Shown here: positions 1 to 64,000 of the stretch, piece after piece
Position numbering within the stretch: position 1 is the first letter of the stretch
Layout of the letters: each line of letters opens with the position of its first letter
Assembly: GCA_033762955.1 (NCBI GenBank)
Contig: JANRLC010000048.1
Span: 1 to 64,000, forward strand
Source of the DNA: Verrucomicrobiota bacterium
GTDB lineage: Bacteria; Verrucomicrobiota; Verrucomicrobiia; Opitutales; Oceanipulchritudinaceae
Length of the DNA stretch: 64,000 nt
Direction: 5' to 3'
The notes under the pieces: model-generated
Database searches by the model: none
Told to the model about the DNA's origin: nothing
The model's input: the letters and a program-made list of their open reading frames with translations, nothing else
Position numbers and translations under genes: made by a program

Positions 1-288
1 GTGTTGAAGGGCAAGACTATGTTGGTTTTGCCTTCGGTTAAGGGCGTTTCACCCATGGTTGAGAATGGCACCTACAGCACCACAACTTCGAAATGCACTG
101 GGACAGTGGTGTGGGACGCATGGGACTTAAGGTGCATCAGCCTAGATGTGTTCTACTTCTGCACTCTGCCTCCTGAAATCTGGAATCTGGAATCTGAAAT
201 CTGTAATCTGGAATCTACCTTCCGCCCCTTGTTCTTCAAGAGTAGGCTTGCTCTGAACGGGAGTGGCGGGTACACCTCATCCCTTTGT

Positions 289-873
289 ATGAATAAAGGA
301 CAGCCAGAACCGCTTGTACACGATGGCCAGGGCTTTCGAATCGGGATCGTTGCCGCGCGCTATAACCAGGACTTGGTGGATGCATTGATTGTGAGTGCTT
401 TCATCGTACTGCGAAAGGCAGGAGTGGCCGCCGAGGATATCGAGACTGTCCGTGTCCCGGGCTCACATGAACTGCCCTACGCGGCCCGAATGCTCGCCGC
501 TACAGGCCAGTTCGACTGCATCATCGCACTCGGTGTGGTTTTGGAAGGCGAGACCAGCCACGCACGCATTATTGGCGAAGGTACGGTGAACTCCTTCATG
601 CGAATCATGGAAGAGTGGGAAGTGCCGGTGATTAATGGCATCGTCACTGCGAACACGCTGGAGCAGGCGGAGTTACGCTGCAAGGGCAACATTAATCGTG
701 GTGGGGAGTTTGGTGCCGCAGCACTCGAAATGGCTGCGGTGAAGCTCAATCTCACCGCCCGCCTGGATGAAATCTATGGCGAGGATGATGAGGATGATGA
801 TGAGGATGTCCTCGGCAAAGACTGGAAGAAACTTCTTGGCGAAAACGATGACAACGAACCGTGGAAATCATGA
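289..873 (+). CDS. ribH: 6,7-dimethyl-8-ribityllumazine synthase with acidic C-terminal tail
   Basis: Translation MNKGQPEPLVHDGQGFRIGIVAARYNQDLVDALI...HELPYAARMLA is canonical RibH. The in-frame upstream extension to position 1 runs through simple repeats, so the start is set at the ATG at 289. The stop TGA overlaps the nusB ATG (ATGA). Confidence 0.9.
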   Translation: MNKGQPEPLVHDGQGFRIGIVAARYNQDLVDALIVSAFIVLRKAGVAAEDIETVRVPGSHELPYAARMLAATGQFDCIIALGVVLEGETSHARIIGEGTVNSFMRIMEEWEVPVINGIVTANTLEQAELRCKGNINRGGEFGAAALEMAAVKLNLTARLDEIYGEDDEDDDEDVLGKDWKKLLGENDDNEPWKS

Positions 874-1448
874 GTAAGGGCTACACCAATCGCCGCGCCA
901 ACCGCGTGGCTGCAATGCAATTTCTTTACATGTGGGAGGCCAACCCCCCGGATAGTATGCCGGAGGTGATGGAGCGGTTTTTCTCGAATCTCCCCATGGT
1001 CGATGAGGATGCGCTCCCTCCCCTTCCCAAAGATGCTGTGCAAGAAGCGCCCGCAGAGCAACCTGCCGGAGGTGTGCCAGTGGAGCCTGCACCGCGTCCC
1101 GCCCTCGTAGCCCCTCAACCGGTTAAGATTCAGCCTCGCGAGGACTGGCAGTTCGCCGAGGAGCTGGTGTTGGGCGTCATTGAGCATCTGGAGGAGATAG
1201 ACGAAATCATACGCTCCCACACCCGGAACTGGGACTTCAAGCGGATTGCGCGGATAGACCTCTCCATTCTCCGGCTCGCGATCTATGAGATGCTCCACCG
1301 CAAGGATGTGCCGCCTATCGTTTCCATTAATGAAGCCATCGACCTCTCGAAACTCTACTCGAATGCCGATGCCAAACGCTTCATTAATGGTATCCTCGAC
1401 CAGTTTAAACTCCGCCTTAACCGCCCGCTTCGCGACGCCTCTAAATAG
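870..1448 (+). CDS. nusB: transcription antitermination factor NusB
   Basis: C-terminal region EDWQFAEELVLGVIEHLEEIDEIIRSHTRNWDFKRIARIDLSILRLAIYEMLH is the NusB fold; it is translationally coupled to ribH in the classic ribH-nusB operon. Confidence 0.85.
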   Translation: MSKGYTNRRANRVAAMQFLYMWEANPPDSMPEVMERFFSNLPMVDEDALPPLPKDAVQEAPAEQPAGGVPVEPAPRPALVAPQPVKIQPREDWQFAEELVLGVIEHLEEIDEIIRSHTRNWDFKRIARIDLSILRLAIYEMLHRKDVPPIVSINEAIDLSKLYSNADAKRFINGILDQFKLRLNRPLRDASK

Positions 1449-1545
1449 TCTGTAATTGTTAGATGGCTGGCTGCCGCAAAGGTGGCACCCTCTCTTGTGG
1501 CATCGCACCCAGCCAACCAGCCCGCACTACACAATCCGTATTCTC

Positions 1546-2481
1546 ATGTTTTCCATCTTCAACAAGTTCAAAGAGGGGTTCAAGAAGACCGCGCCCACAC
1601 TCTTCAAGGCGTTTGATAAAGTGGGGCAGCTCTTCGCCGGGCGCAAACTGGATGCCGCCTCGCTGGAGGAGCTGGAGGAGGCGCTTTATACGGCAGACTT
1701 TGGGGTGGAAACAGCGAACGAGATTCTCGAAGAGATTAAGAAGGCGTTCCGAGCAGAGAAAGACTTCCACGGCAAGGAGGCCGCCCGCATCGGTGCCGCA
1801 GTGCTGAAGCGCGTGCTGGCCGAGGCTGAGGGGAAGTTCCAACCCAGCCAGGTGACGCATAATCCCGAGGTTATAGCTCTTATCGGGGTTAATGGCTCTG
1901 GCAAGACGACCACCGCCGCGAAGCTGGGTTATCTCTGCAAACAGGACGGCTTCCCCGCTGTACTGGGTGCGTGCGACACTTTTCGCGCCGCTGCGAATGA
2001 GCAGATCAAGTCCTGGAGCGAACGCCTCGGCCTCGAGCTCGTGTCCAGCCAGCATGGGGCAGACTCCGCAGCCGTTGCCTTTGATGCGTACAGCGCTGCG
2101 GTCAGCCGGGAGCGTCGGATTCTCATACTGGATACTGCGGGTCGTCTGCACACGAAGCAGAACTTGATGGAAGAGTTGAAGAAGATACGCCGCGTGTTGC
2201 AGAAGAAAGATGCAAACGCTCCGCACCATCGCTGGTTGGTACTAGACGGCTCCATCGGCTCGAACTCCATCGAGCAAGCCCGCGTATTTCACCGGGATTT
2301 CGATCTCACCGGACTAATTATTACGAAACTCGACGGCACCAGTCGCGGCGGCGCACTCGTGGGTATTTACCGGGAGTTCAAGCTGCCCATCTTTTTCGTA
2401 GGTCTCGGCGAGAAAGAGGAGGACCTCCAGCCTTTCAACGTGGACAACTACGTCAACGCTATCTTTGGGATAGAGGAGTAG
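1546..2481 (+). CDS. ftsY: signal recognition particle receptor FtsY
   Basis: SRP GTPase motifs GVNGSGKTTT, DTAGR and TKLDG are present. The start is taken at the internal MFSIFNKFKEG rather than the ORF-track extension. Confidence 0.85.
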   Translation: MFSIFNKFKEGFKKTAPTLFKAFDKVGQLFAGRKLDAASLEELEEALYTADFGVETANEILEEIKKAFRAEKDFHGKEAARIGAAVLKRVLAEAEGKFQPSQVTHNPEVIALIGVNGSGKTTTAAKLGYLCKQDGFPAVLGACDTFRAAANEQIKSWSERLGLELVSSQHGADSAAVAFDAYSAAVSRERRILILDTAGRLHTKQNLMEELKKIRRVLQKKDANAPHHRWLVLDGSIGSNSIEQARVFHRDFDLTGLIITKLDGTSRGGALVGIYREFKLPIFFVGLGEKEEDLQPFNVDNYVNAIFGIEE

Positions 2482-2580
2482 ATGGAAGAAGGAAGAAGGC
2501 AGAAGAGTAGTCAGTAGTTAGTAGAGAGTAGGAAAAGCAGAAGCATTGTTTGTCCATCCCTGTCCATCCAGACCTACTAC

Positions 2581-3759
2581 CTACTCAAACACCACGCCGA
2601 GCTTCATAAAGGTATCCGGCGGTGTAAGCAGACTGAGAACGGTGAGCCCATCGTCCCGCAGGTCGTAGTAGTAGGCGGGGTGCGTCAGTACTCCATTATA
2701 TTTCAGCCATCTGTGGGAGCGCATGTCTCCATAAAGGCCATCGTCGCAGCGAATCAGTGAACACCAGCCACCTTCGCGGGGTAGGAGAGTGATGTGCTGT
2801 GGGTACTGTGTGCACAGTTCGCGTAGAAACGTATCATTGGTGGTGAGTCTGGCGTTGATTTGTCGTTGCAGATCATGGCGGGTGTTGAGTAACGCCCCCG
2901 CGGCATGCTGCACCGGTGCCCCCGCAGAAAGGTAGAAGTCTGCGATATACTCCAGTCTTGCCAGGGCGTCATAGACCAAATGAAGGGGACCATACACGGC
3001 CACCCACCCGAGTTTCATTTGAGGTAAGCCGCAGACCTTCGAGAGCCCGTTGAGCACAAAGGTTAATGCCTTTCGCCTAGGCTCTCGTGTGCGTGTGGCG
3101 CCGGCGGCCGGGAAGTCGTAGAATACCTCGTCCACTATCAGAGCAAATCCATGCTCCGCTGCCAACTCTTCCAGTAGGTCATAGTCCTCTGCGTGCAAGT
3201 AGTTCCCCGTTGGATTGCTGGGGCTAATAACCACCAGCGCACGTGTGCGCACCGAGATGGCTGCCGCCAGGCGGTCGAAGTCGATCCTCCAGGTCTGTGC
3301 ATTCTGGGAAAAGGTCAACCGGTACCGCACGGCGACCAGTCCCTCAAACTGCGCGAGAAACTCCACCAACGGGTAGCCCGGCGTGGGGTAGAGCACCTCA
3401 TAGCCCGGCTTAGCCAGCAGCTTGAAGAGCAGCGCGTAAGCCTCGCTCGTGCTCGCGGTTAGCAGAATGCGATCCGCCGGCATGCTCCACCCGCGCTCCG
3501 CGTAGTAGCGGCTCACCGCCTCGCGCGCACAGAGCAACCCTCGCGCCGTCGGCTCATACCGCAGCGCAGCGGGATTCGCAAATGCTTCCATAATCGCAGC
3601 CTCATCGTAAACAAACCCCGCTGCCGTTGGGTTCGTCTCAATGAGATCATAGATTATACCTCCTATTTTCCGACGCTGGTTAACAGCATCGGTCAACGGA
3701 TTCTCCTCACCACTCCATTCAACACGGTTTCCAAACATGCTGTCAGCATGGACGAACAC
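2581..3759 (-). CDS. PLP-dependent aminotransferase, class I/II
   Basis: The 392-aa ORF has the aminotransferase fold signature (SPSNPTGNY ... LSKVCGLPQMKLGW with the lysine in SK). Confidence 0.7.
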   Translation of the reverse strand: MFVHADSMFGNRVEWSGEENPLTDAVNQRRKIGGIIYDLIETNPTAAGFVYDEAAIMEAFANPAALRYEPTARGLLCAREAVSRYYAERGWSMPADRILLTASTSEAYALLFKLLAKPGYEVLYPTPGYPLVEFLAQFEGLVAVRYRLTFSQNAQTWRIDFDRLAAAISVRTRALVVISPSNPTGNYLHAEDYDLLEELAAEHGFALIVDEVFYDFPAAGATRTREPRRKALTFVLNGLSKVCGLPQMKLGWVAVYGPLHLVYDALARLEYIADFYLSAGAPVQHAAGALLNTRHDLQRQINARLTTNDTFLRELCTQYPQHITLLPREGGWCSLIRCDDGLYGDMRSHRWLKYNGVLTHPAYYYDLRDDGLTVLSLLTPPDTFMKLGVVFE

Positions 3760-3853
3760 TCATCCGCTGGCAACAGGAAGTAATGAGGACTGTGGCACCA
3801 ACTGCCAACTGCCTTCTGCCTTGTCAACTTTGTGCCTACTTCTACATCAGAAA

Positions 3854-3929
3854 TGGCGTCCCGTAGGGGATTCGAACCCCTGTTTCAAGGTTGAGAACCT
3901 TGAGTCCTGACCGGGCTAGACGAACGGGA
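3854..3929 (-). tRNA. tRNA-Glu (anticodon CTC), CCA encoded
   Basis: The reverse complement folds as a cloverleaf: acceptor GTCCCGT/ACGGGAC, anticodon stem CAAGG/CCTTG, loop TTCTCAA, T-loop GGTTCGAATCC. Confidence 0.8.
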
Positions 3930-3999
3930 CGTTTTCGCAGACGTAGCGTAAATCCGGAAAGATTGCCTTGTCGAGAACAATAGCTAGGTTATCGCCACT

Positions 4000-4797
4000 A
4001 TGAAACTCCCCGTCTCCATTATCAACGCCTTCACCCAGCGGGTATTTGGTGGAAATCCCGCCGCCGTTTGCCCGCTGGAAACTTGGCTGCCAGACGCCAC
4101 GCTACAAGCCATTGCCGAACAGCATAACCTTGCCGAGACGGCATTCACTGTGCCACTAGACGCCCCCGGCAGCTACCACTTGCGCTGGTTTACCCCTGCG
4201 GTGGAAGTGCCCCTGTGTGGTCACGCCACGCTCGCTGCCGCGCACGTGCTATTTGCAGCCCATCCCACCCTGGAAACACTCCGCTTCCATACGCTTAGCG
4301 GGTGGCTGACTGTGATACGCGCCGCTGACCGGCTCACCCTCGACTTCCCAGCCCGCACACTGGTGCAACCAGCGCCCAAGCCCGTCGTAGATGCCCTCTT
4401 TCCAAGCGCACTGGAGGCATGGGTGGATTCTGCAACGAACCTCTTCGTAATCCTTCCTACAGAAGCCGCCGTAAAGGCACTCACTCCAGACCTGCCGCTC
4501 CTCGCGCGGCACCCCTACCACGGCGCCATCATCACCGCACCCGGAGACACCGTGGATTTCGTCTCCCGCTTCTTCGCCCCGGCCCTCGGCGTCCCGGAAG
4601 ACCCCGTCACCGGCTCCGCACACTGCACACTCACCCCTTACTGGGCCACCCGGCTCGGTAAACCCACACTCACCGCCCGCCAAGTCTCCCGCCGTGGCGG
4701 CGAACTCTGGGTCCACTCCGCAGGTGAGCGCGTGCACATCAGCGGCCATGCCCGTACCTACGCCACCGGCATCATAGACCTGCCCGAGCTGGCCTAG
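4000..4797 (+). CDS. PhzF-family phenazine biosynthesis-like isomerase
   Basis: N-terminus VSIINAFTQRVFGGNPAAVCPL with the conserved E and C/H residues of the PhzF/DAP-epimerase-like fold. Confidence 0.75.
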   Translation: MKLPVSIINAFTQRVFGGNPAAVCPLETWLPDATLQAIAEQHNLAETAFTVPLDAPGSYHLRWFTPAVEVPLCGHATLAAAHVLFAAHPTLETLRFHTLSGWLTVIRAADRLTLDFPARTLVQPAPKPVVDALFPSALEAWVDSATNLFVILPTEAAVKALTPDLPLLARHPYHGAIITAPGDTVDFVSRFFAPALGVPEDPVTGSAHCTLTPYWATRLGKPTLTARQVSRRGGELWVHSAGERVHISGHARTYATGIIDLPELA

Positions 4798-4872
4798 CCC
4801 GCCAACAACGCACCCATCTAGTCACGCCGAAGCGCCGTAAATCTTTCGATTCACGGCGTCTTCAGCGGAAAT

Positions 4873-4956
4873 TGGTGCTCGAGGGGGGACTTGAACCCCC
4901 ACACCTTTCGGCATACGCACCTCAAGCGTACGTGTCTGCCATTTCACCACCCGAGC
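4873..4956 (-). tRNA. tRNA-Leu (anticodon GAG), long variable arm, CCA encoded
   Basis: Reverse complement GCTCGGGTGGTGAAATGGCAGACACGTACGCTTGAGGTGCGTA...GGGGTTCAAGTCCCCCTCGAGCACCA, with anticodon loop TTGAGGT. Confidence 0.8.
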
Positions 4957-5399
4957 ATTGCTACTATTGCTTTACGCAATTGAGGAAGCGGCGAATTAAA
5001 GGTTTTGCCACCCGGGGAAGCAAGCATTTTTTCAGGAAACCCAAAATGCAAGCGCTATGCTGCGTGACCCCGGTGCATCCGCAGGGGGTCACATGCAAGA
5101 ATCCAGCAAACAAAGACTAGTTAACGCACCATCGCTCCAGTGCACGACCCCTTGCAGAACAGCTCCAACACCCATCAGACCAACTTCAATCCCACTAATC
5201 CCATTTCTATGACACACAACAGGTGACCAAAGACCTGAAAAAGGGTTGAAAACACATCATTTGTAAAAAATGACACCATTTACCCCACACTTTACCCCTG
5301 CAAAGGCAACAATAACACCTGCAAAGGAAAACTTTGGACGTGTGAATGCTTTTATAACACGATGGAATGCTTTTCCAGGACCTCGGAATGGTATCTTTG

Positions 5400-5640
5400 G
5401 ACCTGTTTTGCAAATTATTGACACCGGGAACACATTGAGCGGACCTGTTTTACATATCCCAAGACCTATTGGCCCACGCTTTGCCCCTTTTTTACAATCA
5501 ATTAGACCTATTAACGTTTGGGTTAGGCCCTTTTTACAATTTCGCAGGCAAAATCGCTCCTCCCGCGGTCCTATTCGCGCCTCATTTGGGCATAAATGCC
5601 CATTTCTTTTACAAATCACTCCCTCTTTTTTACAAGAAGC
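5400..5640. promoter_or_regulatory. iteron-like array of at least 6 TTTTACAA-centred repeats with about 42-bp phasing
   Basis: GGACCTGTTTTGCAAAT, GGACCTGTTTTACATAT, CCTTTTTTACAATC, CCCTTTTTACAATT, TTTTACAAAT and TTTTTTACAAGA lie at about 5406, 5447, 5490, 5533, 5607 and 5629. The region is non-coding and lies upstream of the gene at 5823. Confidence 0.45.
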
Positions 5641-5822
5641 GCGTATTTCAAGCATCCTGCTTCAGGAGAGTGGTGTAAGCATCGCTTGCGCACCAAACAC
5701 GCTATCTCATAAGCTCCCCGCACACCTCTTTCCCCACTCAGCCGCCTCCTCGACGATACCCGCGACACCGACTACTCGCTAAGAATTAACACTCGACACC
5801 TTACCGTCGAATTTCGCACAGT

Positions 5823-6335
5823 GTGGTGATGAAATATATCACGATACTCCCCTTATGTTGTCTATTATTTGTCGGTGCCCCTGTTGCACAGGCAGAAGCC
5901 CCTGCTGCTCCACCAGCGGTAAAAAAGGAAGACAAGTCCAGCGTATTACATATTCCCCCGATACACGTACCCAACGAAATCATCAGTTCGCTGAAAATTA
6001 TCGAAGCGACGAAAGTGCAACTCGCCACCATGCGAAGTCTCCCTGAGGACGAACTATTTCTCTACCTCGCGTTAAACGAGGATTACATACAAGAATTTCG
6101 CTACATACACTTCACCAATCAGGATGCCAAACTAATGATCGATCGCTCTCGCACGGAAGGCGTGCCGGAAACCAATCGCGAGTATCTGATGTATGTTGAG
6201 CAATATGAAGGCGGCCTCAAGCGCATGCGTTATTTAGCTCAACGCATTATGACCAGCAAAGAGATACAGCTCTCGATCGAGGAGAAAGCTCTAGCGGCCG
6301 TGCTGAAACGTTTAGGCGTCGAAGACCCCAAATAG
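5823..6335 (+). CDS. secreted hypothetical protein (signal peptide)
   Basis: The N-terminus KYITILPLCCLLFVGAPVAQA is a signal peptide; no recognised domain. Confidence 0.5.
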   Translation: MVMKYITILPLCCLLFVGAPVAQAEAPAAPPAVKKEDKSSVLHIPPIHVPNEIISSLKIIEATKVQLATMRSLPEDELFLYLALNEDYIQEFRYIHFTNQDAKLMIDRSRTEGVPETNREYLMYVEQYEGGLKRMRYLAQRIMTSKEIQLSIEEKALAAVLKRLGVEDPK

Positions 6336-6529
6336 GTGTTTGTAGTTCGCCTTGCCACCCCGTTGGAGTTCCTCTGCTTCAGCAGGTTCTCGTCATCGGC
6401 GTCAATCGCGTCAGTAAGGTCAATCAAGTCAACGTCACACACACACACCCACTGCCCAACAAGCTGAAGGCGCAGACATCCCGAAGTCATGGGCTCTATT
6501 CATTTCCCACGACCTTAGCGCGTCTGAAC

Positions 6530-7183
6530 CTAGTAGGTTGGCCTCTCAGTCTTGCCGTTGTCTGACCCCTCTTGATTACCTTCCTTATCTTCCTCACTAC
6601 CGACTAGCAGTTGTATTACTGCATCTTTAAAGCTAGCCAAATCGCTGTAGGCTACCGGACCATAATTGGTGCGTCCTTTGTTCTCTGCGAACCACTCGCA
6701 GAGGCAGGCCTTTATGGACTTGTCGGGAAAGGCCGTGGTCATTTCCAGTGTGATATAGCGCGCGGTCTCTCCCAAATCGACAATTGCTGCATGGTAACAA
6801 AGCGGCATGTCTTTGGGCTCAGGAAAAGTAAGGAAGATAATATCTGGAATTTTATCTCCATCCCCCGCCAGGAGTTCAACCGAGACCCCATTCCAGTCGT
6901 ACATATTCCTGAACATACTCCCCTTGCCAAATGCCGCGAGAGAGCGATCAGCCTTTATAACCTCTACAAAATCCGCATGTTTCAGTACCATATCACGAAT
7001 TAGTCTATGCTGTGCGTAATAAGCCTTCTCAAAAACATAAACCCATCGCTTGCCGTATGGACCAGTGGGAATTTCAGGTTGGGTTGCAACAGATGGACGG
7101 TTCCCAGTAGTAGTTTCGCAGCCAGTGACCGCGAACAGTAGGCACATCAGGAGCAGCGGGGAGAATAGGATGCGGCTTTTCAT
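6530..7183 (-). CDS. lipoprotein, hypothetical
   Basis: The N-terminus MKSRILFSPLLLMCLLFAVTGC is a signal peptide with a lipobox cysteine. Confidence 0.55.
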   Translation of the reverse strand: MKSRILFSPLLLMCLLFAVTGCETTTGNRPSVATQPEIPTGPYGKRWVYVFEKAYYAQHRLIRDMVLKHADFVEVIKADRSLAAFGKGSMFRNMYDWNGVSVELLAGDGDKIPDIIFLTFPEPKDMPLCYHAAIVDLGETARYITLEMTTAFPDKSIKACLCEWFAENKGRTNYGPVAYSDLASFKDAVIQLLVGSEEDKEGNQEGSDNGKTERPTY

Positions 7184-7438
7184 CGGAGAAGTTAACGACC
7201 CAACCCATGATTTATTTGGTCGTCTTGCAAACCATTTCCAGTGTTTCGAAAGACGGATGACCAGTTATTGCAGCCGCTACCTGAGTACGCGGCCCGTTTA
7301 GCCTGCTATGCTGCAACCGAACTTTCCGAACCGGAGACCGGCGCACCCAGGAATGAGATAGGTCACAACCACTGGGGCCCTTTGGGGTTGATCCGCCCCA
7401 ACGAGGCCAGGCGATAATTACGGCAAATCCTGTCGTCC

Positions 7439-7660
7439 CGTGCAGACATCCTGCTGTCTGCACGCAAAGAAAGAGAATTTCAGCGAACCCCGGGAAGTAG
7501 AATGAACACTTGAGGACTGTGATCGAGGTGCTATGCACTCCATGCAGCGCCAACGGCGCGACCTTATACCAGCCTGGGCCATCGGCCCAGGTTCGTACCA
7601 ATATATACAGGATCGCGAGCGCTGAAGGCGCGGAACCAGCGGGATGTACACCATCCCCTG
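7439..7660. mobile_element. MITE-like palindromic repeat, copy A
   Basis: About 80% identical over about 215 bp to the reverse complement of 11122-11333. It starts with the hairpin CGTGCAGACATCCTGCTGTCTGCACG and contains GAGGTGCTATGCACTCCATGCAGCGCCAACGGCGCGACC...CAGCCTGGGCCATCGGCCCAGG...ATATATACAGGATCGCGAGCGCTGAAGGCG. Confidence 0.7.
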
Positions 7661-8001
7661 AGAACGCCAACGATTCGTTGTCTTTTTACCAACCACTGCC
7701 GACGGGGACGACAGCACTCCCGGCACTCACACATAAACGCTCCCCCCAGAAGCCTCCCCATGGGAACGCCGACGTCCTCGTCGGCAGTGGCTGAGCCTTC
7801 GGCGCGAAGAAGGCACTCGTTTTAGTCACTAGACTGGCCGTGCATCTCCAATGACTTCGAGTTGTACGCCCTGCATTTGACCCCAAATCCAGCATTGACA
7901 CCCCCCATGCCAATCCTAATTATCCACAGCTTACATCGATCCGAAGTCCACAACAAGGATCGCACCAACACAGGCTAGGCAAGTGTTGTTCTCCAATTTT
8001 A

Positions 8002-8082
<81 letters not shown>

Positions 8083-8610
8083 TTAATTTCCTCTCGGGAA
8101 AACGTCCCCGCCTTGGGCAACAGTCCACCGGCGTAGATCCCGATGTACCGGAATCGCCTAAGTCGCTGACAGCAAAGGCTTACGCAGCCACCACTGCATA
8201 ACCGGGTTCTCTCAGTTTCGCACGTCCAAGACGCAGCGAACATCAGCAGGAACGCTTATCGTGAAAATCTCGCCCATGTCTCTCAGATTCATCTGCGAGA
8301 GCCAAAAGCTTAAGCAACTGTTTCGCTGCCATGGGTTATCCTCATTGAACTCAAATCAGAACTGAGATTTTGGCTCAGGTAATAATATATTCACACAACC
8401 TTGTAATTAAAAAGGAAGATTACCGCTTGGCGTGTTTCCGGGGATGTAACTATAATGTACTTCATCGGCAGTAAACCACCAAGAGTACGGCAGACAATTA
8501 CAGCACATGGTCAAGAAGCAAATGCAATCCAGACCGACAGCAATTGTATGTAATTATTAACAAAAACCTCAACTTATGTCGGCTGCATATTTGCAGCTTG
8601 AAATTAACTG

Positions 8611-10809
8611 TTGGGCACCTTTGGAAACACCATTATGCATGACCATATTCTAAAATCATGGCTTGGCGATATACCACCATTCAATGACGAAATCGGTCAC
8701 AAGACGGGGATTGTCAGCCCGGCCTGGAACGTTGATCATGCGGAAATGTATCCGACAATCCCGCTCGATCACGCCACCATCCGCATGGTTGGATCCGCCG
8801 AAGTGCTGCTTACGTATGCGATGCCCGGGCATCCGCCGCTGGCCATCGCCCCACCATGCTGGTCGCTCGACGACCGCGAGGTGGTCGGCGCTGTCGCTTG
8901 CTGGCGAACCGGCGAGCAGCGCGACCTGCCCAACGGCTGCCGCGAGAGCGCGTGGAGCGGCGACCTTGTTCAGGCCCCCGGCCACCGCCTCGAGCTGACC
9001 CTGCGCTGGGCGGCCGACGATCCGGTGGTGCGCTTCCGCTTACGGCTGCACGGCCCCGGCCAATTGACCAAGCCCGAGGGCCGCGACCGGCTGCGCTTCC
9101 TCGCCTGCGACCTCGCCGACGCCGGCGACGTGACGCTCGTCGAGCTGTCGGCGTTTAATGAGCTGACCCACAGCTACCAGCCGGTCGAGCGCGAGCTACA
9201 GACCGGCGTGCACGAGATGGGACCGATCGTGGTGGCGAGTCGTGGCGGGCAGTCGCTCCTGCTCGCTTACGAGCACGGCTCGCAGGCCAACGAGGCCTTC
9301 CTCGCCTACGTCCGCGACGGCGACCAGCTTCGCCTCGACGCGGTGCAGGGCACCTACTGCTGCGGCGATCCCCTGCCGTGGACCTCGCCGTGGCTCGAGG
9401 TCGCGACGGTGGCCGGTGACCGCGACCAGCTCGCCCGCGCCTACCGCCGCTTCGTCCTCGACCACCTCGCCCTGCGCCCGGCGACACGGCGGCCGCTGAT
9501 CTGCTACAACACCTGGAACCGCCAGGAACGAGCCAAGCACTGGGAAGGGAAGCCGTACCTCGCCGACATGAACGAGGCGCGCATGCTGCTGGAGGTCGGC
9601 ATCGCCGCGCGCATGGGCATCGACGTCTTCGTCCTCGACACCGGCTGGTACGAGAAGACCGGCGACTGGCGGACCTCGCGCGAACGCTTCCCGCGCGGAC
9701 TCGATCCGGTGAAGGCGGCGCTCGACGCCAACGGCATGCGCCTCGGCCTGTGGTTCGGGCCGCTGCACGCGGCGCTCAGCTCGCAGGCGCGGGCCGCGCA
9801 CGAGGACTGCCTTATCTGCAGCCACGGCAAGCCGTGGGACGCGCATCCGGTGTGGGAGACCGAGGCGAGCCAGAATCTGTGCCTCGCTTCGCGCTGGGCC
9901 GAGGCCTTCGCCGACGAGCTGATCCGACTGCACCGTGAGACCGGGGTCACGGTGTTCAAGTGGGACGCCATCGGTCAATGGGGCTGCGATGCGCCGGGGC
10001 ACCGCCACGGCGGGACCGAGGCAACGCGCGAGGAGCGCGCCGCGCGCTACGCCTATCTCCTGCCGCTGGCCATGGCCGAGGTGGTCGAGCGCCTCGCCGA
10101 GGCGGTGCCGGAGGCGATCGTCGACTTCGACGTCACCGAGGGCGGCCGCGCCGTCGGCCTCGCATTTCTCGCCTCGGGGCGCTACTTCCTGATCAACAAC
10201 GGGCCGTACTTCGCCAACTACGACCTGCCCAACGCGGTCGACGGCAACAGCAACATATTCCTCGGCCTCGGCCAGACCCGGGCGATGATCTGCCGTCAGA
10301 GCTACGCCTACGACCGCTGGCTGCCGGCCAACCTCACCCTGGTCCACTACCTGCCGGACGATCCGGCGCCGGCGGCGAGTTCGTGGACGAGGCCCAACGC
10401 CGCCGTCGATATCCTCGAGGTCACGCTGGCCTCGGTGGTGCTCGGTCACAACGGCTTCTGGGGCGACCTGACGGCGGTGTCGGAGGCCGGGGTGGCACGC
10501 ATCCGCGCCGTCCTCGAACGCTGGCGCACGGTGCGCGACGCGGTCACCCGGGCGCAGCCGCGGCGCATCGGCGCTCCGGGCATGGCGCCGGAGATCCACG
10601 AGAAGCTGCACGACGGGCGCGGCGTGGTCGCCATCTTCGCCGCCCAGGCCGGCGCCTGGGAGCACGTCACCACCGGGCCGGTGGCGCAAGCCGACTGGGC
10701 CATGCCGAGCGTCAACGGCGACACCATCATCACCCGCCTGCCCGACGGACGGGCGCGCATCCGCGCCGTGTTCCGCGCGCCCGGGGCGCGGCTGGCGGTG
10801 TTCGGCTGA
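8611..10809 (+). CDS. GH36-family alpha-galactosidase (melibiase-like), horizontally acquired
   Basis: The 732-aa ORF has the GH27/36 (DxGW) signature FVLDTGWYE. Coding GC is about 72% from about 8850 onwards against about 56% for its neighbours. Confidence 0.7.
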   Translation: MGTFGNTIMHDHILKSWLGDIPPFNDEIGHKTGIVSPAWNVDHAEMYPTIPLDHATIRMVGSAEVLLTYAMPGHPPLAIAPPCWSLDDREVVGAVACWRTGEQRDLPNGCRESAWSGDLVQAPGHRLELTLRWAADDPVVRFRLRLHGPGQLTKPEGRDRLRFLACDLADAGDVTLVELSAFNELTHSYQPVERELQTGVHEMGPIVVASRGGQSLLLAYEHGSQANEAFLAYVRDGDQLRLDAVQGTYCCGDPLPWTSPWLEVATVAGDRDQLARAYRRFVLDHLALRPATRRPLICYNTWNRQERAKHWEGKPYLADMNEARMLLEVGIAARMGIDVFVLDTGWYEKTGDWRTSRERFPRGLDPVKAALDANGMRLGLWFGPLHAALSSQARAAHEDCLICSHGKPWDAHPVWETEASQNLCLASRWAEAFADELIRLHRETGVTVFKWDAIGQWGCDAPGHRHGGTEATREERAARYAYLLPLAMAEVVERLAEAVPEAIVDFDVTEGGRAVGLAFLASGRYFLINNGPYFANYDLPNAVDGNSNIFLGLGQTRAMICRQSYAYDRWLPANLTLVHYLPDDPAPAASSWTRPNAAVDILEVTLASVVLGHNGFWGDLTAVSEAGVARIRAVLERWRTVRDAVTRAQPRRIGAPGMAPEIHEKLHDGRGVVAIFAAQAGAWEHVTTGPVAQADWAMPSVNGDTIITRLPDGRARIRAVFRAPGARLAVFG

Positions 10810-10975
10810 GCGGTACTGGGTGGGTTTGCGAAACCGCATCCCCGCCCTATGCTGCGGCCATGGCGATCGAGCGTCCCATCCTCCTGGTCGGTGGCGCCCC
10901 GAGCGTGCCGGTGTACGCCGTCCGCCACCTCACCGTCGCGGCGACTGGCACCACCGCCCATATTATTAGAGTCCT
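10810..10975 (+). pseudogene. truncated 5' fragment of a high-GC donor gene (MAIERPILLVGGAPSVPVYAVRHLTVAATG...)
   Basis: High GC continues for about 160 bp after the GH36 stop, with an ORF start and no completion; GC then drops sharply. Confidence 0.35.
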
Positions 10976-11039
10976 CATGCGCTACATAAATCCAGACATC
11001 CTGAAGTCGTGGGAATTGAGATGAATCCTGTTTGCCTTT

Positions 11040-11335
11040 AAGAGCACCAACGGCGCGCACTAGCCATAGCCTGGCCAACGGCCCAGGTTTAGACTAAACA
11101 ATGCCATGAGCGTTGAAGGCGCGTGTCCTACAACCCGCTGGGGACTCGCTTTCAGCGCTCCCGATCCTGTATATATATCGTTTTACCTGGGTTGTTGGCC
11201 CAGGCTGTCTTAAGGTCGCGCCGTTGGCGCTGCATGGAGAACATAGCACCTCTACCACAGTCCTCTAGGGTTCATCCTACTTCACGCAACCGCCGGGAAT
11301 CCCTTTGTTTTCGTCCTGACTTCAGGATGTCTGAA
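11040..11335. mobile_element. MITE-like palindromic repeat, copy B (inverted relative to copy A)
   Basis: See copy A. It also carries the internal palindrome CGCTTTCAGCGCTCCCGATCC / GCGCCTTCAACGCTCATGG shared with copy C, and ends ...GACTTCAGGATGTCTG. Confidence 0.7.
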
Positions 11336-11493
11336 ATCAGGGTCAACCCTTCTTGCACCACAGGTTCCAGGAGCCGGTAGTTCATGATCCTCGTGATTCT
11401 TGAGCGGTCCATTCCAGTGATGACAGACAACTCGGCATAGTCATCGACTTTTCCCGCTGCAAGCCACTCGTCGAATACAACTGCACAGGCCAT
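11272..11493 (-). CDS. small HTH DNA-binding protein (hypothetical); 3' end overlaps MITE copy B
   Basis: MACAVVFDEWLAAGKVDDYAELSVITGMDRSRITRIMN carries a helix-turn-helix. The last 20 or so codons are encoded by MITE sequence. Confidence 0.35.
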   Translation of the reverse strand: MACAVVFDEWLAAGKVDDYAELSVITGMDRSRITRIMNYRLLEPVVQEGLTLISDILKSGRKQRDSRRLREVG

Positions 11494-11677
11494 CAACCGG
11501 GCTTCGCGGGGCACTGGTTCGGCTCTGTTGCGATTGGACCGAGGGGGTGCGAATGATTGAGGAAGACAAAAAAACGGGCTAACCAATAAAGGAATAAAAA
11601 CTCAGATGCGCCCGCAGATCAGAACCATTCAACATAACCTTGTCAAATCACACAAAGACTTGATAGGCTAATGGAAC

Positions 11678-14026
11678 ATGGTCTCATCAATCCTCTCCTT
11701 CATTACGGAAAATCCGGTGTATATCGTCTTGGGTTTTGCCATTTTGTTTGTGCTCTATAACTCGATTACCATTGCGCGTGGTGATCAGATTATCACGCTT
11801 GAGCGACGGTGGTTTGGGCGGCAAATGCCGGATGGGCGCACGGTGGCTCTCTCAAATGAGGTCGGTGTGCAAGCGCGGGTTCTTGGCCCAGGTTTCCACT
11901 TCCTGATTCCATTCATTTATAGAACATCGAAGTATTACTTCATCGACATCCCGCCAAACCAGGTCGGTGTTGTCCGGGCGATTACGGGCAAGCCGATTCC
12001 GTCTGGCAGCTACATGGCGAGGAGTGTCGAGTGTGATCTTTTCCAGGATGGGGAAGCCTTTCTGCGCAATGGCGGTGAAAAGGGTCCGCAACTGGCCATT
12101 CTCCCTGAAGGGCAATACAAGCTGAACCCGAAGCTCTTCGAGGTGAAGATTGTCGATGCCATCATGATTCAGGATAACGAGGTGGGCTATGTCGAGGCCA
12201 TCGATGGGCAACCGGTTACCCGGGTTGGCGGGAACTTTGGTTCACCCGTTCAATGCGACAGCTTTCAGGACGCAGAAGCTTTCATTAAGAACGGCGGTCA
12301 GAAGGGACCCCAGATATTCTTCCTCGTACCCGGATTCTACCGCATCAACACCATCCTCTTTCAGGTGGAGAAGCGTCCGATTACCGAGATCAAAGGTGGT
12401 CAGATAGGGTTGGTTGAGGCGACGGATGGGGCGCGCATCCCCGAGGGCCGCCTCTTGTCCGTCAAAGTCGTAGGCCATAATAATTTCTATGATGGCGAGG
12501 CATTCATCCAGAACGGTGGCGAAAAGGGCCGCCAGCTCGATGTCCTCATGCCGGGTCGCTACCGTATCAACCCTGCGTTATTCAAAATAATCAGCGTGGT
12601 AGATTGGACGACGATTGATGCGGACCAGGTGGGGATCGTGACGATTTTAGAGGGTAAGCCTATTGTAGATTCCACGAAGATTGCCGCTGAAGAGTTACCG
12701 CTGGGTACCCATAACAATTTCCAGGACCCCGCGGCATTCCTCGCAGCTGGCGGGCAGAAGGGTTTGCAGATTCCAGTACTGCGTGCGGGTAACTACGCCA
12801 TCAACCCGTGGTTCGCATCGGTTGAGAAAGTCCCCATGATTCGCGTGGATATTGGTTACTGTGGCGTGGTGACGAGTTATGTAGGGCCGGAGGGTGCTGA
12901 TCTCACCGACGATGCCGTGAACGCGAAGATAGTAGCCAATGGTTACAAGGGGATATGGGCAGACCCGCTTCAGCCCGGCAAGCACCCGCTCAACACCAAG
13001 ATAATGAAGGTGGACATTGTCCCCACTACACAGATTCTCCTCAACTGGGCGGACAGCCGCTCCAGTGCGCATGAGCTTGATTCCAACTTGAAGACGATCA
13101 CGCTGCGCACCGCAGATGCCTTCAACGTAAACATGGATGTAAGTGTTATAATCCATATCCCGATGAAGAACGCACCGAAGGTTATTGCGAATCTCGGGTC
13201 TGTTAAGAACATGATCTCCCAGGTGCTGGAGCCCGCCATCAGCTCACACTTCCGCAACTCTGCCCAGTACATCAAGGCGCTCGATCTCTATACCGAGCGT
13301 AAAGAGCTGCAGGAGATGGCCAAAGCCCATATTGATGCGGTGCTTAAAGTTCACCACATTGACTCCAAGGACACATTGATAGCGGATGTGGTACTGCCTG
13401 CTGAGTTGACCAAGACTGTCACCAACCGGCAAATTGCAGAGCAGGAAAAGAAGACCTACGCCACGCAGAAAGAGGCGCAGGACGAACGCCGCTCCCTCGA
13501 GAACGCCACTGCTCAGGCTGCCATGCAGCCGAAGGTCGTGGAGTCCGAGCGCAATGTGGAAATCCAGAAGAACGTTGCCGAGGGCAAAGTCCGCGAGGCC
13601 GAGGGCTCCAAGGCCGCCGCCATTCTGCATGCCACCGGAGAATCCGAAGCCATCAAGCTTAAGGCCACAGCACAGGCCGAAGCCACGAAAGTCACCGCCA
13701 TTGCCACGGCGGAGGCCACGGCCAAAGTCGGTAACGCCGAAGCCGAGGTCATCCTGGCCAAAGGCCGTTCGAATGCCGAAGCCTACAGGCTCGAGGTCGA
13801 GGCCATGGGCAAGGATGTCTTTGGGCAAATCCGTGTCATCGACAAGATCGCAGCCAGCAATCTCAAGCTCATCCCCGAGAACCTCGTTATCGGTGGCGGC
13901 GGCGGTAGTGGCGATAACGGTGGGCTCATGAACGGCTTCTTCGGCATCAGCCTGCTTGAAAAGCTAACAGGGCGCGGGTTCACTGTCCGAAGCGATGATA
14001 CGAATACCCTGCCTCCCAAGAAGTAG
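11678..14026 (+). CDS. SPFH/flotillin-like membrane protein with four N-terminal tandem repeats
   Basis: It has an N-terminal TM helix and an SPFH N-motif LGPGFHFLIPFI. Four repeats of about 90 aa follow (FQDGEAFLRNGGEKGPQLAILPEGQYKLNP, FQDAEAFIKNGGQKGPQIFFLVPGFYRINT, FYDGEAFIQNGGEKGRQLDVLMPGRYRINP, FQDPAAFLAAGGQKGLQIPVLRAGNYAINP). The C-terminus is a flotillin-type A/E-rich coiled coil (AEAEVILAKGRSNAEAYRLEVEAMGKD). Confidence 0.7.
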   Translation: MVSSILSFITENPVYIVLGFAILFVLYNSITIARGDQIITLERRWFGRQMPDGRTVALSNEVGVQARVLGPGFHFLIPFIYRTSKYYFIDIPPNQVGVVRAITGKPIPSGSYMARSVECDLFQDGEAFLRNGGEKGPQLAILPEGQYKLNPKLFEVKIVDAIMIQDNEVGYVEAIDGQPVTRVGGNFGSPVQCDSFQDAEAFIKNGGQKGPQIFFLVPGFYRINTILFQVEKRPITEIKGGQIGLVEATDGARIPEGRLLSVKVVGHNNFYDGEAFIQNGGEKGRQLDVLMPGRYRINPALFKIISVVDWTTIDADQVGIVTILEGKPIVDSTKIAAEELPLGTHNNFQDPAAFLAAGGQKGLQIPVLRAGNYAINPWFASVEKVPMIRVDIGYCGVVTSYVGPEGADLTDDAVNAKIVANGYKGIWADPLQPGKHPLNTKIMKVDIVPTTQILLNWADSRSSAHELDSNLKTITLRTADAFNVNMDVSVIIHIPMKNAPKVIANLGSVKNMISQVLEPAISSHFRNSAQYIKALDLYTERKELQEMAKAHIDAVLKVHHIDSKDTLIADVVLPAELTKTVTNRQIAEQEKKTYATQKEAQDERRSLENATAQAAMQPKVVESERNVEIQKNVAEGKVREAEGSKAAAILHATGESEAIKLKATAQAEATKVTAIATAEATAKVGNAEAEVILAKGRSNAEAYRLEVEAMGKDVFGQIRVIDKIAASNLKLIPENLVIGGGGGSGDNGGLMNGFFGISLLEKLTGRGFTVRSDDTNTLPPKK

Positions 14027-14243
14027 GCGGAAGGTCGCAGAAGGCAGCCTGCTAAAGCAGGGTTTGTGTTTAGCTTTAGCGTAGAATTCATGGGATCCTG
14101 TCGCACCGAAGGCGCACTGGACTCAAGAGTGGTTGCGCCTTCGGCGCGGAATGTGTCCCGTTGGCCTTGGCATACGCTAAGCGCGTACCGATGTCGTGGG
14201 AATATCCAATAACCCGAATCCGCCCCGTTCTGTCTGCCTTCCT

Positions 14244-16730
14244 TTAATCAGCACGAAGGGACACGGCAGGCGAAACTTTCAATGCCCGACGAGTGGGACC
14301 GTAGCAGGCAACCGCAGTGATAAATGAGATAAGGAGGGTGACCAGGCTCAGGATGACTGGGTCAAAGGGATTCACTTCAAATAGTATGGCTCGCATGGTT
14401 CCACAGGTTAAGAAGCAAAGGGTTAACCCAAGAAGCAGACCAATGATCAACTGAATGCCCGTCTCTTTGCCAAGCTGCCAGATGACATGCTCGGGGCGTG
14501 CCCCCAGCGCCATGCGGATGCCTATCTCCTGGCGGCGCTGATTGACATAAAAGCTTACCACACCATACAGACCGAGGCTGGTCATAAAGATGCCGATAAT
14601 CGCACTTACTACAAAGGCCTCTGAGACAACTGCCATGGAGTGCGTCTCTTGCTCGACGAAGTAGCTGGGCACATTTATTGCCATGACCGGAATTTCAGAG
14701 TCAAGAGCGGTGACAGTCTCTCGAAGGATGGCGGCCATACGGAGTGGGTCACCTGCCTTGGGGCGGATAAGGATCGTGGCGAAGTCGCGGGCACGGTCGG
14801 TGGTGGGTGTGTATATCCCACTGCCATCTCCATAACGTTGTGAAGGGCTGAGTCCGCGCATTTCCAGCGTGGGACAAATGCCGACGATAGTCATCCAGTG
14901 TTCCTTGTCCCAATCCATGCGGATTCGTTTACCCAGTGGGTTCTCTTTGGGAAAATTGGTTTCAGCGAAGCGCTGGTTGACTATGCAGACACGTTCCGTT
15001 GTGGAGATATCCGTCTCCGCGAACTCTCTCCCGTTGACGAGTGGCACGCCAAGAGTCTTGAAATAATCCGGTGAGATGGACTCGGCCCGGCAGAAGGGAT
15101 AGTCCTTTTCCGATGCGTAAGTGGTGCCTTCGACTAGATAGCGCATTCCATTGATGCCGGAGATTTGGTAACGGTCGGTAATCGCTACCGAAGCGACATC
15201 GGGGTTCTCGCGTATCCGCTGACGAAGGGTACTATAGAAACGACCTCTGGAGAATTCGTCCGCATACTTTCCCTGTGTCAGGATAGTCTGGCCCATCAAG
15301 TGACTATTTAATTCGTATCCAAGCTGAATCTTGCGGGAGTTAATGATGGATTTGGTCATCAAAGCCGAGGCCACTACGAGGGTGAAACACAGGGCGATCT
15401 GAATGATCACAAGAGCACGACTGAACCGACCAATCGACCATCCTGAGCCACTGCGACCACCGTCCTTGAGTAATTCGTTGAGATTGGTATGGGCTGCCTT
15501 CCATGCTGGTAGCATTCCCGCGATGAGTCCAGCTAGTGCTGTGGTGAAAATAGTTACGATGAGAGTGAGAGGATCGATGCGCACATGCATCCAGTAGGGA
15601 ATGGTATCACTCGATGAGATACTGTCGAAGATGGCACTGCTGCCATGTATGGCAAGCAGTGTCCCCAAGCCAGCACCGACCACCGCGATGAGTACACTCT
15701 CCACCAGCATCTGCGTGGCAATTGTCCATGGGCCAGCCCCGAGGGCAGCGCGAACGGCAAGCTCCCGGGTACGCGTGGATGCACGGGCGAGTAAGAGGTT
15801 CGCTACGTTCGCACACGCGGTAAACAGCAGGAGAATGGCGCTGGCAAACATGATTAAGAGCACAACTACAGTCGTGTTGTTATCTCCATAGCTGAAGTAG
15901 GCGGTGTACGGGATGATGCGGGCGGAGTTGAAATCCCCATGGGAGTCCGGGAACGTGGCGGCAAGCTGCTTCACCAAGCCATCAAGCTCGGTTTCGGCCT
16001 GTTCCAGAGAAATGCCTTCTTTCAGCCTGCCATACACCATACACATCTGGCCGTTATAGCGGTCATTGAAACTACGGTTAAGAGCCATGGCCTTGTCCAG
16101 ATGGAGTTGCATGGGTTGCCAGCCATCCTCGGCCACAGGGAAGCGGAATCCATCGGGCATGACCCCGAGGATGGTCGTTGCCATGCCATTCACTTTGATG
16201 CTGCGACCCACAACCGTGGGATCCGATGAGAAATCCGATTTCCACTTATGGTAACTGAGGATAATGGTGGGTTCCGCGCCGAATTGGTCATCGGCTTCGG
16301 TAAAGTTCCTCCCATACATGGGTTGTACTTCAAGGGGTATCAGCCAGTTTGCGCTGACATAGGCGAGATTGTAGCGGTGGGCTTCTTCCCCCTGGGATAC
16401 ATTGCGAAACAGAAACGGACGAAATGCACACAGTGAGTCGAAACTCTTAATCTGCTTTCGCCAGTCCTCGAGATCGAGCGGTGGTACAGCGGAGAAGTTC
16501 TTGTTCCCATCCTTGTGCATGCGAAGGAGCATGTAAATCCGCTCGCCTTCTCTTACGGGCAGGTTGCTTAACAGAATGCCATTTAACATACTGAATTGCA
16601 CGGTGACCATGCCGATGCCCAACGCCATGGCACCTATCGCCATGAGTGTTATGCCAGGTTGTTTACGCATCAGTTGGAGTGCGTACGTGGCATGGTGGAA
16701 CTGTATGCTTATAAAATTGGATAATGTCAT
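14244..16730 (-). CDS. ADOP-type ABC transporter permease (duplicated FtsX/MacB-like)
   Basis: The 828-aa ORF has two FtsX-type 4-TM domains and MacB-like periplasmic domains (ACANVANLLLARAS...). Confidence 0.75.
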   Translation of the reverse strand: MTLSNFISIQFHHATYALQLMRKQPGITLMAIGAMALGIGMVTVQFSMLNGILLSNLPVREGERIYMLLRMHKDGNKNFSAVPPLDLEDWRKQIKSFDSLCAFRPFLFRNVSQGEEAHRYNLAYVSANWLIPLEVQPMYGRNFTEADDQFGAEPTIILSYHKWKSDFSSDPTVVGRSIKVNGMATTILGVMPDGFRFPVAEDGWQPMQLHLDKAMALNRSFNDRYNGQMCMVYGRLKEGISLEQAETELDGLVKQLAATFPDSHGDFNSARIIPYTAYFSYGDNNTTVVVLLIMFASAILLLFTACANVANLLLARASTRTRELAVRAALGAGPWTIATQMLVESVLIAVVGAGLGTLLAIHGSSAIFDSISSSDTIPYWMHVRIDPLTLIVTIFTTALAGLIAGMLPAWKAAHTNLNELLKDGGRSGSGWSIGRFSRALVIIQIALCFTLVVASALMTKSIINSRKIQLGYELNSHLMGQTILTQGKYADEFSRGRFYSTLRQRIRENPDVASVAITDRYQISGINGMRYLVEGTTYASEKDYPFCRAESISPDYFKTLGVPLVNGREFAETDISTTERVCIVNQRFAETNFPKENPLGKRIRMDWDKEHWMTIVGICPTLEMRGLSPSQRYGDGSGIYTPTTDRARDFATILIRPKAGDPLRMAAILRETVTALDSEIPVMAINVPSYFVEQETHSMAVVSEAFVVSAIIGIFMTSLGLYGVVSFYVNQRRQEIGIRMALGARPEHVIWQLGKETGIQLIIGLLLGLTLCFLTCGTMRAILFEVNPFDPVILSLVTLLISFITAVACYGPTRRALKVSPAVSLRAD

Positions 16731-16929
16731 GAATCCGCTAAATTAGTAAATGTAATCAGCGTATTCAGCAAATTCCACGCCATTCTCCACGGGACTCCTA
16801 AAATCACGACCAGCACGTGGGTTTGGCGCTGTCGAGAGGGTTGCTACACGGACGCCTAGTACGTCAGTGTATCATTTCCGGGACAATTCCCGTACCGGAA
16901 ACGCGACTACATCCCCAGCGCTCTCCTGC

Positions 16930-18369
16930 TTAAGGATAGGCGATGATCACGCTTGGTACTACCTTAAGATCGGCGAAGTAGCGGGGGTGGGTGCCATACT
17001 CGCGGAAGTAGTAGAGCCAGCGGGTGCTCTCTGCGGTTTCTCCGAGCTGAAAGAGGTAGGGATAAGTTGTGCGATTTGTCCACCACCAGCTATCCATCGC
17101 CCAGTCGTAGATCCAGTAGCTATCATTTATACCGGGTGGGCAATATATCCAGTCGTGAGTGGTGCTCCAGACGATTGGGTATTCGGGAATATAGAGAAAA
17201 TCTGACAGCCAGTTACAGTAAATGATATTGGTGCCTACTACGGTGGACCCTCTGAAGTAAACCCGCCATTCCAAGGTGTCGAAGATGAATCCAGTGCTGA
17301 CGCCTTCGCTATCGCGGGCTGTACCGTAGATGAAGGTACTGTCCGCGCTTACACGGGCGTCTTCCAAGCTCCAGTTTCCGCCGAGGCCATCACTAAGATC
17401 GATGCCATAGCTGTTGGCGAGTTCTGTCTGTAGGGTGCGCATGCCAGCGGTGGCGTCCCAGATAAAGGCTGCGTACTTGTACTTTCCCGAAACAGCGTCG
17501 AAGCGCTCCAGATAACCGGTTGCCACAGTGCCGTCGGCATTCAGTGCCGAGGGGATGGCACTGTCCCAGCCGCTCACATGGACGAGAGCCGTCATCTCCC
17601 CGGCTTCATTCCAGAGGACTGCGCGATCGGTGGTGCCTGCGCCGGAGATTTTAGGACCTAGCGCATAGCCCGCAATTACTTTGCCGTTGCCTGAGACTGC
17701 GGTTGCGACGCTTTCGCTGTACCCAGCGCCATGCGAAAGCCGGGTGGGCACACCACTACGCCAGGCGATGGCGTTCGAGCCCTCATCAAATAGCGCGTAT
17801 CCTGCGAGTACGCTGCCGTCAGCGGAGAGTGCTTCACCGCTATGGATGAGTGCTCCTGCGGGAGCGGTCAGTATTGTACGGTTGCCTGCCTGATAGCTGA
17901 AGGCTACCCCACTTCCCGACTCGGTTGAGTCGCCAATGATTACCGCGCCATTGGCCGATATCGCACTGGGGAACACCACGGCTTCTGCGGTGCCGGTGCC
18001 CGTCATTAGCTCCGCGACAGACCCTATCTGCCAGCGAAACGCGGCTTCGAGGGTTACGGAGCTGGCGTTCTGGTAGGTCACGGTGCCCGTGGCTGTCGTG
18101 CCATCTGCACTAAGTGCAGCGAGTTTGCTCTCGATTAGAGTCAGCCCCTCCGGCAGCGCCATCACTTGCATGCCATTGAGGGAACCCCACACGGCGGCCC
18201 TGCTCTTATTGGCAACTACGAGATTCCCCCCTATGTGGTGCGTGTTGGCGACTGTTTTGACCGAGAAACCGCTTATGTTATAGGGTGCCTGGTCGAGAGG
18301 AGAAAAGGTGCTGGCGCCGTGGGCGCAAGTGAGTAGAAACGGCAGTAGAGCGAGGGCGAGTTGTTTCAT
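16930..18369 (-). CDS. secreted repeat protein (DG-repeat / HAF-like extracellular repeats)
   Basis: Signal peptide MKQLALALLPFLLTCAHG, followed by repeated xADGTxxxGxA motifs and a W-rich C-terminus. The start is moved to the internal ATG at 18369. Confidence 0.5.
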   Translation of the reverse strand: MKQLALALLPFLLTCAHGASTFSPLDQAPYNISGFSVKTVANTHHIGGNLVVANKSRAAVWGSLNGMQVMALPEGLTLIESKLAALSADGTTATGTVTYQNASSVTLEAAFRWQIGSVAELMTGTGTAEAVVFPSAISANGAVIIGDSTESGSGVAFSYQAGNRTILTAPAGALIHSGEALSADGSVLAGYALFDEGSNAIAWRSGVPTRLSHGAGYSESVATAVSGNGKVIAGYALGPKISGAGTTDRAVLWNEAGEMTALVHVSGWDSAIPSALNADGTVATGYLERFDAVSGKYKYAAFIWDATAGMRTLQTELANSYGIDLSDGLGGNWSLEDARVSADSTFIYGTARDSEGVSTGFIFDTLEWRVYFRGSTVVGTNIIYCNWLSDFLYIPEYPIVWSTTHDWIYCPPGINDSYWIYDWAMDSWWWTNRTTYPYLFQLGETAESTRWLYYFREYGTHPRYFADLKVVPSVIIAYP

Positions 18370-18459
18370 ATAACAGAGATAAAGAATGCAATTATTGGCG
18401 GATTGGCAAACCATCAAGACACACCATAGTCGGGTATGGTTCGTATTACAGTACGTAAA

Positions 18460-19128
18460 CTAATCAAATAAAGATGCCTGCCGGGTCGATTCTTGTTCAT
18501 TTTGTGCAATTGCTGCCAGCATGAGCGCGTGGAGGGTCACTGAGCGCCACTCGGGCTGGTCCATGCAATGCAGAAGAAGGATGGCTGCCGCCAACGCATC
18601 GTAGAGGGCAGCGTGGTAACGCCGACGCCGCAGTGGGCAAAGCGATTCCGCCAAGTCGTCAAGCGTGGGTTGCAGTCCGAGGTCGCGCACCAGAGTTTCC
18701 AGTTGGTAGCTGGCTCTACCGGGGAAAACACGAGCAGCCATGCGGCAGGTATCGAGCCACGGAGCCCAGTCCGCCTTCTCTGTGCCATGCTTCAGGAAGT
18801 CCGGGCAGAAGGGTGGGTAGGCCCAGATGCTTTTAAGCAAGGAGCTTTCAAATGAGGCATAGTGCGCACCGAGGATACCGCTTCGCCGCAGTTCCACAAA
18901 GCGGCCCCACTCCTCACCGAAGGGCGCGGTATTGCCGGTGGAGCTGGCAGTTAACCCGTGAAGGCGCGTGTCGTCCCTCGGGATCACTCCCTGCGGGCGG
19001 CATAGCCGGGTATAGCTGGACTGGATGTGCCCACCGAGAAGGGTGACGACGCCAAACTCGATGACGCCGTAGCTTCGGTGTCCCTCGAAGTCGATTATGT
19101 GGAGTGGTACTTCGTCCCAGCGCGCCAT
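18460..19128 (-). CDS. DEDDh 3'-5' exonuclease domain protein
   Basis: HIIDFEGHRSYGVIEFGVV ... HYASFESSLL match the DnaQ-like exonuclease motifs. Confidence 0.6.
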   Translation of the reverse strand: MARWDEVPLHIIDFEGHRSYGVIEFGVVTLLGGHIQSSYTRLCRPQGVIPRDDTRLHGLTASSTGNTAPFGEEWGRFVELRRSGILGAHYASFESSLLKSIWAYPPFCPDFLKHGTEKADWAPWLDTCRMAARVFPGRASYQLETLVRDLGLQPTLDDLAESLCPLRRRRYHAALYDALAAAILLLHCMDQPEWRSVTLHALMLAAIAQNEQESTRQASLFD

Positions 19129-19222
19129 GGCGAGGGGTAAAGTAACCGAAACTGCACATACTCCAAGCCTGTAACAACGATTTGGGTTGTTTCCCTGCCT
19201 TGTGCCCCCTTAAACCCCACTG

Positions 19223-19990
19223 GTGCAAATCGATAAACTAAAGGATTTCGTTGCCCTTCTGGCCCGCGAGAGCGCGGAAGCCATTCTCCCTTACTTTGGG
19301 CAGATTGGGTTGGCGGTGGAGACAAAGAGCGATGCCTCCCCGGTAACTTTGGCCGATCGCGGTGCCGAGCTGGTCATGCGTGCGCTGATCGAGCGGCACT
19401 TCCCGGAACATGGAATACTGGGTGAGGAGTACGGTACCGTGCGCGCGGATGCCGAGTACGTCTGGGTACTGGACCCGGTGGACGGCACAAAGAGCTTTGT
19501 CGCGGGCACACCGCAGTTTGGCACCCTTATCGCATTGATGCATCGGGGGAAGCCGATTCTAGGCGCGATTAACAGCCCGGTTTCCGGTCAGCTCCTGATG
19601 GGGGATAACTCCACCACGACACTCAATGGTAAACCCGTGCATGTCCGCAGCACCACACAGCTTGCAGACGCCGTCCTCCTCACAACAGACCTGAGCGGGC
19701 CCCAGCGCCACCAGAATGGTGCAGCTTGGAGCAATCTGGTTGGCAAGGTGAAGAAGCTTTATACCTGGGGCGACTGCCATGGCTACCACCTGCTCGCCAC
19801 AGGCGGGGCAGACATCATGGCAGACCCAGCGATGAACCCTTGGGATATTATGGCGCTCATTCCTGTCATTCGCGGAGCGGGTGGTACGATTACCGACTGG
19901 CAGGGGAACGACCCCGTGACCGGGCATTCCATTGTTGCGAGTGTCCCGGCACTGCATGCGGAAGTGATTAAGCTGCTGAATGGGTTCTGA
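19223..19990 (+). CDS. inositol monophosphatase family protein (SuhB/HisN-like)
   Basis: GEEYG ... VWVLDPVDGTKSFV ... WDIMA are the IMPase motifs. Confidence 0.8.
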   Translation: MQIDKLKDFVALLARESAEAILPYFGQIGLAVETKSDASPVTLADRGAELVMRALIERHFPEHGILGEEYGTVRADAEYVWVLDPVDGTKSFVAGTPQFGTLIALMHRGKPILGAINSPVSGQLLMGDNSTTTLNGKPVHVRSTTQLADAVLLTTDLSGPQRHQNGAAWSNLVGKVKKLYTWGDCHGYHLLATGGADIMADPAMNPWDIMALIPVIRGAGGTITDWQGNDPVTGHSIVASVPALHAEVIKLLNGF

Positions 19991-20052
19991 ATGATCTGCC
20001 TGATCCGACTGATCCGACCGATCTGTCGTATCCGACCCATCCGACAGATCAT

Positions 20053-20838
20053 CTAGATCACGTGAGTGCCTTTGCAGTCGGGATATTTGGTGCAGCCCCA
20101 GAACTGCTGACCGGCATTTTTACCGCTCTTCGCTGTGCGGAGAGCCATTTGGGCACCGCATTGGGGGCACTTGGGAATGGAATCGGTCTGGCCTGAAGGC
20201 GCAGGCGCAGCGGGATGGTCTTGTGTTCGCCTGTGGACAAGGCGGGCAGTGGCGAGCTGTTCGCTGTAACCGCCTTCCTCGATGAAGCCTTTCTCCAAGG
20301 CGGTGATTTGGCGGTCGAGGAGGAAGTTCGCCTGGTGGATGAGGCATATTAGCGCGTTCGCGCGAACAGCGGGGTCGGCGTGCTCTAGCCAGCGCGAATA
20401 GAGCGCTGCGCGCTGGTGATCGCACAGATCAGACAGATCGGTCGGATCCGCCTGATCCGCCCGATCCGACCGATCCGCTTGCTTTTTCCGGTACACCAGC
20501 GGCACCCTCCGGACCGCGAGGGATTCCGGGTCATCGGGAGCCCATGCCGGCAATCTGCGGTGGCGGAGGAAGTCCTCGTAGTCGAGTAGCAGCTCTTCGA
20601 GGCTGGCGCGGGCGACATTAACGAGCCGTAGCTCGGTCTGCGATGAGGTAGCAGAGGCGCGGCTACCCTCGGCGATATTCTGGCGACCACTGCGTGCGGC
20701 CTGTACCATCTGGTCCACGGTGCGAGAGCGGGCATCGAGGAACTTCTCGCAGAACCAGACGGTTGCATCGTAGATGAGCGTCGTTGTCTGGAAGCTGCAC
20801 GTATCGCGGTAGCCGCCACTGGGTCGGAGTTTCTTCAT
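20053..20838 (-). CDS. four-helix-bundle protein fused to a topoisomerase-type C4 zinc ribbon, with an internal low-complexity insert
   Basis: N-terminal 4HB signature (IYDATVWFCEKF ... QNIAEGSRASATSSQTELRLVNVARASLEEL). C-terminus CPQCGAQMALRTAKSGKNAGQQFWGCTKYPDCKGT. The DRSDRADQADPTDLSDL stretch is encoded by 9-nt GATCCGNCC tandem repeats. Confidence 0.6.
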   Translation of the reverse strand: MKKLRPSGGYRDTCSFQTTTLIYDATVWFCEKFLDARSRTVDQMVQAARSGRQNIAEGSRASATSSQTELRLVNVARASLEELLLDYEDFLRHRRLPAWAPDDPESLAVRRVPLVYRKKQADRSDRADQADPTDLSDLCDHQRAALYSRWLEHADPAVRANALICLIHQANFLLDRQITALEKGFIEEGGYSEQLATARLVHRRTQDHPAAPAPSGQTDSIPKCPQCGAQMALRTAKSGKNAGQQFWGCTKYPDCKGTHVI

Positions 20839-20872
20839 GTCGCGAGATAGGTCGAGTTTGCAGAGAGTTTGC

Positions 20873-21211
20873 TTAAACTTCAGCCTTCACGTGCTCGTGG
20901 TAAACGCGCAGCAGCTCTGTCACCAATATCCCCTCTATCGTCATCCCCTTGTAGCCCGCATCGGCAATTGAGAGATCGCCCAGGCAGGCGTTGCGGATGC
21001 TGGCCCCGGTCAGTGCGACATTAAAGAACTTAGCCCCACGCAGATTGACATCGTCAAGGCTGGTCGCGCTCAGGTTGACATTATGGAATTTCGATTGGGA
21101 AAGATTCACATTTTCAAACTGCGCCCCGCCCAGATTGACATCTGTAAACTCCGAGCCGCCCAGATCAGCGTGCTCCGCCTTGTACTTTCCACATTTAAGC
21201 TCGGTGCTCAT
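20873..21211 (-). CDS. pentapeptide-repeat protein
   Basis: MSTELKCGKYKAEHADLGGSEFTDVNLGGAQFENVNLSQSKFHNVNLSA... shows A(D/N)LxG repeats. It is a paralog (about 90% aa identity) of 39847-40185. Confidence 0.75.
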   Translation of the reverse strand: MSTELKCGKYKAEHADLGGSEFTDVNLGGAQFENVNLSQSKFHNVNLSATSLDDVNLRGAKFFNVALTGASIRNACLGDLSIADAGYKGMTIEGILVTELLRVYHEHVKAEV

Positions 21212-21256
21212 GGTTCGATGGTGTTGAGGTTGGTGACGAAAGCACAAGTACTGTGT

Positions 21257-21769
21257 TTATTGGGTGATAATCAGCGTCTTAAGGATACTATTATCGCTTT
21301 GTGTACCCATGTACCAGAACATGCTGAATCCCGAAATGAAGAGCAACCAAATGATGCCAAAAACCATGCTCATTTTGGCTGATTGACTAAAACCACACGA
21401 GAGAACGGATCGGGAGGCGTCCGAAGGATCGTATCTAACCCCAACTGATTTTGCCGTTCGAAGGCGTCTGACAATTTCATTTTGGTTCTCTCGATTGCTA
21501 CCGCCAGAGTAGCCATATGCAATACGATTCCCTGTGTAAGTTACACCAGATACGACATAGTCATACTGAACTTCGCACCTAAATGTTCTGCCTTTGCGGT
21601 GGTATACTCTTTTGAGTTCACAAGCGGTTATCCGCCCTTCTGTCGTTGGCCAACCACGGGCAACCGAGGACTTGCGCCATGAGTAGACCCCATAGCCCAG
21701 TATGCCAAAACCAATGAGGAAAAACACGACGATGATGATAAGTACGCCAGATGCAGACATAGCCTTCAT
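21257..21769 (-). CDS. DUF3592-family membrane protein
   Basis: TM-flanked beta-rich domain with TTEGRI ... RVYH ... Y.Y..G..Y.G ... YDP pattern. The start is chosen at MKAMSASGVLIIIVVFF. Confidence 0.55.
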   Translation of the reverse strand: MKAMSASGVLIIIVVFFLIGFGILGYGVYSWRKSSVARGWPTTEGRITACELKRVYHRKGRTFRCEVQYDYVVSGVTYTGNRIAYGYSGGSNRENQNEIVRRLRTAKSVGVRYDPSDASRSVLSCGFSQSAKMSMVFGIIWLLFISGFSMFWYMGTQSDNSILKTLIITQ

Positions 21770-22419
21770 GAGTTGGGATAGCGGTATTTCTGTGGCATAC
21801 CTGCTCCAGAGTTGCAAGCGCATTACGGTTACGTAGTGGTCTGTAGGACGCATCTCACTTTCTGGACATATTAAATAGGAATGGCCGCAAAAAGTCGCAA
21901 AAATAGATACAAAAATGAAAGACACCAGCTCGCATCGTGCGTATGCCTTGAGTGTTCGTTAACCTCTGCATTCCTTTTTTAATTTTTGTGCCTTCTTGCG
22001 GCTAAAAATCCCTCGGCTAAAGCCAGCTATCCAAAAACTGAGATGCGCCCTGGTCTGTAGGGTCATCCAAGTGGCTGCAACTGCAACAATTCCGGGAGCG
22101 GTCGTCCTATAAACGCTGGAAGACACACGGGCAAGATGCCGCCAATATGCCTGGGCCACTTAGTGAAATAATCCAATCACTGCGAGATGCACCACTTCCG
22201 CAGTTCCTACACTGCATGAAAACAACGCGCTCGGAAAAGTACTCTGGGAACCAATCGCTCAAGAAAATGCAGAAGGGTGGGAGAGTGAGGAGAGGCAAAG
22301 TGGTCGGTGTTCGTGTACAAGTTGGAGTTCACGCTTCAGCGTGTCCGGGTATGGGGAGTAGAGAACAAATATCTCACGCCCACTTCGCTCAAGACGCCTA
22401 GACGCAAAGGATACGATGA

Positions 22420-22650
22420 CGCGACTTTTCAAATAAATAAAGGATCGGGAGCGCTGAAGGCGCGACCCAAGGGAGTTGTAGGACCGCTCCTTAGGTCGCG
22501 CCTTCAGCGCTCATGGTGTTTTACTGGTCTAAACCTAGGCCGTCGGCCTAGGCTGGGGCTGGATCGCGCCTTCAGCGCTACCAAGGCAAATTGGGTTCAT
22601 CTCATTTCCCATGACTTCAGGATGTCTGATGTTAGTGTCGAAAAAAAACG
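22420..22650. mobile_element. MITE-like palindromic repeat, copy C
   Basis: GGATCGGGAGCGCTGAAGGCGCG ... GTCGCGCCTTCAGCGCTCATGG ... GTCTAAACCTAGGCCGTCGGCCTAGGCT ... GACTTCAGGATGTCTGA matches copies A and B. Confidence 0.65.
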
Positions 22651-23461
22651 GACAGAACCACATCGTGATCCTGTCCGCTTGATTACTGTCAGTCAGTGTC
22701 ACGGAACACCGAACACGAAGCAAAGCGAAGCGTCTGCTTTAACCGGCTAGGCGGCTTGGCTCATGGGTTCGGCTTCCGTCCGGATTACTTTGAGGTGCTT
22801 TACCTTGTCTTCTTCTGATCTGCTTATCGTCTGAAATCGCCTCTTTCGCTCGACACCTGAGCCTCTCTCATCTTCGGAGAACGTCTGAACTCAGCCGCGC
22901 GGAGGGTGCATCGCAGTTTTTGGACAATAAGCAATAGAAGCGGACTGGCGAAGGCACCAGCGCTTACATTCCCAACCGGTAACCAGCCACAGATGTCACT
23001 GATTCACACGGATAGAAGCAATCGCATCCGTGGCTAATCCATCTAATCTACACCCAATCTGTGGCCAAATGAGCGATCCGCCGCCGCATGGCCGTATCAT
23101 CCGCATTGGCGGCGAATACCGTGACTTGCGCCGTATTGAAGCGCATCCGGCTACGACCGCAAAGCCTCCCCGCTCATAGTGCGCGGTTAGCCCAATTCGG
23201 GTCCGCTGCGCTCAGATGACGCGGGCTGTCAGGCCCTGCTCATAACACAAAACGCAAAGGCGAATCGCCCGCGCCGCTCCGGGCTTGTTCAACCATGGAT
23301 GTAGTCGGAGATTCGTTCCTCATCTCCGCTACATCCTTTCGAAACACGATGCCTATTAAATATGCGCATTTAACCTACCACTTCCCTTTGTTTAAGCCAT
23401 CTCACAAATTGAGCATCGGCATATATATGACGTTGTGTTTAGTTCGGCTCCTTTGGTCTTC

Positions 23462-23800
23462 TCAACATTTAGATAGGGCGTCATTCTTTAATTTCTCCCC
23501 CAGTGATCTCAAGTCATCTATAATCCGATTCAACAATTGGATGTCGGTCGCATAAATCTGTTCATATAATTTGATTAGTTTATCTGAATCTTCCAAGGAA
23601 TCACCGAAGTGGAATGTCGCATTGCGAACTCGAACAAACTTATCGACGCGGGCTATAACCTTTCGGACTCGTTTTTTCTCTGCTCTTGTTTCGTCGGAAA
23701 GTGCGCCTAGCGCATCGAGTTTTCGATGCCACTCATTCAATCCGGCCCTTATTTCATAGAGGGCAGCTAAAACTTGCTTCTTAATGGCAATCTCCGTCAT
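23462..23800 (-). CDS. cassette ORF, HEPN-like (RNxxxH motif) hypothetical protein
   Basis: The 112-aa ORF has KFVRVRNATFHFGD, which fits the HEPN/DUF86 Rx4-6H motif. Its ATG overlaps the stop of an upstream 56-aa ORF (ATGA). Confidence 0.45.
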   Translation of the reverse strand: MTEIAIKKQVLAALYEIRAGLNEWHRKLDALGALSDETRAEKKRVRKVIARVDKFVRVRNATFHFGDSLEDSDKLIKLYEQIYATDIQLLNRIIDDLRSLGEKLKNDALSKC

Positions 23801-23967
23801 GCCGTGATGCTGATTTTTTTCTTTTCTTCTTTCAGGAAGGCGTCGTTGAACGCGCTAAGATAGGCATTCAACGCCGAATTTACATTCTGCCAGCCGACAA
23901 CCATGCGTCGGTATGTGCGCTGGGGTTCTGTTGCGCCGCGAATCCACTCGATTTGGGGATGCTTCAT
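23797..23967 (-). CDS. small cassette ORF (56 aa), possible partner/antitoxin of the HEPN-like gene
   Basis: MKHPQIEWIRGATEPQRTYRRMVVGWQNVNSALNAYLSAFNDAFLKEEKKKISITA. It starts 7 bp downstream of an attC R-prime box. It is absent from the ORF track because it is under 60 aa. Confidence 0.35.
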   Translation of the reverse strand: MKHPQIEWIRGATEPQRTYRRMVVGWQNVNSALNAYLSAFNDAFLKEEKKKISITA

Positions 23968-23973
23968 ATTTTT

Positions 23974-24080
23974 GCCGAACGATAAAGCTCAGACACCCCG
24001 CTGGGGATTTCCGAACTCAATAGTCTTCTCGTAAGCGCTGGGCGTCATCTGGGTTGTCTGTAGCGTCTTTCTTGTTAGTC
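23974..24080 (-). other. integron attC site
   Basis: Top strand GCCGAACGATAAAGCTCAGACACC ... GGTTGTCTGTAGCG ... GTTAGTC. Confidence 0.55.
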
Positions 24081-24325
24081 TGCGTCATTAGTCACCAAAA
24101 AGTTTGTCTCTTATCTCTTGAATCATCGAACGCACGTCATCACCAGTGCAGCTGCTGTTCGCTAACTGGCTCGAAATTCGGTCCAACTTCACAGGTATGC
24201 TGAGAATCGCGCACTCCAGTCGACGTACTCGCTCGGCTTTCTGCTCCACCAACTGACGAGCTCGAACAAGCTCTCGGCGTTTCTCTCGTTCTGCTTTGCT
24301 CGGAATGGTTACTGTGTTTGGTGTG

Positions 24326-24427
24326 GCCTAGCGTCAAAGATGAGCCACGATGCAACTTGGCGCGTTTCCTGACGCTGCAGGAATCGTGACAGGTCGTGTC
24401 GTTGGCTCTGGTGCCTTGTTGTTAGGC
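24326..24427 (-). other. integron attC site (long, lies inside the 3' end of the ORF 24334-24825)
   Basis: Top strand GCCTAGCGTCAAAGATGAGCCACG ... CGTTGGCTCTGGTGCCTTGTTGTTAGGC. Confidence 0.65.
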
Positions 24428-24825
24428 TGGATTTCTTCGAGCCTCTCCCAGCGCATTTCAAATTCGGGAATCATGTAGCTCTTCGGCTGAAGCCAGAATG
24501 AAACCCGCTCTTCCTTCACTCCGCGATGAGCTCTGGCTCTGACCTCCTCTGGCCTCAAAATGAAAATTCCAGGAGTGGCGTCTAAATTATTCACGATGAT
24601 CCAAAAGTCACCCATAACTTTATCGAGAGAATTTCCAAGCGGCACAGGACTCTTCTTGCTCAGTGCTTTCACTTGGATGCCGATGTAACGAGTGGCCGTT
24701 AGATCGTAGGCAATGATATCAATGCCCTTCGCATTTCGCGCGGTCGGCATGACATTCCAACCACGCTTTGACAACTCGTAGCACACGAAGTAAAGGCCTA
24801 CATTTCCTACGATCTGGGCGTTCAT
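24334..24825 (-). CDS. cassette ORF, Hjc/NucS-like PD-(D/E)xK nuclease-fold protein
   Basis: GNVGLYFVCYELSKRGWNVMPTARNAKGIDIIAYD ... IGIQVKAL fits the G..GE..V...L...G..V......DIIA ... QVK nuclease pattern. The C-terminal roughly 30 aa are translated through the attC. Confidence 0.5.
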   Translation of the reverse strand: MNAQIVGNVGLYFVCYELSKRGWNVMPTARNAKGIDIIAYDLTATRYIGIQVKALSKKSPVPLGNSLDKVMGDFWIIVNNLDATPGIFILRPEEVRARAHRGVKEERVSFWLQPKSYMIPEFEMRWERLEEIQPNNKAPEPTTRPVTIPAASGNAPSCIVAHL

Positions 24826-24831
24826 GATCTT

Positions 24832-24900
24832 GCCTAATGTGGAAGCTGAGGTGCGCTGCGAGCGTCAGCGAGTAGCGTCACCTTCAGCAACTTGTTAGCC
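24832..24900 (-). other. integron attC site
   Basis: Top strand GCCTAATGTGGAAGCTGAGGTGCGC ... CTTGTTAGCC. The stop codon TAA of the upstream cassette gene lies inside the R'' box GGCTAAC. Confidence 0.6.
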
Positions 24901-25389
24901 TAAATAATCAATCTTCAATGATCTCCTAAGCTTTTTCGCCGATTCGAGTGCGGTCCTCAAATTATCATCCATTGTATTCCCAACAAACTTTTCAATTAAT
25001 TCCAGTTGCTCATCTTTTGAATCAAGCACCAATCTAACAAGGGGATCCAACTCTCCTGCAACGGTATCAAATATTACTCCTTCCTTCCCCATCATTATTT
25101 TGTAATATAAATCTTCATTCTCTTGAAAGAGATTGATATCAAATCTCCCCTTGGCCCAATCAGAAACATGGCCTAGAAAACTATCTTGCTTAATATGATT
25201 TTCCAACTTCCCGGACAATCGGTTCACCTCTAAGGTATACTTGATGATGGGGTTTTTTATATTTACTATTTTTGACAGGAATAAAATCAATCCTTCCCAG
25301 TACTGATCATCCTCAGTGTTTATATATATGCAGATGTAAGATGGGCCATCCTTTGATATGATATTAGATTTGAGTATAGCTGTTTTCAT
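24895..25389 (-). CDS. cassette ORF, hypothetical protein (about 36% GC)
   Basis: 164-aa ORF bounded by attC sites on both sides. Confidence 0.5.
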   Translation of the reverse strand: MKTAILKSNIISKDGPSYICIYINTEDDQYWEGLILFLSKIVNIKNPIIKYTLEVNRLSGKLENHIKQDSFLGHVSDWAKGRFDINLFQENEDLYYKIMMGKEGVIFDTVAGELDPLVRLVLDSKDEQLELIEKFVGNTMDDNLRTALESAKKLRRSLKIDYLG

Positions 25390-25399
25390 AAATTGTCTG

Positions 25400-25464
25400 G
25401 CTAACGTAGAAGTGAGCGGCCTGCGCTGCTTTTCGCACAGGTCCGCTCTACTGCCGGGTTAGCC
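25400..25464 (-). other. integron attC site
   Basis: Top strand GGCTAACGTAGAAGTGAGCGGCC ... CTACTGCCGGGTTAGCC. The stop TAA is embedded in the R'' box. Confidence 0.6.
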
Positions 25465-26319
25465 ACGTTTTCGCTCAAGTATTTCATGGACGTCTTTGGC
25501 TAGCTGCCTATATGAGAGCGTTGCCATCTTCCTATCGCATAGTGCGACGACATGGCCCAGATCGTGCTCACCTTCAAACGGAAAGGAATCCGTGACGGCC
25601 GGGATATTTAGCGAGCCGATCCATTTACCTAGAATTCCAACGGAAATGACAATGTTAGATGGACCCAACCCCGCGATTACACACGAGCCCTTAATCAACT
25701 GACAAAAATGGCTCAACAATTCGCTCTCCTCTTTATCTGCACTTTCGGCTTGGGAAAATTCGTCATATCCTCGCAAACCGAAGTGTGCAAAGTCCTCGCG
25801 TTTTGATTCTGAGTTGAAGTTCATTAGTGCGCGCAGCTCGTTATGCTTGACATGAGTACGGAATAGATCGCCGTAGATGAAGTAACCAGCAGACAGCGCA
25901 ACCTTAGCAACGAAGCGTTTGCGGCCGTGAGCTTCAATATTAAATTGCGACGAAATCGTGTTTCCGCCGATTTCATGCGGCTCAAGGTGGCGCTTAGTCA
26001 TCGCATCCCAAATGAGCATGCCCTCTTTGCCACGCAAGGTAACTTGAATGGGCCGCTTTTCGTCGCCCAGATGCGACTTTTTCAATAACACCGTCGGCGG
26101 CGTGTTGCTGTGTCCCCTTGCGTCAAACTCACGACGGCGCATCAGCGTAAGAAAGTCGTTTGCCAACACTCCATCGATTCTTGAACCAACCTTCGCATTG
26201 AAGTCCTTCTCTACGGGAATACAGAACTGGTTTGATCCTCCGAGCGAAAGTGGAATGATGTGCTCGGAGTTCATTGCCTCTACAGGCAATTCAAGGTCTG
26301 TGTAAGGACACCACGGCAT
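25459..26319 (-). CDS. cassette ORF, HNH endonuclease-domain protein
   Basis: NSEHIIPLSLGGSN is an HNH motif near the N-terminus. The 286-aa protein has an uncharacterised C-terminal domain. Confidence 0.6.
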   Translation of the reverse strand: MPWCPYTDLELPVEAMNSEHIIPLSLGGSNQFCIPVEKDFNAKVGSRIDGVLANDFLTLMRRREFDARGHSNTPPTVLLKKSHLGDEKRPIQVTLRGKEGMLIWDAMTKRHLEPHEIGGNTISSQFNIEAHGRKRFVAKVALSAGYFIYGDLFRTHVKHNELRALMNFNSESKREDFAHFGLRGYDEFSQAESADKEESELLSHFCQLIKGSCVIAGLGPSNIVISVGILGKWIGSLNIPAVTDSFPFEGEHDLGHVVALCDRKMATLSYRQLAKDVHEILERKRG

Positions 26320-26321
26320 AG

Positions 26322-26395
26322 CGGCTAGCGTATGAGATCAGTCACGGCCCAGCAAGGCCGTTGGCTGTAGCGACTGGTTGGTCGGTTTGGTTTTC
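26322..26395 (-). other. integron attC site (boxes degenerate)
   Basis: Top strand TAGCGTATGAGATCAGTCACGGCCCAGCAAGGCCGTTGGCTGTAGCGACTGGTTGGTC is nearly identical to the attC at 49597-49657. Confidence 0.55.
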
Positions 26396-26406
26396 ATGGG
26401 GGATTC

Positions 26407-27123
26407 CTATGCGATGCGCTTCCACCGCTTGAACGCCGCTACATCATCGGAGGAAAGGTCAAACCACTCACCCTCACCTCGCTTGCTGGCAAAGCGTCTA
26501 TGCCAATAAGCCTCTACTCCTGCTGGATCATCGGTCTCGATGGTGTGAATGGTTGTCGGCGGGACAGGAATCTTTATCGCGAGCTGCCTCTCGCGACTTC
26601 CGACCGACACAGTCCGTCCAATCTTGTGGTGACGCCCGGATCGCATGAGATAAACAAAACCGGTTTCAACAGACCTCTCCTTGTCTGGAGCTGACGCCTC
26701 CTCCTTCAGCTCAGCCCGACATAGAGACAAAACGTCGTCGTACTCTGGATGACTCTCACAATACCGTACCACGCGACCAAGCAACGCGTCCTTCCCATCG
26801 CGGTAGAACACGGTCTGACTTGGAAACGTCTTATCCGTGCGAGACCGCAAAACAAACTCTCCTTTCACAGGAATACGCCCAAGCTCTCTCGCGAACGCGA
26901 TAAACTTCTCGACCAAAAAGTCTGCCGAATACGCGGCTTGCATTTGATTGCAGCTGAAGCCCGCTTCGACCAACGCATCGCCCCATCTAAGCCAATGACT
27001 GGGAAACCAATCATTGTGCCGAATGCCAGTCTTACGCTCGAACAAGAGTGTCCCGGGGGCTTTGCCGCCGTTCTCTTTCGCGATGCGACGGATTTCTTCG
27101 AGAACTCGTGCTTTTTCGATCAT
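26407..27123 (-). CDS. cassette ORF, T5orf172 (GIY-YIG-like) domain protein
   Basis: C-terminal half GFVYLMRSGRHHKIGRTVSVGSRERQL ... PAGVEAYWHRRFASKRGEGEWFDLS is the T5orf172/MUG113 signature. A GGAGG Shine-Dalgarno lies 7 nt upstream; the gene is translationally coupled to the 27142-27846 gene. Confidence 0.6.
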   Translation of the reverse strand: MIEKARVLEEIRRIAKENGGKAPGTLLFERKTGIRHNDWFPSHWLRWGDALVEAGFSCNQMQAAYSADFLVEKFIAFARELGRIPVKGEFVLRSRTDKTFPSQTVFYRDGKDALLGRVVRYCESHPEYDDVLSLCRAELKEEASAPDKERSVETGFVYLMRSGRHHKIGRTVSVGSRERQLAIKIPVPPTTIHTIETDDPAGVEAYWHRRFASKRGEGEWFDLSSDDVAAFKRWKRIA

Positions 27124-27141
27124 TGGTTAGCCTCCGTTTTC

Positions 27142-27846
27142 TTATTTGGGGTCACGCTTACCTGCTAAAATAGCGATTACATTAATGGCCGTAGTGGTGG
27201 CATCAACACATATTGCTGCACTTCTAAAATCCGCAGTTCGAGAGTGAGTAAGGGCATTCGCGATACGCAAGGATGCTTTGGTATAACGCCTGAGCTCCTC
27301 ATTCGCATCGCCCTTCATCTCAACGGCTATATACGATTCCAGCATTCTGTTTGCGTCCGTAGAACTGGGTTCGGTGCCATCAAGTGGAGGATGATTCGCT
27401 CTGATATATACGGCCTGCGCCAATGAAACTAATCCATCACGGCAAAGAAGTCCTACTGCCTGAAACTGCTCTTCATTCTCTGCCGACGCTAGACGATTCC
27501 TCATCTCGCCAACGGTTCTATCAACTCGCTCCCATCCGGTCAGCTGATATTCCTGCTCTTTTCCGGTCTGAATCAAATTTATTAATGGGGTAAATAGATT
27601 TGAGACAAAGCTTCTCCGGGATTGATAGCTTGGTAAATCACCCGAACTCCATCGGCCATACCAATCCCATAGACTGCCGTATGTAATAGGATTCGTGATT
27701 TTCCGAACCGCTAGAGCTGCTGAAATCTTAGCGTAAGTGCGCTGATACTGCTCATCGACTTCTTGGATTCGTGAGCCACCAGTAGAAACAGAGACCATGA
27801 GATCACGCATTTTATTAAGACCTTCAATCAACTCGGGATTATTCAT
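27142..27846 (-). CDS. first cassette ORF next to attI, hypothetical protein
   Basis: The 234-aa ORF starts about 6 bp from the attI junction. It shares a cassette (no attC between) with the T5orf172 gene. Confidence 0.55.
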   Translation of the reverse strand: MNNPELIEGLNKMRDLMVSVSTGGSRIQEVDEQYQRTYAKISAALAVRKITNPITYGSLWDWYGRWSSGDLPSYQSRRSFVSNLFTPLINLIQTGKEQEYQLTGWERVDRTVGEMRNRLASAENEEQFQAVGLLCRDGLVSLAQAVYIRANHPPLDGTEPSSTDANRMLESYIAVEMKGDANEELRRYTKASLRIANALTHSRTADFRSAAICVDATTTAINVIAILAGKRDPK

Positions 27847-27851
27847 ATTTT

Positions 27852-27990
27852 TGGCTATCAGTTTGATATATGGAAAGTTTTCCGTCCTATAGCAAGCCGT
27901 AGACGGAAACTTTATACATGTTATTGACTATAGAAACGGAATTCATGAAAAATGTGAAGCTTGCAGTCTGATTATCCGTCCTATTAGCTA
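27852..27990. promoter_or_regulatory. attI recombination site region, and probable Pc/Pint promoter region
   Basis: The intI 5' flank abuts the first cassette. It is about 85% identical to 50352-50495; similarity to that second copy stops exactly at the first-cassette boundary (27852 / 50352). Confidence 0.6.
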
Positions 27991-27995
27991 ATGAC

Positions 27996-28997
27996 ATGGA
28001 TAAAGTGGAAAAGAAGGCTGGGTTTCATCCTGATCCGGGGTTGCGGTTGATGGAGCAGGTGCGGGAGGGGTTGCGCTACTATCATTATGCTTACCGGACA
28101 GAGCAGATTTATTGCGAGTGGATTGACCGGTTTGTGAAGTTTTATCGGGATGAGCGGCATCCGCGAGAGATGGGGAGCCTGGAGGTGGAGCGGTTTCTCT
28201 CTCATCTGGCTTCGGTGGAGCAGGTTTCGGCTTCGACGCAGCGACAGGCTTTGAATGCCCTGGAGTTTTTGTATGACAGGGTACTTCTCCAGCCACTAGC
28301 CGGGGAAATTGCTCCCATCCGGGCCAGGCCGGGTCAGCGTCCGCCTGCGGTTTTGACCGTGGCGGAAACGGGCGCGTTGCTGGGGGCAATGAAGGGAACA
28401 CATGGGGTGATGGCGCGGTTGCTTTATGGGGCCGGGTTGCGCTTGATGGAGTGTGTCCGGCTGCGGATTAGGGATGTGGATTTTGGGCAGGGGCTGGTGT
28501 ATGTGCGCGATGGCAAGGGGGGAGGGGAGCGTACGGTGCCGCTGCCGAAGCGGTTGAAGCCGGCCTTGCTGGAGCACCTGCGACGGGTGCGGGCTTTGCA
28601 TGAGAGTGATCTGGCGGAGGGTTTCGGTGCGGTGTGGCTGCCGGAGGCTTTGTCGCGTAAATACCCGCAGGCTGAGCGTGAGCCGGGGTGGCAATATGTG
28701 TTCCCGGCCAAAAAGCGTTCCCTCGATCCGCGCAGTGGTCGGGAACAACGGCATCATGTCATGGAATCGGGGGTGCAAAAGGCGGTTAAGGTGGCGGTGG
28801 CCAGGGCGGGGATCACGAAAAAGGTGGGGTGCCACACTTTGCGTCATAGTTTCGCCACCCATCTGCTTGAAAGTGGGGTCAATATTCGTGTATTGCAGGA
28901 GTTGATGGGGCACAGGAATGTGAAAACTACCGAAATGTATACCCGTGTTGTGCTCGGTAATAAGCAGGGTATCACCAGCCCACTGGACAGGCTGTGA
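27996..28997 (+). CDS. intI: integron integrase (tyrosine recombinase IntI)
   Basis: Alignable by eye to IntI1: LRYYHYAYRTEQIYCEWIDRFVKFY; the IntI-specific insertion VWLPEALSRKYPQAEREPGWQYVFPAKKRSLDPRSGREQRHH; and catalytic HTLRHSFATHLL ... GH ... TEMYTRV (R-H-R-Y). Confidence 0.9.
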   Translation: MDKVEKKAGFHPDPGLRLMEQVREGLRYYHYAYRTEQIYCEWIDRFVKFYRDERHPREMGSLEVERFLSHLASVEQVSASTQRQALNALEFLYDRVLLQPLAGEIAPIRARPGQRPPAVLTVAETGALLGAMKGTHGVMARLLYGAGLRLMECVRLRIRDVDFGQGLVYVRDGKGGGERTVPLPKRLKPALLEHLRRVRALHESDLAEGFGAVWLPEALSRKYPQAEREPGWQYVFPAKKRSLDPRSGREQRHHVMESGVQKAVKVAVARAGITKKVGCHTLRHSFATHLLESGVNIRVLQELMGHRNVKTTEMYTRVVLGNKQGITSPLDRL

Positions 28998-28999
28998 GG

Positions 29000-29960
29000 G
29001 TGGGGTTGTGAATGGAGAATGGAAAATGGAGAGTGGAAAATGGGGATGGCGCAAGGCAGGAGGCAGGAGGCAGATTTAAGATTACAGATTTCAGATTTCA
29101 GATTCCAAATGGCGGAAGGGAGAAGGTAGTCGCTTCGCTTCGTGTGAATATCTGTCGCTGCGCTCGGTAACGGTGATAAAGTTGGCAGTTAGCAGTGTGC
29201 AGTTGGTAGTTTGCAGTGGGGAGCCGCTTCGCTCCGTGTTCGGTGGTCCGTGTTCGGTGGGCGACTAATGCAAGCTGCCGCCCGTGGTCGGGAGAGTGGT
29301 TCCGTGGACAACTTCCCGATTGCTGAAGGTGGATAAATGCTGTGTTTCCCGATGACACGGGAGGATGAGACTGCACTCCAGATAGGAAAACCAACCTTGG
29401 CAAGCGGAAATGACGTAGCGTAGGCACAAAGTAACAAAGGCACAGAGTCGGATAGGCAGGAGGCAGAAGGCAGTGGACAGTTTGCAGTTGGCAGTGGGGC
29501 CCCCCATTGCTTCCCCTTCGTCCCCTTCTTCCCATTTCCGCGAGTGGCGGCAGGGTCGCGGCGAGTGGCGGTGGGGTCTCAGGGAGTGGCGGCAACGGTT
29601 CCGCGAGTGGCGGCGGGTGTGCGCGAGTCGCGGCGGGGGCTCGGGAAGTGGCGGCAACGGTGGTACGCGTGACGGCAACGGTGGTGCGAGTGGCGGTAAC
29701 CTTGGTACGAGTGGCGGCAACGGTGGAGCGAGTGGCGGCAACGGTGGTGCGAGTGGCGGCAACCTTGGTACGAGTGACGGCAACGTCGGTACGAGTGGCG
29801 GCAACGGTGGTGCGAGTGGCGGTAACCTTGGTACGCGTGACGGCAACGGTGGTGCGAGTGGCGGCAACGGTTGAGGGAGCGGCGGCGGGGGTGTTGCGGG
29901 AGTCGCGGCGGGGGTTGCAGGGTGGGGCAGGGGTGAAATAGACCCATTTTGTCACAATTG
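29000..29960. repeat. composite repeat module: GGAGAATGG / GGCAGGAGGCAG / AGATTTCAGATT simple repeats, a 210-bp conserved unit (29263-29470), and a 21-nt tandem array (about 29500-29880)
   Basis: The 210-bp unit is about 88% identical to 50790-51000. The tandem unit GGTGGTGCGAGTGGCGGCAAC occurs about 17 times. A paralogous module lies at 50495-51520. Confidence 0.75.
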
Positions 29961-30015
29961 GGTTGCATAGGAGGGCTGGACAGGGGGTGGTTTGGGCTAT
30001 GGAATTGGGGAACTT

Positions 30016-32088
30016 ATGAAACATGATTTTAGTCCGGTAGCTCCGTTGGGTCGCTCAAACATTAGCCATCTGCGGCCTGCGGGTTTTGATACTTTCTGGT
30101 TCGGGGTGTGCTACTACCCGGAGCATTGGGACGCGGAGACGCGGGCTCTCGATGCGGAGCGGATGGCGGCAGCGGGGGTGAATGTAGTGCGGATGGGCGA
30201 GTTTGCGTGGGACTTGATGGAGCGGGTGGAGGGGGTGTATGACTTTAGTTTGTTTGACGAGACGATTGCGCATCTGGCCAGGCATGGGATTAAGACAATC
30301 TTCTGCACGCCGACGGCGGCTCCGCCGCGGTGGTTGACAGTACAGCATCCGGAGATACTGCGCCAGGACAGGCTGAATACGGAGCTTAAACATGGTTCGC
30401 GGCAGCATGCGGACTACAGTCACCCTACGTTCCGGGAGTATTCACGTCGGATCACGGAGGTGCTGGCTGAGCATTACAAGGATAATACAGCGGTGATTGG
30501 GTGGCAGACGGACAATGAGATTTACTGCCATTTCTCAGATGACCACAGCCCGGCGACGCGGGCGGCGTTTATCGCGTTTCTAAAGGAGAAGTATGCGGGC
30601 GACATTGTTGCGCTGAACCGGGCGTGGGGTACGGCTTTCTGGGCGCAGACTTACGGGAGTTTCGAGGAGATTGATACGCCGTATGAGAATCGACCGACGT
30701 ATCCGAACCCTTCGCAGCAACTGGACTATGCGCGGTTCCTGAGCGAGACGGTGGCGCGGTTCCAGCATGAGCAGATTGCGCTCTTGCGGGCGGCGAATGC
30801 GGGGTGGTTCATCACTCATAATGGGGTGATGAGCAAGACGGACTACCGGGGGCTGTTTACGCAGGACCTGGATGTGCTGGGGTATGATGTGTACCCGTTC
30901 TTCGACACGAATCCCACGTCCCGCCCGTGCAGCCACGCATTTGGGCTGGACCGTGTGCGGGCGTTTAGCGGGAACTTTATTGTGCCAGAGCACCAGGCTG
31001 CGGCGGGTGGACAGGCGCCGTACTTTCATAATGCGCCGGAGCCGGGGGAGATGCGCTTGTTTACGTACCGGAGCATCGCGCGCGGGGCGGATAGCGTGCT
31101 GTACTTCCGCTGGCGCACGTGCCGGTTTGGGGCGGAGATTTACTGGTGCGGGATTCTGGACCATGACAATGTGCCGAGGCGGCGCTACGCGGAGCTGAGC
31201 CAGATCGGCGGGGAACTGAAGCGCGTGGGTCCGGCCCTGCTGGGCACTTCTGTGCGCGTGGAGGTGGCGTTTGCGGAGGGGGACTATGCGGCGACAGAGG
31301 CGCACTTAACTTACCCACTCGGTCTACCCTCGGAGGGGACGGCGGCAGTCTGGAGCCATCGGTGGTTCTTCGAGCGGGGGTATGCGGTGGGTTGTGTACA
31401 CCCTGCGGATAACCTGGATGGTGTGAAGCTGTATATTATCCCCCATTGGACTGTGTTTGACCCGGCCTGGGTGCCTGCGCTGGAGCGATTTGTAGAGCGG
31501 GGTGGGGTACTGGTAATCGGTGCGAGGACGGCGTCGCGTACGTTAGATAATCAGGTAACTGCGGAGACGCTGCCGGGGTGCCTGGCGAAGCTGGCCGGAG
31601 TCACGGTGGAAGAGTATGGCCGGCAAAACAAGGGAGACCTGCGCCCACAGAAGCTGCAGCTCGGCGAAACTGAGGTGGAGAGCGCGGATTGGTACGAAGT
31701 GCTGGGCCTGCAAGGGGCGGAGGCGCTCGCAACCTGGACCACACGGCACCTGGTGGGCTTGCCTGCAATCTCGCACCGCAAGGTGGGGCGCGGGCATGTG
31801 CTCTATGTGGGGACGTATTTCTGTAACGGGGCGCTCTTCGATGCGCTCTGGCCCGTGGCTGGTAAACTGGCCGGTGTTTCCCCACAACTGGTGGAGCACC
31901 CGGCGGGGATTGAGGTAGTCGTCCGCGAAAAGGCGGGAGTGGAACTGTGGTTTATGCTGAATCGCAACGAGACGGCAACCCGTGTACCGCACCCACCGCT
32001 CGGACAGGACCTGGTGACGGGAACCACCGTGGATGGCCCCTGCGAGATAGAGGCGAGTGGCGTGCGAGTGGTGGTGCAAAGACGGTAG
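30016..32088 (+). CDS. GH42-family beta-galactosidase
   Basis: FWFGVCYYPEHW ... GEFAW ... WQTDNE matches the GH42 N-terminal TIM-barrel motifs; the protein is about 690 aa. Confidence 0.75.
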   Translation: MKHDFSPVAPLGRSNISHLRPAGFDTFWFGVCYYPEHWDAETRALDAERMAAAGVNVVRMGEFAWDLMERVEGVYDFSLFDETIAHLARHGIKTIFCTPTAAPPRWLTVQHPEILRQDRLNTELKHGSRQHADYSHPTFREYSRRITEVLAEHYKDNTAVIGWQTDNEIYCHFSDDHSPATRAAFIAFLKEKYAGDIVALNRAWGTAFWAQTYGSFEEIDTPYENRPTYPNPSQQLDYARFLSETVARFQHEQIALLRAANAGWFITHNGVMSKTDYRGLFTQDLDVLGYDVYPFFDTNPTSRPCSHAFGLDRVRAFSGNFIVPEHQAAAGGQAPYFHNAPEPGEMRLFTYRSIARGADSVLYFRWRTCRFGAEIYWCGILDHDNVPRRRYAELSQIGGELKRVGPALLGTSVRVEVAFAEGDYAATEAHLTYPLGLPSEGTAAVWSHRWFFERGYAVGCVHPADNLDGVKLYIIPHWTVFDPAWVPALERFVERGGVLVIGARTASRTLDNQVTAETLPGCLAKLAGVTVEEYGRQNKGDLRPQKLQLGETEVESADWYEVLGLQGAEALATWTTRHLVGLPAISHRKVGRGHVLYVGTYFCNGALFDALWPVAGKLAGVSPQLVEHPAGIEVVVREKAGVELWFMLNRNETATRVPHPPLGQDLVTGTTVDGPCEIEASGVRVVVQRR

Positions 32089-32323
32089 GCGCTGAGGTAC
32101 AAAGGTACAAAGGCACAGAGGCACAAAGTTGGCAGAAGGTAACCAGAGTGTCTCGCTCTGGTCTGAATGGCTTTGGCGAGGATGCTCCTTGCGTGTGCGG
32201 ACCGACGGTCCGCATTGTTCAGTGACATCAGGATGACCGAATGAAACGTCGCGCCAACGACGCTGCATACACAAACAGGGTTCGTCTCCTTTCCCGCGAC
32301 TCTTGGAAGTCAGAAGTGGGCAA

Positions 32324-32815
32324 CTACAGCTTTACTAACATGAGGTGAAAAGTGCTGCGCAGGGCGAGTTTCGTGAACCCGCAACGCTCATAGACCTTTA
32401 TGGCGGGGTTCTCCGGGTGGACGGTGAGTGCCACCTGCTTGTAACCATGAACCCGGGCGGCGGCGAGGGCTGCCAGCATCAGCGGTCTGCCATGACCTTG
32501 GTGTTGAAACTCCGGGAACAGAGCGATCCCGATTTGCGGCGTATCATCGTCCACATAAGCCAGCCCCTGTTGATTGGCGATCAACCGCATCCACGCTGCC
32601 CCGATTGGGCGATCCACACCGCTAAGTTGGCCAACCACGCCCACATCCGTGGGGCGTCCCCAGTTCTCCGCATAAATGCGCACCGCAGGATGCTCCAGCA
32701 CCGCACGCGGACGCAACGGCGCTGGCGGTGGATCCCACAGGGCGACATGCAGGATATCCCACAGCCAGTCTTGATCCGAAGGAACGAGGGGGCGCGTGCT
32801 GAACATGGTTCCCAT
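32324..32815 (-). CDS. GNAT-family N-acetyltransferase
   Basis: QHQGHGRPLMLAALAAARVHGYKQVALTVHPENPAIKVYERCGF is the acetyl-CoA-binding motif region. Confidence 0.65.
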   Translation of the reverse strand: MGTMFSTRPLVPSDQDWLWDILHVALWDPPPAPLRPRAVLEHPAVRIYAENWGRPTDVGVVGQLSGVDRPIGAAWMRLIANQQGLAYVDDDTPQIGIALFPEFQHQGHGRPLMLAALAAARVHGYKQVALTVHPENPAIKVYERCGFTKLALRSTFHLMLVKL

Positions 32816-33035
32816 TAGAAACCGATCCGCCCTGGAAATGGCAAGCCTGGGGATTGTCTTTAGTCGCGCTTAGTCAACAAGTCGAAGTGTGTTATTCTCG
32901 TTGGAGAAACTGCTTATTCTGTTCCAGGTCTCGATTTCGTCGTACGTCATTATTGAAGTATACGTGCCAAACATTTTTACGGCATCAGCTATCCGCTGGC
33001 GACGATTGGTGTCTTCGATCGCAAAAACGACCGCA

Positions 33036-33323
33036 TCACGCTTGGATTTCGCCCCAGTAGAATTCATCGCATCTTCCAATGCCTGATTCGGCATCGAGCA
33101 GACGTACGGTTCGCGGTAGTGCGCCAAACAGGGATGCCATAAAGCCAGCGACAGATGTCGGCGTGAGGAACTGCCCGAGTTCCTCTTGTCGAGTTCTCGG
33201 GTTTTCCCTGGCCGCAAGTTTCGTATTTTCAACCACCATATTTAGTACCGTCACGCCATCATCCATCGAACGGGTATTGTTTGCAAGTGCGATGGCTTGA
33301 CCCATGCCGCAATCTCCCGCCAA
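33036..33323 (-). pseudogene. possible remnant of an N6-adenine DNA methyltransferase N-terminus
   Basis: ELGQFLTPTSVAGFMASLF ... VRLLDAESGIG resembles the GQFFTP..VA.FM and LDPACGSG motifs of type IIG/PglX-like methyltransferases. It is only 95 aa and overlaps another ORF. Confidence 0.3.
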
Positions 33324-33425
33324 CCACCCAAAAAATTATGGGAACGATTGGCTTGGCGACGGGGCGGGGGTCGTGTAGAGAATGGGAATTGCTGTTATTT
33401 CTGGAGCACTCTTGCCGCCCCGACC

Positions 33426-34241
33426 ATGAATCGAATACATGCCACCGCCTTTGTTGATCCCGACGCACAAGTAGCCTCTTCTGCCGAAATCGGCCCGTTT
33501 GCAGTGGTAGAAGCGGGGGTTATCGTTGGAGAAAACTGCGTTATCGGGCCGCACGCGGTGCTGCGGAGCGGTGTAATCCTCGCTGAGGGTGTGGGGATCG
33601 ATGCCCATGCTGTCATTGGCGGGCTGCCTCAGGACTTGCGGTTCGACCCGAAGACGATCAGTGGTGTCCGAATCGGGGCGAATACGGCGATTCGCGAGGG
33701 TGTGACGATTCACCGCGCGACAAGGGCCGGAAGCTTTACCGAGATAGGGGCCAATGTACTTATCATGGCTTATGCGCACGTGGCGCATGATTGCCGGGTG
33801 GAGGACCGCGTGGTTCTGGTCAATAATGTTATGTTGGCGGGGCATGTATGGGTAGGGCCGTACGCTTTTCTGGGCGGTGGGGCCTCGTTTCACCAGAATG
33901 CGCGCATTGGCGAGAGCGCGATGGTCAGCGGGCTGACACGTGGGCCGCACGATGTGGCCCCCTTTACTCTGGTCGCGGAACGGTGCGAAGTCCACGGGTT
34001 GAACCTTGTCGGCATCAAGCGTCGCGGCTTCGGGCAGGAAGTGATTAGCGAGCTGAAGGCAGCGTACAAGGCTGTCTATGGTCAGCCGGGGAATCGACGG
34101 CATTTCGCTCAGGCCATGCTGGATGGCCCGCACTCGCCGCACTCGCCCCAAGCCCGGCAGTTCCTGGAGTTTTTTATCCAACCCACCAAACGGGGGTACT
34201 CTACTCCCGTCAAACAACTCAAGACAGAGGAAGCCCCATGA
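33426..34241 (+). CDS. lpxA: acyl-ACP--UDP-N-acetylglucosamine O-acyltransferase
   Basis: The left-handed beta-helix hexapeptide repeats and the MNRIHATAFVDPDAQV N-terminus are typical of LpxA. Confidence 0.8.
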   Translation: MNRIHATAFVDPDAQVASSAEIGPFAVVEAGVIVGENCVIGPHAVLRSGVILAEGVGIDAHAVIGGLPQDLRFDPKTISGVRIGANTAIREGVTIHRATRAGSFTEIGANVLIMAYAHVAHDCRVEDRVVLVNNVMLAGHVWVGPYAFLGGGASFHQNARIGESAMVSGLTRGPHDVAPFTLVAERCEVHGLNLVGIKRRGFGQEVISELKAAYKAVYGQPGNRRHFAQAMLDGPHSPHSPQARQFLEFFIQPTKRGYSTPVKQLKTEEAP

Positions 34242-35152
34242 AAAAAATTGCACTGACTTGTGGAGACCCGTCGGGTGTAGGCCCGGAAGTGATTGCAGCG
34301 TGGGCTCGCGCGAATCCCGAGAACTTGAAGGGAGTCACGGTTATCGGCCCCATGCTCTGGCTCGAAAAACACTTCGGCGACCTTCCAGTGGATATGGAAA
34401 TTGCCGGCCCCTTGAGCTTTGAAGCTACTCCGGGAGACCCCACCGCTACTGGCGCCAAAGTGGCGTTTGAGGCGCTGGATATTGCCGCTGCCGGGTGCAA
34501 GAGCGGTCGATTCAATGCCGTGGTAACTGGCCCGATCAGCAAGGCGCAAATGCGCGAGGTGGGGTTCCATTTTGCCGGGCAGACGGAGTTCTTCGCCGAC
34601 CGCTGGGGAGGCGAGCCCACGATGGGGTTCGTAGGGGAGAAGCTGCGGGTGGTACTCGCCACGTGGCATGATCCCTTGATGCGCGTCGCCAGTCTGCTCC
34701 AGGATGGCCGACTACTCGCACGAGCGGTGCGCCGAGCCCACTGGCTGGCGAAGGCTCTCGGCGCGACTGAGCCGCGCATAGCGGTCTGTGGACTGAACCC
34801 GCATGCGGGAGAGGAGGGGCTCATTGGCCGGGAAGAGATAGACATGATAGATCCGCAGCTCAAGCGCCTACGCGAGCAAATGCCTGGCGTATCCCTCACT
34901 CTGCCGGGCGATACCGTCTTCTGGCGTGCGCTAAAGGGAGACTTCGACATCGTAGTGGCCCTTTATCATGATCAGGGGCTGGCTCCGCTTAAGACCGTGG
35001 ACTTCGAGAACGCCGTAAACATCACCCTCGGTCTGCCCTGGATTCGCACCAGTCCAGACCATGGCACCGGGTTTGCCATAGCGGGCAAGGGTCTTGCCAA
35101 TGCACACAGCATCGGCGAAGCCGTGGCACTAGCGAGGAAGCTGGAAATATAA
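34238..35152 (+). CDS. pdxA: 4-hydroxythreonine-4-phosphate dehydrogenase
   Basis: MKKIALTCGDPSGVGPEV ... ALYHDQGL ... SPDHGTGFAIAG are the PdxA family motifs. Confidence 0.8.
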   Translation: MKKIALTCGDPSGVGPEVIAAWARANPENLKGVTVIGPMLWLEKHFGDLPVDMEIAGPLSFEATPGDPTATGAKVAFEALDIAAAGCKSGRFNAVVTGPISKAQMREVGFHFAGQTEFFADRWGGEPTMGFVGEKLRVVLATWHDPLMRVASLLQDGRLLARAVRRAHWLAKALGATEPRIAVCGLNPHAGEEGLIGREEIDMIDPQLKRLREQMPGVSLTLPGDTVFWRALKGDFDIVVALYHDQGLAPLKTVDFENAVNITLGLPWIRTSPDHGTGFAIAGKGLANAHSIGEAVALARKLEI

Positions 35153-35174
35153 GCGCGGTCGCTTGGGTAACAGC

Positions 35175-35462
35175 ATGAATCTTTTAGACAGAGTTACGAT
35201 TGAGCCCGACAAGTGTGGCGGTAAACCTTGTCTGCGCGGCTATCGGATTCGGGTTGGAGATGTGTTGGGGTTGATGGGCAATGGAGCCACCATCAATGAA
35301 ATTCTGGCCAATTATCCGTTTCTCGAGAGAGAAGACATCTACGCCGCTCTGCTGTATGCTAGCAGCAGCGTAGAACGCGCCTGTTCCCATGCCGACGATG
35401 AGGTGGATCACCCCAACCCCCCCCTGCCACCCTCTCTTGACAGCAACCCCAATCTGCGTTGA
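35175..35462 (+). CDS. DUF433-family small protein
   Basis: CGGKPCLRGYRIRVGDVLGLMGNGATINEILANYPFLEREDIYAALLYA. Confidence 0.55.
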   Translation: MNLLDRVTIEPDKCGGKPCLRGYRIRVGDVLGLMGNGATINEILANYPFLEREDIYAALLYASSSVERACSHADDEVDHPNPPLPPSLDSNPNLR

Positions 35463-35483
35463 GTACACCTCACTCACTTATCC

Positions 35484-35885
35484 ATGGAAACATCGACAGC
35501 CACTGAACCCACCAACCTTTTACCCTCATCGCTTCCCGAGGGTGTTCGCGTGGGCAATGAACTGCTCATACGCTTATCCGCGGCAGCGGGAGACAAGGCA
35601 CGGGGGTTGATGGCGCGAGAGAAACAAGGTCCCTACCTGCGCATCGCAGTTACCGGAGGCGGGTGCAGTGGGCTCTCTTACAAGCTCAAGTTTGTTGGCG
35701 AACCGAAGAAAGGGGACATTCTGGTGAATTCTGCGAATGTCCCGGTCCTCATTGATTCCAAGAGCGCCCTGTACTTGAGGGGTATGCATCTGGATTATTC
35801 GAGTAATCTGGTCAGCGGAGGGTTCAAGTTTTCCAACCCAAATGCCAAGGCAAGCTGCTCCTGTGGCGATAGTTTTAGTCTATGA
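35484..35885 (+). CDS. HesB/IscA-family iron-sulfur cluster insertion protein
   Basis: GGGCSGLSY ... CSCGDSF gives the three conserved cysteines. Confidence 0.75.
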   Translation: METSTATEPTNLLPSSLPEGVRVGNELLIRLSAAAGDKARGLMAREKQGPYLRIAVTGGGCSGLSYKLKFVGEPKKGDILVNSANVPVLIDSKSALYLRGMHLDYSSNLVSGGFKFSNPNAKASCSCGDSFSL

Positions 35886-36003
35886 TACGATTCGTGCTCG
35901 CAATAACTGTAGAAAAAGCGTTGAAATGCGGCAAACAGCGGGCATAATCCGCTTTCGTAACCAGCAGACAGTATAAATAGACTATCACGTCCAACCCTCA
36001 CTA

Positions 36004-36660
36004 ATGGCATTCCCACCCACTTCAGGCGGCAACCGTCCCTATAACCGGTCCTATAACAATAACAGCAATCAGGTGCGTAAGAACGAGCGCATCCGTGCTC
36101 GCGAAGTACGCTTGATAGGCCCGGATGGCAGCCAAATCGGCATCGTAACACGTGAAGAGGCACTGGTACTTGCCAAGCAACACGATCTCGACCTCGTGGA
36201 GATAGCCGCAACGGCGACCCCACCGGTTTGCCGTATCCTCGATTACGGCAAGTACATGTATGAGATTTCGAAGAAGGCCAAGGACAAGACCCATGTCACG
36301 AAGGTCAAGATCATCAAGATGCGCATGCGCATAGAGACCCACGACTACATGGTGAAGATTCGCCACTCGGAGGAATTTCTATTTAAGGGTAACAAGCTCC
36401 GACTCACCCTCCAGTTCCGCGGTCGCGAGATGGAGCATAAGGAGCTGGGCTACGAAGTCGTGCAGCGCGCGGTAAACGACCTCATCCACGTAGGGGCAAT
36501 CGAAGGCGGTGTGAAGCCCCAGGGCCGCAGCATCGTCGCCACGCTCAACCCCCTTCCCGTCGCCAAGCGCAAGCTCAAGTTCAACGAGAAGGTCTCCGAA
36601 CACGATGATCTCGTGGACGATTCGGACGATGCGGATGAGCACGACGAAGACGCGAAGTAG
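36004..36660 (+). CDS. infC: translation initiation factor IF-3
   Basis: INERIRAREVRLIGPDGSQIGIV ... KVKIIKMRMRIETHDY ... ; acidic C-terminal tail. Confidence 0.8.
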   Translation: MAFPPTSGGNRPYNRSYNNNSNQVRKNERIRAREVRLIGPDGSQIGIVTREEALVLAKQHDLDLVEIAATATPPVCRILDYGKYMYEISKKAKDKTHVTKVKIIKMRMRIETHDYMVKIRHSEEFLFKGNKLRLTLQFRGREMEHKELGYEVVQRAVNDLIHVGAIEGGVKPQGRSIVATLNPLPVAKRKLKFNEKVSEHDDLVDDSDDADEHDEDAK

Positions 36661-36842
36661 GGGAACGAAGCAGTTTTCCGTTGGCAGATTCCAGTTTCCA
36701 ACGGGGAGCGCGTATCCGCTTTGGTAAATTATTCCGCCTTCGCGCACGTTTTCTTGCCGTTGCAGGGGAGAGCATCCATGGTTGCTTTGTGGATGACTCA
36801 ACCCGAAACCTGGAGCCGCTCAGAACTCATGAGAGTTACCGG

Positions 36843-37835
36843 ATGGGTCGCCGGGTATTCATGGGCCTGCTTGCGGGGATGGGTTTGTTGCTGAGTGGCG
36901 GGCGCCTCGAGGCAGAACCCAAAATTAACGGGGTCGCGTACACCACGCTGAAGACTATCGGTAAGCAACTGGGATTGAGGCACAAGTGGGTACAGGCGGA
37001 CAGGCATGTTATGCTTTCCGCTAGCGACACAAAGCTGTCGATGGAGGTGAATAAACGGGACATCCAGGTCAATGGGATTCGCGTTTACCTAGGGTTCCCG
37101 GTGGCGATGTTGAATGGCGACCTTGCCATCAGCACACTCGACTATGAGAAGACGCTCCAAGCGCTCCTTCTGCCCCACCGCTTCAAGCCGGTTCCGCGGC
37201 TGGTACGCATTGCGATTGATGCCGGACACGGTGGCAAGGACCCTGGAGCCCAGAACAAATCGCTAAAGCTGGTGGAGAAGCAGTTGACGTACGACTTGTC
37301 GAAGCGTCTGCAGAAGCTACTCACCGCAAGGGGATTCACCATCAGTTTACTGCGGACCAAGGACGAGTTTATTGCCCTGGAGAAGCGCACGCTTCAGGCG
37401 AACAGCGCAAAGGCGGATTTCTTTGTGAGCCTTCATTTCAACGCGGCGAATGAGACTACCGTCCGGGGAGTGGAGACCTATGCTTACACCCCGGTGGATC
37501 AGCCCTCCACATCCCGTAGCAAGGTTGTTGCCGATGACCGTACGGTGGACCCCGCGCATAGGCATAATCCATGGAATACACTGGCGGCATTCTACATCCA
37601 GCGAGCCATGGCAGACCAACTGGAGACCGAGGATCGGGGTATGAAGCGCGCGCGGTTCACGGTGCTGAAGGGCCTGAATTGCCCCGGGGTTCTCGTTGAA
37701 GGAGGCTTTCTTACCCACGCCACGGAGGGTCGCAACCTTGCCAGCACTGCCTATCGCGAGCGGCTGGCGCGGGCGATCGCCGAAGGGATTGTGGCTTACC
37801 AAAACACACTAAAACGGGCTGCCTCTAAAACATGA
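36843..37835 (+). CDS. N-acetylmuramoyl-L-alanine amidase (Amidase_3 family)
   Basis: IAIDAGHGGKDPGA ... SLHFNA ... GVETYAY ... are the Amidase_3 zinc-binding motifs. The start is taken at MGRRVFMGLLAG. Confidence 0.75.
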   Translation: MGRRVFMGLLAGMGLLLSGGRLEAEPKINGVAYTTLKTIGKQLGLRHKWVQADRHVMLSASDTKLSMEVNKRDIQVNGIRVYLGFPVAMLNGDLAISTLDYEKTLQALLLPHRFKPVPRLVRIAIDAGHGGKDPGAQNKSLKLVEKQLTYDLSKRLQKLLTARGFTISLLRTKDEFIALEKRTLQANSAKADFFVSLHFNAANETTVRGVETYAYTPVDQPSTSRSKVVADDRTVDPAHRHNPWNTLAAFYIQRAMADQLETEDRGMKRARFTVLKGLNCPGVLVEGGFLTHATEGRNLASTAYRERLARAIAEGIVAYQNTLKRAASKT

Positions 37836-39619
37836 ACACCCTCGTGCGTTTACTCATTCCACGATTGGTCTGCGCCATGCTTCTCTTGTGGATGGCGCTA
37901 CCAGAACTGCGCGCACAATCCCCTGCCAGTGTAGTAATCCTAGCCAACAGCAGGGACCCCCAGAGTGTTGAGCTGGCGAACTATTACGCGAGCCAGCGGG
38001 GGATTCCTACGAAGAATATCATCGCGCTGCCCATGACGACGGATGAGGCCATCTCGTGGCCTGTCTACGTTGAGCAGATTCACAACCCTGTTTTCAAGGC
38101 ACTCGCGAACGGGAACTGGTTGAATGCCCTCGAGAACAAGCGCACCGACGCCGTGGGCCGCATACGCTGGGATATATTTGGAAACGACATTGGCTATCTG
38201 GTGCTATGCCGGGGCGTACCACTGCGAATCAATGGCGATGCCGCCCAGCAGACACCCGCCGAACTGGAGAAACTGAAGCAGGTGCTTCGCCACCTTTTCG
38301 GTCAGCGTCGCACAGACGAAGAGATCAATGCAGCGGCGGAGCGGTTTAAAACCAGCACAGCCTCCGTCGATGCAGAACTCGCTCTGCTGGCCATCGGCGA
38401 AGATATGCCTTTACTCGGACCCTTCCCGAATATTCTTCATAATCAGCCAACTCCCTCACTACGGGCGAAGCAGAAGATCATTAAAGTAACCCGCCTTGAT
38501 GGTCCTACAGTCGCCGCTGCAAAAGGGTTGGTGGACAGCGCTCTGGCTGGTGAGAAATATGGGCTCATCGGCCGCGCATACATCGACCAGGATGGTCGCA
38601 TGAGCGAGGGCTACGCCATGGGAAATGAATGGCTCGGCCAGATTGCCCGCTCCGTCCGGCGACTCGGCTACCCGCTCTCGCTGGACACACAGCAGCCCAC
38701 CATCCCCGCCAGTGCGCGGATGGATGCCCCAGCCATCTACTTCGGGTGGTGGACATGGAACGTGGACGGCCCGTTTGCACTGCCTGGGTACCGGCTGCCG
38801 CCGGGAGCGATAGCGGTACACCTTCACAGCTACTCTGCGCAAACCCTGCGCAAAGTGGCAGGCGAGCCGGATGCCCGCTGGGTGGGTCCGCTGGTGGCTC
38901 AGGGTGCGGCCTGCACACTGGGGAATGTTGAGGAACCTTACCTGCAATTTACCCATAATTTCGGCACATTCTTCGATGCCCTGGCAGAGGGCAAAAACTT
39001 CGGCGATGCCGCTTATGCCGCGCTGCCCGTACTCTCCTGGCAGGCCGTGGCAGTCGGCGATCCCTTGTACCGGCCTTTCCTGCGCACCCTCGACCAGCAG
39101 CGCAACCTCGGTGATGACCCCGAACTGGCCAGCCGCGCCCAGTATATCGCCCTGCGGCAATGGCAGTTACTCGCCGATGCGGGCAAGGACGACGAAGGCG
39201 CCGCCATTGGCCGCACCGCCTACTTCAAGCACCCCGGCCTCGCCCTAGCGCTGAAACTCGCCCGCTACTACAAAGGCGCAGGCAGCGCCGACAAAGCTCG
39301 AGATATCCTCAAGCTCCAGATGACTCGCGGATTCCTCTCCAGTGATGAATGGATACTCGCCGCCGAGGTCGCCATCTGCATGAGCAATGACCTCAATGAA
39401 CCCAAGCTGGCCCTGCCCCTTTTTCGCACCCTTCTCGAAATTCGCAATCTCCCTGATCCCGTTGCGATTGCCATCCTCCACGAAGCGTCCTCTTGCGCCA
39501 AAGCCGCAGGCTACCCCGAGCTGGAGGCCAGATGGACCGAACGCTTTCGGATACTCACGATGCCACCGCCGGTGGCACCAGCGACAACGGCCACCGCAGA
39601 GGCCACGCCGAAGAAGTAG
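37832..39619 (+). CDS. secreted hypothetical protein (595 aa)
   Basis: Signal peptide followed by a large conserved-hypothetical domain; no catalytic motif recognised. Confidence 0.5.
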   Translation: MNTLVRLLIPRLVCAMLLLWMALPELRAQSPASVVILANSRDPQSVELANYYASQRGIPTKNIIALPMTTDEAISWPVYVEQIHNPVFKALANGNWLNALENKRTDAVGRIRWDIFGNDIGYLVLCRGVPLRINGDAAQQTPAELEKLKQVLRHLFGQRRTDEEINAAAERFKTSTASVDAELALLAIGEDMPLLGPFPNILHNQPTPSLRAKQKIIKVTRLDGPTVAAAKGLVDSALAGEKYGLIGRAYIDQDGRMSEGYAMGNEWLGQIARSVRRLGYPLSLDTQQPTIPASARMDAPAIYFGWWTWNVDGPFALPGYRLPPGAIAVHLHSYSAQTLRKVAGEPDARWVGPLVAQGAACTLGNVEEPYLQFTHNFGTFFDALAEGKNFGDAAYAALPVLSWQAVAVGDPLYRPFLRTLDQQRNLGDDPELASRAQYIALRQWQLLADAGKDDEGAAIGRTAYFKHPGLALALKLARYYKGAGSADKARDILKLQMTRGFLSSDEWILAAEVAICMSNDLNEPKLALPLFRTLLEIRNLPDPVAIAILHEASSCAKAAGYPELEARWTERFRILTMPPPVAPATTATAEATPKK

Positions 39620-39639
39620 CGATCTGTCGGATCCTCTAG

Positions 39640-39810
39640 ATCACGTGAGTACCCTTGCAGTCGGGGTATTTGGTGCAGCACCATCTGGTCCACGGTACGG
39701 GAGCGGGCATCAAGGAACTTCTCGCAGAACCAGACGGTTGCATCGTAGATAAGCGTCGATGTCTGAAAGCTGCACGTATCGCGGTAGCCACCGCTGGGTC
39801 GGAGTTACTT
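39640..39810 (-). pseudogene. remnant of the four-helix-bundle/zinc-ribbon gene (internal deletion of about 600 bp)
   Basis: The 5' and 3' ends match 20690-20838 and 20053-20100, but the middle is missing. Confidence 0.6.
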
Positions 39811-39846
39811 CATGGAACGAACTGGGTATGTTAGCAGAGCGCTCCC

Positions 39847-40185
39847 TTAAACTTCAGCCTTCACGTGCTCTCGGTAAACGCGCAGCAGCTCAGTCACCAA
39901 AATCCCCTCTATCTTCATCCCTGCGTAGCCTGCATCGGCAATGGTAAGGTCGCCCAGGCAGGCGTTGCGGATGCTGGCTCCGGTCAATGCGACATTGAAG
40001 AACGTAACGCCGCGCAGATTGACATCATCAAAGCGGGTCGCGCTCAGGTTGACGTTATGGAACTTCGACTGGGACAGATTCACATTCTCAAACTCTGCGG
40101 CACCCAGGTTGACATCCGTAAACGCCGAGCCGCCCAGATCAGCGTGCTCCGCCTTGTACTTTCCACATTTAAGTTCCGTGCTCAT
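39847..40185 (-). CDS. pentapeptide-repeat protein (paralog of 20873-21211)
   Basis: About 90% aa identity to the copy-1 gene. Confidence 0.75.
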   Translation of the reverse strand: MSTELKCGKYKAEHADLGGSAFTDVNLGAAEFENVNLSQSKFHNVNLSATRFDDVNLRGVTFFNVALTGASIRNACLGDLTIADAGYAGMKIEGILVTELLRVYREHVKAEV

Positions 40186-40344
40186 GGTTTGATGGGAATG
40201 AGGTTGGTGACGATTGCACATCACTGTGTTTATCCGGAAATAATAATGTGTGTTAAGTCGCTTGCCGTAAACGCAAAAGCGGGCGGGACTTTGTGGGTCC
40301 CGCCCGCGAAGGCTTGTTACTGCGTTGGTTGCCGGGTTGTAGGA

Positions 40345-41334
40345 CTAGGCAGCCTGGGTTAACGGAGCGGCTGCGGTGCGCACTACTGTCACGGCATTGC
40401 TGCCGCGCTCGCGACGGGTGTTGGTGACAACATACACCTTGTAGAGCATTGTGCTACCGGTGGATGCGAGCCCTTCGCTGGTCTCGTAGGACTGTACGTC
40501 CTTAGCCACTGTGGCGATGGCAGACGCCTCGTTCGTGCTGTAGGGAGCGGCGTTGCAGGCGCGGATCTCGTAGTGGAGCAGGTCCGTGCGAGCGCTCGGA
40601 GTCCAGGTTAGTGTAGCCTTCTGCGCGACAGCGTCCCAGCTAGCGAGCAGTTCCACTTTGTCGGCAGCACCGCCCTTGGGCTGAGTGATTGTCGGCACAT
40701 TAACACGAATCAGGTGGTCCTTCGGGAAAACTGCCTTCACCTTGTCGAGGTACTGGATGAGGCGGGGCTTGATCTCCTTCTTCACCATTTCATCACGCGT
40801 CTGAATGAGCATGGAGTGGTCCTTCTTCTTAATGATGATGTTCTTATAGGCCGTACTCAGTGCTGCGCTGTCCGTCGTGAACTGTTCGATGGTGATTCCA
40901 CCTTCGAGAACCAGGGGCGAGGGAAGCCCAGCCACCGGATTATCCAGCAGGTACTGCCAGAGATCGCGTACCGCTTCGCACGTACGCAGGAACTCCAGTT
41001 GCTTGCAGCGACCACGCGGCAGCTTGGGCAGGCGCTGCGCCACCTCCGCCGGGAGTTCGCCACGCACCAGATAGATGAACTTGGCGATGCTTTCATAAAG
41101 CGATGCTTTTAAGGCATCGCGATTGGCGTACTCCTGACGGAGACTCTTTAGACTCAGGTCTTGCTGGTATAACAGCGCTTCAATGGCCGCAATGAGGTCC
41201 GAGAAGCGGTTTATAGTGAACAATCCCTTGAGGACGATGGCACCAGAGGCGCCACGAGAATCATTCGCCTTCATCCAGCTATTGAGAAAGCTGACGAGGC
41301 AGGCGATGATGGTTGATACTGTATTGAGTGACAT
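40345..41334 (-). CDS. hypothetical protein with C-terminal fibronectin-III-like domain
   Basis: WTPSARTDLLHYEIRA ... YKVYVVTNTRRERGSNAVTV is FN3-like. Confidence 0.45.
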   Translation of the reverse strand: MSLNTVSTIIACLVSFLNSWMKANDSRGASGAIVLKGLFTINRFSDLIAAIEALLYQQDLSLKSLRQEYANRDALKASLYESIAKFIYLVRGELPAEVAQRLPKLPRGRCKQLEFLRTCEAVRDLWQYLLDNPVAGLPSPLVLEGGITIEQFTTDSAALSTAYKNIIIKKKDHSMLIQTRDEMVKKEIKPRLIQYLDKVKAVFPKDHLIRVNVPTITQPKGGAADKVELLASWDAVAQKATLTWTPSARTDLLHYEIRACNAAPYSTNEASAIATVAKDVQSYETSEGLASTGSTMLYKVYVVTNTRRERGSNAVTVVRTAAAPLTQAA

Positions 41335-42169
41335 GACTATTCCTTTCGTTTGTTTTGTTATTTTGGTTGGTATTCCCAGTCTGCACACAGCCGCCGGCCT
41401 TCAGCTCTCAACGTTCGGCGTCGTGCCGACAGTTGGCTGTTGGTTTGTGCTCTGCACAGCCCGCGGGAATAGCGGGGTTCTTGGTTGCCGTTCTGCTTCT
41501 GACATTGCACCGTTGGTCAGATCATCGGGGCCGGTTCTTGAATCGGGCTTTTACCCCCTCTTCTCAATCCCTTCCTTTCCTTGCGGTCCGGAGCACTGGG
41601 CGTCGCCTATCTTTTTAAAGATACACATCCAAAAGAGGATGTACTCCCTGTGAGCGGCTTCAGGTTCCAGCTATCATGGACGGCAAATCCAACCAGAACT
41701 TTAAAGCATGGATGTACAGTGACAGACCGACGGGGGTAGATCAAGCACATATCTTAAAATAATCGATTTTTCGTGATCGAAGGATGATCATGGACGCGGA
41801 ACCCGCATGAATAGCCAGTTTGTCGAAGGAGAACGCCACCGGAAGCTGATGTATGGCCGATTCATGGTAGTGCAAAGTGCTGGGAATGACTATTATGGCT
41901 GATTGCAAGGCGGTGTAGATAGCAGCGAATCAGAGAATAGGATGGAGACAATCTCAAGAAAATGCGTAGAATCGGGGCAAAATGAGTGGGAATAGATGAA
42001 GAAAGTGAAGCCGTAGGTGAGGGGAGCTGTGGATTATGTTATAGTGGACTATCGTCTAAAAATGCATATTAAGTTAGGCAGTGTTCACTAGAATAAGTGG
42101 CTGTCCATCGAGGTTCTGCTGGAAATGTAAAGTGGCGGAAGGGAAACTATTCACTGCGATTGTTATGAC

Positions 42170-42665
42170 TACCAAAGGAGCACGGCCAGCTTGGTCGCTT
42201 GTGTGATAGAAGCGGGCGAGCCGCCCGTGCTTCTGTAAAGAAGCTTGGCCGTATAAAGGAGCGCGGCCAGCTTGGTCGCTTGTGTGATGGAAGCGGGCGA
42301 TCCGCCCGCGCTCCTGTAAAGAAGCTTGGCCGTATAAAGGAGCTTGGCCGTATAAAGGAGCGCGGCCAGCTTGGCCGCCTTGTGTGACAGAAGCGGGCGA
42401 GCCGCCCACGCTCCTGTAAAGATGCCAGCTTGGCCGTATAAAGGAGCGCGGCCAGCTTGGCCGCTTTGTGTGATATAAGCGGGGGAGCCGCCCGCGCTCC
42501 TATAAAGATGCCAGCTTGGCCGTATAAAGGAGCGCGACCGGCTTGGCCGCTTTGTGTGATAGAAGCGGGCGAGCCGCCCGCGCTCCTGTAAAGATGCCAG
42601 CTTGGCCGTATAAAGGAGCGCGACCAGCTTGGTTGCTTGTGTGATAGAAGCGGGCGAGCCGCCCA
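42170..42665. repeat. tandem array of about 5.5 copies of an 87-bp palindrome-rich unit
   Basis: Unit GGAGCGCGGCCAGCTTGGCCGCTTTGTGTGATAGAAGCGGGCGAGCCGCCCGCGCTCCTGTAAAGATGCCAGCTTGGCCGTATAAA at about 90% inter-copy identity. There are no unique spacers, so it is not a CRISPR array. Confidence 0.75.
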
Positions 42666-43124
42666 CGGGTTTATGCCAAGACAAGGCTGATTGGACACGC
42701 TGAAAGGACAGACAAGAATGTCTATCCCACATTGCCCAATACCTCAATCCGTGGGATCGAGGCCATCCTGACTGCTCTGTGCGGGGTACACCAAGCGAAG
42801 CGACTTGCCTTTCCCTGCCTTTGCCCTTTCTGCCATCTTCCTGTTGCCTTCTGCCTTTGTCTTTTACCAACAAAAAGCGGACAGAACCACATGGTGATCC
42901 TGTCCGCTGGAATACTTATAGCTACTGCCTTGATTGACTAGGCGGTTTTACTCATGGGTTCGGCTTCGGTCCGGATTACATTGAGGTTATTACTACCGCG
43001 TTCGCGGTGGGTTTGGAGATATCCGAACTCAGTGGTCTTCTCGAATACGCTGGGCGTCATCGGGGTTGTCTGTAGCGCCAGGTTCGGCTTTCATTTTCTG
43101 TTTTCGACATCGCCTCGATTAACG

Positions 43125-44684
43125 TTATGGATGTCGTGCAACCTTAGCACGGAGCATGTCCATGTGCATCTCAGCGCGCTTCTTCTGCCCTTCCTCTGTA
43201 ATGAGTGGATAGACCGCCTCAAGCCGCGCCAAAGCCTGTGAAGCAACTTCACCTTCAAGCTCCTCGGTTGACGTTGCTTCCAATGCTGTCATTACAAGCC
43301 ACGGCTCAGCTGAAGTGTAGAGCGGAGCTAAATCAGCGAACTTCGCCCCGATCATCCATAGCGTTTGGTGCTGAGTGTAAGCTTCCTGACTGTTCTTGGG
43401 TGGATGACTTGGTATGGCCTCTACTAGCCGCGGAATGCCTGGCCTGCCAAGCTGGCGAAGTTCGGATAGGACTTTCATACTTCGAGAATCATCCGACATC
43501 CCGGCCAAAGCGAACTCAGTCAACTGAGTAGCAATGTCATCAAGCTTCGCTTTTACTCTCTCCATGGCCAAACCCTGATCAGTCCTTTCTTCCAGCGGAA
43601 CCTTCGCCCAATTGCAGAACTGGGTAATTGCGTAGCTCTCTGAAGGAGGATTCTGTTTTCGAGCCAAATCCTTGGCGATTTGCCCGCGTACCGAACGGCA
43701 GGCGAGATCCAGTTCAGAGAGTATGCTTGAAATCCGGCTTAGCGCCTCGACGACGCCCGTTCGGTCCTCCGGTTTGCTGTGGTAAATCTCCAGAAGCTCG
43801 GGAATGAACTCAATCGCCTCTACGTTATAGCACAGTGATGAATAATCCAGCTCCGGCGGACGGTCTTTACGAAAGGTGTGGAATGCCTGCCAAATTCGCG
43901 TTTGTCTGGGCCCGGGATCGAGGGCTCCGTGGTCTGGCAAGATGAGTTCAATGCTGATCTTGGGCCTGTTTGGAATGACCTCGGAATATCCCTCGTTCAA
44001 TACCCGGCTCCCGATTGACCGCTGCCAACTGTGATTAAGCACCAGCTTCTCCGGTTGATCTTTCAATTCCCGAAAACTCAGATTCCAGAACGTTGGCTTG
44101 CGCTGCAAATCCCCGGGCGGATCAGACATCGGCTGAATTTCCAAGGCGACACTCTGGCTCGCACGCAACCGAAATCGGAATTTGCCTTGGGAATCACTGC
44201 TTGATGATCGCTTCTGCATACTCAGACCATTCTCGTGGAAGTACTCATTAATTCTGACTCCAGAGAGAATATTGCCCCTGATGTCGCGCAATTGAAGTTC
44301 GACTCGTGTTGAATTCACAAAGTCTATCAGCAAGGCGACCCCCAGCCATAGGATTACCGCGGGGATTACTGTTGAGAGTTGCCGCGCTTCTTTTCTCGGT
44401 CGGCAAAAGAATGTAGCTATCAGACCAAGGAGACAAATCGCGAGAGCCGGCAGCAGAATAATGGCCATCATTCCAGCAAACCCTGCGTCCGGTCCGCTCA
44501 TGCTCCCGATGTGGCTCAGAATCCTGAGGATCTTGAATGCCGCGTAAGCAAAGACTCCGGTGGTTGGAAACCATATAAAAACGACCCACCGACGGCTACG
44601 GAAAGCGAATGAAAGACTGAGCCCACAGATCAGGGCGAAGAGCCCCACCAATGCGGATGTGAGGGATAGCTGGGAGAAAATCAT
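43125..44684 (-). CDS. cassette ORF, large multi-TM membrane protein (about 519 aa), hypothetical
   Basis: Start chosen at MIFSQLS, 35 bp downstream of the R-prime box. Four N-terminal TM helices are followed by a soluble domain. Confidence 0.5.
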   Translation of the reverse strand: MIFSQLSLTSALVGLFALICGLSLSFAFRSRRWVVFIWFPTTGVFAYAAFKILRILSHIGSMSGPDAGFAGMMAIILLPALAICLLGLIATFFCRPRKEARQLSTVIPAVILWLGVALLIDFVNSTRVELQLRDIRGNILSGVRINEYFHENGLSMQKRSSSSDSQGKFRFRLRASQSVALEIQPMSDPPGDLQRKPTFWNLSFRELKDQPEKLVLNHSWQRSIGSRVLNEGYSEVIPNRPKISIELILPDHGALDPGPRQTRIWQAFHTFRKDRPPELDYSSLCYNVEAIEFIPELLEIYHSKPEDRTGVVEALSRISSILSELDLACRSVRGQIAKDLARKQNPPSESYAITQFCNWAKVPLEERTDQGLAMERVKAKLDDIATQLTEFALAGMSDDSRSMKVLSELRQLGRPGIPRLVEAIPSHPPKNSQEAYTQHQTLWMIGAKFADLAPLYTSAEPWLVMTALEATSTEELEGEVASQALARLEAVYPLITEEGQKKRAEMHMDMLRAKVARHP

Positions 44685-44718
44685 GACGGCTAGATGTTGG
44701 GGAAGGTGATTATGCGCG

Positions 44719-44809
44719 TGCCGAACGTCTAGCTCATCCACGGCGGGGATGGAAGCCCGAATTCAAACTGGAGCGTTACCCGCCGTTGGATGGAGCGTCT
44801 TGTTCGCCT
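44719..44809 (-). other. integron attC site
   Basis: Top strand GCCGAACGTCTAGCTCATCCACGG ... CGTTGGATGGAGCGTCTTGTTCGCC. Confidence 0.6.
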
Positions 44810-44826
44810 TTGGTTTATGAGTTTGT

Positions 44827-45405
44827 CTATGCTGGATGAGTAAGTCGTGTGATGATCTCTTCAACGTCACGGACACCAGCAATAGCTAAGAAACCGTGGT
44901 CAGTGGATTGTCTGCCACCATCACCATCACCCGCCCAAGTCCGCTCAAAAATGAGGTCTCCAGTCCCATCTGGCTTCTGAACCCGTCGGATGTCTTTGAG
45001 TCGGTCGGGATCAAATGAACGAATTGTCATGGAACCAAATACACCACCAGCTAGGACAATAGCTCGCTGATCCGTGATGACATAGGCAGTTCTTCGAGCC
45101 ATTCGTCGCATCCAGTATGGACTGGAAAGCATACCAAATCCGATGAGGACGAATGGCAGGCCGAACAGTGGGAAAATGCCAAAGCCCTGACTAAAGTCGG
45201 GCATCTTGAACCCGCTGGCTCCAGCAATCCAGAAAAGAGCAAACGCTGTCCAAGGTATGCCAAACAGCACAAGTCCGATACTACGCCGGGCAAAACAACC
45301 AGGAATGGGCTGTCCAGTCCATGTGACACGTTCTCCATTTCGCAGTTCAGCATCAATAAGACGAGAAACATCGTGCGGTAAATTATTTGTGTGGTGGAAT
45401 TGCAT
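44827..45405 (-). CDS. cassette ORF, membrane protein (2 TM plus a bPH-like domain), hypothetical
   Basis: 192-aa ORF starting 16 bp after the R-prime box. Confidence 0.5.
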   Translation of the reverse strand: MQFHHTNNLPHDVSRLIDAELRNGERVTWTGQPIPGCFARRSIGLVLFGIPWTAFALFWIAGASGFKMPDFSQGFGIFPLFGLPFVLIGFGMLSSPYWMRRMARRTAYVITDQRAIVLAGGVFGSMTIRSFDPDRLKDIRRVQKPDGTGDLIFERTWAGDGDGGRQSTDHGFLAIAGVRDVEEIITRLTHPA

Positions 45406-45420
45406 AGGGTTTCATTTTTT

Positions 45421-45487
45421 GCCGAACGGTAAAGATGAGCCACGAGGCATGACAGCGGTGGACGTTGGCTCTGGTGCCTGGTTCGGC
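45421..45487 (-). other. integron attC site (best-preserved exemplar)
   Basis: Top strand GCCGAACGGTAAAGATGAGCCACGAGGCATGACAGCGGTGGACGTTGGCTCTGGTGCCTGGTTCGGC. R''/R' are GCCGAAC/GTTCGGC. L''/L' are GAGCCA(A)CG / CGTGGCTC with one extrahelical base. Confidence 0.75.
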
Positions 45488-45488
45488 C

Positions 45489-45851
45489 TCATGTGATAAC
45501 CGAAGATACCGCGACGCGACAATTCTCGGCCAAACCGTAAACCTTGTCGGCTTCGTAGTCGAATAGCTCGTAGTGCACCGATTCCCAGCCTCTCGAGCTA
45601 ATCTTATCTACGTCGAAACCGATGAGCTGGTGAATGGATGCAATGCGGAAATCGCGAACATTGCCGAAAGTGACATCGATCTGCCCCTTCTTTCCTTTGA
45701 GCACAAAGGAGACAATCTTTTCGAATCGCTCGCGATCTTCCTCGTAATATGTGTCGATAGACAGGCACTTAAGATCCGTAAAATCACCGAATGCGCAGTC
45801 GCCATACTGTGCTTTGACATCGGCGTAACCTGGAAGATCAGCGAGCGACAT
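45489..45851 (-). CDS. cassette ORF, hypothetical protein (120 aa)
   Basis: The stop codon directly abuts the R'' box. Confidence 0.5.
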   Translation of the reverse strand: MSLADLPGYADVKAQYGDCAFGDFTDLKCLSIDTYYEEDRERFEKIVSFVLKGKKGQIDVTFGNVRDFRIASIHQLIGFDVDKISSRGWESVHYELFDYEADKVYGLAENCRVAVSSVIT

Positions 45852-45859
45852 TGTATTTT

Positions 45860-45958
45860 CCGAACGTTATAGATCAGCCACGACTATGGCTGGCGCACAG
45901 CCTGCGCAAGCAGGATGCGTGACTGACATAGTCGTTGTGCTGTAGCGCCTGATTAGGC
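45860..45958 (-). other. integron attC site
   Basis: Top strand CCGAACGTTATAGATCAGCCACG ... GTCGTTGTGCTGTAGCGCCTGATTAGGC. Confidence 0.65.
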
Positions 45959-45964
45959 TCATGT

Positions 45965-46663
45965 TTATTGTATTTCTTTGCAGATAAAACTCCGTACGAC
46001 CGGTTGCGCTAGAATCATAGCTAATTCATCGTGCAAAACTTTTTCCTTGTTTCCGCCTGGAGGTGATGGATGGCTAAACTTAATAACTAAACGCTTGCGG
46101 TGAATGAATATTCGGTCTGCTGGACACGTGAACTCAGTGCTGGGATGGTATGCTGCGTGATAAGACCAAAAGGTGTTAGCGCACAAGATCACGTCGGGAC
46201 AAATAAGATCAATTTGCTCAGTGAGAAACTCTTTATCTCTGATTGCCGCTTGCTGTATCAGCTTCTGTGAGGAGGTAGTCTCTCCTAGCTCCTTGGAAAC
46301 ATTTACATAGGCGATATCTGACAACTGTATGGTTCCGGCATACCTTGAGTCAAATGCATCATACTCAGCTTGAGAACTTGATGCGTTACCGGTGTAAACC
46401 GATTTAATCAGATCCCTCCATCGAACAATATTGCGCCATATAATTGGGAATTTCCCGTTTCGCGCAATTATTTCTATTGGGCTCCCAGATATGTTATACC
46501 AATTCGCTTTTTTGTGTGATTCCTTCATCAGGAACAAAATCCTAGGCTTTGCGGTCATCCACGCTTCAGGGCTTAGGATGCCGTCCCGCACAAAGGGATT
46601 ATACCCCCGAGTGTGAGCCCACCTGTCTTGTAGTTCGGTTAACTTTTCGATTTCGATGTCCAT
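45965..46663 (-). CDS. cassette ORF, hypothetical protein (232 aa)
   Basis: Bounded by attC sites on both sides. Confidence 0.5.
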   Translation of the reverse strand: MDIEIEKLTELQDRWAHTRGYNPFVRDGILSPEAWMTAKPRILFLMKESHKKANWYNISGSPIEIIARNGKFPIIWRNIVRWRDLIKSVYTGNASSSQAEYDAFDSRYAGTIQLSDIAYVNVSKELGETTSSQKLIQQAAIRDKEFLTEQIDLICPDVILCANTFWSYHAAYHPSTEFTCPADRIFIHRKRLVIKFSHPSPPGGNKEKVLHDELAMILAQPVVRSFICKEIQ

Positions 46664-46669
46664 GTTATT

Positions 46670-46770
46670 TCTACCTTACGTCATAGATGAGCCACGAGCG
46701 TGCTCGACGCCAAAGCCTGCCCCGCAGCCGACGTGCCAAGCACGCTCGTTGGCTCTAGCGAATGATCAGG
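46670..46770 (-). other. integron attC site (R-prime box degenerate)
   Basis: Top strand CCTTACGTCATAGATGAGCCACGAGCGTGCTCG ... CAAGCACGCTCGTTGGCTCTAGCGAATGATCAGGC. Confidence 0.55.
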
Positions 46771-46771
46771 C

Positions 46772-47455
46772 TCATTTTTCATTCATCCAATTTAGTGTAT
46801 TGTTTATAGCCAGACACCATGCATCGTAAGCCGGACGCGACGGATGAGGTATGGAGTATATTAAGCATCCATCGACCACTGCGCTATTCCGGAATCCAAT
46901 CGGACCTTGGGGGCTCAATAACTGGTTCACCGCTGCTAAACCTGCATGACCTCCAACAAACACGACATCAGGTCTCAGTGCCATAATCTCAGCCCAGATG
47001 TATCTTCCGGTGTCAGAATGGCCGACTGCAGATATCGCTGCGTAATCCTGCGGTTTCACTGAATTGGACTGTGCTCGGATATTGTAATATATCGTTCTGT
47101 CTAAAGTGTCTTCAATCATATCATCGTTGGCAAACGCTGCGCTAAGCATCTCTCGCGACGCCGCTATCTTCTTCTGGAAACACGCTAGTGCTACATGGAG
47201 AACAGCAAAAGTGTATCGAGTCGTCTTAGTGCCCGTGTCGCCGGCATCATAAATCCAATCAATTAGGTCGTCTCGTGTAACATCGAACACGCCCATTTTC
47301 TCATAGCCATACGGTTCCATATTAACGGCGACAACTTTGAATGGCTCATTCCAGTAGCGGTCCGTTGTCGGTCCGTAGAACATGTGATGTGTCGCTCCGG
47401 AATCAAGAAGGTGCTTCCGTAAGCTAGCGCGGGCTTCGTGGAATTTATGGATCAT
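46772..47455 (-). CDS. cassette ORF, hypothetical protein (about 227 aa)
   Basis: Start moved to the internal MIHKFHEAR so that the R-prime box GTTCGGC lies 19 bp upstream, as in the other cassettes. Confidence 0.45.
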   Translation of the reverse strand: MIHKFHEARASLRKHLLDSGATHHMFYGPTTDRYWNEPFKVVAVNMEPYGYEKMGVFDVTRDDLIDWIYDAGDTGTKTTRYTFAVLHVALACFQKKIAASREMLSAAFANDDMIEDTLDRTIYYNIRAQSNSVKPQDYAAISAVGHSDTGRYIWAEIMALRPDVVFVGGHAGLAAVNQLLSPQGPIGFRNSAVVDGCLIYSIPHPSRPAYDAWCLAINNTLNWMNEK

Positions 47456-47474
47456 GAATTGATTGATTAATTCT

Positions 47475-47639
47475 GCCGAACGCATAGGTCAACGACGGGA
47501 GCCAGCCTCCGATGACGTTCGATGTGTCTCTGAGCGAATCGGCTGGCTCACGTTCACTGGACCGTCTGGTTCGCCTTCTTCTTCATTTTCGGTCCCATGA
47601 CGCGAAACAGGCTTTGTCTTCAATCCAGCCTTGTTCGGA
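47475..47639 (-). other. integron attC site, unusually long or compound
   Basis: Top strand GCCGAACGCATAGGTCAACGACGGGAGCCAGCC ... GGCTGGCTCACG ... GGTTCGCC ... TTGTTCGGA. Confidence 0.45.
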
Positions 47640-47642
47640 TTT

Positions 47643-47897
47643 TCAGAAGAAGACAATCGGTCCACCGCTAGCGGTGCATGACTCTGCCAGATAAACGGAG
47701 ATCACATCAGGTTCATCCTGTGAAATGCCCACAACCACAAGATTGTAAGCCTTGGCCGCAGACTGGACAATCAGCGCGACTTCTCCTTGGGACGCTGCCA
47801 TTTCACCAGCGGCATTCTTACAGTTAAAATCGCCTTGCTCAGACACGCAGCCTGCCACAAATACAAGCGCGAAGGAAATGATGCGATGAAGGGCCAT
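47643..47897 (-). CDS. cassette ORF, small lipoprotein (84 aa)
   Basis: MALHRIISFALVFVAGC gives the lipobox. It starts 6 bp after the R-prime box. Confidence 0.45.
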   Translation of the reverse strand: MALHRIISFALVFVAGCVSEQGDFNCKNAAGEMAASQGEVALIVQSAAKAYNLVVVGISQDEPDVISVYLAESCTASGGPIVFF

Positions 47898-47902
47898 TCT
47901 AT

Positions 47903-47990
47903 CGGCGAACGTAAAAGTGCGCTACGGATGAAACTAAGCCTAAGACGTTTGCTCCCCCGACTTGCTCTACAATGCGGGGCAACTTAGAAT
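47903..47990 (-). other. integron attC site (degenerate)
   Basis: Top strand CGGCGAACGTAAAAGTGCGCTACGG ... the far box is weak (AACTTAGAA). Confidence 0.4.
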
Positions 47991-48625
47991 CTAGATATCA
48001 AACCTAAAAAATAGGAAATAATAGCAGTAATAATAACTAGGATAATGTTATCCTTATTACGATACCAGAAACTTTTATACTTATGTTTTCTGTTTAAGAA
48101 GATTTTTGATGAACCAATAAATGAGTGTCCAAGAAATAAGATATAAAATATGACCAGTGATAGCAGTAAACCAGCTGGATACTTAATGAAATTATTCAGG
48201 GGAAGAAATGGGGTAAGATATACTATCAGAAAAATAGACATACCACATATCATTCCGAGAATACCATTCCACCAATAGCCAGTAGGATGCCATGAGTACC
48301 ATTTAACATGTGAGCTTAATAAATCCTTTACGAAGGGCGCATCTTTTTCGTTTTGATAGGGACGGCTAATTGTAACACCTCTTGGCTCAATATCTATGCG
48401 AATTTCATCAAAGGAGTTCTTGTACCTGAAAATAAGATTAAGGGAAGAAATGTGATCCCTTGATACGTGCTCCAATAATTCTTCTAATGACTCGTACTCC
48501 GTATTGTCATACATCACACTCAATTCTGAGTCATCAGGAAGTTGTCGGATTAGATTATCTAAATCATCAAGGTATAATCTAATTGGAGGTATCCTAATAG
48601 GGGCAGTGCTTCTGATTATTTTCAT
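47984..48625 (-). CDS. cassette ORF, membrane protein (about 214 aa), hypothetical, about 33% GC
   Basis: Start moved to MKIIRSTAPIRIPP, 6 bp downstream of the R-prime box. The longer ORF-track start lies inside the attC. Confidence 0.45.
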   Translation of the reverse strand: MKIIRSTAPIRIPPIRLYLDDLDNLIRQLPDDSELSVMYDNTEYESLEELLEHVSRDHISSLNLIFRYKNSFDEIRIDIEPRGVTISRPYQNEKDAPFVKDLLSSHVKWYSWHPTGYWWNGILGMICGMSIFLIVYLTPFLPLNNFIKYPAGLLLSLVIFYILFLGHSFIGSSKIFLNRKHKYKSFWYRNKDNIILVIITAIISYFLGLISRF

Positions 48626-48630
48626 TTTAT

Positions 48631-48750
48631 TAGAACGTACAAGATTCAAGATGAGCCAAGTGTATGCTTGGCGCGAATCGTGTCCTACAAAAGGGAAGAA
48701 AAGCACGATTCGTGACAATCATACGCATTGGTTCCATCGCCATGTTAGCC
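48631..48750 (-). other. integron attC site (long)
   Basis: Top strand TAGAACGTACAAGATTCAAGATGAGCCAAG ... CATGTTAGCC directly followed by the stop TAA of the upstream gene. Confidence 0.5.
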
Positions 48751-49587
48751 TTAGTTTCGTTTTATTTTATGCACTCCATCAGGTGCTTGAATCTGATTAT
48801 CTGTCTGAACTTCGATCAGTTGTAAATCTGTAACTACGCTTTGGTTGTATCCAAATTTTAGTTCAACATATTTATGATTTCCGTCGGAATGTTCATCTAG
48901 GCCCCATGCTCTCTTAATGACCAATCTGGTTTCTCTTTCATATGAATATTTGTGTGGCAGGTATAGCCCGCAAATGGAGGATGCGTCCTCCCAAAAAAAC
49001 TCTTTATTTAAACTATTTTTGGTCCAGTCCTGGACTTCTTTAAAGAAATCAGCCCATTTATCTATACCGTTTCCGTAGGTAATGCGCCGAAGGCATCCCG
49101 ACTGAACTGTCAATCTGAATCTAAACCTAAACCCATTACCTTTAGCGAATACAGTCCAAAAATTATGTTCTTCATTTGGTGTGAGATCAGTGTCTGTCAT
49201 CGATGTGTAGTAAAATCCATCGGCTATAGATTGAACATATCGAGGCCTCTGGGAGGCCTCATCTATTCCGAGAGGATACTTGTAGTCAAATTTCTCAAGA
49301 AAAGCCCGTATCTCATCCTCTTGGATTCTTTTTTCAACTGAATATAGCCTTAATCGACTGGTGGTTAAAATACTTTCACCGCTCACCTTATTCGTGTAAT
49401 GGTAGAACTCGCTGTCGTGTATCGGAGGGCAAATTTGATTGGTTAATTGCTTGGATATGCGCCCACCTTTGATCGAGTCGATTACCACGCGCTCAAGAAA
49501 GTTGAAGTCGTCTTTGGTAGCTTGAATTCCGAATTCGTGTTTGGTGAAAATATCATTCAACCCCTGGATGTATTTATCGTATTCCAT
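48751..49587 (-). CDS. cassette ORF, hypothetical protein (278 aa, low GC)
   Basis: Bounded by attC sites on both sides. Confidence 0.5.
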   Translation of the reverse strand: MEYDKYIQGLNDIFTKHEFGIQATKDDFNFLERVVIDSIKGGRISKQLTNQICPPIHDSEFYHYTNKVSGESILTTSRLRLYSVEKRIQEDEIRAFLEKFDYKYPLGIDEASQRPRYVQSIADGFYYTSMTDTDLTPNEEHNFWTVFAKGNGFRFRFRLTVQSGCLRRITYGNGIDKWADFFKEVQDWTKNSLNKEFFWEDASSICGLYLPHKYSYERETRLVIKRAWGLDEHSDGNHKYVELKFGYNQSVVTDLQLIEVQTDNQIQAPDGVHKIKRN

Positions 49588-49596
49588 TGTATTTCT

Positions 49597-49657
49597 GGCA
49601 AACGTTAAAGATCAGCCACGGCCCAGTAGGGCCGTTGGCTGTAGCGCCTGGTTAGCC
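49597..49657 (-). other. integron attC site
   Basis: Top strand GGCAAACGTTAAAGATCAGCCACGGCCCAGTAGGGCCGTTGGCTGTAGCGCCTGGTTAGCC. Confidence 0.7.
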
Positions 49658-49750
49658 TCATTTTCATTGGCTGTCAAAATGTGCGAAGACCTCGATAAGC
49701 GAGGAAGCAAAGGGCACCCAGCAGCGCCAACATGACAATTACCGCGAGCT

Positions 49751-49990
49751 TCACAGGCGCGCTTTCACTCTCTGATCATCGCGAGCGCGGGGAAAACTCT
49801 TCACAACTTCGAAGGCAATCCATTCGTGCGGCTCGCCCTCAACATGCGCGCCGTCGATAGGAATCAAGCCTTCGCTTTTCGACATCGCACCGGACTTAAT
49901 TTGCTCCGCAAGCGCGATGATGTCTTTCTGCTCCCCCGCGACTGTGACGCCGGGAGATGGTCCGCCTTCTACTTTCACGAGGAGCTTCAT
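49751..49990 (-). CDS. cassette ORF, small hypothetical protein (about 79 aa)
   Basis: Overlaps the upstream ORF by 29 nt in the ORF track; the start is moved to MKLLVKVEGG. Confidence 0.4.
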   Translation of the reverse strand: MKLLVKVEGGPSPGVTVAGEQKDIIALAEQIKSGAMSKSEGLIPIDGAHVEGEPHEWIAFEVVKSFPRARDDQRVKARL

Positions 49991-50012
49991 TCTTTGGCTC
50001 TCTAGTGCCTGG

Positions 50013-50345
50013 TTAGCCGGTCTTGAAGCGATCCAAAACATGTTTTTGAATGGCAGATAAAATCAGCATCGGCATAGATCCGACAACAGTCTGCACGAAA
50101 AGCATCTTATTGAAGCTGAGACGCTGCGCAGTGACGTCGTCCATAAACCAAAGAGTCACCAACAGCGAGACAATCGCCGAAATAGCTAATCTCGCGAGAA
50201 ACCATCCATATCGTCCGATTTGCTCTTCCTTGGAGTACTTAACGACGGGCACTGCTTTCTTACGTCGGGCTAGAGGAAGCATCAGCGGCAAGAAGCCGCC
50301 AAGTAATCCAAATAAGATCGCACTTATAAAGAGTTTCGATTCCAT
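50013..50345 (-). CDS. first cassette ORF next to the attI remnant; small membrane protein (110 aa)
   Basis: Three predicted TM helices; starts 7 bp from the attI-cassette junction. Confidence 0.45.
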   Translation of the reverse strand: MESKLFISAILFGLLGGFLPLMLPLARRKKAVPVVKYSKEEQIGRYGWFLARLAISAIVSLLVTLWFMDDVTAQRLSFNKMLFVQTVVGSMPMLILSAIQKHVLDRFKTG

Positions 50346-50351
50346 AGTAAA

Positions 50352-50495
50352 TTGGCTAAGGGTTTGATATATGGAAAATATCCGTCCTATTGCAAGCAGT
50401 AGATGGAATATTTTCCATGGTATTGGCTATAGAAATGAAATTCTGGAAATGCGAAGCGTGAAGTTTGTTTTCCGTCCTATTAGCTAATGACAGGA
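50352..50495. other. attI-like site copy with deleted intI
   Basis: ...TATGGAAAATATCCGTCCTATTGCAAG ... TTTTCCGTCCTATTAGCTAATGACAGG matches 27852-27995 including the intI start context (GCTAATGACATGG in copy 1). Downstream, intI is replaced by AGATTTCAGATTCC repeats. Confidence 0.7.
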
Positions 50496-51520
50496 TTACA
50501 GATTTCAGATTCCAAATGGCGGAAGGCAGATGGCAGGAGCCGAACCAGTCTCCCTGTTACTCCCATCGCGAAACACGGGGCGTTGTGAATGGAAAATGGA
50601 GAATAGAGAGTGGAGAATGGGGATGGGGGACGAATGGAGAATGGGGATGGCGGAAAGCAGATGGCAGAAGGCAGATTTAAGATTCCAAATTCCAGATTCT
50701 GAACGCTGAAGGCTGATAGCTTCTCCTGTTACTCCCGGGGCGTGTTGTTGGGCTCTGAGCCTGCTTCTCCGCCAACAAACTGCGGCATGTAGGACTTATG
50801 CAAGCTGCCGCCCGTGGTCGGGAGAGCGGTTCCGTGGACAACTTCCCGATTGCTGAAGGTGGATAAATGCTGTGTTTCCCGAAGACACGGGAGGATGAGA
50901 CTGCACTCCAGATTGGGGAACCAACCTTGGCAAGCGGGAAATAGCGTAGTGTAGGCACAAAGTTACAAAGGCACAGAGTCGGAAAGGCAGGAGGAAGAAG
51001 GCAGCAGGCGGATTTAAGATTACAGATTTCAGATTCCAAATGGCGGAAGGCAGATGGCAGGAGGCAGATTCCAGATTACAGATTCCAAATTACAGATGGC
51101 AGAATGCCGGAAGGCAGCAGATTCCAGATTACAGATAGCAGAAGTCGTGGCGGGGGTTGTAGGAGTGGCGGCAATCTTGGTACGAGCGGTGGCAACGGTG
51201 GTACGAGTGGCGGAAGCGGTTGCGGGAGTGGCGGCAACGGTTCCGCGCGTGGTGGCAACGGTGGTACGGGTGACGGCAACGGTGGTACGGGTGACGGCAA
51301 CGGTGGTACGGGTGACGGCAACGTCGGTACGAGTGACGGCAACGTCGGTACGAGTGGCGGCAACGGTGGTACGAGTGGCGGAAGCGGTTGCGAACGAATG
51401 GAAAATGGTGAATGGAGAATGGAGAATGGGCGGGAGGGGGGCGGAATGGAGAATGGGCAGATTCCAGATTTCAGATTCCAGATTTAAGATTCTGAACGCT
51501 GATAGCTTCCTTCTTCCCAT
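50495..51520. repeat. composite repeat module paralogous to 29000-29960 (simple repeats, 210-bp unit at 50790-51000, 21-nt tandem array about 51150-51400)
   Basis: See 29000-29960. Confidence 0.75.
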
Positions 51521-51618
51521 TGCCTTTCCTCGAGTCGCGGCGACTTATCCGGGGCTGCCAAAATCTTCCCGGCAATGGGCTTGCAGCGGTTGAGGAATGC
51601 GCCAAAACTCAGGGGTTC

Positions 51619-54600
51619 ATGGCTGCGGATAATCCTTTCGTCCACCTGCACTGTCACAGCGACTATAGTCTGCTCGATGGGTGCGCACATATTGACAAGA
51701 TGATGGCCCGCGCGGCCAAGCTGGGGATGCCTGCGCTGGCGTTGACGGACCATGGGAATCTCTTTGGTGCGGTGGAGTTCTACAAGGCGGGGAAGAAGAA
51801 CAACGTGAAGCCGATCCTCGGCTGCGAGGTGTACCTGGTGATTGACCACGGGATCGGGGACCGTCCGAAGCGCACGCGCCCCCAGGAGGATGATGAGCAG
51901 GAGAAGGCGAGCGAGACCGGCTCCTCGGCGATGGCGAACAAGATCTACCACATGGGGCTGCTGGCGCGGAACAATGTGGGCTGGAAGAACCTGTGCAAGC
52001 TGGTATCAAAGGCGCACCTCTATGGCATGCACTACCGGCCTCGGGTGGACTTCGCCACGCTGACGGAGCATGCGGAGGGGTTGATCGGGTTCTCCGGGTG
52101 CATGCAGGGGGTGATCCCGCAGCACTTGATGCGCGGGGAAAAGGCCAGGGCGAAGCAGTGGTGCGCGAAGTTTATCGAGGTGTTTGGCCGGGAAAACTAC
52201 TACGTGGAGCTGCAGGAGCATGGGTTGGTGGAGCAGCACCAGCTCAACCTCGACTTGCTGGAGATAGCGAAGGACTTTGACCTGAAGGTCTTCTGCTCGA
52301 ACGACTCCCACTATGTCGAGCAGGGGCATAGTGTCCCGCATGACATGCTGCTTTGCATCCAGACCGGGAAGCGGGTGAATGATGAGAAGCGGATGCGCTT
52401 CGATAACAACAACTTTTACATGAAGAGCGGGGCCGAGATGGAGTCGCTCTTCGGCCACATCCCCGGGGCGTTGACGAATACTCTGGAGATCGCGGAGCGG
52501 TGCGATCTGAAGCTGGAGTTTGGCGTGAACCATTACCCGGTCTTCAAGCTGGATGAGGACACCAAGGCGCGCTGCCAGGACAACCCGACGTTCCTCAAGG
52601 AGCTGTGTATCAAGGGGTTTCTCAAGCGCTACGGGGTGGACTACAATGCCCGCGCCACCCATGCCGATCCGGCTTACGCCGAGGAGCTGTGCAAGCGGCT
52701 GGACTTCGAGCTGACGATCATCGGGAAGACCGGGTTCATCGACTACTTCCTGATCGTGCAGGACTTCATCAACTGGGCGAAGGACCGCGGCATCCCGGTG
52801 GGGCCGGGGCGCGGTTCAGGCGCAGGGTGTATGGTGGCGTATGTGCTGGGGATAACGGATACGGACCCCATGCGCTTCCGTCTGCTCTTTGAGCGAATGC
52901 TCAACCTGGAGCGCGTCTCGCCACCGGACTTTGATATCGACTTCTGCATGCGCCGCCGTGACGAGGTGATCGAGTACGTGCGGAACAAGTACGGGGCCGA
53001 TTGCGTGTCGAACATCATTACATTTGGCACCTTCGGCGCGAAGACGGTGATTCGCGATTTGGCGCGGGTGACAGACTTCCCCTTCGCCGAGGCCGACCGG
53101 ATCGCCAAGATGGTGCCGGAGAACCCGGATATGACGATCGAGAAGGCGCTGGCAAACAGTGCAGAACTCGCCGCCGAGATCCAGCGCAACCCCACAGCCA
53201 AGCAGATATTCGACCACGGGAGAGTCATCGAGGGAATGGCGCGCAATACCGGTCGCCATGCGGCGGGGATTATCATCTGCGACCAGCCGCTGATCGAACA
53301 GGTGCCGGTAACCTTGCAGGAAGGTGCGATGACAACGCAGTTTGAGAAAGGCGCGGTGGAGGATCTCGGGCTTCTCAAGATGGACTTTCTCGGGCTGAAG
53401 ACGCTGACGGTGATCAGCGATGCGGAGACGTACATCAAGCAGACGGCGAACCCCACCTTTGACCTGAATGCGGTGCCCTTCGACGACCCGCGCACCTACG
53501 CACTCATGCGGGATGCGCGAACGGTCGGCGTCTTCCAAATGGAATCCGGCGGGATGCAATCGCTCTGCCGCCAGCTCGAAGTGGCGAACATCGACGAGAT
53601 TGTCGCCCTCATCGCGCTGTACCGCCCGGGGCCGATGGACTGGATACCGGACTACATCAAGGGCAAGAAGGACCCGGCCTCAATCAAGTTTCCCCACCCG
53701 CTGCTGACCAATCTCCTGCGCGAAACGTACGGCGTGATGGTGTATCAGGAGCAGGTTATGGAAGCGGCCAAGATACTCGCCGGGTACTCGCTCGGAGGCG
53801 CGGATATCCTGCGCCGCGCGATGGGTAAGAAGAAGCCCGAGGAGATGGAGAAGCAGAAGGGAGTCTTCGTAAAGGGGTGCAAGGAGCACCACAATATTGA
53901 TGAGAAGACGGCGGTGGAGTTGTTCTCCATATTGGAGAAGTTCGCCGGTTATGGGTTCAACAAATCCCACTCTGCGGCGTATGCTATCCTGACCTACCGC
54001 ACGGCCTACTTGAAGGCCAATTACCCGCTTCAGTTCATGGCGGGAGCGCTGACCTGCGAGCTGGGGCATGCAGATAATCTGGCGAAGTTCCTCGACGAAG
54101 GGCAGGCGATGAACGTGACGGTGGAGGGGCCGAACATCAACCACTCCCGCGAGCAATTCTACCCGCGCATCACGAAGCTCGGAGCTTATTATGAGACCGG
54201 GAATCCCTCGGACGAGGGCACCGTGCTCTTCGGGCTGGGCGGGATAAAGGGCGTGGGCGAAGGAGCAGCGCAGAAGATAATCGAAGAGCGCGAGAAGAAT
54301 GGGCCGTACAAGGATTTCAAGGACTTCATCACGCGGGTGGATAGCAAGGCTGTTAACCGCAGGGTGATTGAAGCGCTTATCAAGACCGGGGCCTTCGATG
54401 CGCTCGGCGAGGACCGCGGGGAGCTTCTCCACAACGTGGACAGTGTGATGAGTGAGGCCGCCTCGGCCCAGAAGGATCGCGAACGCGGACAGACCAGTTT
54501 GTTTGACATGATGGAGCCTGCGCCAAAGCCTGGTGCGGGCAAAGGCAAGGGCAGTGCGCCTGCACCCAGTGCCCACCGCATGCCCTTGAATGAAATGCTG

Positions 54601-55275
54601 CAATTTGAGAAGGAGTTGCTGGGCTTCTATGTCTCGGGGCACCCGCTGAATGCCTACCGCGGGCTGGCGGAGCACGTGGATACGTTTAAGGGCGATGATT
54701 ACCGGAACCTGCCGGACCGCACGCCCTTCCGCCTCTGCGGGGTGGTCTCGAAGATCGACAAGAAGATATCGAAGAAGGACAACCGCCCGTGGGCGATTGT
54801 CACGCTCTCGACTCGCTCCAACAATTACTCGCTCAACTACTATGCAGACTCGTATGACCGTTGCCAGAGCCTGCTGGTTTCGGGGGCGTTGCTGGTCGTA
54901 CTGGGGTCAGTCAACCAGCGCAACGGCGAATCAATCCTGAGCGGGGACAATGCCGGGCAGATCGACGGCGCGCTGCCAGCAGTGGTCAACAAGCTGACCT
55001 GGATCATCACTCCGGGAGCACAGGCGGAAGACTTTATCCGGCTGCTGCGGGCAAAGCTGGACAAGGAAAGCGGCCCGGTTTACCAGCGCATCGGGTTTCT
55101 GGTGGAGCCGGAATGGGCAGCAGTGGCCGACATAGCGGGGCCTCTCCGCTGGCGGCTCACGGCGCAATCCTTTCAAGAGATTCGCAAGCACCCCGCCGTG
55201 GTGGATGTGCTGGTGGAGTGTCCCCCACCCGTGGCCCGCGAACCAGAGTGGAAACGCCGGGCAAAGGCGGGGTAG
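51619..55275 (+). CDS. dnaE: DNA polymerase III alpha subunit
   Basis: PHP domain (FVHLHCHSDYSLLDG), the pol III alpha catalytic core, and an OB-fold C-terminus; about 1218 aa. Confidence 0.9.
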   Translation: MAADNPFVHLHCHSDYSLLDGCAHIDKMMARAAKLGMPALALTDHGNLFGAVEFYKAGKKNNVKPILGCEVYLVIDHGIGDRPKRTRPQEDDEQEKASETGSSAMANKIYHMGLLARNNVGWKNLCKLVSKAHLYGMHYRPRVDFATLTEHAEGLIGFSGCMQGVIPQHLMRGEKARAKQWCAKFIEVFGRENYYVELQEHGLVEQHQLNLDLLEIAKDFDLKVFCSNDSHYVEQGHSVPHDMLLCIQTGKRVNDEKRMRFDNNNFYMKSGAEMESLFGHIPGALTNTLEIAERCDLKLEFGVNHYPVFKLDEDTKARCQDNPTFLKELCIKGFLKRYGVDYNARATHADPAYAEELCKRLDFELTIIGKTGFIDYFLIVQDFINWAKDRGIPVGPGRGSGAGCMVAYVLGITDTDPMRFRLLFERMLNLERVSPPDFDIDFCMRRRDEVIEYVRNKYGADCVSNIITFGTFGAKTVIRDLARVTDFPFAEADRIAKMVPENPDMTIEKALANSAELAAEIQRNPTAKQIFDHGRVIEGMARNTGRHAAGIIICDQPLIEQVPVTLQEGAMTTQFEKGAVEDLGLLKMDFLGLKTLTVISDAETYIKQTANPTFDLNAVPFDDPRTYALMRDARTVGVFQMESGGMQSLCRQLEVANIDEIVALIALYRPGPMDWIPDYIKGKKDPASIKFPHPLLTNLLRETYGVMVYQEQVMEAAKILAGYSLGGADILRRAMGKKKPEEMEKQKGVFVKGCKEHHNIDEKTAVELFSILEKFAGYGFNKSHSAAYAILTYRTAYLKANYPLQFMAGALTCELGHADNLAKFLDEGQAMNVTVEGPNINHSREQFYPRITKLGAYYETGNPSDEGTVLFGLGGIKGVGEGAAQKIIEEREKNGPYKDFKDFITRVDSKAVNRRVIEALIKTGAFDALGEDRGELLHNVDSVMSEAASAQKDRERGQTSLFDMMEPAPKPGAGKGKGSAPAPSAHRMPLNEMLQFEKELLGFYVSGHPLNAYRGLAEHVDTFKGDDYRNLPDRTPFRLCGVVSKIDKKISKKDNRPWAIVTLSTRSNNYSLNYYADSYDRCQSLLVSGALLVVLGSVNQRNGESILSGDNAGQIDGALPAVVNKLTWIITPGAQAEDFIRLLRAKLDKESGPVYQRIGFLVEPEWAAVADIAGPLRWRLTAQSFQEIRKHPAVVDVLVECPPPVAREPEWKRRAKAG

Positions 55276-55283
55276 AGGGGCGG

Positions 55284-55538
55284 TTACGCGTCCAGCGTCA
55301 CGTCGGTCTCCGGCTTGCAGATGCAGGGGAGAATGGCGCCGGGCTCGACATCGATGAGCGGCTCCTGTGTATAGGTCACTCTGCCGGAGAGGATGCGAGT
55401 CATACAGACGGTGTCCGCACCACAGCGGCACCCCGCCGCAATGGCCACGCCGTGGGCTTCTGCGAAGTCGAGCAGGTTCTCACACGAATCATTCCAGGGA
55501 ACGGTTTTACCAGACTTGGCGAAAGTAATAGTGGGCAT
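55284..55538 (-). CDS. small 2Fe-2S ferredoxin-like protein
   Basis: Cysteine cluster GCRCGADTVC ... ILPCIC. Confidence 0.45.
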   Translation of the reverse strand: MPTITFAKSGKTVPWNDSCENLLDFAEAHGVAIAAGCRCGADTVCMTRILSGRVTYTQEPLIDVEPGAILPCICKPETDVTLDA

Positions 55539-55601
55539 GGTGGTAGAGGACAGCGTTGCGTATTGTAAGTATTCCCAGAACAGACTGGCTGCAGGCTGTA
55601 C

Positions 55602-57113
55602 TTACTCAAGCGTGATATTCCGCCGCTCGAGTGTGAGGCCGAGTTGACGGTCGTATTCCGCGATGGCCTTCGCATAGTCCGCAATGGCATCGGCTTGAAG
55701 AATCTCGGCAGAGGACACGTCCTGCTGCACGCGGAGGACGACGAAGGTCGTACTGGTGCCTGCACGGAGTTTCTTCTCCTCAGCGGTGAGGGACTGGCGG
55801 GCAAGATTCACGGCCTTCTGCGCGGCTTGCAGGCGCTGCCAGCCCGTGGAGAGGCGAAGCGCAGCGTCTTCGAGGTTCAATCGCACCGTCTGCTCGAGGC
55901 GCTTAAGCTGGAGGTCAGCCTGGTTCCGGCGCATGTAGGAGATGGCCTTGCGCGAGGCTCTATCGCGATTCGGAATCGGCACGCTCAACACAGCACCGGC
56001 GGAGTAAGCCTGGGTGCGGTTCCGCCCGAGGTCGTCAAAGCTGCCATGAAAAGAATCGCTCTGTCCGCGCCACCCATAACTGCCCACGAGGTCCAGTTGC
56101 GGGAGCATCCCATTGCGGTCGCGGGAGAGTTCGAGTTCCTTGCTTTCGAGCGAGAGCTTGGCCTGCCTGTAATCCGGTCGATTCTCCAATGCCCTGGGGA
56201 AATCGCTGCCTGCATCAACGGAAACTTCGGTGCCTGCCTTCGGTGCTTCCACAACAATACCGGGACCAATCAAGGTTCCCGCCTGGTCTGAAATCAAGTC
56301 CGCCAGGGCAAGCTCGGCCTGGCGCTTCTGACGACGCGCGTTGATCACATTTTCTTCGCGCAACGCGAGTTCGGACTCAGCCAAGACAACATCGAGTGGC
56401 GCAATCGCACCCGTGTCCGAGCGGAAGCGGTTGTCCTCAAGAAGCTGTGCTGCGAGGTCGCGGCTACGTTGGGCTACATCGAGATTTCTGCTGGCAAAGA
56501 AGTAGTTATTGTAGGCGTAGACGGTGTTTGTCACCACATCGATCACCGTCTGACGGAACCCTTCGTCCGCGCTCTGCGCCCCACGCCGGGCAATCCGCAC
56601 CTTCGCCAGTGAGCCCCCGCCGAAGCCCCGTAGGAGGGGCTGCGTCAACGTAAGTCCGGCGAAGGAATTGATCGCATTGGCATCGTCGAAGTTGTTGCGG
56701 TTCGTGCGCGTATCGTAGGCATCGAGTGCGATGGCATACTGCGTACCGAGCCAGGGGACCTTGCCCTCAATCCCGCTGGAGAAATCATCCTGTCGATACT
56801 CCAGTGCAGGAAATTGCGCCTGGTAATTGTCATCCTTGGTGAACGTGTAACGCGTCGTGAACGCGGGATCATACTCGCCCCAGGCACCACGGAGTTCCTG
56901 TGCTGCGATCAACGGTGAGAAGCGCTCTATCGCGATGCTGAAGTTACGCGACAGTGCGCGCTGTACGGCCTCATCTTGATTGAGATGCAGCGGCTCCGGC
57001 TGCGCACTGACCTGCGTGCCCGCTGCCAGCGAGGCGATGAGCACACACACTACTGCCCGGAAGTGGCGTTTGATTGGTAGGCACGCTGGCGCGGATTCAT
57101 CAAGATGTCTCAT
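55602..57113 (-). CDS. TolC-family outer-membrane efflux protein
   Basis: Signal peptide plus two outer-membrane-efflux-protein repeats; 503 aa. Confidence 0.7.
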   Translation of the reverse strand: MRHLDESAPACLPIKRHFRAVVCVLIASLAAGTQVSAQPEPLHLNQDEAVQRALSRNFSIAIERFSPLIAAQELRGAWGEYDPAFTTRYTFTKDDNYQAQFPALEYRQDDFSSGIEGKVPWLGTQYAIALDAYDTRTNRNNFDDANAINSFAGLTLTQPLLRGFGGGSLAKVRIARRGAQSADEGFRQTVIDVVTNTVYAYNNYFFASRNLDVAQRSRDLAAQLLEDNRFRSDTGAIAPLDVVLAESELALREENVINARRQKRQAELALADLISDQAGTLIGPGIVVEAPKAGTEVSVDAGSDFPRALENRPDYRQAKLSLESKELELSRDRNGMLPQLDLVGSYGWRGQSDSFHGSFDDLGRNRTQAYSAGAVLSVPIPNRDRASRKAISYMRRNQADLQLKRLEQTVRLNLEDAALRLSTGWQRLQAAQKAVNLARQSLTAEEKKLRAGTSTTFVVLRVQQDVSSAEILQADAIADYAKAIAEYDRQLGLTLERRNITLE

Positions 57114-57156
57114 TCTGTAGTGTATTTAAGATGCAATTAAATCATAAACACCAGCC

Positions 57157-59643
57157 CTAGTCCGGGCGCAGTGCCTGCATGGGGTGCGTGCGCGAGGCCT
57201 TGATTGCTGGCCGCAAGCACGCGAGGAACGCCACGCCCGTGAGTGCCATCACCACGAGAATATAAGTGGCCGGGTCTGTGGGCTTCACATCGAAAAGCAG
57301 TTGGGCGATGAAGCGCGACATCAGCAGAGCCAGCGTCAGCGTCGTGCCGATACCCACGACGAGACCTATTCCAGCCTGGATGGCACCCTGGCGGAAGATA
57401 AGCTCGGCTATCTGGCGCGAGCGCGCTCCGAGTGCGAGTCGTATGCCAAACTCCTGCTTGCGCTGATTCACGGAGAAGCTCATGACGCCATAGATTCCGA
57501 TTGCCGCCAGAAATACTGCCACAGTCCCGAAGATGCCGAAACTACTCGCGAGGAAGCGCGACTGCGCGAGGTCCTCATCAAGCAACACCGCTGGCGTAGT
57601 CACCCAGTAGAGCGGAAGGTTCGGGTCGTACTTGCGAACATGCTCGCGGAGCACTTCACCCATTGCAAGGATGGGGCCACCGCGCGGCTTGGCCGCTATG
57701 GTCATAAACATCGGGGCGTTATCCGGAGTCAATGGCTCGAAAAACGCAGTGCCCTCGCCTGGGTCATTGTTCTGCCAGAGGGGGCTGATCTTCATGTCCT
57801 TAACCACACCGATAACCGTGACCCAATCCGGCGCCACCGCGCCTGGAGCATTTCCGCTCTGCTGCACGCGGCGCTTGAAGCGCTTGCCAATCGGGTCCTC
57901 GTTCGGCCAGTGTTTGCGGGCGAACTTCTCAGTCACAATAGTGACGGGATTCTTCTGGGTTATATCACTCGCCATGAAATCGCGCCCAGAGAGGAGTTTG
58001 ATGCTGTTCAGATTAAAGTATTCATAGGATACCACCTCGCCCCAGGAGAAGGGGTAGTCCGTGTCCTTCTCGAAGGGTTTGGCGCCTTCTATCTCAAGAC
58101 GTGTACCATTCGCCCCCCAGAAGCGGATGCGTGCACTTGTCGCAGCCTCGGCTACGCGCGGATCCTGTTTCAGGCTGTCAGTCACATTGCGGAAGAACTT
58201 GTAGCGATCCTCACCCTTCGGGTAGTCCGCCTGAAACAACCCCGCCCGGGCCACACAGTAACTGTTTAGATCGTAGCCGAAATCACTGGCCGACTGGTTC
58301 TGGAGGCTGCGAATCATGAGCCCGGAACCCACCAGCACGAGGCAACTGAAGGCAATCTGTGCAACAACCATTATTTTGGTGAGCTTCCCCATGTGCACAC
58401 TGGAGCCCGTGCGCGTGTTATCCTTGAGGATTTCATTAATATCGGTCTTCGAAGACTTTAGGGCGGGCATGAGACCGGAAAGAATACCACACAGCAGGGT
58501 CAACCCGGTAACAATGCCGAGTATGCGCCAGTCGATGGAGAAGTCCCACCACTGCGGCAGGAAGAGCGCCTCGGCGCGAGCCTTGATGGCCTCAATCCCG
58601 AAGTGGGCTATCCCCATACCCAGAAGGGCCCCCACGCCAGCCATCACTACACTCTCAGTTAATATCTGCACGACCAGGCGACTGCGGGATGCGCCAAGGG
58701 CACTGCGGATCGCGAGTTCGCGACTGCGTGCGGCGATACGGGCAAGCTGTAGATTGGCCACGTTGGCACAGGCAATCAGCATCACGAAGACTACCGCCGC
58801 GAGCATGAAGTACAGGCGGTCGCGCACCCAGTCCGGTGTCTGTTCGCGGATAAGAGGACGGACTTCACCGGCAGTGTATCCCTTGTTAGTCTCGGGATAT
58901 TCCTGTGCCAGTTGATTGGCGATGATACTCAATTCAGCCGTGGCCTGCTCGTAGGTCACCCCAGGCTTTAGACGACCGTAGCAATTGAGATCAAACCCCT
59001 CGCCGCGCTTGAGCTGCAACCAGTTAAGCTGCGAAGCGAGCGGAATCCAGAGTTCATTGCGGTCGGGATAAGCGAAGCCTTCTGGCATTACACCGATGAT
59101 TGTACCGAGCATGCCATTGACGCGTGCCGGCTTGCCGATGACAGCCACATCCCCGTCGAACTGGTTCTTCCAGGTATGGTAGCCCAACAGGATAACCGGG
59201 GGCTTCCCGGGCTGGTCGTCCGCTTCTGTCATGGCTTGCCCGATAATCGGCTGTACACCGAGAATCTTCGTGAAGTTCCAGGTCACGCGTCCCCCGTTCA
59301 AGCGATAGGCCTGGCCCTCGTAGCTGAGGTTAATCGTACCGTCGAACCCAGCGCCGATATCCTCAAAGGAAGTGGCCTGCTTGCGCACATCCATATAGGA
59401 ATGCACAGACAGATTGTTGTTTTGGTTCTCCTCAGCGGCATGGGGATTGAGTTGGCGCACACTGACTAGCCTATCCTGCTCGGGATACGGCAGCCCCTTT
59501 AGGATGGCTGCGTTGATCAAGCTGAACTGTGTGGTTACGCCACCGATGCCTAGGGCAAGGGCGAGCACCGCGAGGATGGAGTAGCCGGGGTTCTTCGCCA
59601 GCAGGCGCAGTCCGTGTTTGATATCGCTTATAATGAGTTCCAT
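57157..59643 (-). CDS. ADOP-type ABC transporter permease
   Basis: 828 aa with duplicated FtsX domains (ACANVANLQLARIAARSRELAIRSALGASR ... GIRLALGARS). Confidence 0.75.
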   Translation of the reverse strand: MELIISDIKHGLRLLAKNPGYSILAVLALALGIGGVTTQFSLINAAILKGLPYPEQDRLVSVRQLNPHAAEENQNNNLSVHSYMDVRKQATSFEDIGAGFDGTINLSYEGQAYRLNGGRVTWNFTKILGVQPIIGQAMTEADDQPGKPPVILLGYHTWKNQFDGDVAVIGKPARVNGMLGTIIGVMPEGFAYPDRNELWIPLASQLNWLQLKRGEGFDLNCYGRLKPGVTYEQATAELSIIANQLAQEYPETNKGYTAGEVRPLIREQTPDWVRDRLYFMLAAVVFVMLIACANVANLQLARIAARSRELAIRSALGASRSRLVVQILTESVVMAGVGALLGMGIAHFGIEAIKARAEALFLPQWWDFSIDWRILGIVTGLTLLCGILSGLMPALKSSKTDINEILKDNTRTGSSVHMGKLTKIMVVAQIAFSCLVLVGSGLMIRSLQNQSASDFGYDLNSYCVARAGLFQADYPKGEDRYKFFRNVTDSLKQDPRVAEAATSARIRFWGANGTRLEIEGAKPFEKDTDYPFSWGEVVSYEYFNLNSIKLLSGRDFMASDITQKNPVTIVTEKFARKHWPNEDPIGKRFKRRVQQSGNAPGAVAPDWVTVIGVVKDMKISPLWQNNDPGEGTAFFEPLTPDNAPMFMTIAAKPRGGPILAMGEVLREHVRKYDPNLPLYWVTTPAVLLDEDLAQSRFLASSFGIFGTVAVFLAAIGIYGVMSFSVNQRKQEFGIRLALGARSRQIAELIFRQGAIQAGIGLVVGIGTTLTLALLMSRFIAQLLFDVKPTDPATYILVVMALTGVAFLACLRPAIKASRTHPMQALRPD

Positions 59644-59703
59644 GGTGAGAGTCTCCGCTTGATGATTCGTTGAACAGACAGGTTTGCAGACTGTAGAGGA
59701 CAG

Positions 59704-62307
59704 TTATTCGTACCGAAGGGTATCCGTGGGATGAATTCGCACGGCGCGGCGCAGCGGCATGAAGCAGCTCAGCATCGCAATAAAAGTAAGTAGTATCACA
59801 ACAGTGATAAAAGTAGGCGGGTCGATAGGCTTTACGCCATACAGCGAATCCGTCAGCCGTTGCACAGCGAAGATCGCGGCGATCTCGCCTGCTATGAGCC
59901 CGGCCACGAGCTGCCAGAACCCCTGCCAGAGGATAAGCCGCGCTATGGCGGAGCGTCTGGCCCCCAGAGCGAGGCGGATGCCAAACTCGCGGCGACGCTG
60001 GTTCACCGCAAAGTTCATAACCCCGTAGATGCCAATGGCGCAGAGGAAGATGGAGACCATGCCGTACAGATGGAGCGTGCCCGCCATGATACGGTAGGGC
60101 AAAGTGGTTTCAAAGAAGAAGCGATCCATGGTCTTCACGAAGTATACCGGCAGATTCGGGTCCAACCGAAGCACTTGCTTGCTGATAGCTCCGGTCATCA
60201 CCATAGGCTCGATATTGCGCACCCTCACTACAAGAGTCATAAACCGGTCCAGCCCCTGTGCCATCGGTGTATAAATGTAGAAGCTGCCTTCCTCCTCGTT
60301 TTTGGAAAAGCTCCCAGTGTTGATATCAGAGACCACACCTACAATCTTTAGCACAGGCGGTTCGGACTCAATGCTCTCGCCCTTCCCCTTAATCACCCGC
60401 AAGGTGTGCCCAAGGGCACTGCCGTCAGCCCAGTGGCGACGGGCGAAAGATTCACTCACAATCGCGACCGATTCGGAACCCTTGACATCCTGCGCACTGA
60501 AGTTTCGCCCCGCCAGTAACTGTGCGCCGAAGGTGTCAAAATACGAAGGAGACACCGTCTCAAATCTAGCCTCAAGGTTCTTCCAGTTTCCCGTGTCAGC
60601 TACGGTGCCGCCGTCGCCAGCCTGGGGCGTGGGAGACGCAGGGGCGACGGCGGCTGTGGTCGTGTCTGGTTGCAGCGTGTAGTGCAGTTGGGAAGAACCG
60701 TACATGGAAATCCACGAGGTGGCTGCAGCTCCTGCAACCCCGGGAATCTCTCGCACGTTTGTCTGAAGCTTCTCCCAGAATACGAGGCGTGCTTCCATGG
60801 TGGGATAGTCCTCCTCGAAGAGCCCGATGCGCATCGTCAGCATCTCCTCTGGCTTGAATCCCGGGTTAACTTTGTTCAGTTTTAAAACAGTTTGAAGGGT
60901 AAGGCCGGCACCTATCAACAGCACGAAAGAAAACGCTATCTGAACGACCACGAGCACTCTGCTAAAGCGGCTGAGCCTCCAGTCTGTGGACGTTCGGCTG
61001 GAGACCTTGAGCTGCTCATTGATGTTTATTCGAGTGGCGTTCCATGCTGGGATAAACCCGGCGAGGAGTGCCGTAAGTCCAGTCGTCGCAGCGACAAAGA
61101 GCCCCACGCGCCAGTCGAGATTGAAGTTTACCCAAAATGGTTTGTCTATCAATTCTGCGGTCTTCCACATCACGTCTATCAACCAGAGTGCGATAATCAT
61201 GCCGCCAATGGTCCCGAGGATGGCAAGCAGCAGGCTCTCGGCCAATAACTGGCGAATGAGTTGCCAGCGGGTGGCCCCCAGTGCAGAGCGAATCGAGAGT
61301 TCCTTGCCCCGTGAGGCGGAGCGTGCGAGGAGAAGATTTGCCACATTCGCACAGGCTATGAGCAGTACGATACTCACCGCAGCCATCAGCGTCCAGAGCC
61401 AGTTGGCAGGACCGCCATGGGTGGCTTCTTCCATCACCGGCTTGAGGGTTAGTGTCGTGTCCTTGTAGGTTTCGGGGTGTTCCTTTTGCAGGTATTTCAC
61501 CAACGCATCGAGCGACTGGGTCGCGTCGGTCTGTGCAATATCACTGCGCAGACGGCCTTCAATGCGCAGCCAGTTGCCCTCGCCTTTGGATAACTCCTCT
61601 GGTTTCTGACGGATGAGGACCCATACGTCTTCTGTAGCCGGGTAGTGAAACCCCTCCGGCACAATCCCGGTGATGTATGCCTTCTGCCCATTGATACGGA
61701 CTTCCTTGCCAATGAGGTTCGGGTCGCCCCGGAAGAGTTGTTGCCAGAGGCGATGCGAAACAATCACCGGGTTGTAGTCCGGCTGCATCCATCGCGCCGC
61801 ATCGAAGTCTTCCCCATGCTCGGGTGGGAGCATGACCATTCGAAAGAAGTCCGGGGTAACATACGCTCCATTTACCCGTTGGGGGCCAGTGCTTCCGGAG
61901 AGGTTCACGGTGCCCTTGTAGAAGCCCGCCATGTCGCTGAAGCATTTCTGCCGGTCACGGATTAGCTGGTAATCGCGCAGCGGGTAAAACGATGACTCTT
62001 CCGTATAGCTATTGTCGCTGCCTACTCGTGCCAGCGTGCGCATCTCTCCAAGCCCCTTGATATCCGGCGTCTTGTAGAGGGCTCCATTGAGCACACTAAA
62101 CATTGCAGTACTCAGCCCCGTACCGAGCGCAATCGCCAGCACCGCCAGCATTGCCGTGCCGGGACGTTGCGCTACGAAGCGGAACGCATCCAGCAGGCAC
62201 ATGGGCAACGAGGAGCAAGGGAACAATACCTGCGACCGACGTGGGATATCCTTCTTGCTGGGGATATCCGCGTACGGATCGGAAGACTTGTTGCCTTTGT
62301 GTATCAT
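59704..62307 (-). CDS. ADOP-type ABC transporter permease
   Basis: 867 aa with duplicated FtsX domains. Confidence 0.75.
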   Translation of the reverse strand: MIHKGNKSSDPYADIPSKKDIPRRSQVLFPCSSLPMCLLDAFRFVAQRPGTAMLAVLAIALGTGLSTAMFSVLNGALYKTPDIKGLGEMRTLARVGSDNSYTEESSFYPLRDYQLIRDRQKCFSDMAGFYKGTVNLSGSTGPQRVNGAYVTPDFFRMVMLPPEHGEDFDAARWMQPDYNPVIVSHRLWQQLFRGDPNLIGKEVRINGQKAYITGIVPEGFHYPATEDVWVLIRQKPEELSKGEGNWLRIEGRLRSDIAQTDATQSLDALVKYLQKEHPETYKDTTLTLKPVMEEATHGGPANWLWTLMAAVSIVLLIACANVANLLLARSASRGKELSIRSALGATRWQLIRQLLAESLLLAILGTIGGMIIALWLIDVMWKTAELIDKPFWVNFNLDWRVGLFVAATTGLTALLAGFIPAWNATRININEQLKVSSRTSTDWRLSRFSRVLVVVQIAFSFVLLIGAGLTLQTVLKLNKVNPGFKPEEMLTMRIGLFEEDYPTMEARLVFWEKLQTNVREIPGVAGAAATSWISMYGSSQLHYTLQPDTTTAAVAPASPTPQAGDGGTVADTGNWKNLEARFETVSPSYFDTFGAQLLAGRNFSAQDVKGSESVAIVSESFARRHWADGSALGHTLRVIKGKGESIESEPPVLKIVGVVSDINTGSFSKNEEEGSFYIYTPMAQGLDRFMTLVVRVRNIEPMVMTGAISKQVLRLDPNLPVYFVKTMDRFFFETTLPYRIMAGTLHLYGMVSIFLCAIGIYGVMNFAVNQRRREFGIRLALGARRSAIARLILWQGFWQLVAGLIAGEIAAIFAVQRLTDSLYGVKPIDPPTFITVVILLTFIAMLSCFMPLRRAVRIHPTDTLRYE

Positions 62308-62346
62308 AGCCTTGTTGTGTCGCCAAAGACCCGGCCTGTCTCTCCA

Positions 62347-63057
62347 TTACATACTCTTCTTATCGTTCTTAATTTCATCCACTATCTTACCGTCGAAGAG
62401 ATGGATGATACGGTGCGCACAGTGGGCGTAGCGGTCGTCGTGGGTCACCATGCAGATGGTGGAGCCTTCCTGATTGAGGGCTTCGAGCATCTCCATGACT
62501 GCGCCACCGTTCTTGGAGTCGAGGTTACCCGTGGGTTCGTCCGCGAGGAGAATCTGAGGGTCACCGGCCAGGGCACGGGCCACCGCTACACGCTGTTGCT
62601 GACCGCCAGAGAGCTGGCTGGGCAGGTGGTTCTTGCGGTGAATCATCTGTACTTTCTCCAACGCGGCCACGGCCTTCTCGCGTCGCTCCGAGGGGCGCAG
62701 ACCACGGTAGGCTAGCGGTAGCTCCACATTCTCCAGCACAGAGAGATCGCCGATCAAATTAAACGACTGAAAGATGAAGCCGATCTCACGGTTGCGAATC
62801 CGTGCCCGTTGCTCCAGAGTCAAGTTGGCCACTTCCTGGTTATTCAGCGCGTAGCGCCCATCCGAGGGTGCCTCAAGCAGCCCGAGTATGGAGAGCAGTG
62901 TGCTCTTGCCGCAACCCGAGGGTCCGGCGATGGAGACAAACTCCCCGCGCTGGATGTTCAAGTGGATGCCCGAAAGAGCATGCGTTTCAATCTCGTCCGT
63001 CAAGAAGACCTTCTTAATGCCATCGAGGACGATGAGGGGGGCGTTTCCGTTATTCAT
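62347..63057 (-). CDS. ABC transporter ATP-binding protein (MacB/LolD-like)
   Basis: Walker A GPSGCGKST, signature LSGGQQQRVAVARAL, and Walker B ILLADEPTGNLD. Confidence 0.85.
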   Translation of the reverse strand: MNNGNAPLIVLDGIKKVFLTDEIETHALSGIHLNIQRGEFVSIAGPSGCGKSTLLSILGLLEAPSDGRYALNNQEVANLTLEQRARIRNREIGFIFQSFNLIGDLSVLENVELPLAYRGLRPSERREKAVAALEKVQMIHRKNHLPSQLSGGQQQRVAVARALAGDPQILLADEPTGNLDSKNGGAVMEMLEALNQEGSTICMVTHDDRYAHCAHRIIHLFDGKIVDEIKNDKKSM

Positions 63058-63136
63058 GGGTGATGTGGATGAAGCTGGTATTGGTTACTGTTGCTAATTG
63101 GTAGTTGGAAAGAGAAGCGGTGCAGGAGACCCGCAC

Positions 63137-64000
63137 CTATTTTACTTGAATCCTCTCGAAGCGATCCCATTGCGTCGTGTCGCTAAGGATGACACGGTCG
63201 CCGACTGAGAGTCCGGATTTGACTTCGATCTCGGTGACGGAGCTGCGGCCAAAGGTCACCGATGTGCGCTCGGCGAGGTTGCTGCTCCCGCTCAGCCGGA
63301 AGATGGATACACTGCCATGCTCGCGGGCGAAGGCGGGGCGCCCTACGTAGAGCACATCCGCCAGGCTCTCCAGATCGATGCTGCCCTCGATAGTGAGGTC
63401 TGGCCGGGCACCGCGTGGGAGTTCGGCAGTGAGGCGTACGTCAACATTCACCGTTCCATTCTCCACCGTGGGGTCCACTCGCATAACTTCCCCGGTGATG
63501 GTCCCGTTGCGGGTGTCGATGAGTGCCTGCTGGCCGATCTGCACATCCTTCGCCTGCGTCTCCGGGACGCGGACGACGGCCTTCAATCGCGTGGGATTCG
63601 CCACCTGGGCGAGGTTCTGCCCGGCGGTTACCTGCTCGCCCTCGACAACGGGCAGGCGCTGCAAGATACCGCGGTCCACCGCGCGGACCTTGAGCTGCTC
63701 AACCTGGCCTTTAACCAGGTTGAAGCGTTCGCGCTCCTGCTGCACATTAACCTCGCGGGCGGCGAGTTGCTTGATGACCGCGTTCTCCTGCGAAGCGAGG
63801 CGGCGCTTCTCGATGGCGAGCTGGGCTTCCAGCCGTTCCGCCTGCAAGCGGGATTGTTTCAAAGTCAGCTCCGCCACCAGCCCCTCTTTATAGAGTGCTT
63901 CATTAACTTCGGCTTCGAGCTTCGCGCTCTTATAGTCTGCCTCAACACCGGCGATGGTGCTCTGAAGCTCCAGGACACGCCCTTGTAGCTCGGCCTCGAG
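63137..64000 (-). CDS. HlyD/MacA-family periplasmic adaptor, 5'-truncated by the window edge
   Basis: Coiled-coil plus beta-barrel adaptor sequence. The reading frame stays open to position 64000; the listed GTG at 63877 is not the true start. Confidence 0.65.
   Translation of the reverse strand, partial: LEAELQGRVLELQSTIAGVEADYKSAKLEAEVNEALYKEGLVAELTLKQSRLQAERLEAQLAIEKRRLASQENAVIKQLAAREVNVQQERERFNLVKGQVEQLKVRAVDRGILQRLPVVEGEQVTAGQNLAQVANPTRLKAVVRVPETQAKDVQIGQQALIDTRNGTITGEVMRVDPTVENGTVNVDVRLTAELPRGARPDLTIEGSIDLESLADVLYVGRPAFAREHGSVSIFRLSGSSNLAERTSVTFGRSSVTEIEVKSGLSVGDRVILSDTTQWDRFERIQVK

What the first reader, a model, noticed from the sequence alone, without database searches (positions are those of the whole stretch)
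26407..27846. Two-gene cassette adjacent to attI as a candidate new defence or toxin module
The cassette closest to Pc (and so probably the most expressed) carries two coupled genes with no attC between them; a GGAGG Shine-Dalgarno lies 7 nt before the second ATG. The first gene encodes a 234-aa protein with no recognisable domain. The second encodes a 238-aa protein whose C-terminal half has the T5orf172/MUG113 GIY-YIG-like nuclease signature (GFVYLMRSGRHHKIGRT ... GEWFDLS). T5orf172 domains recur in anti-phage and abortive-infection contexts. An uncharacterised partner placed in an integron cassette is the kind of locus where undescribed defence systems turn up.
Basis: inference. Interest (0 to 1): 0.75.

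Follow-up and report, generated by a model that had tools for sequence, protein, structure and literature searches.

The report
Two unrelated integron cassettes fused together
The two genes next to the integron's capture site are two independent single-gene cassettes (a HEPN-fold protein and a GIY-YIG/T5orf172 nuclease) joined when the recombination site between them was lost, so they are not a co-evolved two-gene defence system, though each alone remains a reasonable but untested defence or toxin candidate.

Summary
An intact integron integrase (27996-28997, +) faces a minus-strand cassette array. The first unit holds two ORFs, geneA (27846..27142, 234 aa) and geneB (27123..26407, 238 aa). 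They are 18 nt apart, GGAGG lies 7 nt before geneB's ATG, and no attC lies between them.

The "two-gene module" reading is not supported:
- geneB is not next to geneA in any of 57 genomes that carry a geneA homolog.
- geneA is not next to geneB in any of 81 metagenome loci that carry a geneB homolog.
- Neither gene has any conserved neighbour.
- Elsewhere each gene is a single-gene cassette with its own attC.

A 97%-identical geneA cassette (L058) matches the window through GGAGGCTAACCAA and then continues as an attC; the window runs straight into geneB. Only the R'' core plus 3 nt of geneA's attC survives, and the GGAGG is native to cassette A. This is a fused cassette, a known but rare structure (blaGES-1/aacA4).

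The parts
27996..28997 (+). Integron integrase intI (333 aa), divergent from the cassette array
   Evidence: TIGR02249 integrase_gron E=8e-125, profile positions 2-315 of 315; Pfam Phage_integrase plus Phage_int_SAM_4
27853..27995 (-). attI region. The attI/cassette junction reads CAAACTGATAGCCAAAAATATG; the core is GATAGCC (27859..27853) where GTTAGCC is expected.
   Evidence: Read directly. Unfused geneA cassettes start GTTAGCCAAAA... (L058, L001, L142). An 81-83% identical attI-like paralog exists at window ~50340-50500.
26329..27858 (-). Fused (compound) cassette of about 1530 bp, holding geneA, an attC remnant, geneB and one attC
   Evidence: Boundaries inferred from the attI junction and from the R' core of the attC after geneB
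27142..27846 (-). geneA: 234-aa all-alpha protein with an N-terminal helical domain and a C-terminal HEPN-fold domain. It belongs to a large unannotated family.
27123..27132 (-). Remnant of geneA's attC: the R'' (1L) core GGCTAAC plus CAA. The last A is the A of geneB's ATG.
   Evidence: L058 (geneA 97% identical at the protein level) reads ...GAAAACGGAGGCTAACCAAGCGCTACAG... (attC continues). The window reads ...GAAAACGGAGGCTAACCAATGATCG.... L001 and L142 carry full attCs at this place.
27131..27135 (-). GGAGG, 7 nt upstream of geneB's ATG. It is a pre-existing part of cassette A's 3' end that now sits where a Shine-Dalgarno sequence would.
   Evidence: GGAGG is present in the unfused L058 cassette; the 88% relatives L001 and L142 have GAGG.
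26407..27123 (-). geneB: 238-aa protein with an N-terminal helical HTH-like domain (homing-endonuclease-associated repeat) and a C-terminal T5orf172/MUG113 GIY-YIG-type nuclease domain
26323..26383 (-). attC of the fused cassette (61 nt). R'' is GACCAAC (26383..26377). R' is GCTAGCC (26329..26323), i.e. GCT where GTT is expected.
   Evidence: attC covariance model R1: 17.6 bits, fourth-best site in the window, not in the training set. About 45 nt are 91% identical to the attC at 49597-49657. The fold is only weakly better than shuffles, z=-1.45.
25459..26319 (-). Next cassette: 286-aa protein with an N-terminal HNH-like motif, followed by a canonical attC at 25399-25464
   Evidence: HNH_5 E=1.3e-4, below the Pfam cut-off. 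attC fold z=-5.0. R1 hit 20.5 bits.

Best explanation
The segment is a fused integron cassette. Two unrelated single-gene cassettes once lay side by side at the attI-proximal end of a chromosomal integron in a Verrucomicrobiota bacterium.

A deletion removed all but the first 10 nt (the R''/1L core plus CAA) of cassette A's attC, together with geneB's short leader. I infer the deletion was probably microhomology- or hairpin-mediated. It left geneB's ATG 7 nt downstream of a GGAGG that already sat at the end of cassette A.

Consequences (inferred, by analogy with blaGES-1/aacA4):
- The two genes are transcribed on one mRNA from the cassette promoter.
- GeneB is no longer separated from the promoter by an attC hairpin.
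- The pair can be excised only as one unit, if at all. Both flanking core triplets deviate from GTT (GAT at attI, GCT in the 3' attC).

The two proteins are most likely functionally independent.
- GeneA is a member of a large, unannotated, horizontally spread family. It has a C-terminal HEPN fold and a conserved H201-x-R203 motif in place of the canonical Rx4-6H. My best guess is a stand-alone RNA- or nucleotide-targeting toxin or abortive-infection-type effector.
- GeneB is a helix-turn-helix-type DNA-binding module joined to a T5orf172 GIY-YIG nuclease domain with an intact catalytic set. My best guess is a sequence- or structure-directed DNA endonuclease acting in defence or as a selfish nuclease.
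For: Shown:
1. No co-occurrence. GeneB is within 10 kb of geneA in 0 of 57 genome loci spanning more than 10 phyla. GeneA is next to geneB in 0 of 81 loci. Neither gene has a conserved neighbour.
2. Each gene is elsewhere a single-gene cassette. Model R1 finds an attC starting within about 35 nt of geneA's stop in L001, L003, L016, L020, L045, L046, L057 and L142. It finds the same after geneB's stop in 14 loci, and attCs on both sides of geneB in at least 8 loci. 30 of 32 and 52 of 53 attC hits lie on the gene's strand.
3. Breakpoint. L058 (geneA 97% at the protein level; 91% DNA identity) is identical to the window through GGAGGCTAACCAA and then continues as an attC, whereas the window continues with geneB's coding sequence.
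4. The junction is reproduced in two other run assemblies at 100% identity.
5. A real attC follows geneB.
6. Fused cassettes with the first attC reduced to the 6-bp 1L core are described. They are co-transcribed and excised as a unit (PMC4670013).
7. GeneA has a HEPN fold. GeneB has GIY-YIG/T5orf172 plus HNH_repeat.

Inferred: the deletion mechanism. CAA microhomology is suggested by geneB leaders such as ...AGCATCAATGA in L072, L073 and L082. Co-transcription, the effect on translation, and both protein functions are also inferred.
Against: - P0122, a geneB homolog at 90% identity on a 996-nt JGI contig, has a same-strand gene ending 22 nt upstream. No DNA was available. If that upstream gene is geneA, the fusion is older and has been maintained, which would hint at selection on the pair.
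- Lack of conservation does not prove lack of interaction in this host.
- The attC after geneB folds only weakly (z=-1.45) and scores modestly (17.6 bits, E=0.29).
- My attC model is home-made and has low sensitivity.
- No expression data exist, and no promoter was identified.
- GeneA lacks the Rx4-6H motif that defines catalytic HEPN domains, so an RNase role is uncertain.
Confidence: 0.85

Rival explanations
1. A genuine two-component defence or toxin system. GeneA would be a sensor, regulator or antitoxin and geneB the nuclease effector, co-evolved and translationally coupled.
For: The genes are tightly spaced (18 nt) on the same strand with GGAGG at the right distance. Both have folds common in conflict systems: HEPN and GIY-YIG. 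Two-gene defence cassettes exist in integrons (10.1101/2024.07.02.601719). The gene upstream of P0122 is unresolved.
Against: Adjacency is 0 of 57 and 0 of 81 in relatives. Each gene stands alone with its own attC in many lineages. The GGAGG and the 10 nt after it are inherited from the unfused cassette A.
Confidence: 0.07
2. GeneB is a mobile homing-type endonuclease gene that inserted itself into the start of cassette A's attC. On this view the attC downstream of geneB is really cassette A's own attC.
For: T5orf172 proteins with a terminal DNA-binding domain are typical free-standing homing endonucleases in phages (PMC10448857). The left junction GGCTAAC|CAA and the right-hand attC start GACCAAC|CAG both have AAC-CA. 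The 5' part of the attC after geneB (GACCAACCAGTCGCTACAG) resembles L058's attC (GGCTAACCAAGCGCTACAG).
Against: That 5' motif is generic for attCs of this array and host type, for example 49597-49657. GeneB homologs are usually ordinary attC-bounded cassettes. No target-site duplication or homing-site evidence was found.
Confidence: 0.06
3. The junction is an assembly chimera of a metagenome-assembled genome.
For: The window comes from a MAG: P0121 is named 'MAG... Verrucomicrobiota bacterium'. Integron arrays are repeat-rich.
Against: Two Logan contigs from different sequencing runs (DRR729085, DRR729083) carry exactly the same intI-attI-geneA-geneB(-cassette 3) sequence at 100% identity. The junction is not inside a long repeat.
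Confidence: 0.02

Closest known systems
Fused gene cassettes of class 1 integrons, e.g. blaGES-1/aacA4 (PMC4670013)
   Same: Two complete ORFs lie between consecutive recombination sites. The first attC is reduced to its 1L/R'' core (6 bp there; 7+3 nt here). In the described case the pair is co-transcribed and excised only as a unit, and loss of the hairpin is expected to help translation of the second gene.
   Different: This one is in a chromosomal integron of an uncultured Verrucomicrobiota bacterium and carries genes of unknown function, not resistance genes. Transcription and excision have not been tested. Both flanking core triplets are non-canonical (GAT, GCT).
Phage-defence integron cassettes (BRiCs; defence systems of sedentary chromosomal integrons), 10.1101/2024.07.02.601719 and 10.1101/2024.07.02.601686
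   Same: Small, streamlined, mostly single-gene cassettes encoding nuclease- or HEPN-type proteins. Homologs also occur outside integrons. The neighbouring cassettes here are nuclease-like too (HNH-like, Mrr-like).
   Different: No homology to any tested system was found. PADLOC gives nothing for geneA and only a weak domain-level hit (PDC-S57, E=2.4e-4) for geneB. No phenotype is known.
T5orf172/MUG113 subfamily of GIY-YIG nucleases (phage homing endonucleases; ICP1 Odn; PLE CapR), PMC10448857, PMC8263062, PMC8096241
   Same: GeneB has a T5orf172 domain above the Pfam cut-offs, conserved Y...KIG...R...E residues, and the usual layout of a DNA-binding module at one end and the nuclease at the other.
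   Different: The DNA-binding part is an HNH_repeat/HTH-like helical domain, and no CapR-type CxxC...CxC zinc-finger motif is evident in the sequence. The gene is bacterial and cassette-borne, not phage-borne. Nuclease activity and target are untested.
HEPN superfamily (MNT-HEPN toxins, Csm6, LsoA/RnlA, AbiA C-terminal domain, sacsin HEPN)
   Different: The Rx4-6H motif is absent. The conserved motif is H201-x-R203(-x4-R208), with A196/N197 upstream. There is an extra N-terminal helical domain and no MNT or other partner gene. There is no sequence-level match to any Pfam HEPN family.

Membership tests
Integron gene cassette | Located in an array next to an integron integrase gene and attI, in the cassette orientation | tested here: met
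   intI matches TIGR02249 at E=8e-125. The array lies on the opposite strand and starts about 135 nt from the intI ATG.
Integron gene cassette | Ends in an attC (imperfect inverted repeat with R''/L''...L'/R' and a GTT core) | tested here: inconclusive
   An attC-like site lies at 26323-26383: R1 gives 17.6 bits, and about 45 nt are 91% identical to another attC in the window. However, R' reads GCTAGCC (not GTT...), R''/R' pair poorly, and the fold z is only -1.45. IntegronFinder was not available.
Fused (compound) cassette | Two complete ORFs between one pair of recombination sites, with the first attC partly or wholly lost | tested here: met
   A 10-nt remnant is identical to the start of the attC in L058. 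There is no hairpin and no R1 hit between the genes.
Fused (compound) cassette | Each ORF exists elsewhere as an independent cassette with its own attC | tested here: met
   GeneA: L001, L003, L016, L020, L045, L046, L057, L058, L142. GeneB: L060, L061, L082, L090, L112, L126, L139 and others.
Fused (compound) cassette | Co-transcription and excision as one unit | not testable with these tools
   Needs RT-PCR or Northern blot, and inverse PCR for circular forms.
Multi-gene defence or toxin-antitoxin system | Conserved co-occurrence and gene order of the components across lineages | tested here: not met
   0 of 57 geneA loci have geneB. 0 of 81 geneB loci have geneA adjacent. No conserved neighbour for either.
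GIY-YIG superfamily, T5orf172/MUG113 subfamily (geneB) | Profile match above the curated cut-off | tested here: met
   MUG113 scores 48 bits (cut-off 22.3). T5orf172 scores 27.1 bits (cut-off 20).
GIY-YIG superfamily, T5orf172/MUG113 subfamily (geneB) | Conserved catalytic residues (Tyr of GIY, the YIG/KIG element, Arg, metal-binding Glu) | tested here: met
   Y158 (nearly invariant), K167-I168-G169, R177 and E219 (invariant) in 103 homologs. Their assignment to catalytic roles is by analogy and was not tested.
GIY-YIG superfamily, T5orf172/MUG113 subfamily (geneB) | GIY-YIG alpha/beta fold | tested here: inconclusive
   [not shown]
HEPN superfamily (geneA) | Four-helix up-down HEPN fold | tested here: met
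   [not shown]
HEPN superfamily (geneA) | Rx4-6H catalytic motif | tested here: not met
   Consensus ...LANALQHRRTATFR...: A196 and N197 occupy the R/N positions. The conserved residues are H201 and R203.
Known anti-phage systems (PADLOC-DB 2.0) | Significant full-length match to a system protein model | tested here: not met
   GeneA has no hit at E<=1. GeneB hits only PDC-S57 at E=2.4e-4, over the nuclease domain (profile positions 21-87 of 212).

The most novel reading that the evidence does not exclude
GeneA would represent a large, unannotated family of stand-alone HEPN-fold proteins: at least 1465 clusters at 50% identity in more than 10 phyla, often carried as integron cassettes, and sometimes carrying variable N-terminal extensions that could be sensor domains. 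The family would have a non-canonical HxR active site and would be a new single-gene abortive-infection or anti-phage effector. In this host the fusion would have been kept because placing the GIY-YIG nuclease geneB directly behind it, without an attC hairpin, gives a combined RNA- and DNA-targeting defence cassette that moves as one unit.
Probability: 0.2. Interest if true: 0.55.

Novelty: new member of a known kind. Interest (0 to 1): 0.3.

Why it matters
The result removes a false lead. The locus should not be cloned and tested as a two-component system; the informative constructs are each gene alone.

It documents a fused cassette in an environmental chromosomal integron. The breakpoint lies at the same place (the 1L/R'' core) as in the clinical blaGES-1/aacA4 fusion. 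This is a small data point on how integrons can turn independent cassettes into operon-like units.

It also flags two widespread cassette-borne families as candidates for single-gene defence or toxin screens. These are a HEPN-fold family without the Rx4-6H motif and an HNH_repeat+T5orf172 nuclease family. The work is incremental, because integrons are already established as reservoirs of defence genes.

Tried and rejected
- Strict RYYYAAC...GTTRRRY regular expression plus a folding threshold: it found no attC at all, because the local cores are GGCTAAC/GTTAGCC.
- Relaxed regular expression plus folding heuristics: too noisy in GC-rich coding DNA. It also had about 7-8% false positives and missed known sites. 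I replaced it with covariance model R1.
- RNAalifold on the arm alignment predicted no consensus structure. I supplied a hand-derived structure after checking it: 64% of cells paired, against at most 43% for slid controls.
- MAFFT on full-length attCs misaligned the right arms. I used 26+26-nt arm concatenations instead.
- The inverted-repeat finder did not pick out attCs.
- The last protein search, with geneA's C-terminal 62 aa, aimed to identify the gene upstream of P0122. It returned only P0391, a frameshifted geneA remnant that is not followed by geneB. P0122's neighbour stays unknown, and DNA for that contig was unavailable.
- The afdb50 fold library was unavailable.
- A profile search of geneA against PDB sequences gave nothing.
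- A Pfam scan of 10 long-form relatives and of 100 diverse relatives gave no consistent domain.
- The promoter scan found no sigma-70-like site on the cassette strand.
- Toxin-antitoxin reading rejected: there is no co-occurrence.

Full report
**Anatomy**

The window carries an integron. The ORF at 27996-28997 (+) matches the integron-integrase subfamily model TIGR02249 over its full length (E=8e-125). Small ORFs on the opposite strand run leftwards from it.

- The first ORF, geneA (27846..27142, 234 aa), starts about 150 nt from the intI ATG.
- The second, geneB (27123..26407, 238 aa), starts 18 nt after geneA's stop.
- On the minus strand the spacer reads TAAGAAAACGGAGGCTAACCAATG, so GGAGG lies exactly 7 nt before the ATG.
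- Neither the spacer nor the first 140 nt of geneB folds better than shuffled sequence (z 0.14 and 0.30).
- An attC covariance model built here finds nothing there.

The junction is not a MAG artefact, because two contigs assembled from other sequencing runs (L140, L141) are 100% identical across intI-attI-geneA-geneB. They come from the same population, so they confirm the sequence but not its age.

**Are the two genes a pair?**

Both proteins belong to large families of strikingly constant length: 1496 and 1590 homologs in the clustered protein collection.

I fetched 57 genome loci encoding geneA relatives. They span Verrucomicrobiota, Acidobacteriota, Planctomycetota, Alpha-, Beta- and Gammaproteobacteria, Nitrospirota, Desulfobacterota, Chloroflexota, Actinomycetota, Omnitrophota and others. 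GeneB is found in none of them within 10 kb. Clustering all ORFs within 4 kb shows no conserved neighbour.

In the other direction, I examined 81 loci encoding geneB relatives, taken from 529 matches in metagenomes. None has geneA next to it, and 44 of them have at least 750 nt upstream. Again there is no conserved neighbour. The defining property of a multi-gene system, conserved co-occurrence, was tested and not met.

**What each gene is elsewhere**

In many lineages each gene is the only gene of an ordinary cassette.

- In L001 and L142 (geneA 88% identical), the gene is preceded by ...CGTTAGCCAAAAGTTATCATG. About 10 nt after the stop it is followed by a full attC, GGCTAAC...GTTAGGC.
- I built a small attC covariance model (R1) from the two arms of 24 attCs. 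I first checked the hand-drawn pairing: 64% of cells paired against at most 43% for slid controls.
- On the loci, 30 of 32 hits (geneA set) and 52 of 53 hits (geneB set) lie on the same strand as the gene. Chance matches would not show this bias.
- R1 places an attC within about 35 nt of geneA's stop in eight loci, within about 35 nt of geneB's stop in fourteen, and on both sides of geneB in at least eight.
- Roughly a quarter of the homologs of each gene sit in attC arrays. This is a lower bound, given the model's low sensitivity. The rest lie in other contexts.
- For geneA those other contexts mix housekeeping genes with defence genes: retron-type reverse transcriptases, type I and type IV restriction components, Mrr nucleases and MADS components.

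**The breakpoint**

L058 carries a geneA that is 97% identical at the protein level (91% at the DNA level).

- Upstream it reads GAACGTTAGCCAAAAATATG. The window reads AACTGATAGCCAAAAATATG.
- Downstream it reads AAATAAGAAAACGGAGGCTAACCAAGCGCTACAGAGAAC..., which is an attC starting at GGCTAAC.
- The window is identical through GGAGGCTAACCAA and then continues TGATCGAAAAAG, which is geneB.

Three conclusions follow.

1. The GGAGG is part of cassette A's own 3' end. It did not evolve as a ribosome-binding site for geneB.
2. Only the R'' (1L) core plus three bases of geneA's attC survive.
3. GeneB kept its full, conserved N-terminus, MIEKARVLEE....

Several geneB cassettes have leaders ending ...CATCAATGA (L072, L073, L082). 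A deletion between two CAA triplets that removed the attC hairpin is therefore a plausible mechanism. That is inference only.

The structure matches the 'fused cassette' described in class 1 integrons. In blaGES-1/aacA4 the first attC is reduced to the 6 bp of the 1L core, the two genes are transcribed as one unit, and they are excised only together (PMC4670013).

**The 3' end and mobility**

After geneB lies a 61-nt attC-like site at 26383..26323.

- R1 scores it at 17.6 bits, the fourth-best site in the window. It was not in the training set, although a close paralog was.
- About 45 nt of it are 91% identical to the attC at 49597-49657.
- Its R' core reads GCTAGCC, and the attI junction reads GATAGCC. 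Relatives have GTTAGCC at both places.

If the conserved GTT triplet is needed for strand exchange, which is established knowledge of integron recombination, this compound cassette may be poorly mobile or fixed. I did not test this.

**What the proteins look like**

*GeneA*
- There is no significant hit in Pfam, NCBIfam or PADLOC, and only chance-level PHROG hits. A Pfam scan of 100 diverse relatives shows no consistent family.
- An AlphaFold2 model (pLDDT 87.5) is all-helical with two halves.
- The canonical Rx4-6H motif is absent. At the equivalent place, just before the last helix, the family conserves H201 (invariant) and R203, often followed by F207-R208.
- A profile search of 1.84 billion representatives finds 1465 clusters. 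Many are 330-357 aa, with unrelated N-terminal extensions of 100-120 aa that have no Pfam match.

*GeneB*
- The C-terminal domain is T5orf172/MUG113, above the Pfam cut-offs. A homing-endonuclease-associated repeat lies in the N-terminal half.
- The GIY-YIG-type residues Y158 (nearly invariant), K167-I168-G169, R177 and E219 (invariant) are conserved in 103 homologs.
- The layout, with a DNA-binding module at one end and the nuclease at the other, is that of T5orf172 homing endonucleases (PMC10448857).
- PADLOC gives only a weak domain-level hit to the untested candidate PDC-S57.

**Mechanism, with confidence**

- Shown: the anatomy, the lack of co-occurrence, the independent existence of both cassettes, and the breakpoint.
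- Inferred with high confidence (about 0.85): the unit arose by loss of the attC between two adjacent cassettes, and the genes are not a co-evolved system.
- Inferred by analogy: co-transcription, better translation of geneB without the hairpin, and movement as one unit or not at all.
- Speculative: geneA as a stand-alone HEPN-type RNA- or nucleotide-directed effector (about 0.35), and geneB as an active DNA endonuclease (about 0.6) acting in defence or selfishly. The array context fits a defence-rich integron, as reported for chromosomal and mobile integrons. The next cassettes are an HNH-like protein and an Mrr-like protein, and a geneA relative sits next to an Mrr restriction enzyme cassette.

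**What remains open**

The one observation that could revive a functional link is P0122, a geneB homolog at 90% identity. Its contig has a same-strand gene ending 22 nt upstream. No DNA was available, and my attempt to find that fragment by protein search failed.

**Verdict**

The interpretation as a two-gene module is not supported. The locus is a new example of a known kind of structure, built from two widespread families of unknown function. Interest is modest.

Noticed in passing
window ~43690-50500 (minus strand): There is a second attI-like region, 81-83% identical to the intI-linked attI, at ~50340-50500. No integrase ORF lies beside it. To its left are small minus-strand ORFs (50013..50345, 49751..50041, 48751..49587, 47984..48718) and attC-like sites at 49597-49657, 47475-47575, 45421-45487, 44720-44808 and possibly 43690-43765. 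This looks like an integrase-less attI plus cassette array about 22 kb from the integron.
   Followed up: partly
window 27853-27859 and 26323-26329: Both core sites flanking the fused cassette deviate from the conserved GTT triplet. The attI junction reads GATAGCC and the 3' attC R' reads GCTAGCC, whereas relatives have GTTAGCC. This may mean the unit is no longer excisable.
   Followed up: partly
window 24334-26319: The following cassettes also look nuclease-like. The 286-aa protein (25459..26319) has an N-terminal HNH motif (HNH_5, E=1.3e-4, below cut-off). The 163-aa protein (24334..24825) weakly matches Mrr_cat_2 and phrog_5018. The array may be a small defence island.
   Followed up: no
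P0245, P0256, P0262 and many others: Many geneA relatives are 330-357 aa. They carry mutually unrelated N-terminal extensions of 100-120 aa with no Pfam match. A few have C-terminal extensions instead (P0244, P0251). The pattern is a conserved core with variable add-on domains.
   Followed up: partly
L144-L151 (JGI metagenome contigs): A geneA copy with about 87% identity in its C-terminal half is broken by frameshifts in its N-terminal half, and only a 96-aa ORF (P0391) is called. It recurs on 10 contigs from different samples, next to FGE-sulfatase genes. It appears to be a decaying cassette.
   Followed up: partly
[not shown]
   Followed up: no
L090:919-1269: In one attC array that carries a geneB homolog, a distant geneA-like stretch (25% identity over aa 110-224) lies about 3 kb upstream, separated by other cassettes. 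The two are not adjacent.
   Followed up: no
P0122 (JGI 3300071358, 996-nt contig): The closest diverged geneB homolog (90% identity) is preceded by a same-strand gene that ends 22 nt upstream, which is too short a gap for an attC. The identity of that gene could not be determined.
   Followed up: partly
window ~29100-30020: Immediately beyond intI lies a G+C-rich stretch. ORFs in several of its frames encode short repeated peptide units (e.g. ...ATRTTVAATRTKV..., ...GGNGGASGGNLGTS...), which indicates a tandem DNA repeat.
   Followed up: no

Follow-up and report, generated by a model that had tools for sequence, protein, structure and literature searches.

Two integron loci and their common flank

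The window, a 64,000-nt stretch of a contig from one Verrucomicrobiota MAG, carries two related loci, A and B, each consisting of a gene cassette array followed by a non-coding repeat module. The first gene past the duplicated block is a GH42 beta-galactosidase gene on the A side (30017-32088, plus strand) and dnaE, encoding the DNA polymerase III alpha subunit, on the B side (51619-55275, plus strand; 1218 aa from the ATG). At locus A, the ORF at 27996-28997 (plus strand, 333 aa) is an integron integrase gene, intI. Its product matches TIGR02249 (integrase_gron) at 416 bits over residues 19-333, relative to a cut-off of 265, contains the Pfam domains Phage_int_SAM_4 and Phage_integrase, and is 100% identical to MDX2110119.1 (Verrucomicrobiota bacterium MAG); the proteins nearest to it in the database carry the name integron integrase. 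The 149 nt preceding it (27847-27995) form the attI and intI-promoter region, in which ATAGGACGGAWAA occurs twice as a direct repeat and a sigma-70-like site, TTGACT-18-AAAAAT, lies at 27924-27953 on the plus strand. Cassette array A (20039-27846, minus strand) is built of small ORFs, mostly without Pfam matches, with attC sites between them; its G+C content of 47-54% is below that of the flanks, and position 20039 is the left limit of homology to locus B. One canonical attC site (25399-25464, minus strand, GGCTAAC...GTTAGCC) forms a bulged hairpin of -39.3 kcal/mol, and further sites lie at 26321-26384, 24832-24900 and 23974-24081; attC (RYYYAAC...GTTRRRY) and attI were recognised here by motif and fold, not by the IntegronFinder models. 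Since intI starts at 27996 on the plus strand and the cassettes lie on the minus strand below 27846, the cassettes read away from the start of intI. With an IntI-specific domain, at least one attC near intI and attI at the intI 5' end, locus A is a complete chromosomal integron, running from cassettes with attC through attI and intI to the flank. Its likeness to such integrons extends to an intI matching the IntI profile, an adjacent attI, and minus-strand cassettes split by attC.

At locus B, cassette array B (39622-50351, minus strand) is without intI. It has in common with array A a pentapeptide-repeat cassette (39847-40224, versus 20873-21247 in A), keeps a remnant of a zinc-ribbon/four-helix cassette found in A, and contains attC sites at 49597-49657 (minus strand, GGCTAAC...GTTTGCC), 46673-46771, 45860-45958 and 45421-45488. 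The attI-like region of B (50352-50492) is 81% identical to its counterpart, with both ATAGGACGGAWAA repeats kept and the -10 element of the intI promoter degraded. Homology to locus A stops no more than 6 nt from the intI ATG and restarts about 8 nt past the intI stop; the position of intI is occupied in B by 86 nt of filler (50493-50578, plus strand), and a tblastn search of locus B with IntI at E ≤ 10 returned no intI remnant. A cluster of attC sites lacking an integron-integrase is a CALIN in the IntegronFinder definition, and integrase loss is a possible origin of CALINs, most of which have no recognisable trace of how they arose; integrons occur in Verrucomicrobia, and several integron elements per genome are common (PMC4889954). 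Locus B resembles a CALIN in having at least four attC sites (those in 45421-49657) and no intI found within 10 kb on the expected side. Unlike usual CALINs, its origin is visible, in that the attI-like region and the flank, both homologous to those of A, are still there, and its intI ORF has been swapped almost from start to stop for satellite DNA, with no pseudogene present.

The repeat module had been described in the earlier note as a feature of positions 29000-29960, but the homology between A and B reaches far beyond it. Paralogous segments pair 20039-20100 with 39622-39683 (87%), 20705-21283 with 39680-40257 (86.6%), 22643-22796 with 42872-42987 (84-91%), 24002-24065 with 43014-43077 (87.5%), 26335-26379 with 49609-49653 (91%) and, across the attI region, 27851-28001 with 50352-50496 (81%). 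Beyond the attI region, both loci continue with heptamer blocks, the conserved unit and the 21-nt array, in matching order. An assembly chimera is an unlikely source of this arrangement, given that the copies differ by 6-20% and that each is bordered on either side by flanks unique to it.

Make-up of the repeat module

That the conserved unit is duplicated was borne out, at an identity well above the estimate of about 88% given before: copy A (29263-29473, plus strand) and copy B (50793-51004, plus strand) are 93.9% identical over 212 columns by blastn between the two loci, with 12 substitutions and one indel. In copy A, a core (about 29263-29418) that contains two hairpins and carries four TCCCGA/TCGGGA motifs precedes a heptamer-like tail (29419-29473). 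The hairpin TCCCGATGACACGGGA at 29347-29362 has TCCCGAAGACACGGGA as its counterpart in copy B, the change being confined to the loop, and the unit ends in both copies in GGCAGGAGG(C/A)AGAAGGCAG. Its last third (beginning near 29418) is part of a repeat family with a 7-nt period, other members of which lie elsewhere in the window, so that the truly unique core measures only about 155 nt. The borders of the unit are sharp, the sequence flanking it on either side cannot be aligned between A and B, and point mutation is the sole kind of change between the copies of the core.

Much of the surrounding sequence is satellite DNA with a period of 7 nt. A lag scan of the window found this period in six regions totalling 344 nt, all of them intergenic; control lags of 5, 6, 10, 11 and 12 gave no region, a lag of 8 gave one and a lag of 9 gave two. 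At locus A, a composite block (29007-29130, plus strand; [GAATGGA]n-[GGCAGGA]n-[CAGATTY]n), 74-83% identical to the blocks of locus B, is followed by a spacer (29131-29262, plus strand) of GTTGGCA-type heptamers with a 14-nt tandem duplication at 29233-29260, which has no counterpart in B. At locus B, heptamer blocks lie on the plus strand at 50579-50792, together with a repeated element CTCC(C)TGTTACTCCC...GGGGCGT of which one copy scored as terminator-like; at 51005-51140, between the unit and the 21-nt array (GGCAGRA and CAGATTY units); and at 51396-51500, between the array and dnaE (GAATGGA, then CAGATTY units). The heptamer order of the modules recurs at 158-231, and weaker related repeats lie at 3798-3837 and 32092-32140. 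Within locus B, a 46-nt heptamer block at 50494-50539 is 100% identical to 51018-51063, which points to recent exchange. Satellites of this kind would expand, contract and exchange through slippage and unequal recombination.

Bacteria contain other heptameric intergenic repeats, among them the STRR repeats of cyanobacteria. GGGNATC repeats have been described in Xanthomonas and Nostoc (PMC4692102), and TAACTGA repeats in Beggiatoaceae, Cyanobacteria and Bacteroidetes (PMC4679880). The heptamer blocks, and not the core, belong with these STRR-like simple-sequence repeats: they are short tandem 7-nt blocks, exclusively intergenic, present at several loci, asymmetric between strands (one strand being purine- or G-rich) and lineage-specific. 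They differ in their units (GAATGGA, GGCAGRA, CAGATTY and GTTGGCA) and in forming ordered composite blocks rather than repeats of one motif; any comparison of abundance with the known families has to be read against the approximately 64 kb surveyed here. No description of these 7-nt or 21-nt satellites was found in the literature searched.

The earlier note had counted 15-17 copies of a 21-nt unit after the conserved unit at each locus. This number holds for array A (29540-29915, plus strand; consensus GGTGGTRCGAGTGGCGGCAAC), where about 17 units are present if the degenerate 5' and 3' units are included, but not for array B (51141-51393, plus strand), which has about 11, three of them identical and consecutive (GGTGGTACGGGTGACGGCAAC). 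Nor do the arrays directly follow the unit, other repeats intervening over about 66 nt in A and about 140-150 nt in B. TRF gave array A scores of 308 and 373, with a higher-order period of 63 nt, and called array B at 51155-51388 (score 244, 11.1 copies). Against an expectation of 0.71, the window contains 18 occurrences of the array core GAGTGGCGG, which places the arrays far above chance. Taken together, the module consists of lineage-specific 7-nt blocks and a 21-nt (3 x 7) array around the unique core of about 155 nt.

The arrays resemble bacterial minisatellites (VNTRs with units of 10-100 nt) in that their head-to-tail units match at 77-82%, in that unit variants are locus-specific, and in that runs of identical units and the higher-order periodicity are signs of slippage and unequal exchange. 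They are unlike minisatellites in forming two paralogous arrays with a common consensus, positioned beside a conserved unique core at an integron boundary. Conservation along the 21-mer is uneven: across 22 units, positions 9-13, 15-17 and 19-21 (GAGTG.CGG.AAC) are conserved at 91-100%, with only position 10 falling to 73%, and positions 1-8 and 14 are variable. The conserved submotif, GAGTGGCGGCAAC, is still recognisable in the degenerate units on the 5' side of array A, and the 21-nt period, equal to two helical turns, would put all sites on one face of the helix. These properties are what would be seen if the array were an iteron-like or centromere-like set of binding sites for a sequence-specific DNA-binding protein that organises or insulates the boundary between integron and housekeeping genes. 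We nevertheless judge such a role very unlikely: a candidate gene for the binding protein adjoins neither array, the loci of relatives are without such arrays, common descent with slippage would also give uneven conservation, and the single occurrences of the submotif outside the arrays (261-269 and 51532-51541) are within chance (about 0.7 expected). The 21-mer consensus also contains four GG tracts, from which G-quadruplexes of at most two tetrads are possible; this reading is weakened by the variability of the tracts, since positions 1-2 vary and 7 of the 22 units have A at position 14, which breaks one tract. The G-quadruplex rationale put forward in PMC4692102 is accordingly a poor fit to repeats with GG tracts at best.

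Coding potential and relation to GH42 and dnaE

Long minus-strand ORFs run over both copies of the module, and the view that they are not genes was upheld, as neither of the frames tested has homologues. The 308-aa ORF at 29098-30024 (minus strand) found none in 5.8 billion proteins, the other open minus-strand frame (ORF 50677-51039) found none in 1.84 billion representatives, and neither Pfam nor NCBIfam matched the repeat ORFs. In favour of a real gene of TVAATRT heptad repeats with a conserved C-terminal domain, pseudogenised in B, it can be said that the 308-aa ORF covers both array and unit in copy A, and that the most variable 21-mer positions (7 and 10) are third codon positions in its frame. 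Besides the missing homologues and family matches, however, the indel at 29406 causes the unit to be read in different frames in A and B, with a stop in B, and the start of the ORF would fall inside the GH42 gene. Moreover, strand composition (the plus strand is purine-rich) leaves all three minus frames and two of the plus frames open over array A, five in all. We consider a heptad-repeat gene exceedingly improbable, and the reading is close to refuted. Small plus-strand ORFs in the core (ATG at 29269, 22 aa; ATG at 29338, 28 or 25 aa) were likewise not adopted; in counts that are very small, they show 3 synonymous versus 2 non-synonymous changes and a frameshifting indel.

The modules do lie upstream of plus-strand GH42 and dnaE, as first reported, although they do not immediately adjoin them: the array ends about 100 nt (A) and about 230 nt (B) from the ATG, and about 540 nt (GH42) and about 615 nt (dnaE), with hypervariable repeats between, separate the conserved unit from the start codon. 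The proposal of a cis-regulatory RNA or leader common to the two genes was not supported, given that the module is collinear with a larger duplicated structure that ends at the module. It stands upstream of two unrelated genes because the integron copies end there, and its position is therefore not evidence of shared regulation. As outlined in PMC12721329, 7-nt repeats between promoter and gene control expression in Haemophilus influenzae. The repeats in the window are similar in being tandem 7-nt repeats in sense orientation upstream of plus-strand genes, where gaining or losing units would change spacing or the length of the 5' UTR; their placement between promoter and gene is hypothetical, as is variation of their copy number in the population, and the comparison with that account is one of functional analogy only. 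Since dnaE is essential, a phase-variable dnaE is unlikely.

Comparison with relatives gave no counterpart of the module. Upstream of dnaE, the unit and tandem repeats are both missing from the three nearest relatives found, a weak test in that their identity of 67-69% marks them as distant. Four loci of three intI homologues (64-66% identity) are alike in integron layout, and have ordinary short intergenic DNA downstream of intI in place of the unit or array; 122 kb of relatives' loci held no 7- or 21-nt periodic DNA. No described integron, and none of the four intI-homologue loci examined, has a parallel to the conserved repeat module downstream of intI.

Origin of the duplication and conservation of the core

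The module is the non-coding outer, intI-side flank of a chromosomal integron that is present on the contig in two diverged copies. As to how it came to lie there, we slightly favour a single copying of the entire platform, which measures about 10 kb and reaches from the two distal cassettes as far as the end of the 21-nt array, with the module as a passenger. Integrase-mediated capture would then have turned over the attI-proximal cassettes, which would explain why only distal cassettes are common to A and B. In copy B, intI would have been lost and heptamer satellite come to stand in its place, and the repeats surrounding the core would have been reshuffled after the duplication. How 10 kb could have been copied to a separate site is not apparent, and housekeeping genes such as lpxA, pdxA and infC occupy the 9.6 kb that separates the copies. 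A transposon end with repeated transposase-binding sites, of the Tn7 or Tn402 type, carriers of class 2 and class 1 integrons, was rejected on finding no transposition genes: the scanned ORFs of the window contain no transposase or Tni/Tns-like domain. The suggestion that the module is a recombinogenic element that mediated the duplication is plausible but unproven. In its favour, the module is the right-hand edge of the duplicated block and the exact 46-nt repeat in B reflects recent exchange; the duplication measures about 10 kb, not 1 kb.

The unit might instead be, with or without its array, a dispersed intergenic repeat in the manner of ERIC or MITE elements, one that reached each locus independently or that offered a preferred site beside which the platform inserted. 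Its sharp borders and non-aligning flanks would suit such an element, as would its size and internal hairpins, which are like those of small intergenic repeat elements, and the heptamer satellites around it are themselves dispersed (158-231, 3798-3837 and 32092-32140). Yet the 64-kb window contains just two copies, in the same order and orientation inside a collinear duplication, rather than many; by eye, neither terminal inverted repeats nor a target-site duplication was found, GCAAGC recurring in direct and not inverted orientation. Exact-word scans of genome, metagenome and viral collections gave no true match. In genome contigs (20-mer words) the one match was to about 20 nt of an Acidobacteria coding gene, and in metagenome contigs (24-mer words) to 25 nt of an unrelated coding gene, the source MAG being evidently absent from both collections; viral contigs (exact words) and plasmid and phage sequences (blastn) had no match to the unit. 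We therefore give a dispersed repeat little credence, with the reservation that, as the survey covers about 64 kb of one MAG, module copies elsewhere in the genome are possible.

Returning to the duplicated flank, the core is conserved to a degree that a passenger would not lead one to expect. Its divergence is 2.5-6%, relative to 19% in the attI region and 30% at synonymous sites of the co-duplicated pentapeptide cassette (pS = 0.30, dN = 0.07). The unit has 13 differences in 212 columns, only 3 of them in the first 121 nt, and differs significantly from the adjacent attI-like region with its 19% divergence (Fisher p = 3e-4). Judged from these divergences, the core is too conserved for a neutral passenger of equal age, which counts against the simple passenger reading. 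Divergence below that of both attI and synonymous sites implies that the core is constrained or has undergone gene conversion; the simplest explanations are conversion of one copy by the other and a modest role in cis.

In a rival reading, the core of about 155 nt would be a functional cis-acting element under purifying selection in both copies. It could act as a structured plus-strand RNA, whether as a small RNA, as a long leader or as the 3' element of an intI transcript, or else as DNA to which a protein binds through the four TCCCGA/TCGGGA motifs; the 21-nt array would then serve as a spacer in phase with the helix. No other segment of the duplicated structure is as well conserved as the core, which is still conserved in copy B despite the loss of intI there. 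With RNAalifold, all 10 core differences are unpaired or pair-preserving (for example GC to GU, and GA to AG opposite UU), but compensatory double changes are absent and the consensus structure was fitted to the very two sequences tested. On the plus strand only, copy B is somewhat more compatible with the minimum-energy fold of copy A than random mutants are, at fractions (0.08-0.13) that are not significant. Folding energy is no better than that of shuffles on either strand (z = +0.26 and +0.54); such structure tests on two near-identical copies have almost no statistical power. Nor does a known Rfam element account for the unit, as the earlier note had allowed. At gathering score the whole window gives three tRNAs only, and permissive searches of both loci matched no family, the best score in the unit being JUMPstart on the minus strand at 15.5 bits versus a gathering score of 35. 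The core is also without promoter-like or terminator-like sites, and was not found in relatives or in any collection searched. On balance, we think a functional element unlikely.

No convincing LexA-box, sigma-54 or dif-like motif was seen in the core by eye, and comparison of the core with the rest of the window for antisense or attC similarity gave only a 12-nt match, at chance level. A replication origin, prompted by TTATCCACC in the core, was rejected: this motif occurs once per unit and 15 times in the window versus 10.3 +/- 3.1 expected, without clustering. The strong positive GC skew of the 2-kb bins containing the modules (0.32 and 0.20) is local to the modules and adjacent genes, with no switch of sign such as an origin would produce.

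The most far-reaching proposal is that the core is an undescribed functional non-coding element (plus-strand RNA or protein-bound DNA) marking the intI-distal boundary of the integron platforms of this lineage, constrained above attI and partnered by the phased array, for instance as an insulator or binding platform that separates a recombination-prone cassette array from essential genes such as dnaE. We regard it as distinctly unlikely. A functional core would add a new accessory element to integron platforms, but nothing in the present evidence calls for one. For annotation, the long repeat ORFs should not be called genes, and the contig should be described as carrying a complete integron and a sister cassette array that lost its integrase. 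Lineage-specific satellites with periods of 7 and 21 nt are now documented in a Verrucomicrobiota genome, and locus B provides a clean example of CALIN formation, in which attI and the flank were kept and intI was replaced by satellite.

A duplicated module within an integron platform

The module consists of heptamer blocks (satellite stretches of 7-nt period), a conserved unit and a 21-nt tandem array, and is found at two loci, A before GH42 and B before dnaE. The duplicated unit described in an earlier note was confirmed by blastn: 29263-29473 (A) and 50793-51004 (B) align over 212 columns with 12 substitutions and 1 indel (at 29406). The strong likeness reported earlier therefore stands, with the identity raised from about 88% to the measured 93.9%. 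The hairpin cited in that note (29347-29362) carries a single A/B difference, in its loop. In A, Tandem Repeats Finder located the 21-nt period at 29540-29915 (scores 308 and 373), where a higher-order period of 63 nt also appears (89% match); in B it located the 21-nt period at 51155-51388 (11.1 copies, score 244). In the whole window, the array core GAGTGGCGG is present 18 times, where 0.71 occurrences are expected. Arrays are thus present at both loci as previously claimed, but the 15-17 copies assigned to each are too many for B, which has only ~11, and the arrays do not directly follow the unit, since other repeats intervene (66 nt in A, ~140-150 nt in B).

Comparison of the loci by blastn showed that A and B are collinear paralogues along their whole length. 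From the left edge (20039-20100 in A, 39622-39683 in B, 87% identity), the homology includes the distal pentapeptide-repeat cassette with its surroundings (20705-21283 and 39680-40257, 86.6%), several attC-bearing intercassette stretches (84-91%), the attI and intI-promoter region (27851-28001 and 50352-50496, 81%), the heptamer blocks (29002-29129 and several blocks in 50494-51492, 74-91%), the unit, and the 21-nt arrays, for which the best alignment is 248 nt long (29626-29873 and 51143-51390, 80%). The middle cassettes of A are unlike those of B. In integrons, cassettes enter at attI and the oldest are distal, so differing middle cassettes would be expected after a duplication. The module is the right-hand end of this ~10-kb duplicated integron platform, and is largely satellite DNA.

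The 9.6 kb between the copies encode GH42, GNAT, an lpxA-like protein, pdxA, an Fe-S assembly protein, infC and an amidase, and no transposase was detected in any scanned ORF of the window. The infC gene (IF-3) lies at 36004-36660. The Vibrio cholerae superintegron likewise adjoins infC-rpmI-rplT; this shared proximity is probably a coincidence.

A complete integron and its integrase-less paralogue

Just upstream of module copy A, the ORF at 27996-28997 (+) is intI. Its product scores 416 bits against TIGR02249 (cut-off 265), which identifies it as an integron integrase, has SAM-like and catalytic domains, and shows 100% identity to MDX2110119.1, a protein of a Verrucomicrobiota MAG. Small minus-strand ORFs, most of them without a family, diverge from the intI 5' end, and are separated by canonical attC sites; the one at 25399-25464, for example (GGCTAAC...GTTAGCC on the cassette strand), forms a bulged hairpin when folded (-39.3 kcal/mol). 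The G+C of these cassettes is below that of the flanks. Locus A is a complete integron, having the defining features set out in PMC4889954.

One protein encoded by its cassettes proximal to attI (25459-27123, minus strand) is of MUG113/T5orf172 (GIY-YIG-like) type and has an HNH-associated repeat; another matches HNH_5 weakly. The two cassettes may be of a nuclease or defence type. The product of the most distal cassette (20053-20838) combines a four-helix-bundle suffix domain with a topoisomerase-type zinc ribbon; of this cassette, array B retains only the last ~20 codons (39622-39683) because of a 604-nt internal deletion. Repeats of the 9-nt GATCCGNCN are found at 19993-20050 and 20427-20478. 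A dispersed repeat family (7491-7670, 10993-11286 and 22433-22628) may represent an element of MITE type, or a segment that inverts or moves: its inverted 102-nt arms (86% complementary) bracket a 3.6-kb segment with tRNA-His and a melibiase-like gene, and related pieces also occur within cassette array A.

At locus B, cassette array B (39.6-50.35 kb) has attC sites as clear as those of A (49597-49657, 46673-46771, 45860-45958 and 45421-45488), and tblastn found no intI remnant. Homology to A is lost no more than 6 nt from the intI start codon (ATG) and returns ~8 nt past the stop. The 86 nt in the position of intI (50493-50578) are mostly heptamer satellite, 46 nt of which are 100% identical to 51018-51063, and the attI-like region keeps two ATAGGACGGAWAA direct repeats (50352-50578 compared with 27851-29010). 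Locus B has the defining features of what PMC4889954 calls a CALIN, a cluster of attC sites lacking an integron-integrase, and is an unusual one, a rare CALIN whose origin from a complete integron is directly visible. Within array B, at 42174-42692, a unit of 81-86 nt is present six times in tandem. Each copy is an imperfect palindrome (GGAGCGCGG...CCGCCCGCGCTCC), similar in size to attC but without the RYYYAAC/GTTRRRY cores.

Satellite anatomy and coding potential

Outside the core, the unique ~155 nt of the unit, the module is composed of repeats with a period of 7 nt or 3 x 7 = 21 nt. The heptamer blocks (29007-29130, 50494-50540, 50597-50700, 50985-51140 and 51396-51500) show the recurring order [GAATGGA]n-[GGCAGRA]n-[CAGATTY]n, and a block in inverted orientation lies in an unrelated intergenic region (158-231). 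The last third of what had been described as a 210-bp unit is made of degenerate heptamer relatives (AGGCACA and GTTGGCA types), which recur at 3798-3837 and 32092-32140. A scan for 7-nt periodicity returned six regions, all intergenic, compared with none at lags of 5, 6, 10, 11 and 12, one at 8 and two at 9; such DNA is absent from 122 kb of loci of the nearest relatives. The purine-rich strand of these satellites is usually the sense strand of the neighbouring gene. Heptameric intergenic repeats of cyanobacteria are known as STRR. Both in form and in how they work, the blocks are like the heptameric intergenic repeats of Xanthomonas, Beggiatoaceae and cyanobacteria (PMC4692102, PMC4679880), but differ in their unit sequences and composite order. 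Haemophilus loci in which 7-nt repeat number controls expression (PMC12721329) may offer a functional analogy.

The 21-nt arrays are minisatellite-like in behaviour: B contains three consecutive identical units, A has its 63-nt super-repeat, and unit variants are locus-specific. Across 22 units, GAGTG.CGG.AAC is 91-100% conserved except for position 10 (73%), positions 1-8 and 14 are variable, and the four GG tracts, although suggestive of a quadruplex, are not all conserved. That the array serves to bind a protein is improbable. Lone cores GAGTGGCGG and GAGTCGCGGC occur on the sense strand at 261-269, just upstream of a ribH-like ORF and beside the 158-231 block, and at 51532-51541, upstream of dnaE. 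Their number is compatible with chance.

The earlier view that the long ORFs over the module are probably not genes was borne out. A search of 5.8 billion proteins yielded no homologue of the minus-strand 308-aa ORF over copy A, whose start would have to fall within the GH42 gene; ORF 50677-51039, the other open minus frame through the unit, has none in an exhaustive scan of 1.84 billion representatives. Pfam and NCBIfam gave no match for module ORFs. Owing to the indel at 29406, the frame through the unit differs between the copies, and copy B contains a stop. The purine richness of the plus strand leaves five of six frames open across array A, so that ORF length is uninformative there. The module is non-coding, and a real minus-strand gene is very hard to credit.

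Conservation and origin of the module

In the core (~29263-29418), the first 121 nt contain 3 differences (13 in the 212 columns of the whole unit), compared with 19% of positions in the adjacent attI-like region (Fisher p = 3e-4) and with pS = 0.30 (dS 0.38) and dN = 0.07 for the co-duplicated pentapeptide cassette. Its rate of change is thus close to that of non-synonymous sites in a gene under selection. This low divergence relative to attI and cassette points to constraint or, alternatively, to gene conversion between the copies, and the 100%-identical 46-mer within B shows that exchange does occur in these repeats. We consider it unlikely that the core is a truly functional cis element. 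In tests for RNA structure, whose power is too low with two copies, copy B matched the copy A structure a little more closely than randomly mutated sequences did, for the plus strand alone (0.08-0.13). Fold z-scores of the core region are near zero, and the RNAalifold consensus, itself fitted to the same two copies, contains no compensatory double changes, although all ten differences are unpaired or pair-preserving. Prediction of promoters and terminators gave no candidate site within the core, which matches no known family. Rfam returned only three tRNAs in the whole window and, in permissive mode, nothing near a gathering score at either locus; no Rfam family thus accounts for the unit.

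The closest DnaE proteins share just 67-69% identity with the one encoded here. Upstream of dnaE their loci carry dnaB or a gene for an HD-domain protein; tandem repeats are lacking there, and nhmmer did not match the unit. For IntI, identity to the closest proteins reaches no more than 67%, and four loci retrieved for three homologues (64-66% identity) share the intI and cassette layout, with ordinary short intergenic DNA and no module downstream of intI. Among the relatives examined, therefore, neither dnaE leaders nor integron flanks carry the module as a conserved feature. A dispersed element or insertion target is another reading, for which we see little likelihood: exact-word scans of genome and metagenome collections, neither of which evidently contains the source MAG, gave only chance matches inside coding genes, and plasmid, phage and viral searches gave no match to the module. 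As far as can be seen among these relatives and collections, it is lineage-specific.

On balance we favour the view that the module was a passenger when the platform was copied, and that its core has been subject to gene conversion or mild constraint. Its repeats would evolve by slippage and exchange, and the duplication as well as the loss of intI may have made use of the homology that they provide. The recombinogenic element proposed earlier may survive in that role, although what was duplicated is the ~10-kb platform. A shared cis-regulatory leader of GH42 and dnaE, also proposed, is not borne out, since the module is the end of that platform, and its position before both genes appears incidental. 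Beyond a small residue, the conserved core, the feature is real and largely accounted for by its context, as a new example of an integron with a CALIN and of satellite repeats.

Follow-up and report, generated by a model that had tools for sequence, protein, structure and literature searches.

An integrase-less cassette array retaining an attI relic, probably a duplicated integron, in a Verrucomicrobiota metagenome-assembled genome

The analysed window, a stretch of 64,000 nucleotides from a Verrucomicrobiota metagenome-assembled genome (MAG), contains a complete chromosomal integron at approximately 20.0-29.9 kb (locus 1) and a second cassette array at approximately 39.6-51.5 kb (locus 2). 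The GC content of the arrays is 36-53% versus 57-63% in the flanks, and composition is uniform outside both arrays. The partner locus, locus 1, comprises:

23971..27859, minus strand: array 1, with attC sites at 26320-26387, 25396-25468, 24829-24904, 24323-24431 and 23971-24084
27860..27995, minus strand: attI of the complete integron, crossover G|ATAGCC at 27859|27858
27996..28997, plus strand: intact intI, 333 aa (TIGR02249, 416 bits against a cut-off of 265)

The TIGR02249 score identifies the product as a true integron integrase, as which it is also annotated by NCBI; it aligns over its full length to VchIntIA (2A3V) and retains every catalytic residue (R, K, HxxR, H and Y). The IntI proteins of Pontiella sulfatireligans, Verrucomicrobia bacterium S94 and an ENA contig (Kiritimatiellota/Verrucomicrobiota) are 64-66% identical to it. 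No related strain or contig was found in the collections searched, where the nearest IntI was 67% identical. A tblastn search of the window found no second intI or intI fragment, including at 50350-51500; the best match other than locus 1 had an E value of 0.18 over 19 aa.

Locus 2, read from the first cassette to the far flank, contains:

49603..50359, minus strand: cassette 1, ORFs 50345-50013 (110 aa) and 50041-49751 (96 aa), attC 49594-49661 (67.3 bits)
48636..49602, minus strand: cassette 2, ORF 49587-48751 (278 aa), attC 48627-48754 (66.5 bits)
47493..48635, minus strand: cassette 3, ORFs 48625-47984 (213 aa, membrane protein) and 47897-47643 (84 aa, lipoprotein-like), attC 47484-47579 (54.2 bits)
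46679..47492, minus strand: cassette 4, ORF 47485-46772 (237 aa), attC 46670-46775 (76.2 bits, R' triplet GTA)
45865..46678, minus strand: cassette 5, ORF 46663-45965 (232 aa), attC 45856-45962 (85.5 bits)
45427..45864, minus strand: cassette 6, ORF 45851-45489 (120 aa), attC 45418-45491 (67.9 bits)
44726..45426, minus strand: cassette 7, ORF 45405-44827 (192 aa), attC 44717-44812 (75.4 bits)
43019..44725, minus strand: cassette 8, ORF approximately 44687-43125 (approximately 520 aa), truncated terminal attC 43019-43092 (42.5 bits)
42876..42987, minus strand: distal end of array 2, paralogous to 22646-22796
39622..40257, minus strand: flank A', 87% paralogous to 20039-21283

The bit scores come from a covariance model that was built from array 2 sites only. 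It matches eight minus-strand attC sites in array 2, the last of them truncated, five independent sites in array 1 (24.7-42.9 bits, E values of 5e-4 to 1e-8, all outside the training set) and no other attC in the window; seven sites in the integron of Verrucomicrobia S94 are also recovered. Pairing in the attC sites is 82% versus 21-40% in slid controls, with compensatory changes at 8 of 15 pairs. The attC arms are about as similar between the arrays (58% identity) as within each of them (56% and 62%). All array 2 sites are of one family and one orientation, as described before, and share both with array 1. The first-pass annotation, made from the sequence before any search, had listed eight attC sites and nine to ten cassettes. 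Seven of these sites are confirmed by the model, while the one at 47903 scores 0.9 bits; it has a GTTCGCC resembling R' and a 3' half resembling L' but no R'' box, and is at best a decayed attC relic in the gap between the two ORFs of cassette 3 (47898-47983). The cassette count is revised as well, the model supporting eight, or nine if this relic is counted.

The terminal attC, absent from the earlier list, keeps R'' and L'' and has lost L' and R'. It matches the 5' half of the untruncated array 1 site 23971-24084 at 87.5% identity, and the truncation affects copy 2 only. Beyond it, the distal end combines a relic resembling R'' (GAAGCCGAACCC, inside 42925-42987) with the hairpin of an intrinsic terminator (42908->42876), the same hairpin closing both arrays. 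Flank A' contains a pentapeptide-repeat gene (39847-40224) and the remnant of a 261-aa gene, from the interior of which approximately 600 bp are deleted.

At its other end array 2 borders a homologue of the attI region of locus 1, followed by repeats and then by sequence that in locus 1 lies behind intI:

50360..50493, minus strand: attI' relic, homologue of the attI/Pint intergenic region 27860-27995 of locus 1
50371..50418, no strand assigned: imperfect palindrome of the integron-specific motif, ATGGAAAATATCCGTCCTA..TAGATGGAATATTTTCCAT
50468..50490, no strand assigned: second direct copy of the motif, inside TTTCCGTCCTATTAGCTAATGACA
50491..50581, no strand assigned: junction of the intI deletion and filler, in place of the 1002-bp intI ORF
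50582..51490, no strand assigned: paralogue of the post-intI region 29005-29900, with GAATGGA and GATTYCA 7-mer blocks and 21-nt repeats (51155-51388)

The two attI copies had been put at about 85% identity, and alignment gave similar values: 81.5% over 151 columns for 27851-28001 versus 50352-50496 (MAFFT, blastn; E value of 4.8e-30), and 85.3% without gaps or 80.9% with gaps in a global alignment of 27860-27995 with 50361-50489. The context of the intI start codon is as described before, GCTAATGACATGGATAAAG in copy 1 and GCTAATGACAGGATTACAG in copy 2. Similarity was also said to stop at the first-cassette boundary, and it does end there, at 27851/50352, seven shared bases past the inferred crossovers (27859|27858 in copy 1 and 50360|50359 in copy 2); these bases, TAGCCAA, are the usual 5' end of a cassette. 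The crossover register was set from the attI regions of three related integrons, comparison with which gives ...ACTG|TT... as the ancestral core, versus ...ACCC|TT... in copy 2, a change of TG to CC. On the cassette strand the attI' crossover is therefore C|TTAGCC, the attI-side G of the triplet being replaced by C.

In locus 1 the attI region contains three copies of the motif TTTCCGTCCTAT, two direct and one inverted, and a Pint-like TTGACT-18-AAAAAT on the plus strand (27924-27953). In attI' the first direct copy, TCCGTCCTAT, lies at 50381-50390, the inverted arm has two substitutions relative to copy 1, and the 22 nt at 50469-50490 recur without change in copy 1, ending there 1 nt ahead of the intI ATG. 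The sequence of the motif is specific to each of the related integrons compared. The form TTTCC-N4-TAT is a candidate IntI-binding site, but it could equally be the operator of a regulator. No sigma-70-like cassette promoter (Pc) was found in either attI copy, and the expression of cassettes in both arrays is putative.

In place of intI there is a repeat filler of approximately 85 bp. The junction, GGATTACAG..., has microhomology to GGATAAAG (intI codons 1-3) and to a 7-mer block at 29080, and 50494-50539 is 100% identical to 51018-51063. The simple repeats that had been noted here are period-7 and period-21 repeats, which come after attI'. Homology restarts 8 bp past the intI stop codon (29005~50582) and runs for approximately 0.9 kb; within it, a 212-nt element (50793-51004) is 94% identical to 29263-29473. 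The proposed deletion of intI from locus 2 is strengthened by this restart and by the paralogy of the distal ends and the flank, which the first-pass annotation had not noticed.

The far flank, the terminator hairpin, the terminal attC relic and the 0.9 kb past the intI stop codon are paralogous and colinear between the loci, with 84-94% identity. Since homology extends beyond attI to both flanks, locus 2 appears to be a duplicate of the entire integron, and the colinear paralogous segments fit a single duplication event. We consider it probable that the whole integron was duplicated, that the copies have since diverged, and that the loss of intI turned locus 2 into a CALIN with an attI relic. 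The duplicated unit would have run from the far flank through the terminator, the terminal attC, the cassettes, attI and intI to the repeat-rich sequence downstream, one copy of it being inserted between a 595-aa ORF and dnaE. The duplicate would then have dropped the entire intI ORF by a deletion of approximately 1 kb, probably through illegitimate or slipped recombination within the microsatellite-like repeats, as well as the missing part of the flanking gene. The end state would be eight minus-strand ORFan cassettes between the attI relic on one side and the truncated attC and intrinsic terminator on the other. Arrays 1 and 2 have no cassette in common except the terminal relic, indicating that after the duplication at least one array was fully turned over or both grew separately.

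Another possibility, which we regard as unlikely, is that attI' still works as an active satellite platform, one IntI serving two attI sites in a bipartite integron, and that all eight or the proximal cassettes entered it in trans after intI was lost. Both direct motif copies and the crossover-adjacent 16-nt block (TTTCCATATATCAAAC) are unchanged in copy 2, the attC sites of array 2 are well preserved, every ORF in it is intact, and TTAGCC at the 5' end of cassette 1 is fully complementary to the R'' box (GGCTAAC) of that cassette, which is what a bona fide attI x attC product should show. However, the conserved blocks are no proof of selection, since the longest run of identity estimated for a 136-nt alignment at 85% identity is approximately 19 nt and the perfect 22-nt run is therefore ordinary. 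The inverted motif arm has decayed, the crossover base and the base preceding it have both changed, and a matching C1 is absent from all 13 attC sites in the window. A change of G1 in one partner cuts attI x attC recombination 10^3-10^4-fold in class 1 integrons, with position 2 of the triplet tolerant of mismatch (Frumerie et al. 2010, PMC2811028), a penalty that is extrapolated here from IntI1/attI1 to an IntI with only family-level similarity to IntI1. Because the attI-side G1 is mutated, attI' is probably a poor insertion site.

Given the common family of the attC sites and the G|TT kept in six of the seven complete sites of array 2, it is plausible that the IntI of locus 1 excises the array 2 cassettes in trans (attC x attC). 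The suggestion that the surviving attI could be serviced in trans remains plausible for excision, but not for efficient insertion at the C|TT crossover. Acting in trans, the locus 1 IntI would fold the attC sites of array 2 and recombine them, and array 2 might serve mainly as a cassette reservoir, the excised cassettes being re-inserted at the attI of locus 1. Array 1 itself has several non-canonical junctions (G|AT at attI; R' triplets GCT, ATT and GCT), which could mean that the entire system is inactive.

Two separate acquisitions of related integron elements, the second arriving without intI or losing it later, seem less likely still. The paralogy takes in flanking genes (segment A) and downstream repeats, so that a discrete unit of approximately 10-12 kb is present at both places, and housekeeping genes lie between the loci. 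However, terminal inverted repeats, target-site duplications and transposition genes are all missing from the ends of the unit, divergence is similar in all segments, and the period-7 and period-21 repeats resemble other intergenic repeats of the genome, e.g. 158-228. The unit is absent from the collections searched, which does not refute this origin.

An assembly artefact, i.e. a chimera of strain or species variants of one integron locus with and without intI, might be suspected for a metagenome-assembled contig with repeat-rich sequence beside both loci, but it is very improbable. The unique neighbours differ (suhB-like/GH42 at locus 1, orf595/dnaE at locus 2), approximately 9.6 kb of single-copy housekeeping genes (lpxA, pdxA, infC) separate the loci, the paralogous segments differ by 6-16%, far beyond assembler collapse or bridging, and the uniform composition outside the arrays also speaks against a chimera. 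Finally, splitting of array 2 from array 1 by rearrangement, or integration of cassettes into an attG-type secondary site (Cury et al. 2016, PMC4889954, routes ii and iv), is a common explanation for CALINs in IntI-encoding genomes, but has a negligible chance here, as neither yields an own attI homologue, a post-intI copy or a copy of the distal terminator and terminal attC, and both are contradicted by the colinear paralogy flanking array 2 on both sides.

The probable duplicate can be compared with known systems. A CALIN is a cluster of attC sites lacking an integron integrase; about half of CALINs sit in a replicon also encoding IntI, intI loss is one of four proposed origins, and mobilisation of their cassettes in trans has been speculated before (PMC4889954). 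Locus 2 is a CALIN retaining an attI relic, in accordance with the first-pass description of a CALIN-like array with an attI/Pint homologue at its end: it has at least two clustered attC sites, no nearby intI, an IntI-encoding replicon and ORFan cassettes. In 95% of CALINs there is no trace of intI nearby and attI is not normally assessable (PMC4889954), whereas here the attI region and the post-intI sequence survive, with an intact paralogue 22 kb away, so that the origin of the array is directly readable. Locus 2 is a clear, unsurprising instance of orphan cassette array formation.

According to bioRxiv 10.1101/2025.06.18.660453, citing Gillings et al. 2005, intI is inactivated or lost in Xanthomonas chromosomal integrons. 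There, too, decay or loss of the integrase in a sedentary chromosomal integron leaves fixed arrays, and CALINs occur elsewhere beside the main integron; in that account, however, the ancestral locus decays (frameshifts, truncations, loss), while here the probable duplicate decays and the original intI is intact.

The G|TT crossover by the first cassette and the short repeated motifs between the crossover and the intI start are reminiscent of class 1 integrons. Their attI1 consists of a simple site and the IntI1-binding repeats DR1 and DR2. It has no sequence similarity to the attI copies described here, both junctions of which (G|AT and C|TT) are non-canonical. The three related loci of Pontiella, S94 and the ENA contig resemble locus 1 in the divergent arrangement of intI and cassettes but each shows a single complete integron, with no duplicated platform or integrase-less attI within the 6-kb flanks examined. 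The spacing between the crossover and TGGAAA is kept in two of these three relatives, 11-12 nt in Pontiella and the ENA contig, and is approximately 23 nt in S94.

Self-comparison of the window revealed that the complete integron at locus 1 (~20.0-29.9 kb; array 1, attI and intI) and locus 2 (~39.6-51.5 kb; array 2 and the second attI copy, attI', with dnaE beyond) are colinear paralogues, the similarity reaching well past attI. The corresponding segments of locus 1 and locus 2 are as follows.

20039-20100 and 20705-21283 versus 39622-40257: far flank, 87% identical, pentapeptide-repeat gene included
22643-22796 versus 42872-42987: distal end, the same minus-strand intrinsic terminator hairpin (42876-42908 at locus 2)
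24002-24065 versus 43014-43077: terminal attC, its 5' half; array 1 has the whole site and array 2 a truncated one
27860-27995 versus 50361-50489: attI
29005-29900 versus 50582-51490: region downstream of intI, including a non-repetitive 212-nt stretch that is 94% identical

All these segments are 84-94% identical, which fits a single duplication, and homology restarts 8 bp past the intI stop codon. Judged by this pattern, locus 2 arose as a duplicate of the locus 1 integron, has since diverged and lacks intI. In its flank (39622-39683 joined to 39680-40257), about 600 bp equivalent to 20100-20705 are missing; at locus 1 they form the body of a gene whose 261-aa product contains a Top1-type zinc ribbon and a 23S-rRNA-IVP-like domain. 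This loss represents a second deletion in the duplicate, supporting the view of locus 2 as a decaying copy. An assembly chimera is unlikely, since each locus has its own unique flanks and the paralogous segments diverge by 6-16%. The origin of array 2 as a split-off array or by insertion at a secondary site is excluded by the paralogy on both of its sides.

Between the loci lie single-copy housekeeping genes (GH42, GNAT, lpxA, pdxA, a Fe-S assembly gene, infC and an amidase). A single island between dnaB and dnaE holding both loci was also considered and rejected, because a 495-aa ORF is not DnaB and the housekeeping genes intervene. No terminal inverted repeats, target-site duplications or transposition genes were found at the ends of the duplicated unit. 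The closest relatives of DnaE (51619-55275) are 67-69% identical, and the three closest have neither an integron nor synteny around dnaE and thus give no information on the ancestral state. A metagenome scan with a 20-mer conserved in both attI copies gave no hits. Except for the terminal remnant, no cassette is common to both arrays; since the duplication, either the content of at least one array has been replaced in full or the two have grown independently.

The plus-strand ORF at 27996-28997 (333 aa) scores 416 bits against TIGR02249 (cut-off 265), and its residues 17-333 align with few gaps to the Vibrio cholerae VchIntIA structure (2A3V). In this alignment, the integron-specific insertion GVWLP..KYP..W.Y.FP and the catalytic residues R, K, HxxR, H and Y are kept; by these features, the ORF is an integron integrase. 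It adjoins array 1 and is divergent from the cassettes, a feature of complete integrons that is present at locus 1 and missing at locus 2. The closest proteins (Pontiella, Kiritimatiellales and Verrucomicrobia S94) are 62-67% identical, and a search of 5.8 billion proteins found none above 67% identity except the window's own protein. A scan of genome contigs with IntI gave relatives of 48-55% identity, with 66% over one partial match. The absence of intI from locus 2, reported in the first-pass annotation, was borne out: tblastn of IntI in six frames detected only 27996-28997, with no second intI or fragment in the window (next match E 0.18, 19 aa) and none from 50360 to dnaE at 51619. Its distances to the distal end of array 2 and to attI' are 14 and 21 kb, respectively.

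Copy 2 reads GCTAATGACAGGATTACAG where copy 1 has GCTAATGACATGGATAAAG, after which period-7 repeats follow in copy 2; the resulting Delta-intI junction of locus 2 is GACAGGATTACAG. Between the end of attI' (50490) and 50582 lies a filler of ~85-90 bp, the first 46 nt of which (50494-50539) are 100% identical to 51018-51063. The filler starts with GGATTACAG, which shows microhomology to intI codons 1-3 (GGATAAAG) and to a 7-mer block at 29080. The 1002-bp intI ORF was probably removed cleanly, within slippage-prone repeats.

Microsatellite-like blocks of this kind fill several intergenic regions (29000-29900, 50494-51500, 158-228 and 32087-32136) and yield long spurious ORFs on both strands. 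Their periods are 7 (GATTYCA, GAATGGA, GGCAGGA), 8 (AGGYACAA) and 21; the period-21 repeat, GGTGGTACGAGTGGCGGCAAC, occurs in 11 copies at 51155-51388. The 212-nt element (29263-29473 versus 50793-51004) is located downstream of intI at locus 1 and upstream of dnaE at locus 2, and its 94% identity compares with 84-91% in the other paralogous segments. A small RNA, a regulatory element and a gene-conversion tract are possible explanations. No Rfam family was assigned to it, also in E-value mode, and alifold had two sequences to work on, too few for covariation; the only weak Rfam match, to a JUMPstart/ops-like GGCGGCAGCTTG on the minus strand, reached 15.5 bits against a cut-off of 35. Two matches to the element in a metagenome 20-mer scan were rejected as chance, being inside unrelated ORFs, and no other copy was found.

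The inter-ORF junctions of array 2 have a common attC layout on the minus strand: R'' (GCCGAAC/GGCTAAC), CAGGCGCTA, L'' (CAGCCAACG), a variable loop, L' (CGTGGCT), ATCTTTAAC and R' (GTTCGGC). A covariance model was purpose-built from eight array 2 sites only, and the window was searched with filters off. These eight minus-strand training sites (43019-49661) score 42-85 bits, the widest gap between them being ~1.7 kb. Five sites of array 1, which were not in the training set, were found with scores of 24.7-42.9 bits.

26320-26387, minus strand: array 1 attC
25396-25468, minus strand: array 1 attC
24829-24904, minus strand: array 1 attC
24323-24431, minus strand: array 1 attC
23971-24084, minus strand: array 1 attC

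Among the integron cassettes of Verrucomicrobia bacterium S94, the model recovers another seven sites, and beyond both arrays of the window it gave no match with E <1 in 128 kb of searched sequence. The 13 sites are imperfect palindromes in which R'' pairs with R' and L'' with L'. Over these sites, 82.3% of cells are paired, against 21-40% with the partners slid; 8/15 pairs have changed on both sides (compensatory), and the covariation of 0.266, compared with 0.134 in shuffles, was reached by none of 500 shuffles. Identity of the conserved arms is 58% between the arrays, similar to that within them (56% and 62%), indicating one attC family. Site length is 61-121 nt and the central loop is variable. 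Most sites carry a bulged A in L'' (AGCCA-A-CG versus CGTGGCT), an unpaired (extrahelical) base of the kind that would set strand choice.

Seven of the eight attC sites listed for array 2 by the first-pass annotation were recovered, and a truncated one at 43019-43092 was added. The remaining site, placed at 47903 (47898-47983), scores 0.9 bits; an R'-like GTTCGCC remains together with part of L', but the R'' box is absent, which makes the site a decayed relic at best. The earlier estimate of nine to ten cassettes is thus corrected to eight that are model-supported, or nine if this relic is counted. Array 2 contains ten intact ORFs, and none of the ten proteins has a Pfam, PADLOC or NCBIfam match, bar one sub-threshold PuhB-like match. 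The GC content is 36-53% in the arrays versus 57-63% in the flanks.

The cassettes of array 1 include one for a T5orf172/MUG113 (GIY-YIG-type) protein and another with a weak HNH_5 match (26407-27123, 25459-26319). After the last model-supported attC of this array, at 23462-23967, there are overlapping ORFs of 56 and 112 aa with no family match, followed by an R''-like AGCCGAAC that was unscored by the covariance model.

The resemblance between the two attI regions, also pointed out in the first-pass annotation, is confirmed by pairwise alignment: 27851-28001 and 50352-50496 are 81.5% identical over 151 columns (E 4.8e-30; MAFFT and self-blastn of the window), and 27860-27995 and 50361-50489 are 85.3% identical without gaps (global alignment). 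In copy 1, this stretch runs up to the ATG of intI. The register of attI was taken from an alignment of the intI-upstream regions of both copies and of three related integrons (Pontiella sulfatireligans, Verrucomicrobia bacterium S94 and an ENA contig). On the cassette strand, the common junction at the first cassette is (A/C)(C/A)TG|TT. The crossover is spaced from TTTCCA (reverse complement of TGGAAA) by 11-12 nt in Pontiella and the ENA contig and by ~23 nt in S94. Beyond TTTCCA there are several copies of a short motif specific to each integron. Here it is TTTCCGTCCTAT, present twice directly and once inverted; the ENA contig has TTTCCACC(C)TAT with the same numbers and orientations, and Pontiella has four direct copies of TTTCCAYATATGACC. 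In two of the related integrons, the motif arrays, from crossover to intI, were located at 5740-6000 (L026) and 5860-6000 (L027). It is generally known that attI1 has a multi-site organisation, and the arrays found here and in the relatives are alike in this respect. The TTTCCGTCCTAT-type motif is a candidate binding site for IntI or for a regulator, and the 11-12 nt spacing together with the motif array may allow attI to be predicted within this clade of IntI.

In the register of the relatives, the crossover of copy 1 falls at 27859|27858 (...AAACTG|ATAGCC) and that of copy 2 at 50360|50359 (...AAACCC|TTAGCC). Both cores are non-canonical, being G|AT in copy 1 and C|TT in attI', where TG has changed to CC on the attI side. 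The cassette-side TTAGCC of copy 2 pairs perfectly with the R'' box GGCTAAC of the attC of cassette 1, the outcome to be expected of genuine attI x attC recombination. For IntI1, changing the first triplet base in one partner only reduced attI x attC recombination 10^3-10^4-fold, while position 2 was tolerant, T2->A2 even raising the frequency (Frumerie et al., PMC2811028). Under the rule that a functional attI has the same first triplet base as attC (PMC2811028), attI' stands out with C1 versus G1 in 11/12 complete attC sites and A1 in 1/12. The AAC (R'') and GTT (R') triplets typical of attC are conserved, R' being GTT (six sites) and GTA (one) in array 2, the terminal site being truncated, and GCT, GTT, ATT, GCT and GTT in array 1. 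The class 1 precedent predicts a working attI at locus 1 (G|AT) and, for attI' (C|TT), inefficient recombination with every one of the 12 complete attC sites. Thus, of the earlier proposal that an attI survives at locus 2 and can be serviced, the attI homologue stands, and insertion into it is doubtful with C|TT instead of G|TT.

The inverted motif arm of attI' has two substitutions, and the Pint-like TTGACT-18-AAAAAT of copy 1 corresponds there to TTGGCT..GGAAAT, for which the scan gave no match. On the cassette strand, no sigma-70-type match (Pc) was found in either attI copy by a scan whose rules do not extend to promoters of this phylum. A search for LexA-type boxes (E. coli, Gram-positive and Verrucomicrobia-type motifs, from general knowledge) gave matches with two mismatches only, which are not convincing. 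Perfect blocks of 22 and 16 nt in copy 2 would be within chance expectation, our own estimate of the longest run being ~19 nt for 85% identity over 136 nt, and do not prove selection. Taken together, attI' is probably a relic. A bipartite integron, in which one IntI serves two docking sites of differing specificity, is improbable: C|TT would then reflect retargeting rather than decay, so that attI', as an orthogonal platform without an integrase, captures only C1-type cassettes, or ordinary cassettes would still be accepted in trans. Retargeting of the triplet was shown to be possible by Frumerie et al. (PMC2811028). The locus offers a simple natural test of how insertion is controlled by the first base of the triplet at the crossover.

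Array 2 is a bona fide attC array ending in a terminator, with a non-canonical attI core. Clusters of attC sites lacking an integron integrase (CALINs) were delimited by Cury et al. (2016) as at least two attC sites <4 kb apart with no intI within clustering distance; locus 2 has eight clustered attC sites and no intI within that distance. It is therefore rightly described as a CALIN that keeps a relic of attI and has lost intI by deletion. Loss of intI is one of four possible CALIN origins, half of CALINs sit in IntI-encoding replicons and trans mobilisation has already been speculated (Cury et al. 2016, PMC4889954), and a 2025 Xanthomonas study says the same on CALINs (bioRxiv 10.1101/2025.06.18.660453); the category is thus right and already known, and current views on integrons are not overturned. 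What is new is that the origin can be read from the sequence itself, as a duplication and then a clean excision of intI that spared the attI footprint. Pseudogenes of intI were recognised near only 5% of CALINs, 95% being without one (PMC4889954), so that the origin usually has to be guessed, and locus 2 illustrates that a clean loss can leave zero trace of intI while the attI footprint persists.

The second new aspect is that the pair of paralogues helps to delimit an uncharacterised attI. Sites of this type outside classes 1-5 are hard to predict; here, the two paralogues and the three related integrons mark the probable functional parts, namely the crossover, a spacer of constant length (~11 nt) and TTTCC-N4-TAT motifs that are specific to the integron and occur both as direct and as inverted copies.

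In the proposed scenario, the whole integron would have been duplicated, and intI would then have been cleanly excised at repeat-rich sequence with the attI footprint kept. The sole IntI in the window may act in trans on the attC sites of array 2, as suggested by the common attC family and by the G|TT kept in 6/7 complete sites. Array 2 would then be best regarded as a reservoir, from which excised cassettes could be inserted again at the attI of locus 1.

Non-canonical R' triplets occur at three of the five sites of array 1 (GCT, ATT and GCT at 26329, 24838 and 24332), so that the array adjoining the integrase is more eroded than array 2, which has GTT in 6/7 complete sites and no integrase. 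Decay is seen in array 1 too, and the whole system could be quiescent.

Outside the integron units, three tRNA genes (3857-3930, 4876-4956 and 8006-8079) are the sole Rfam matches in the window at gathering thresholds, no attC or other family being detected. A tandem array at 42174-42667, with units of ~81-99 nt (2-4 copies per TRF row, 90-94% matches), borders the array 2 terminator on its outer side, without a counterpart at locus 1; each unit carries a GC-rich hairpin, AGGAGCGCGG...CCGCGCTCCT. Two pairs of inverted dispersed repeats of ~200 nt were also observed (7443-7648 versus 11129-11333, 79% identical; 10993-11176 versus 22433-22628, 76%), one arm of which ends 15 bp from the array 1 terminator.
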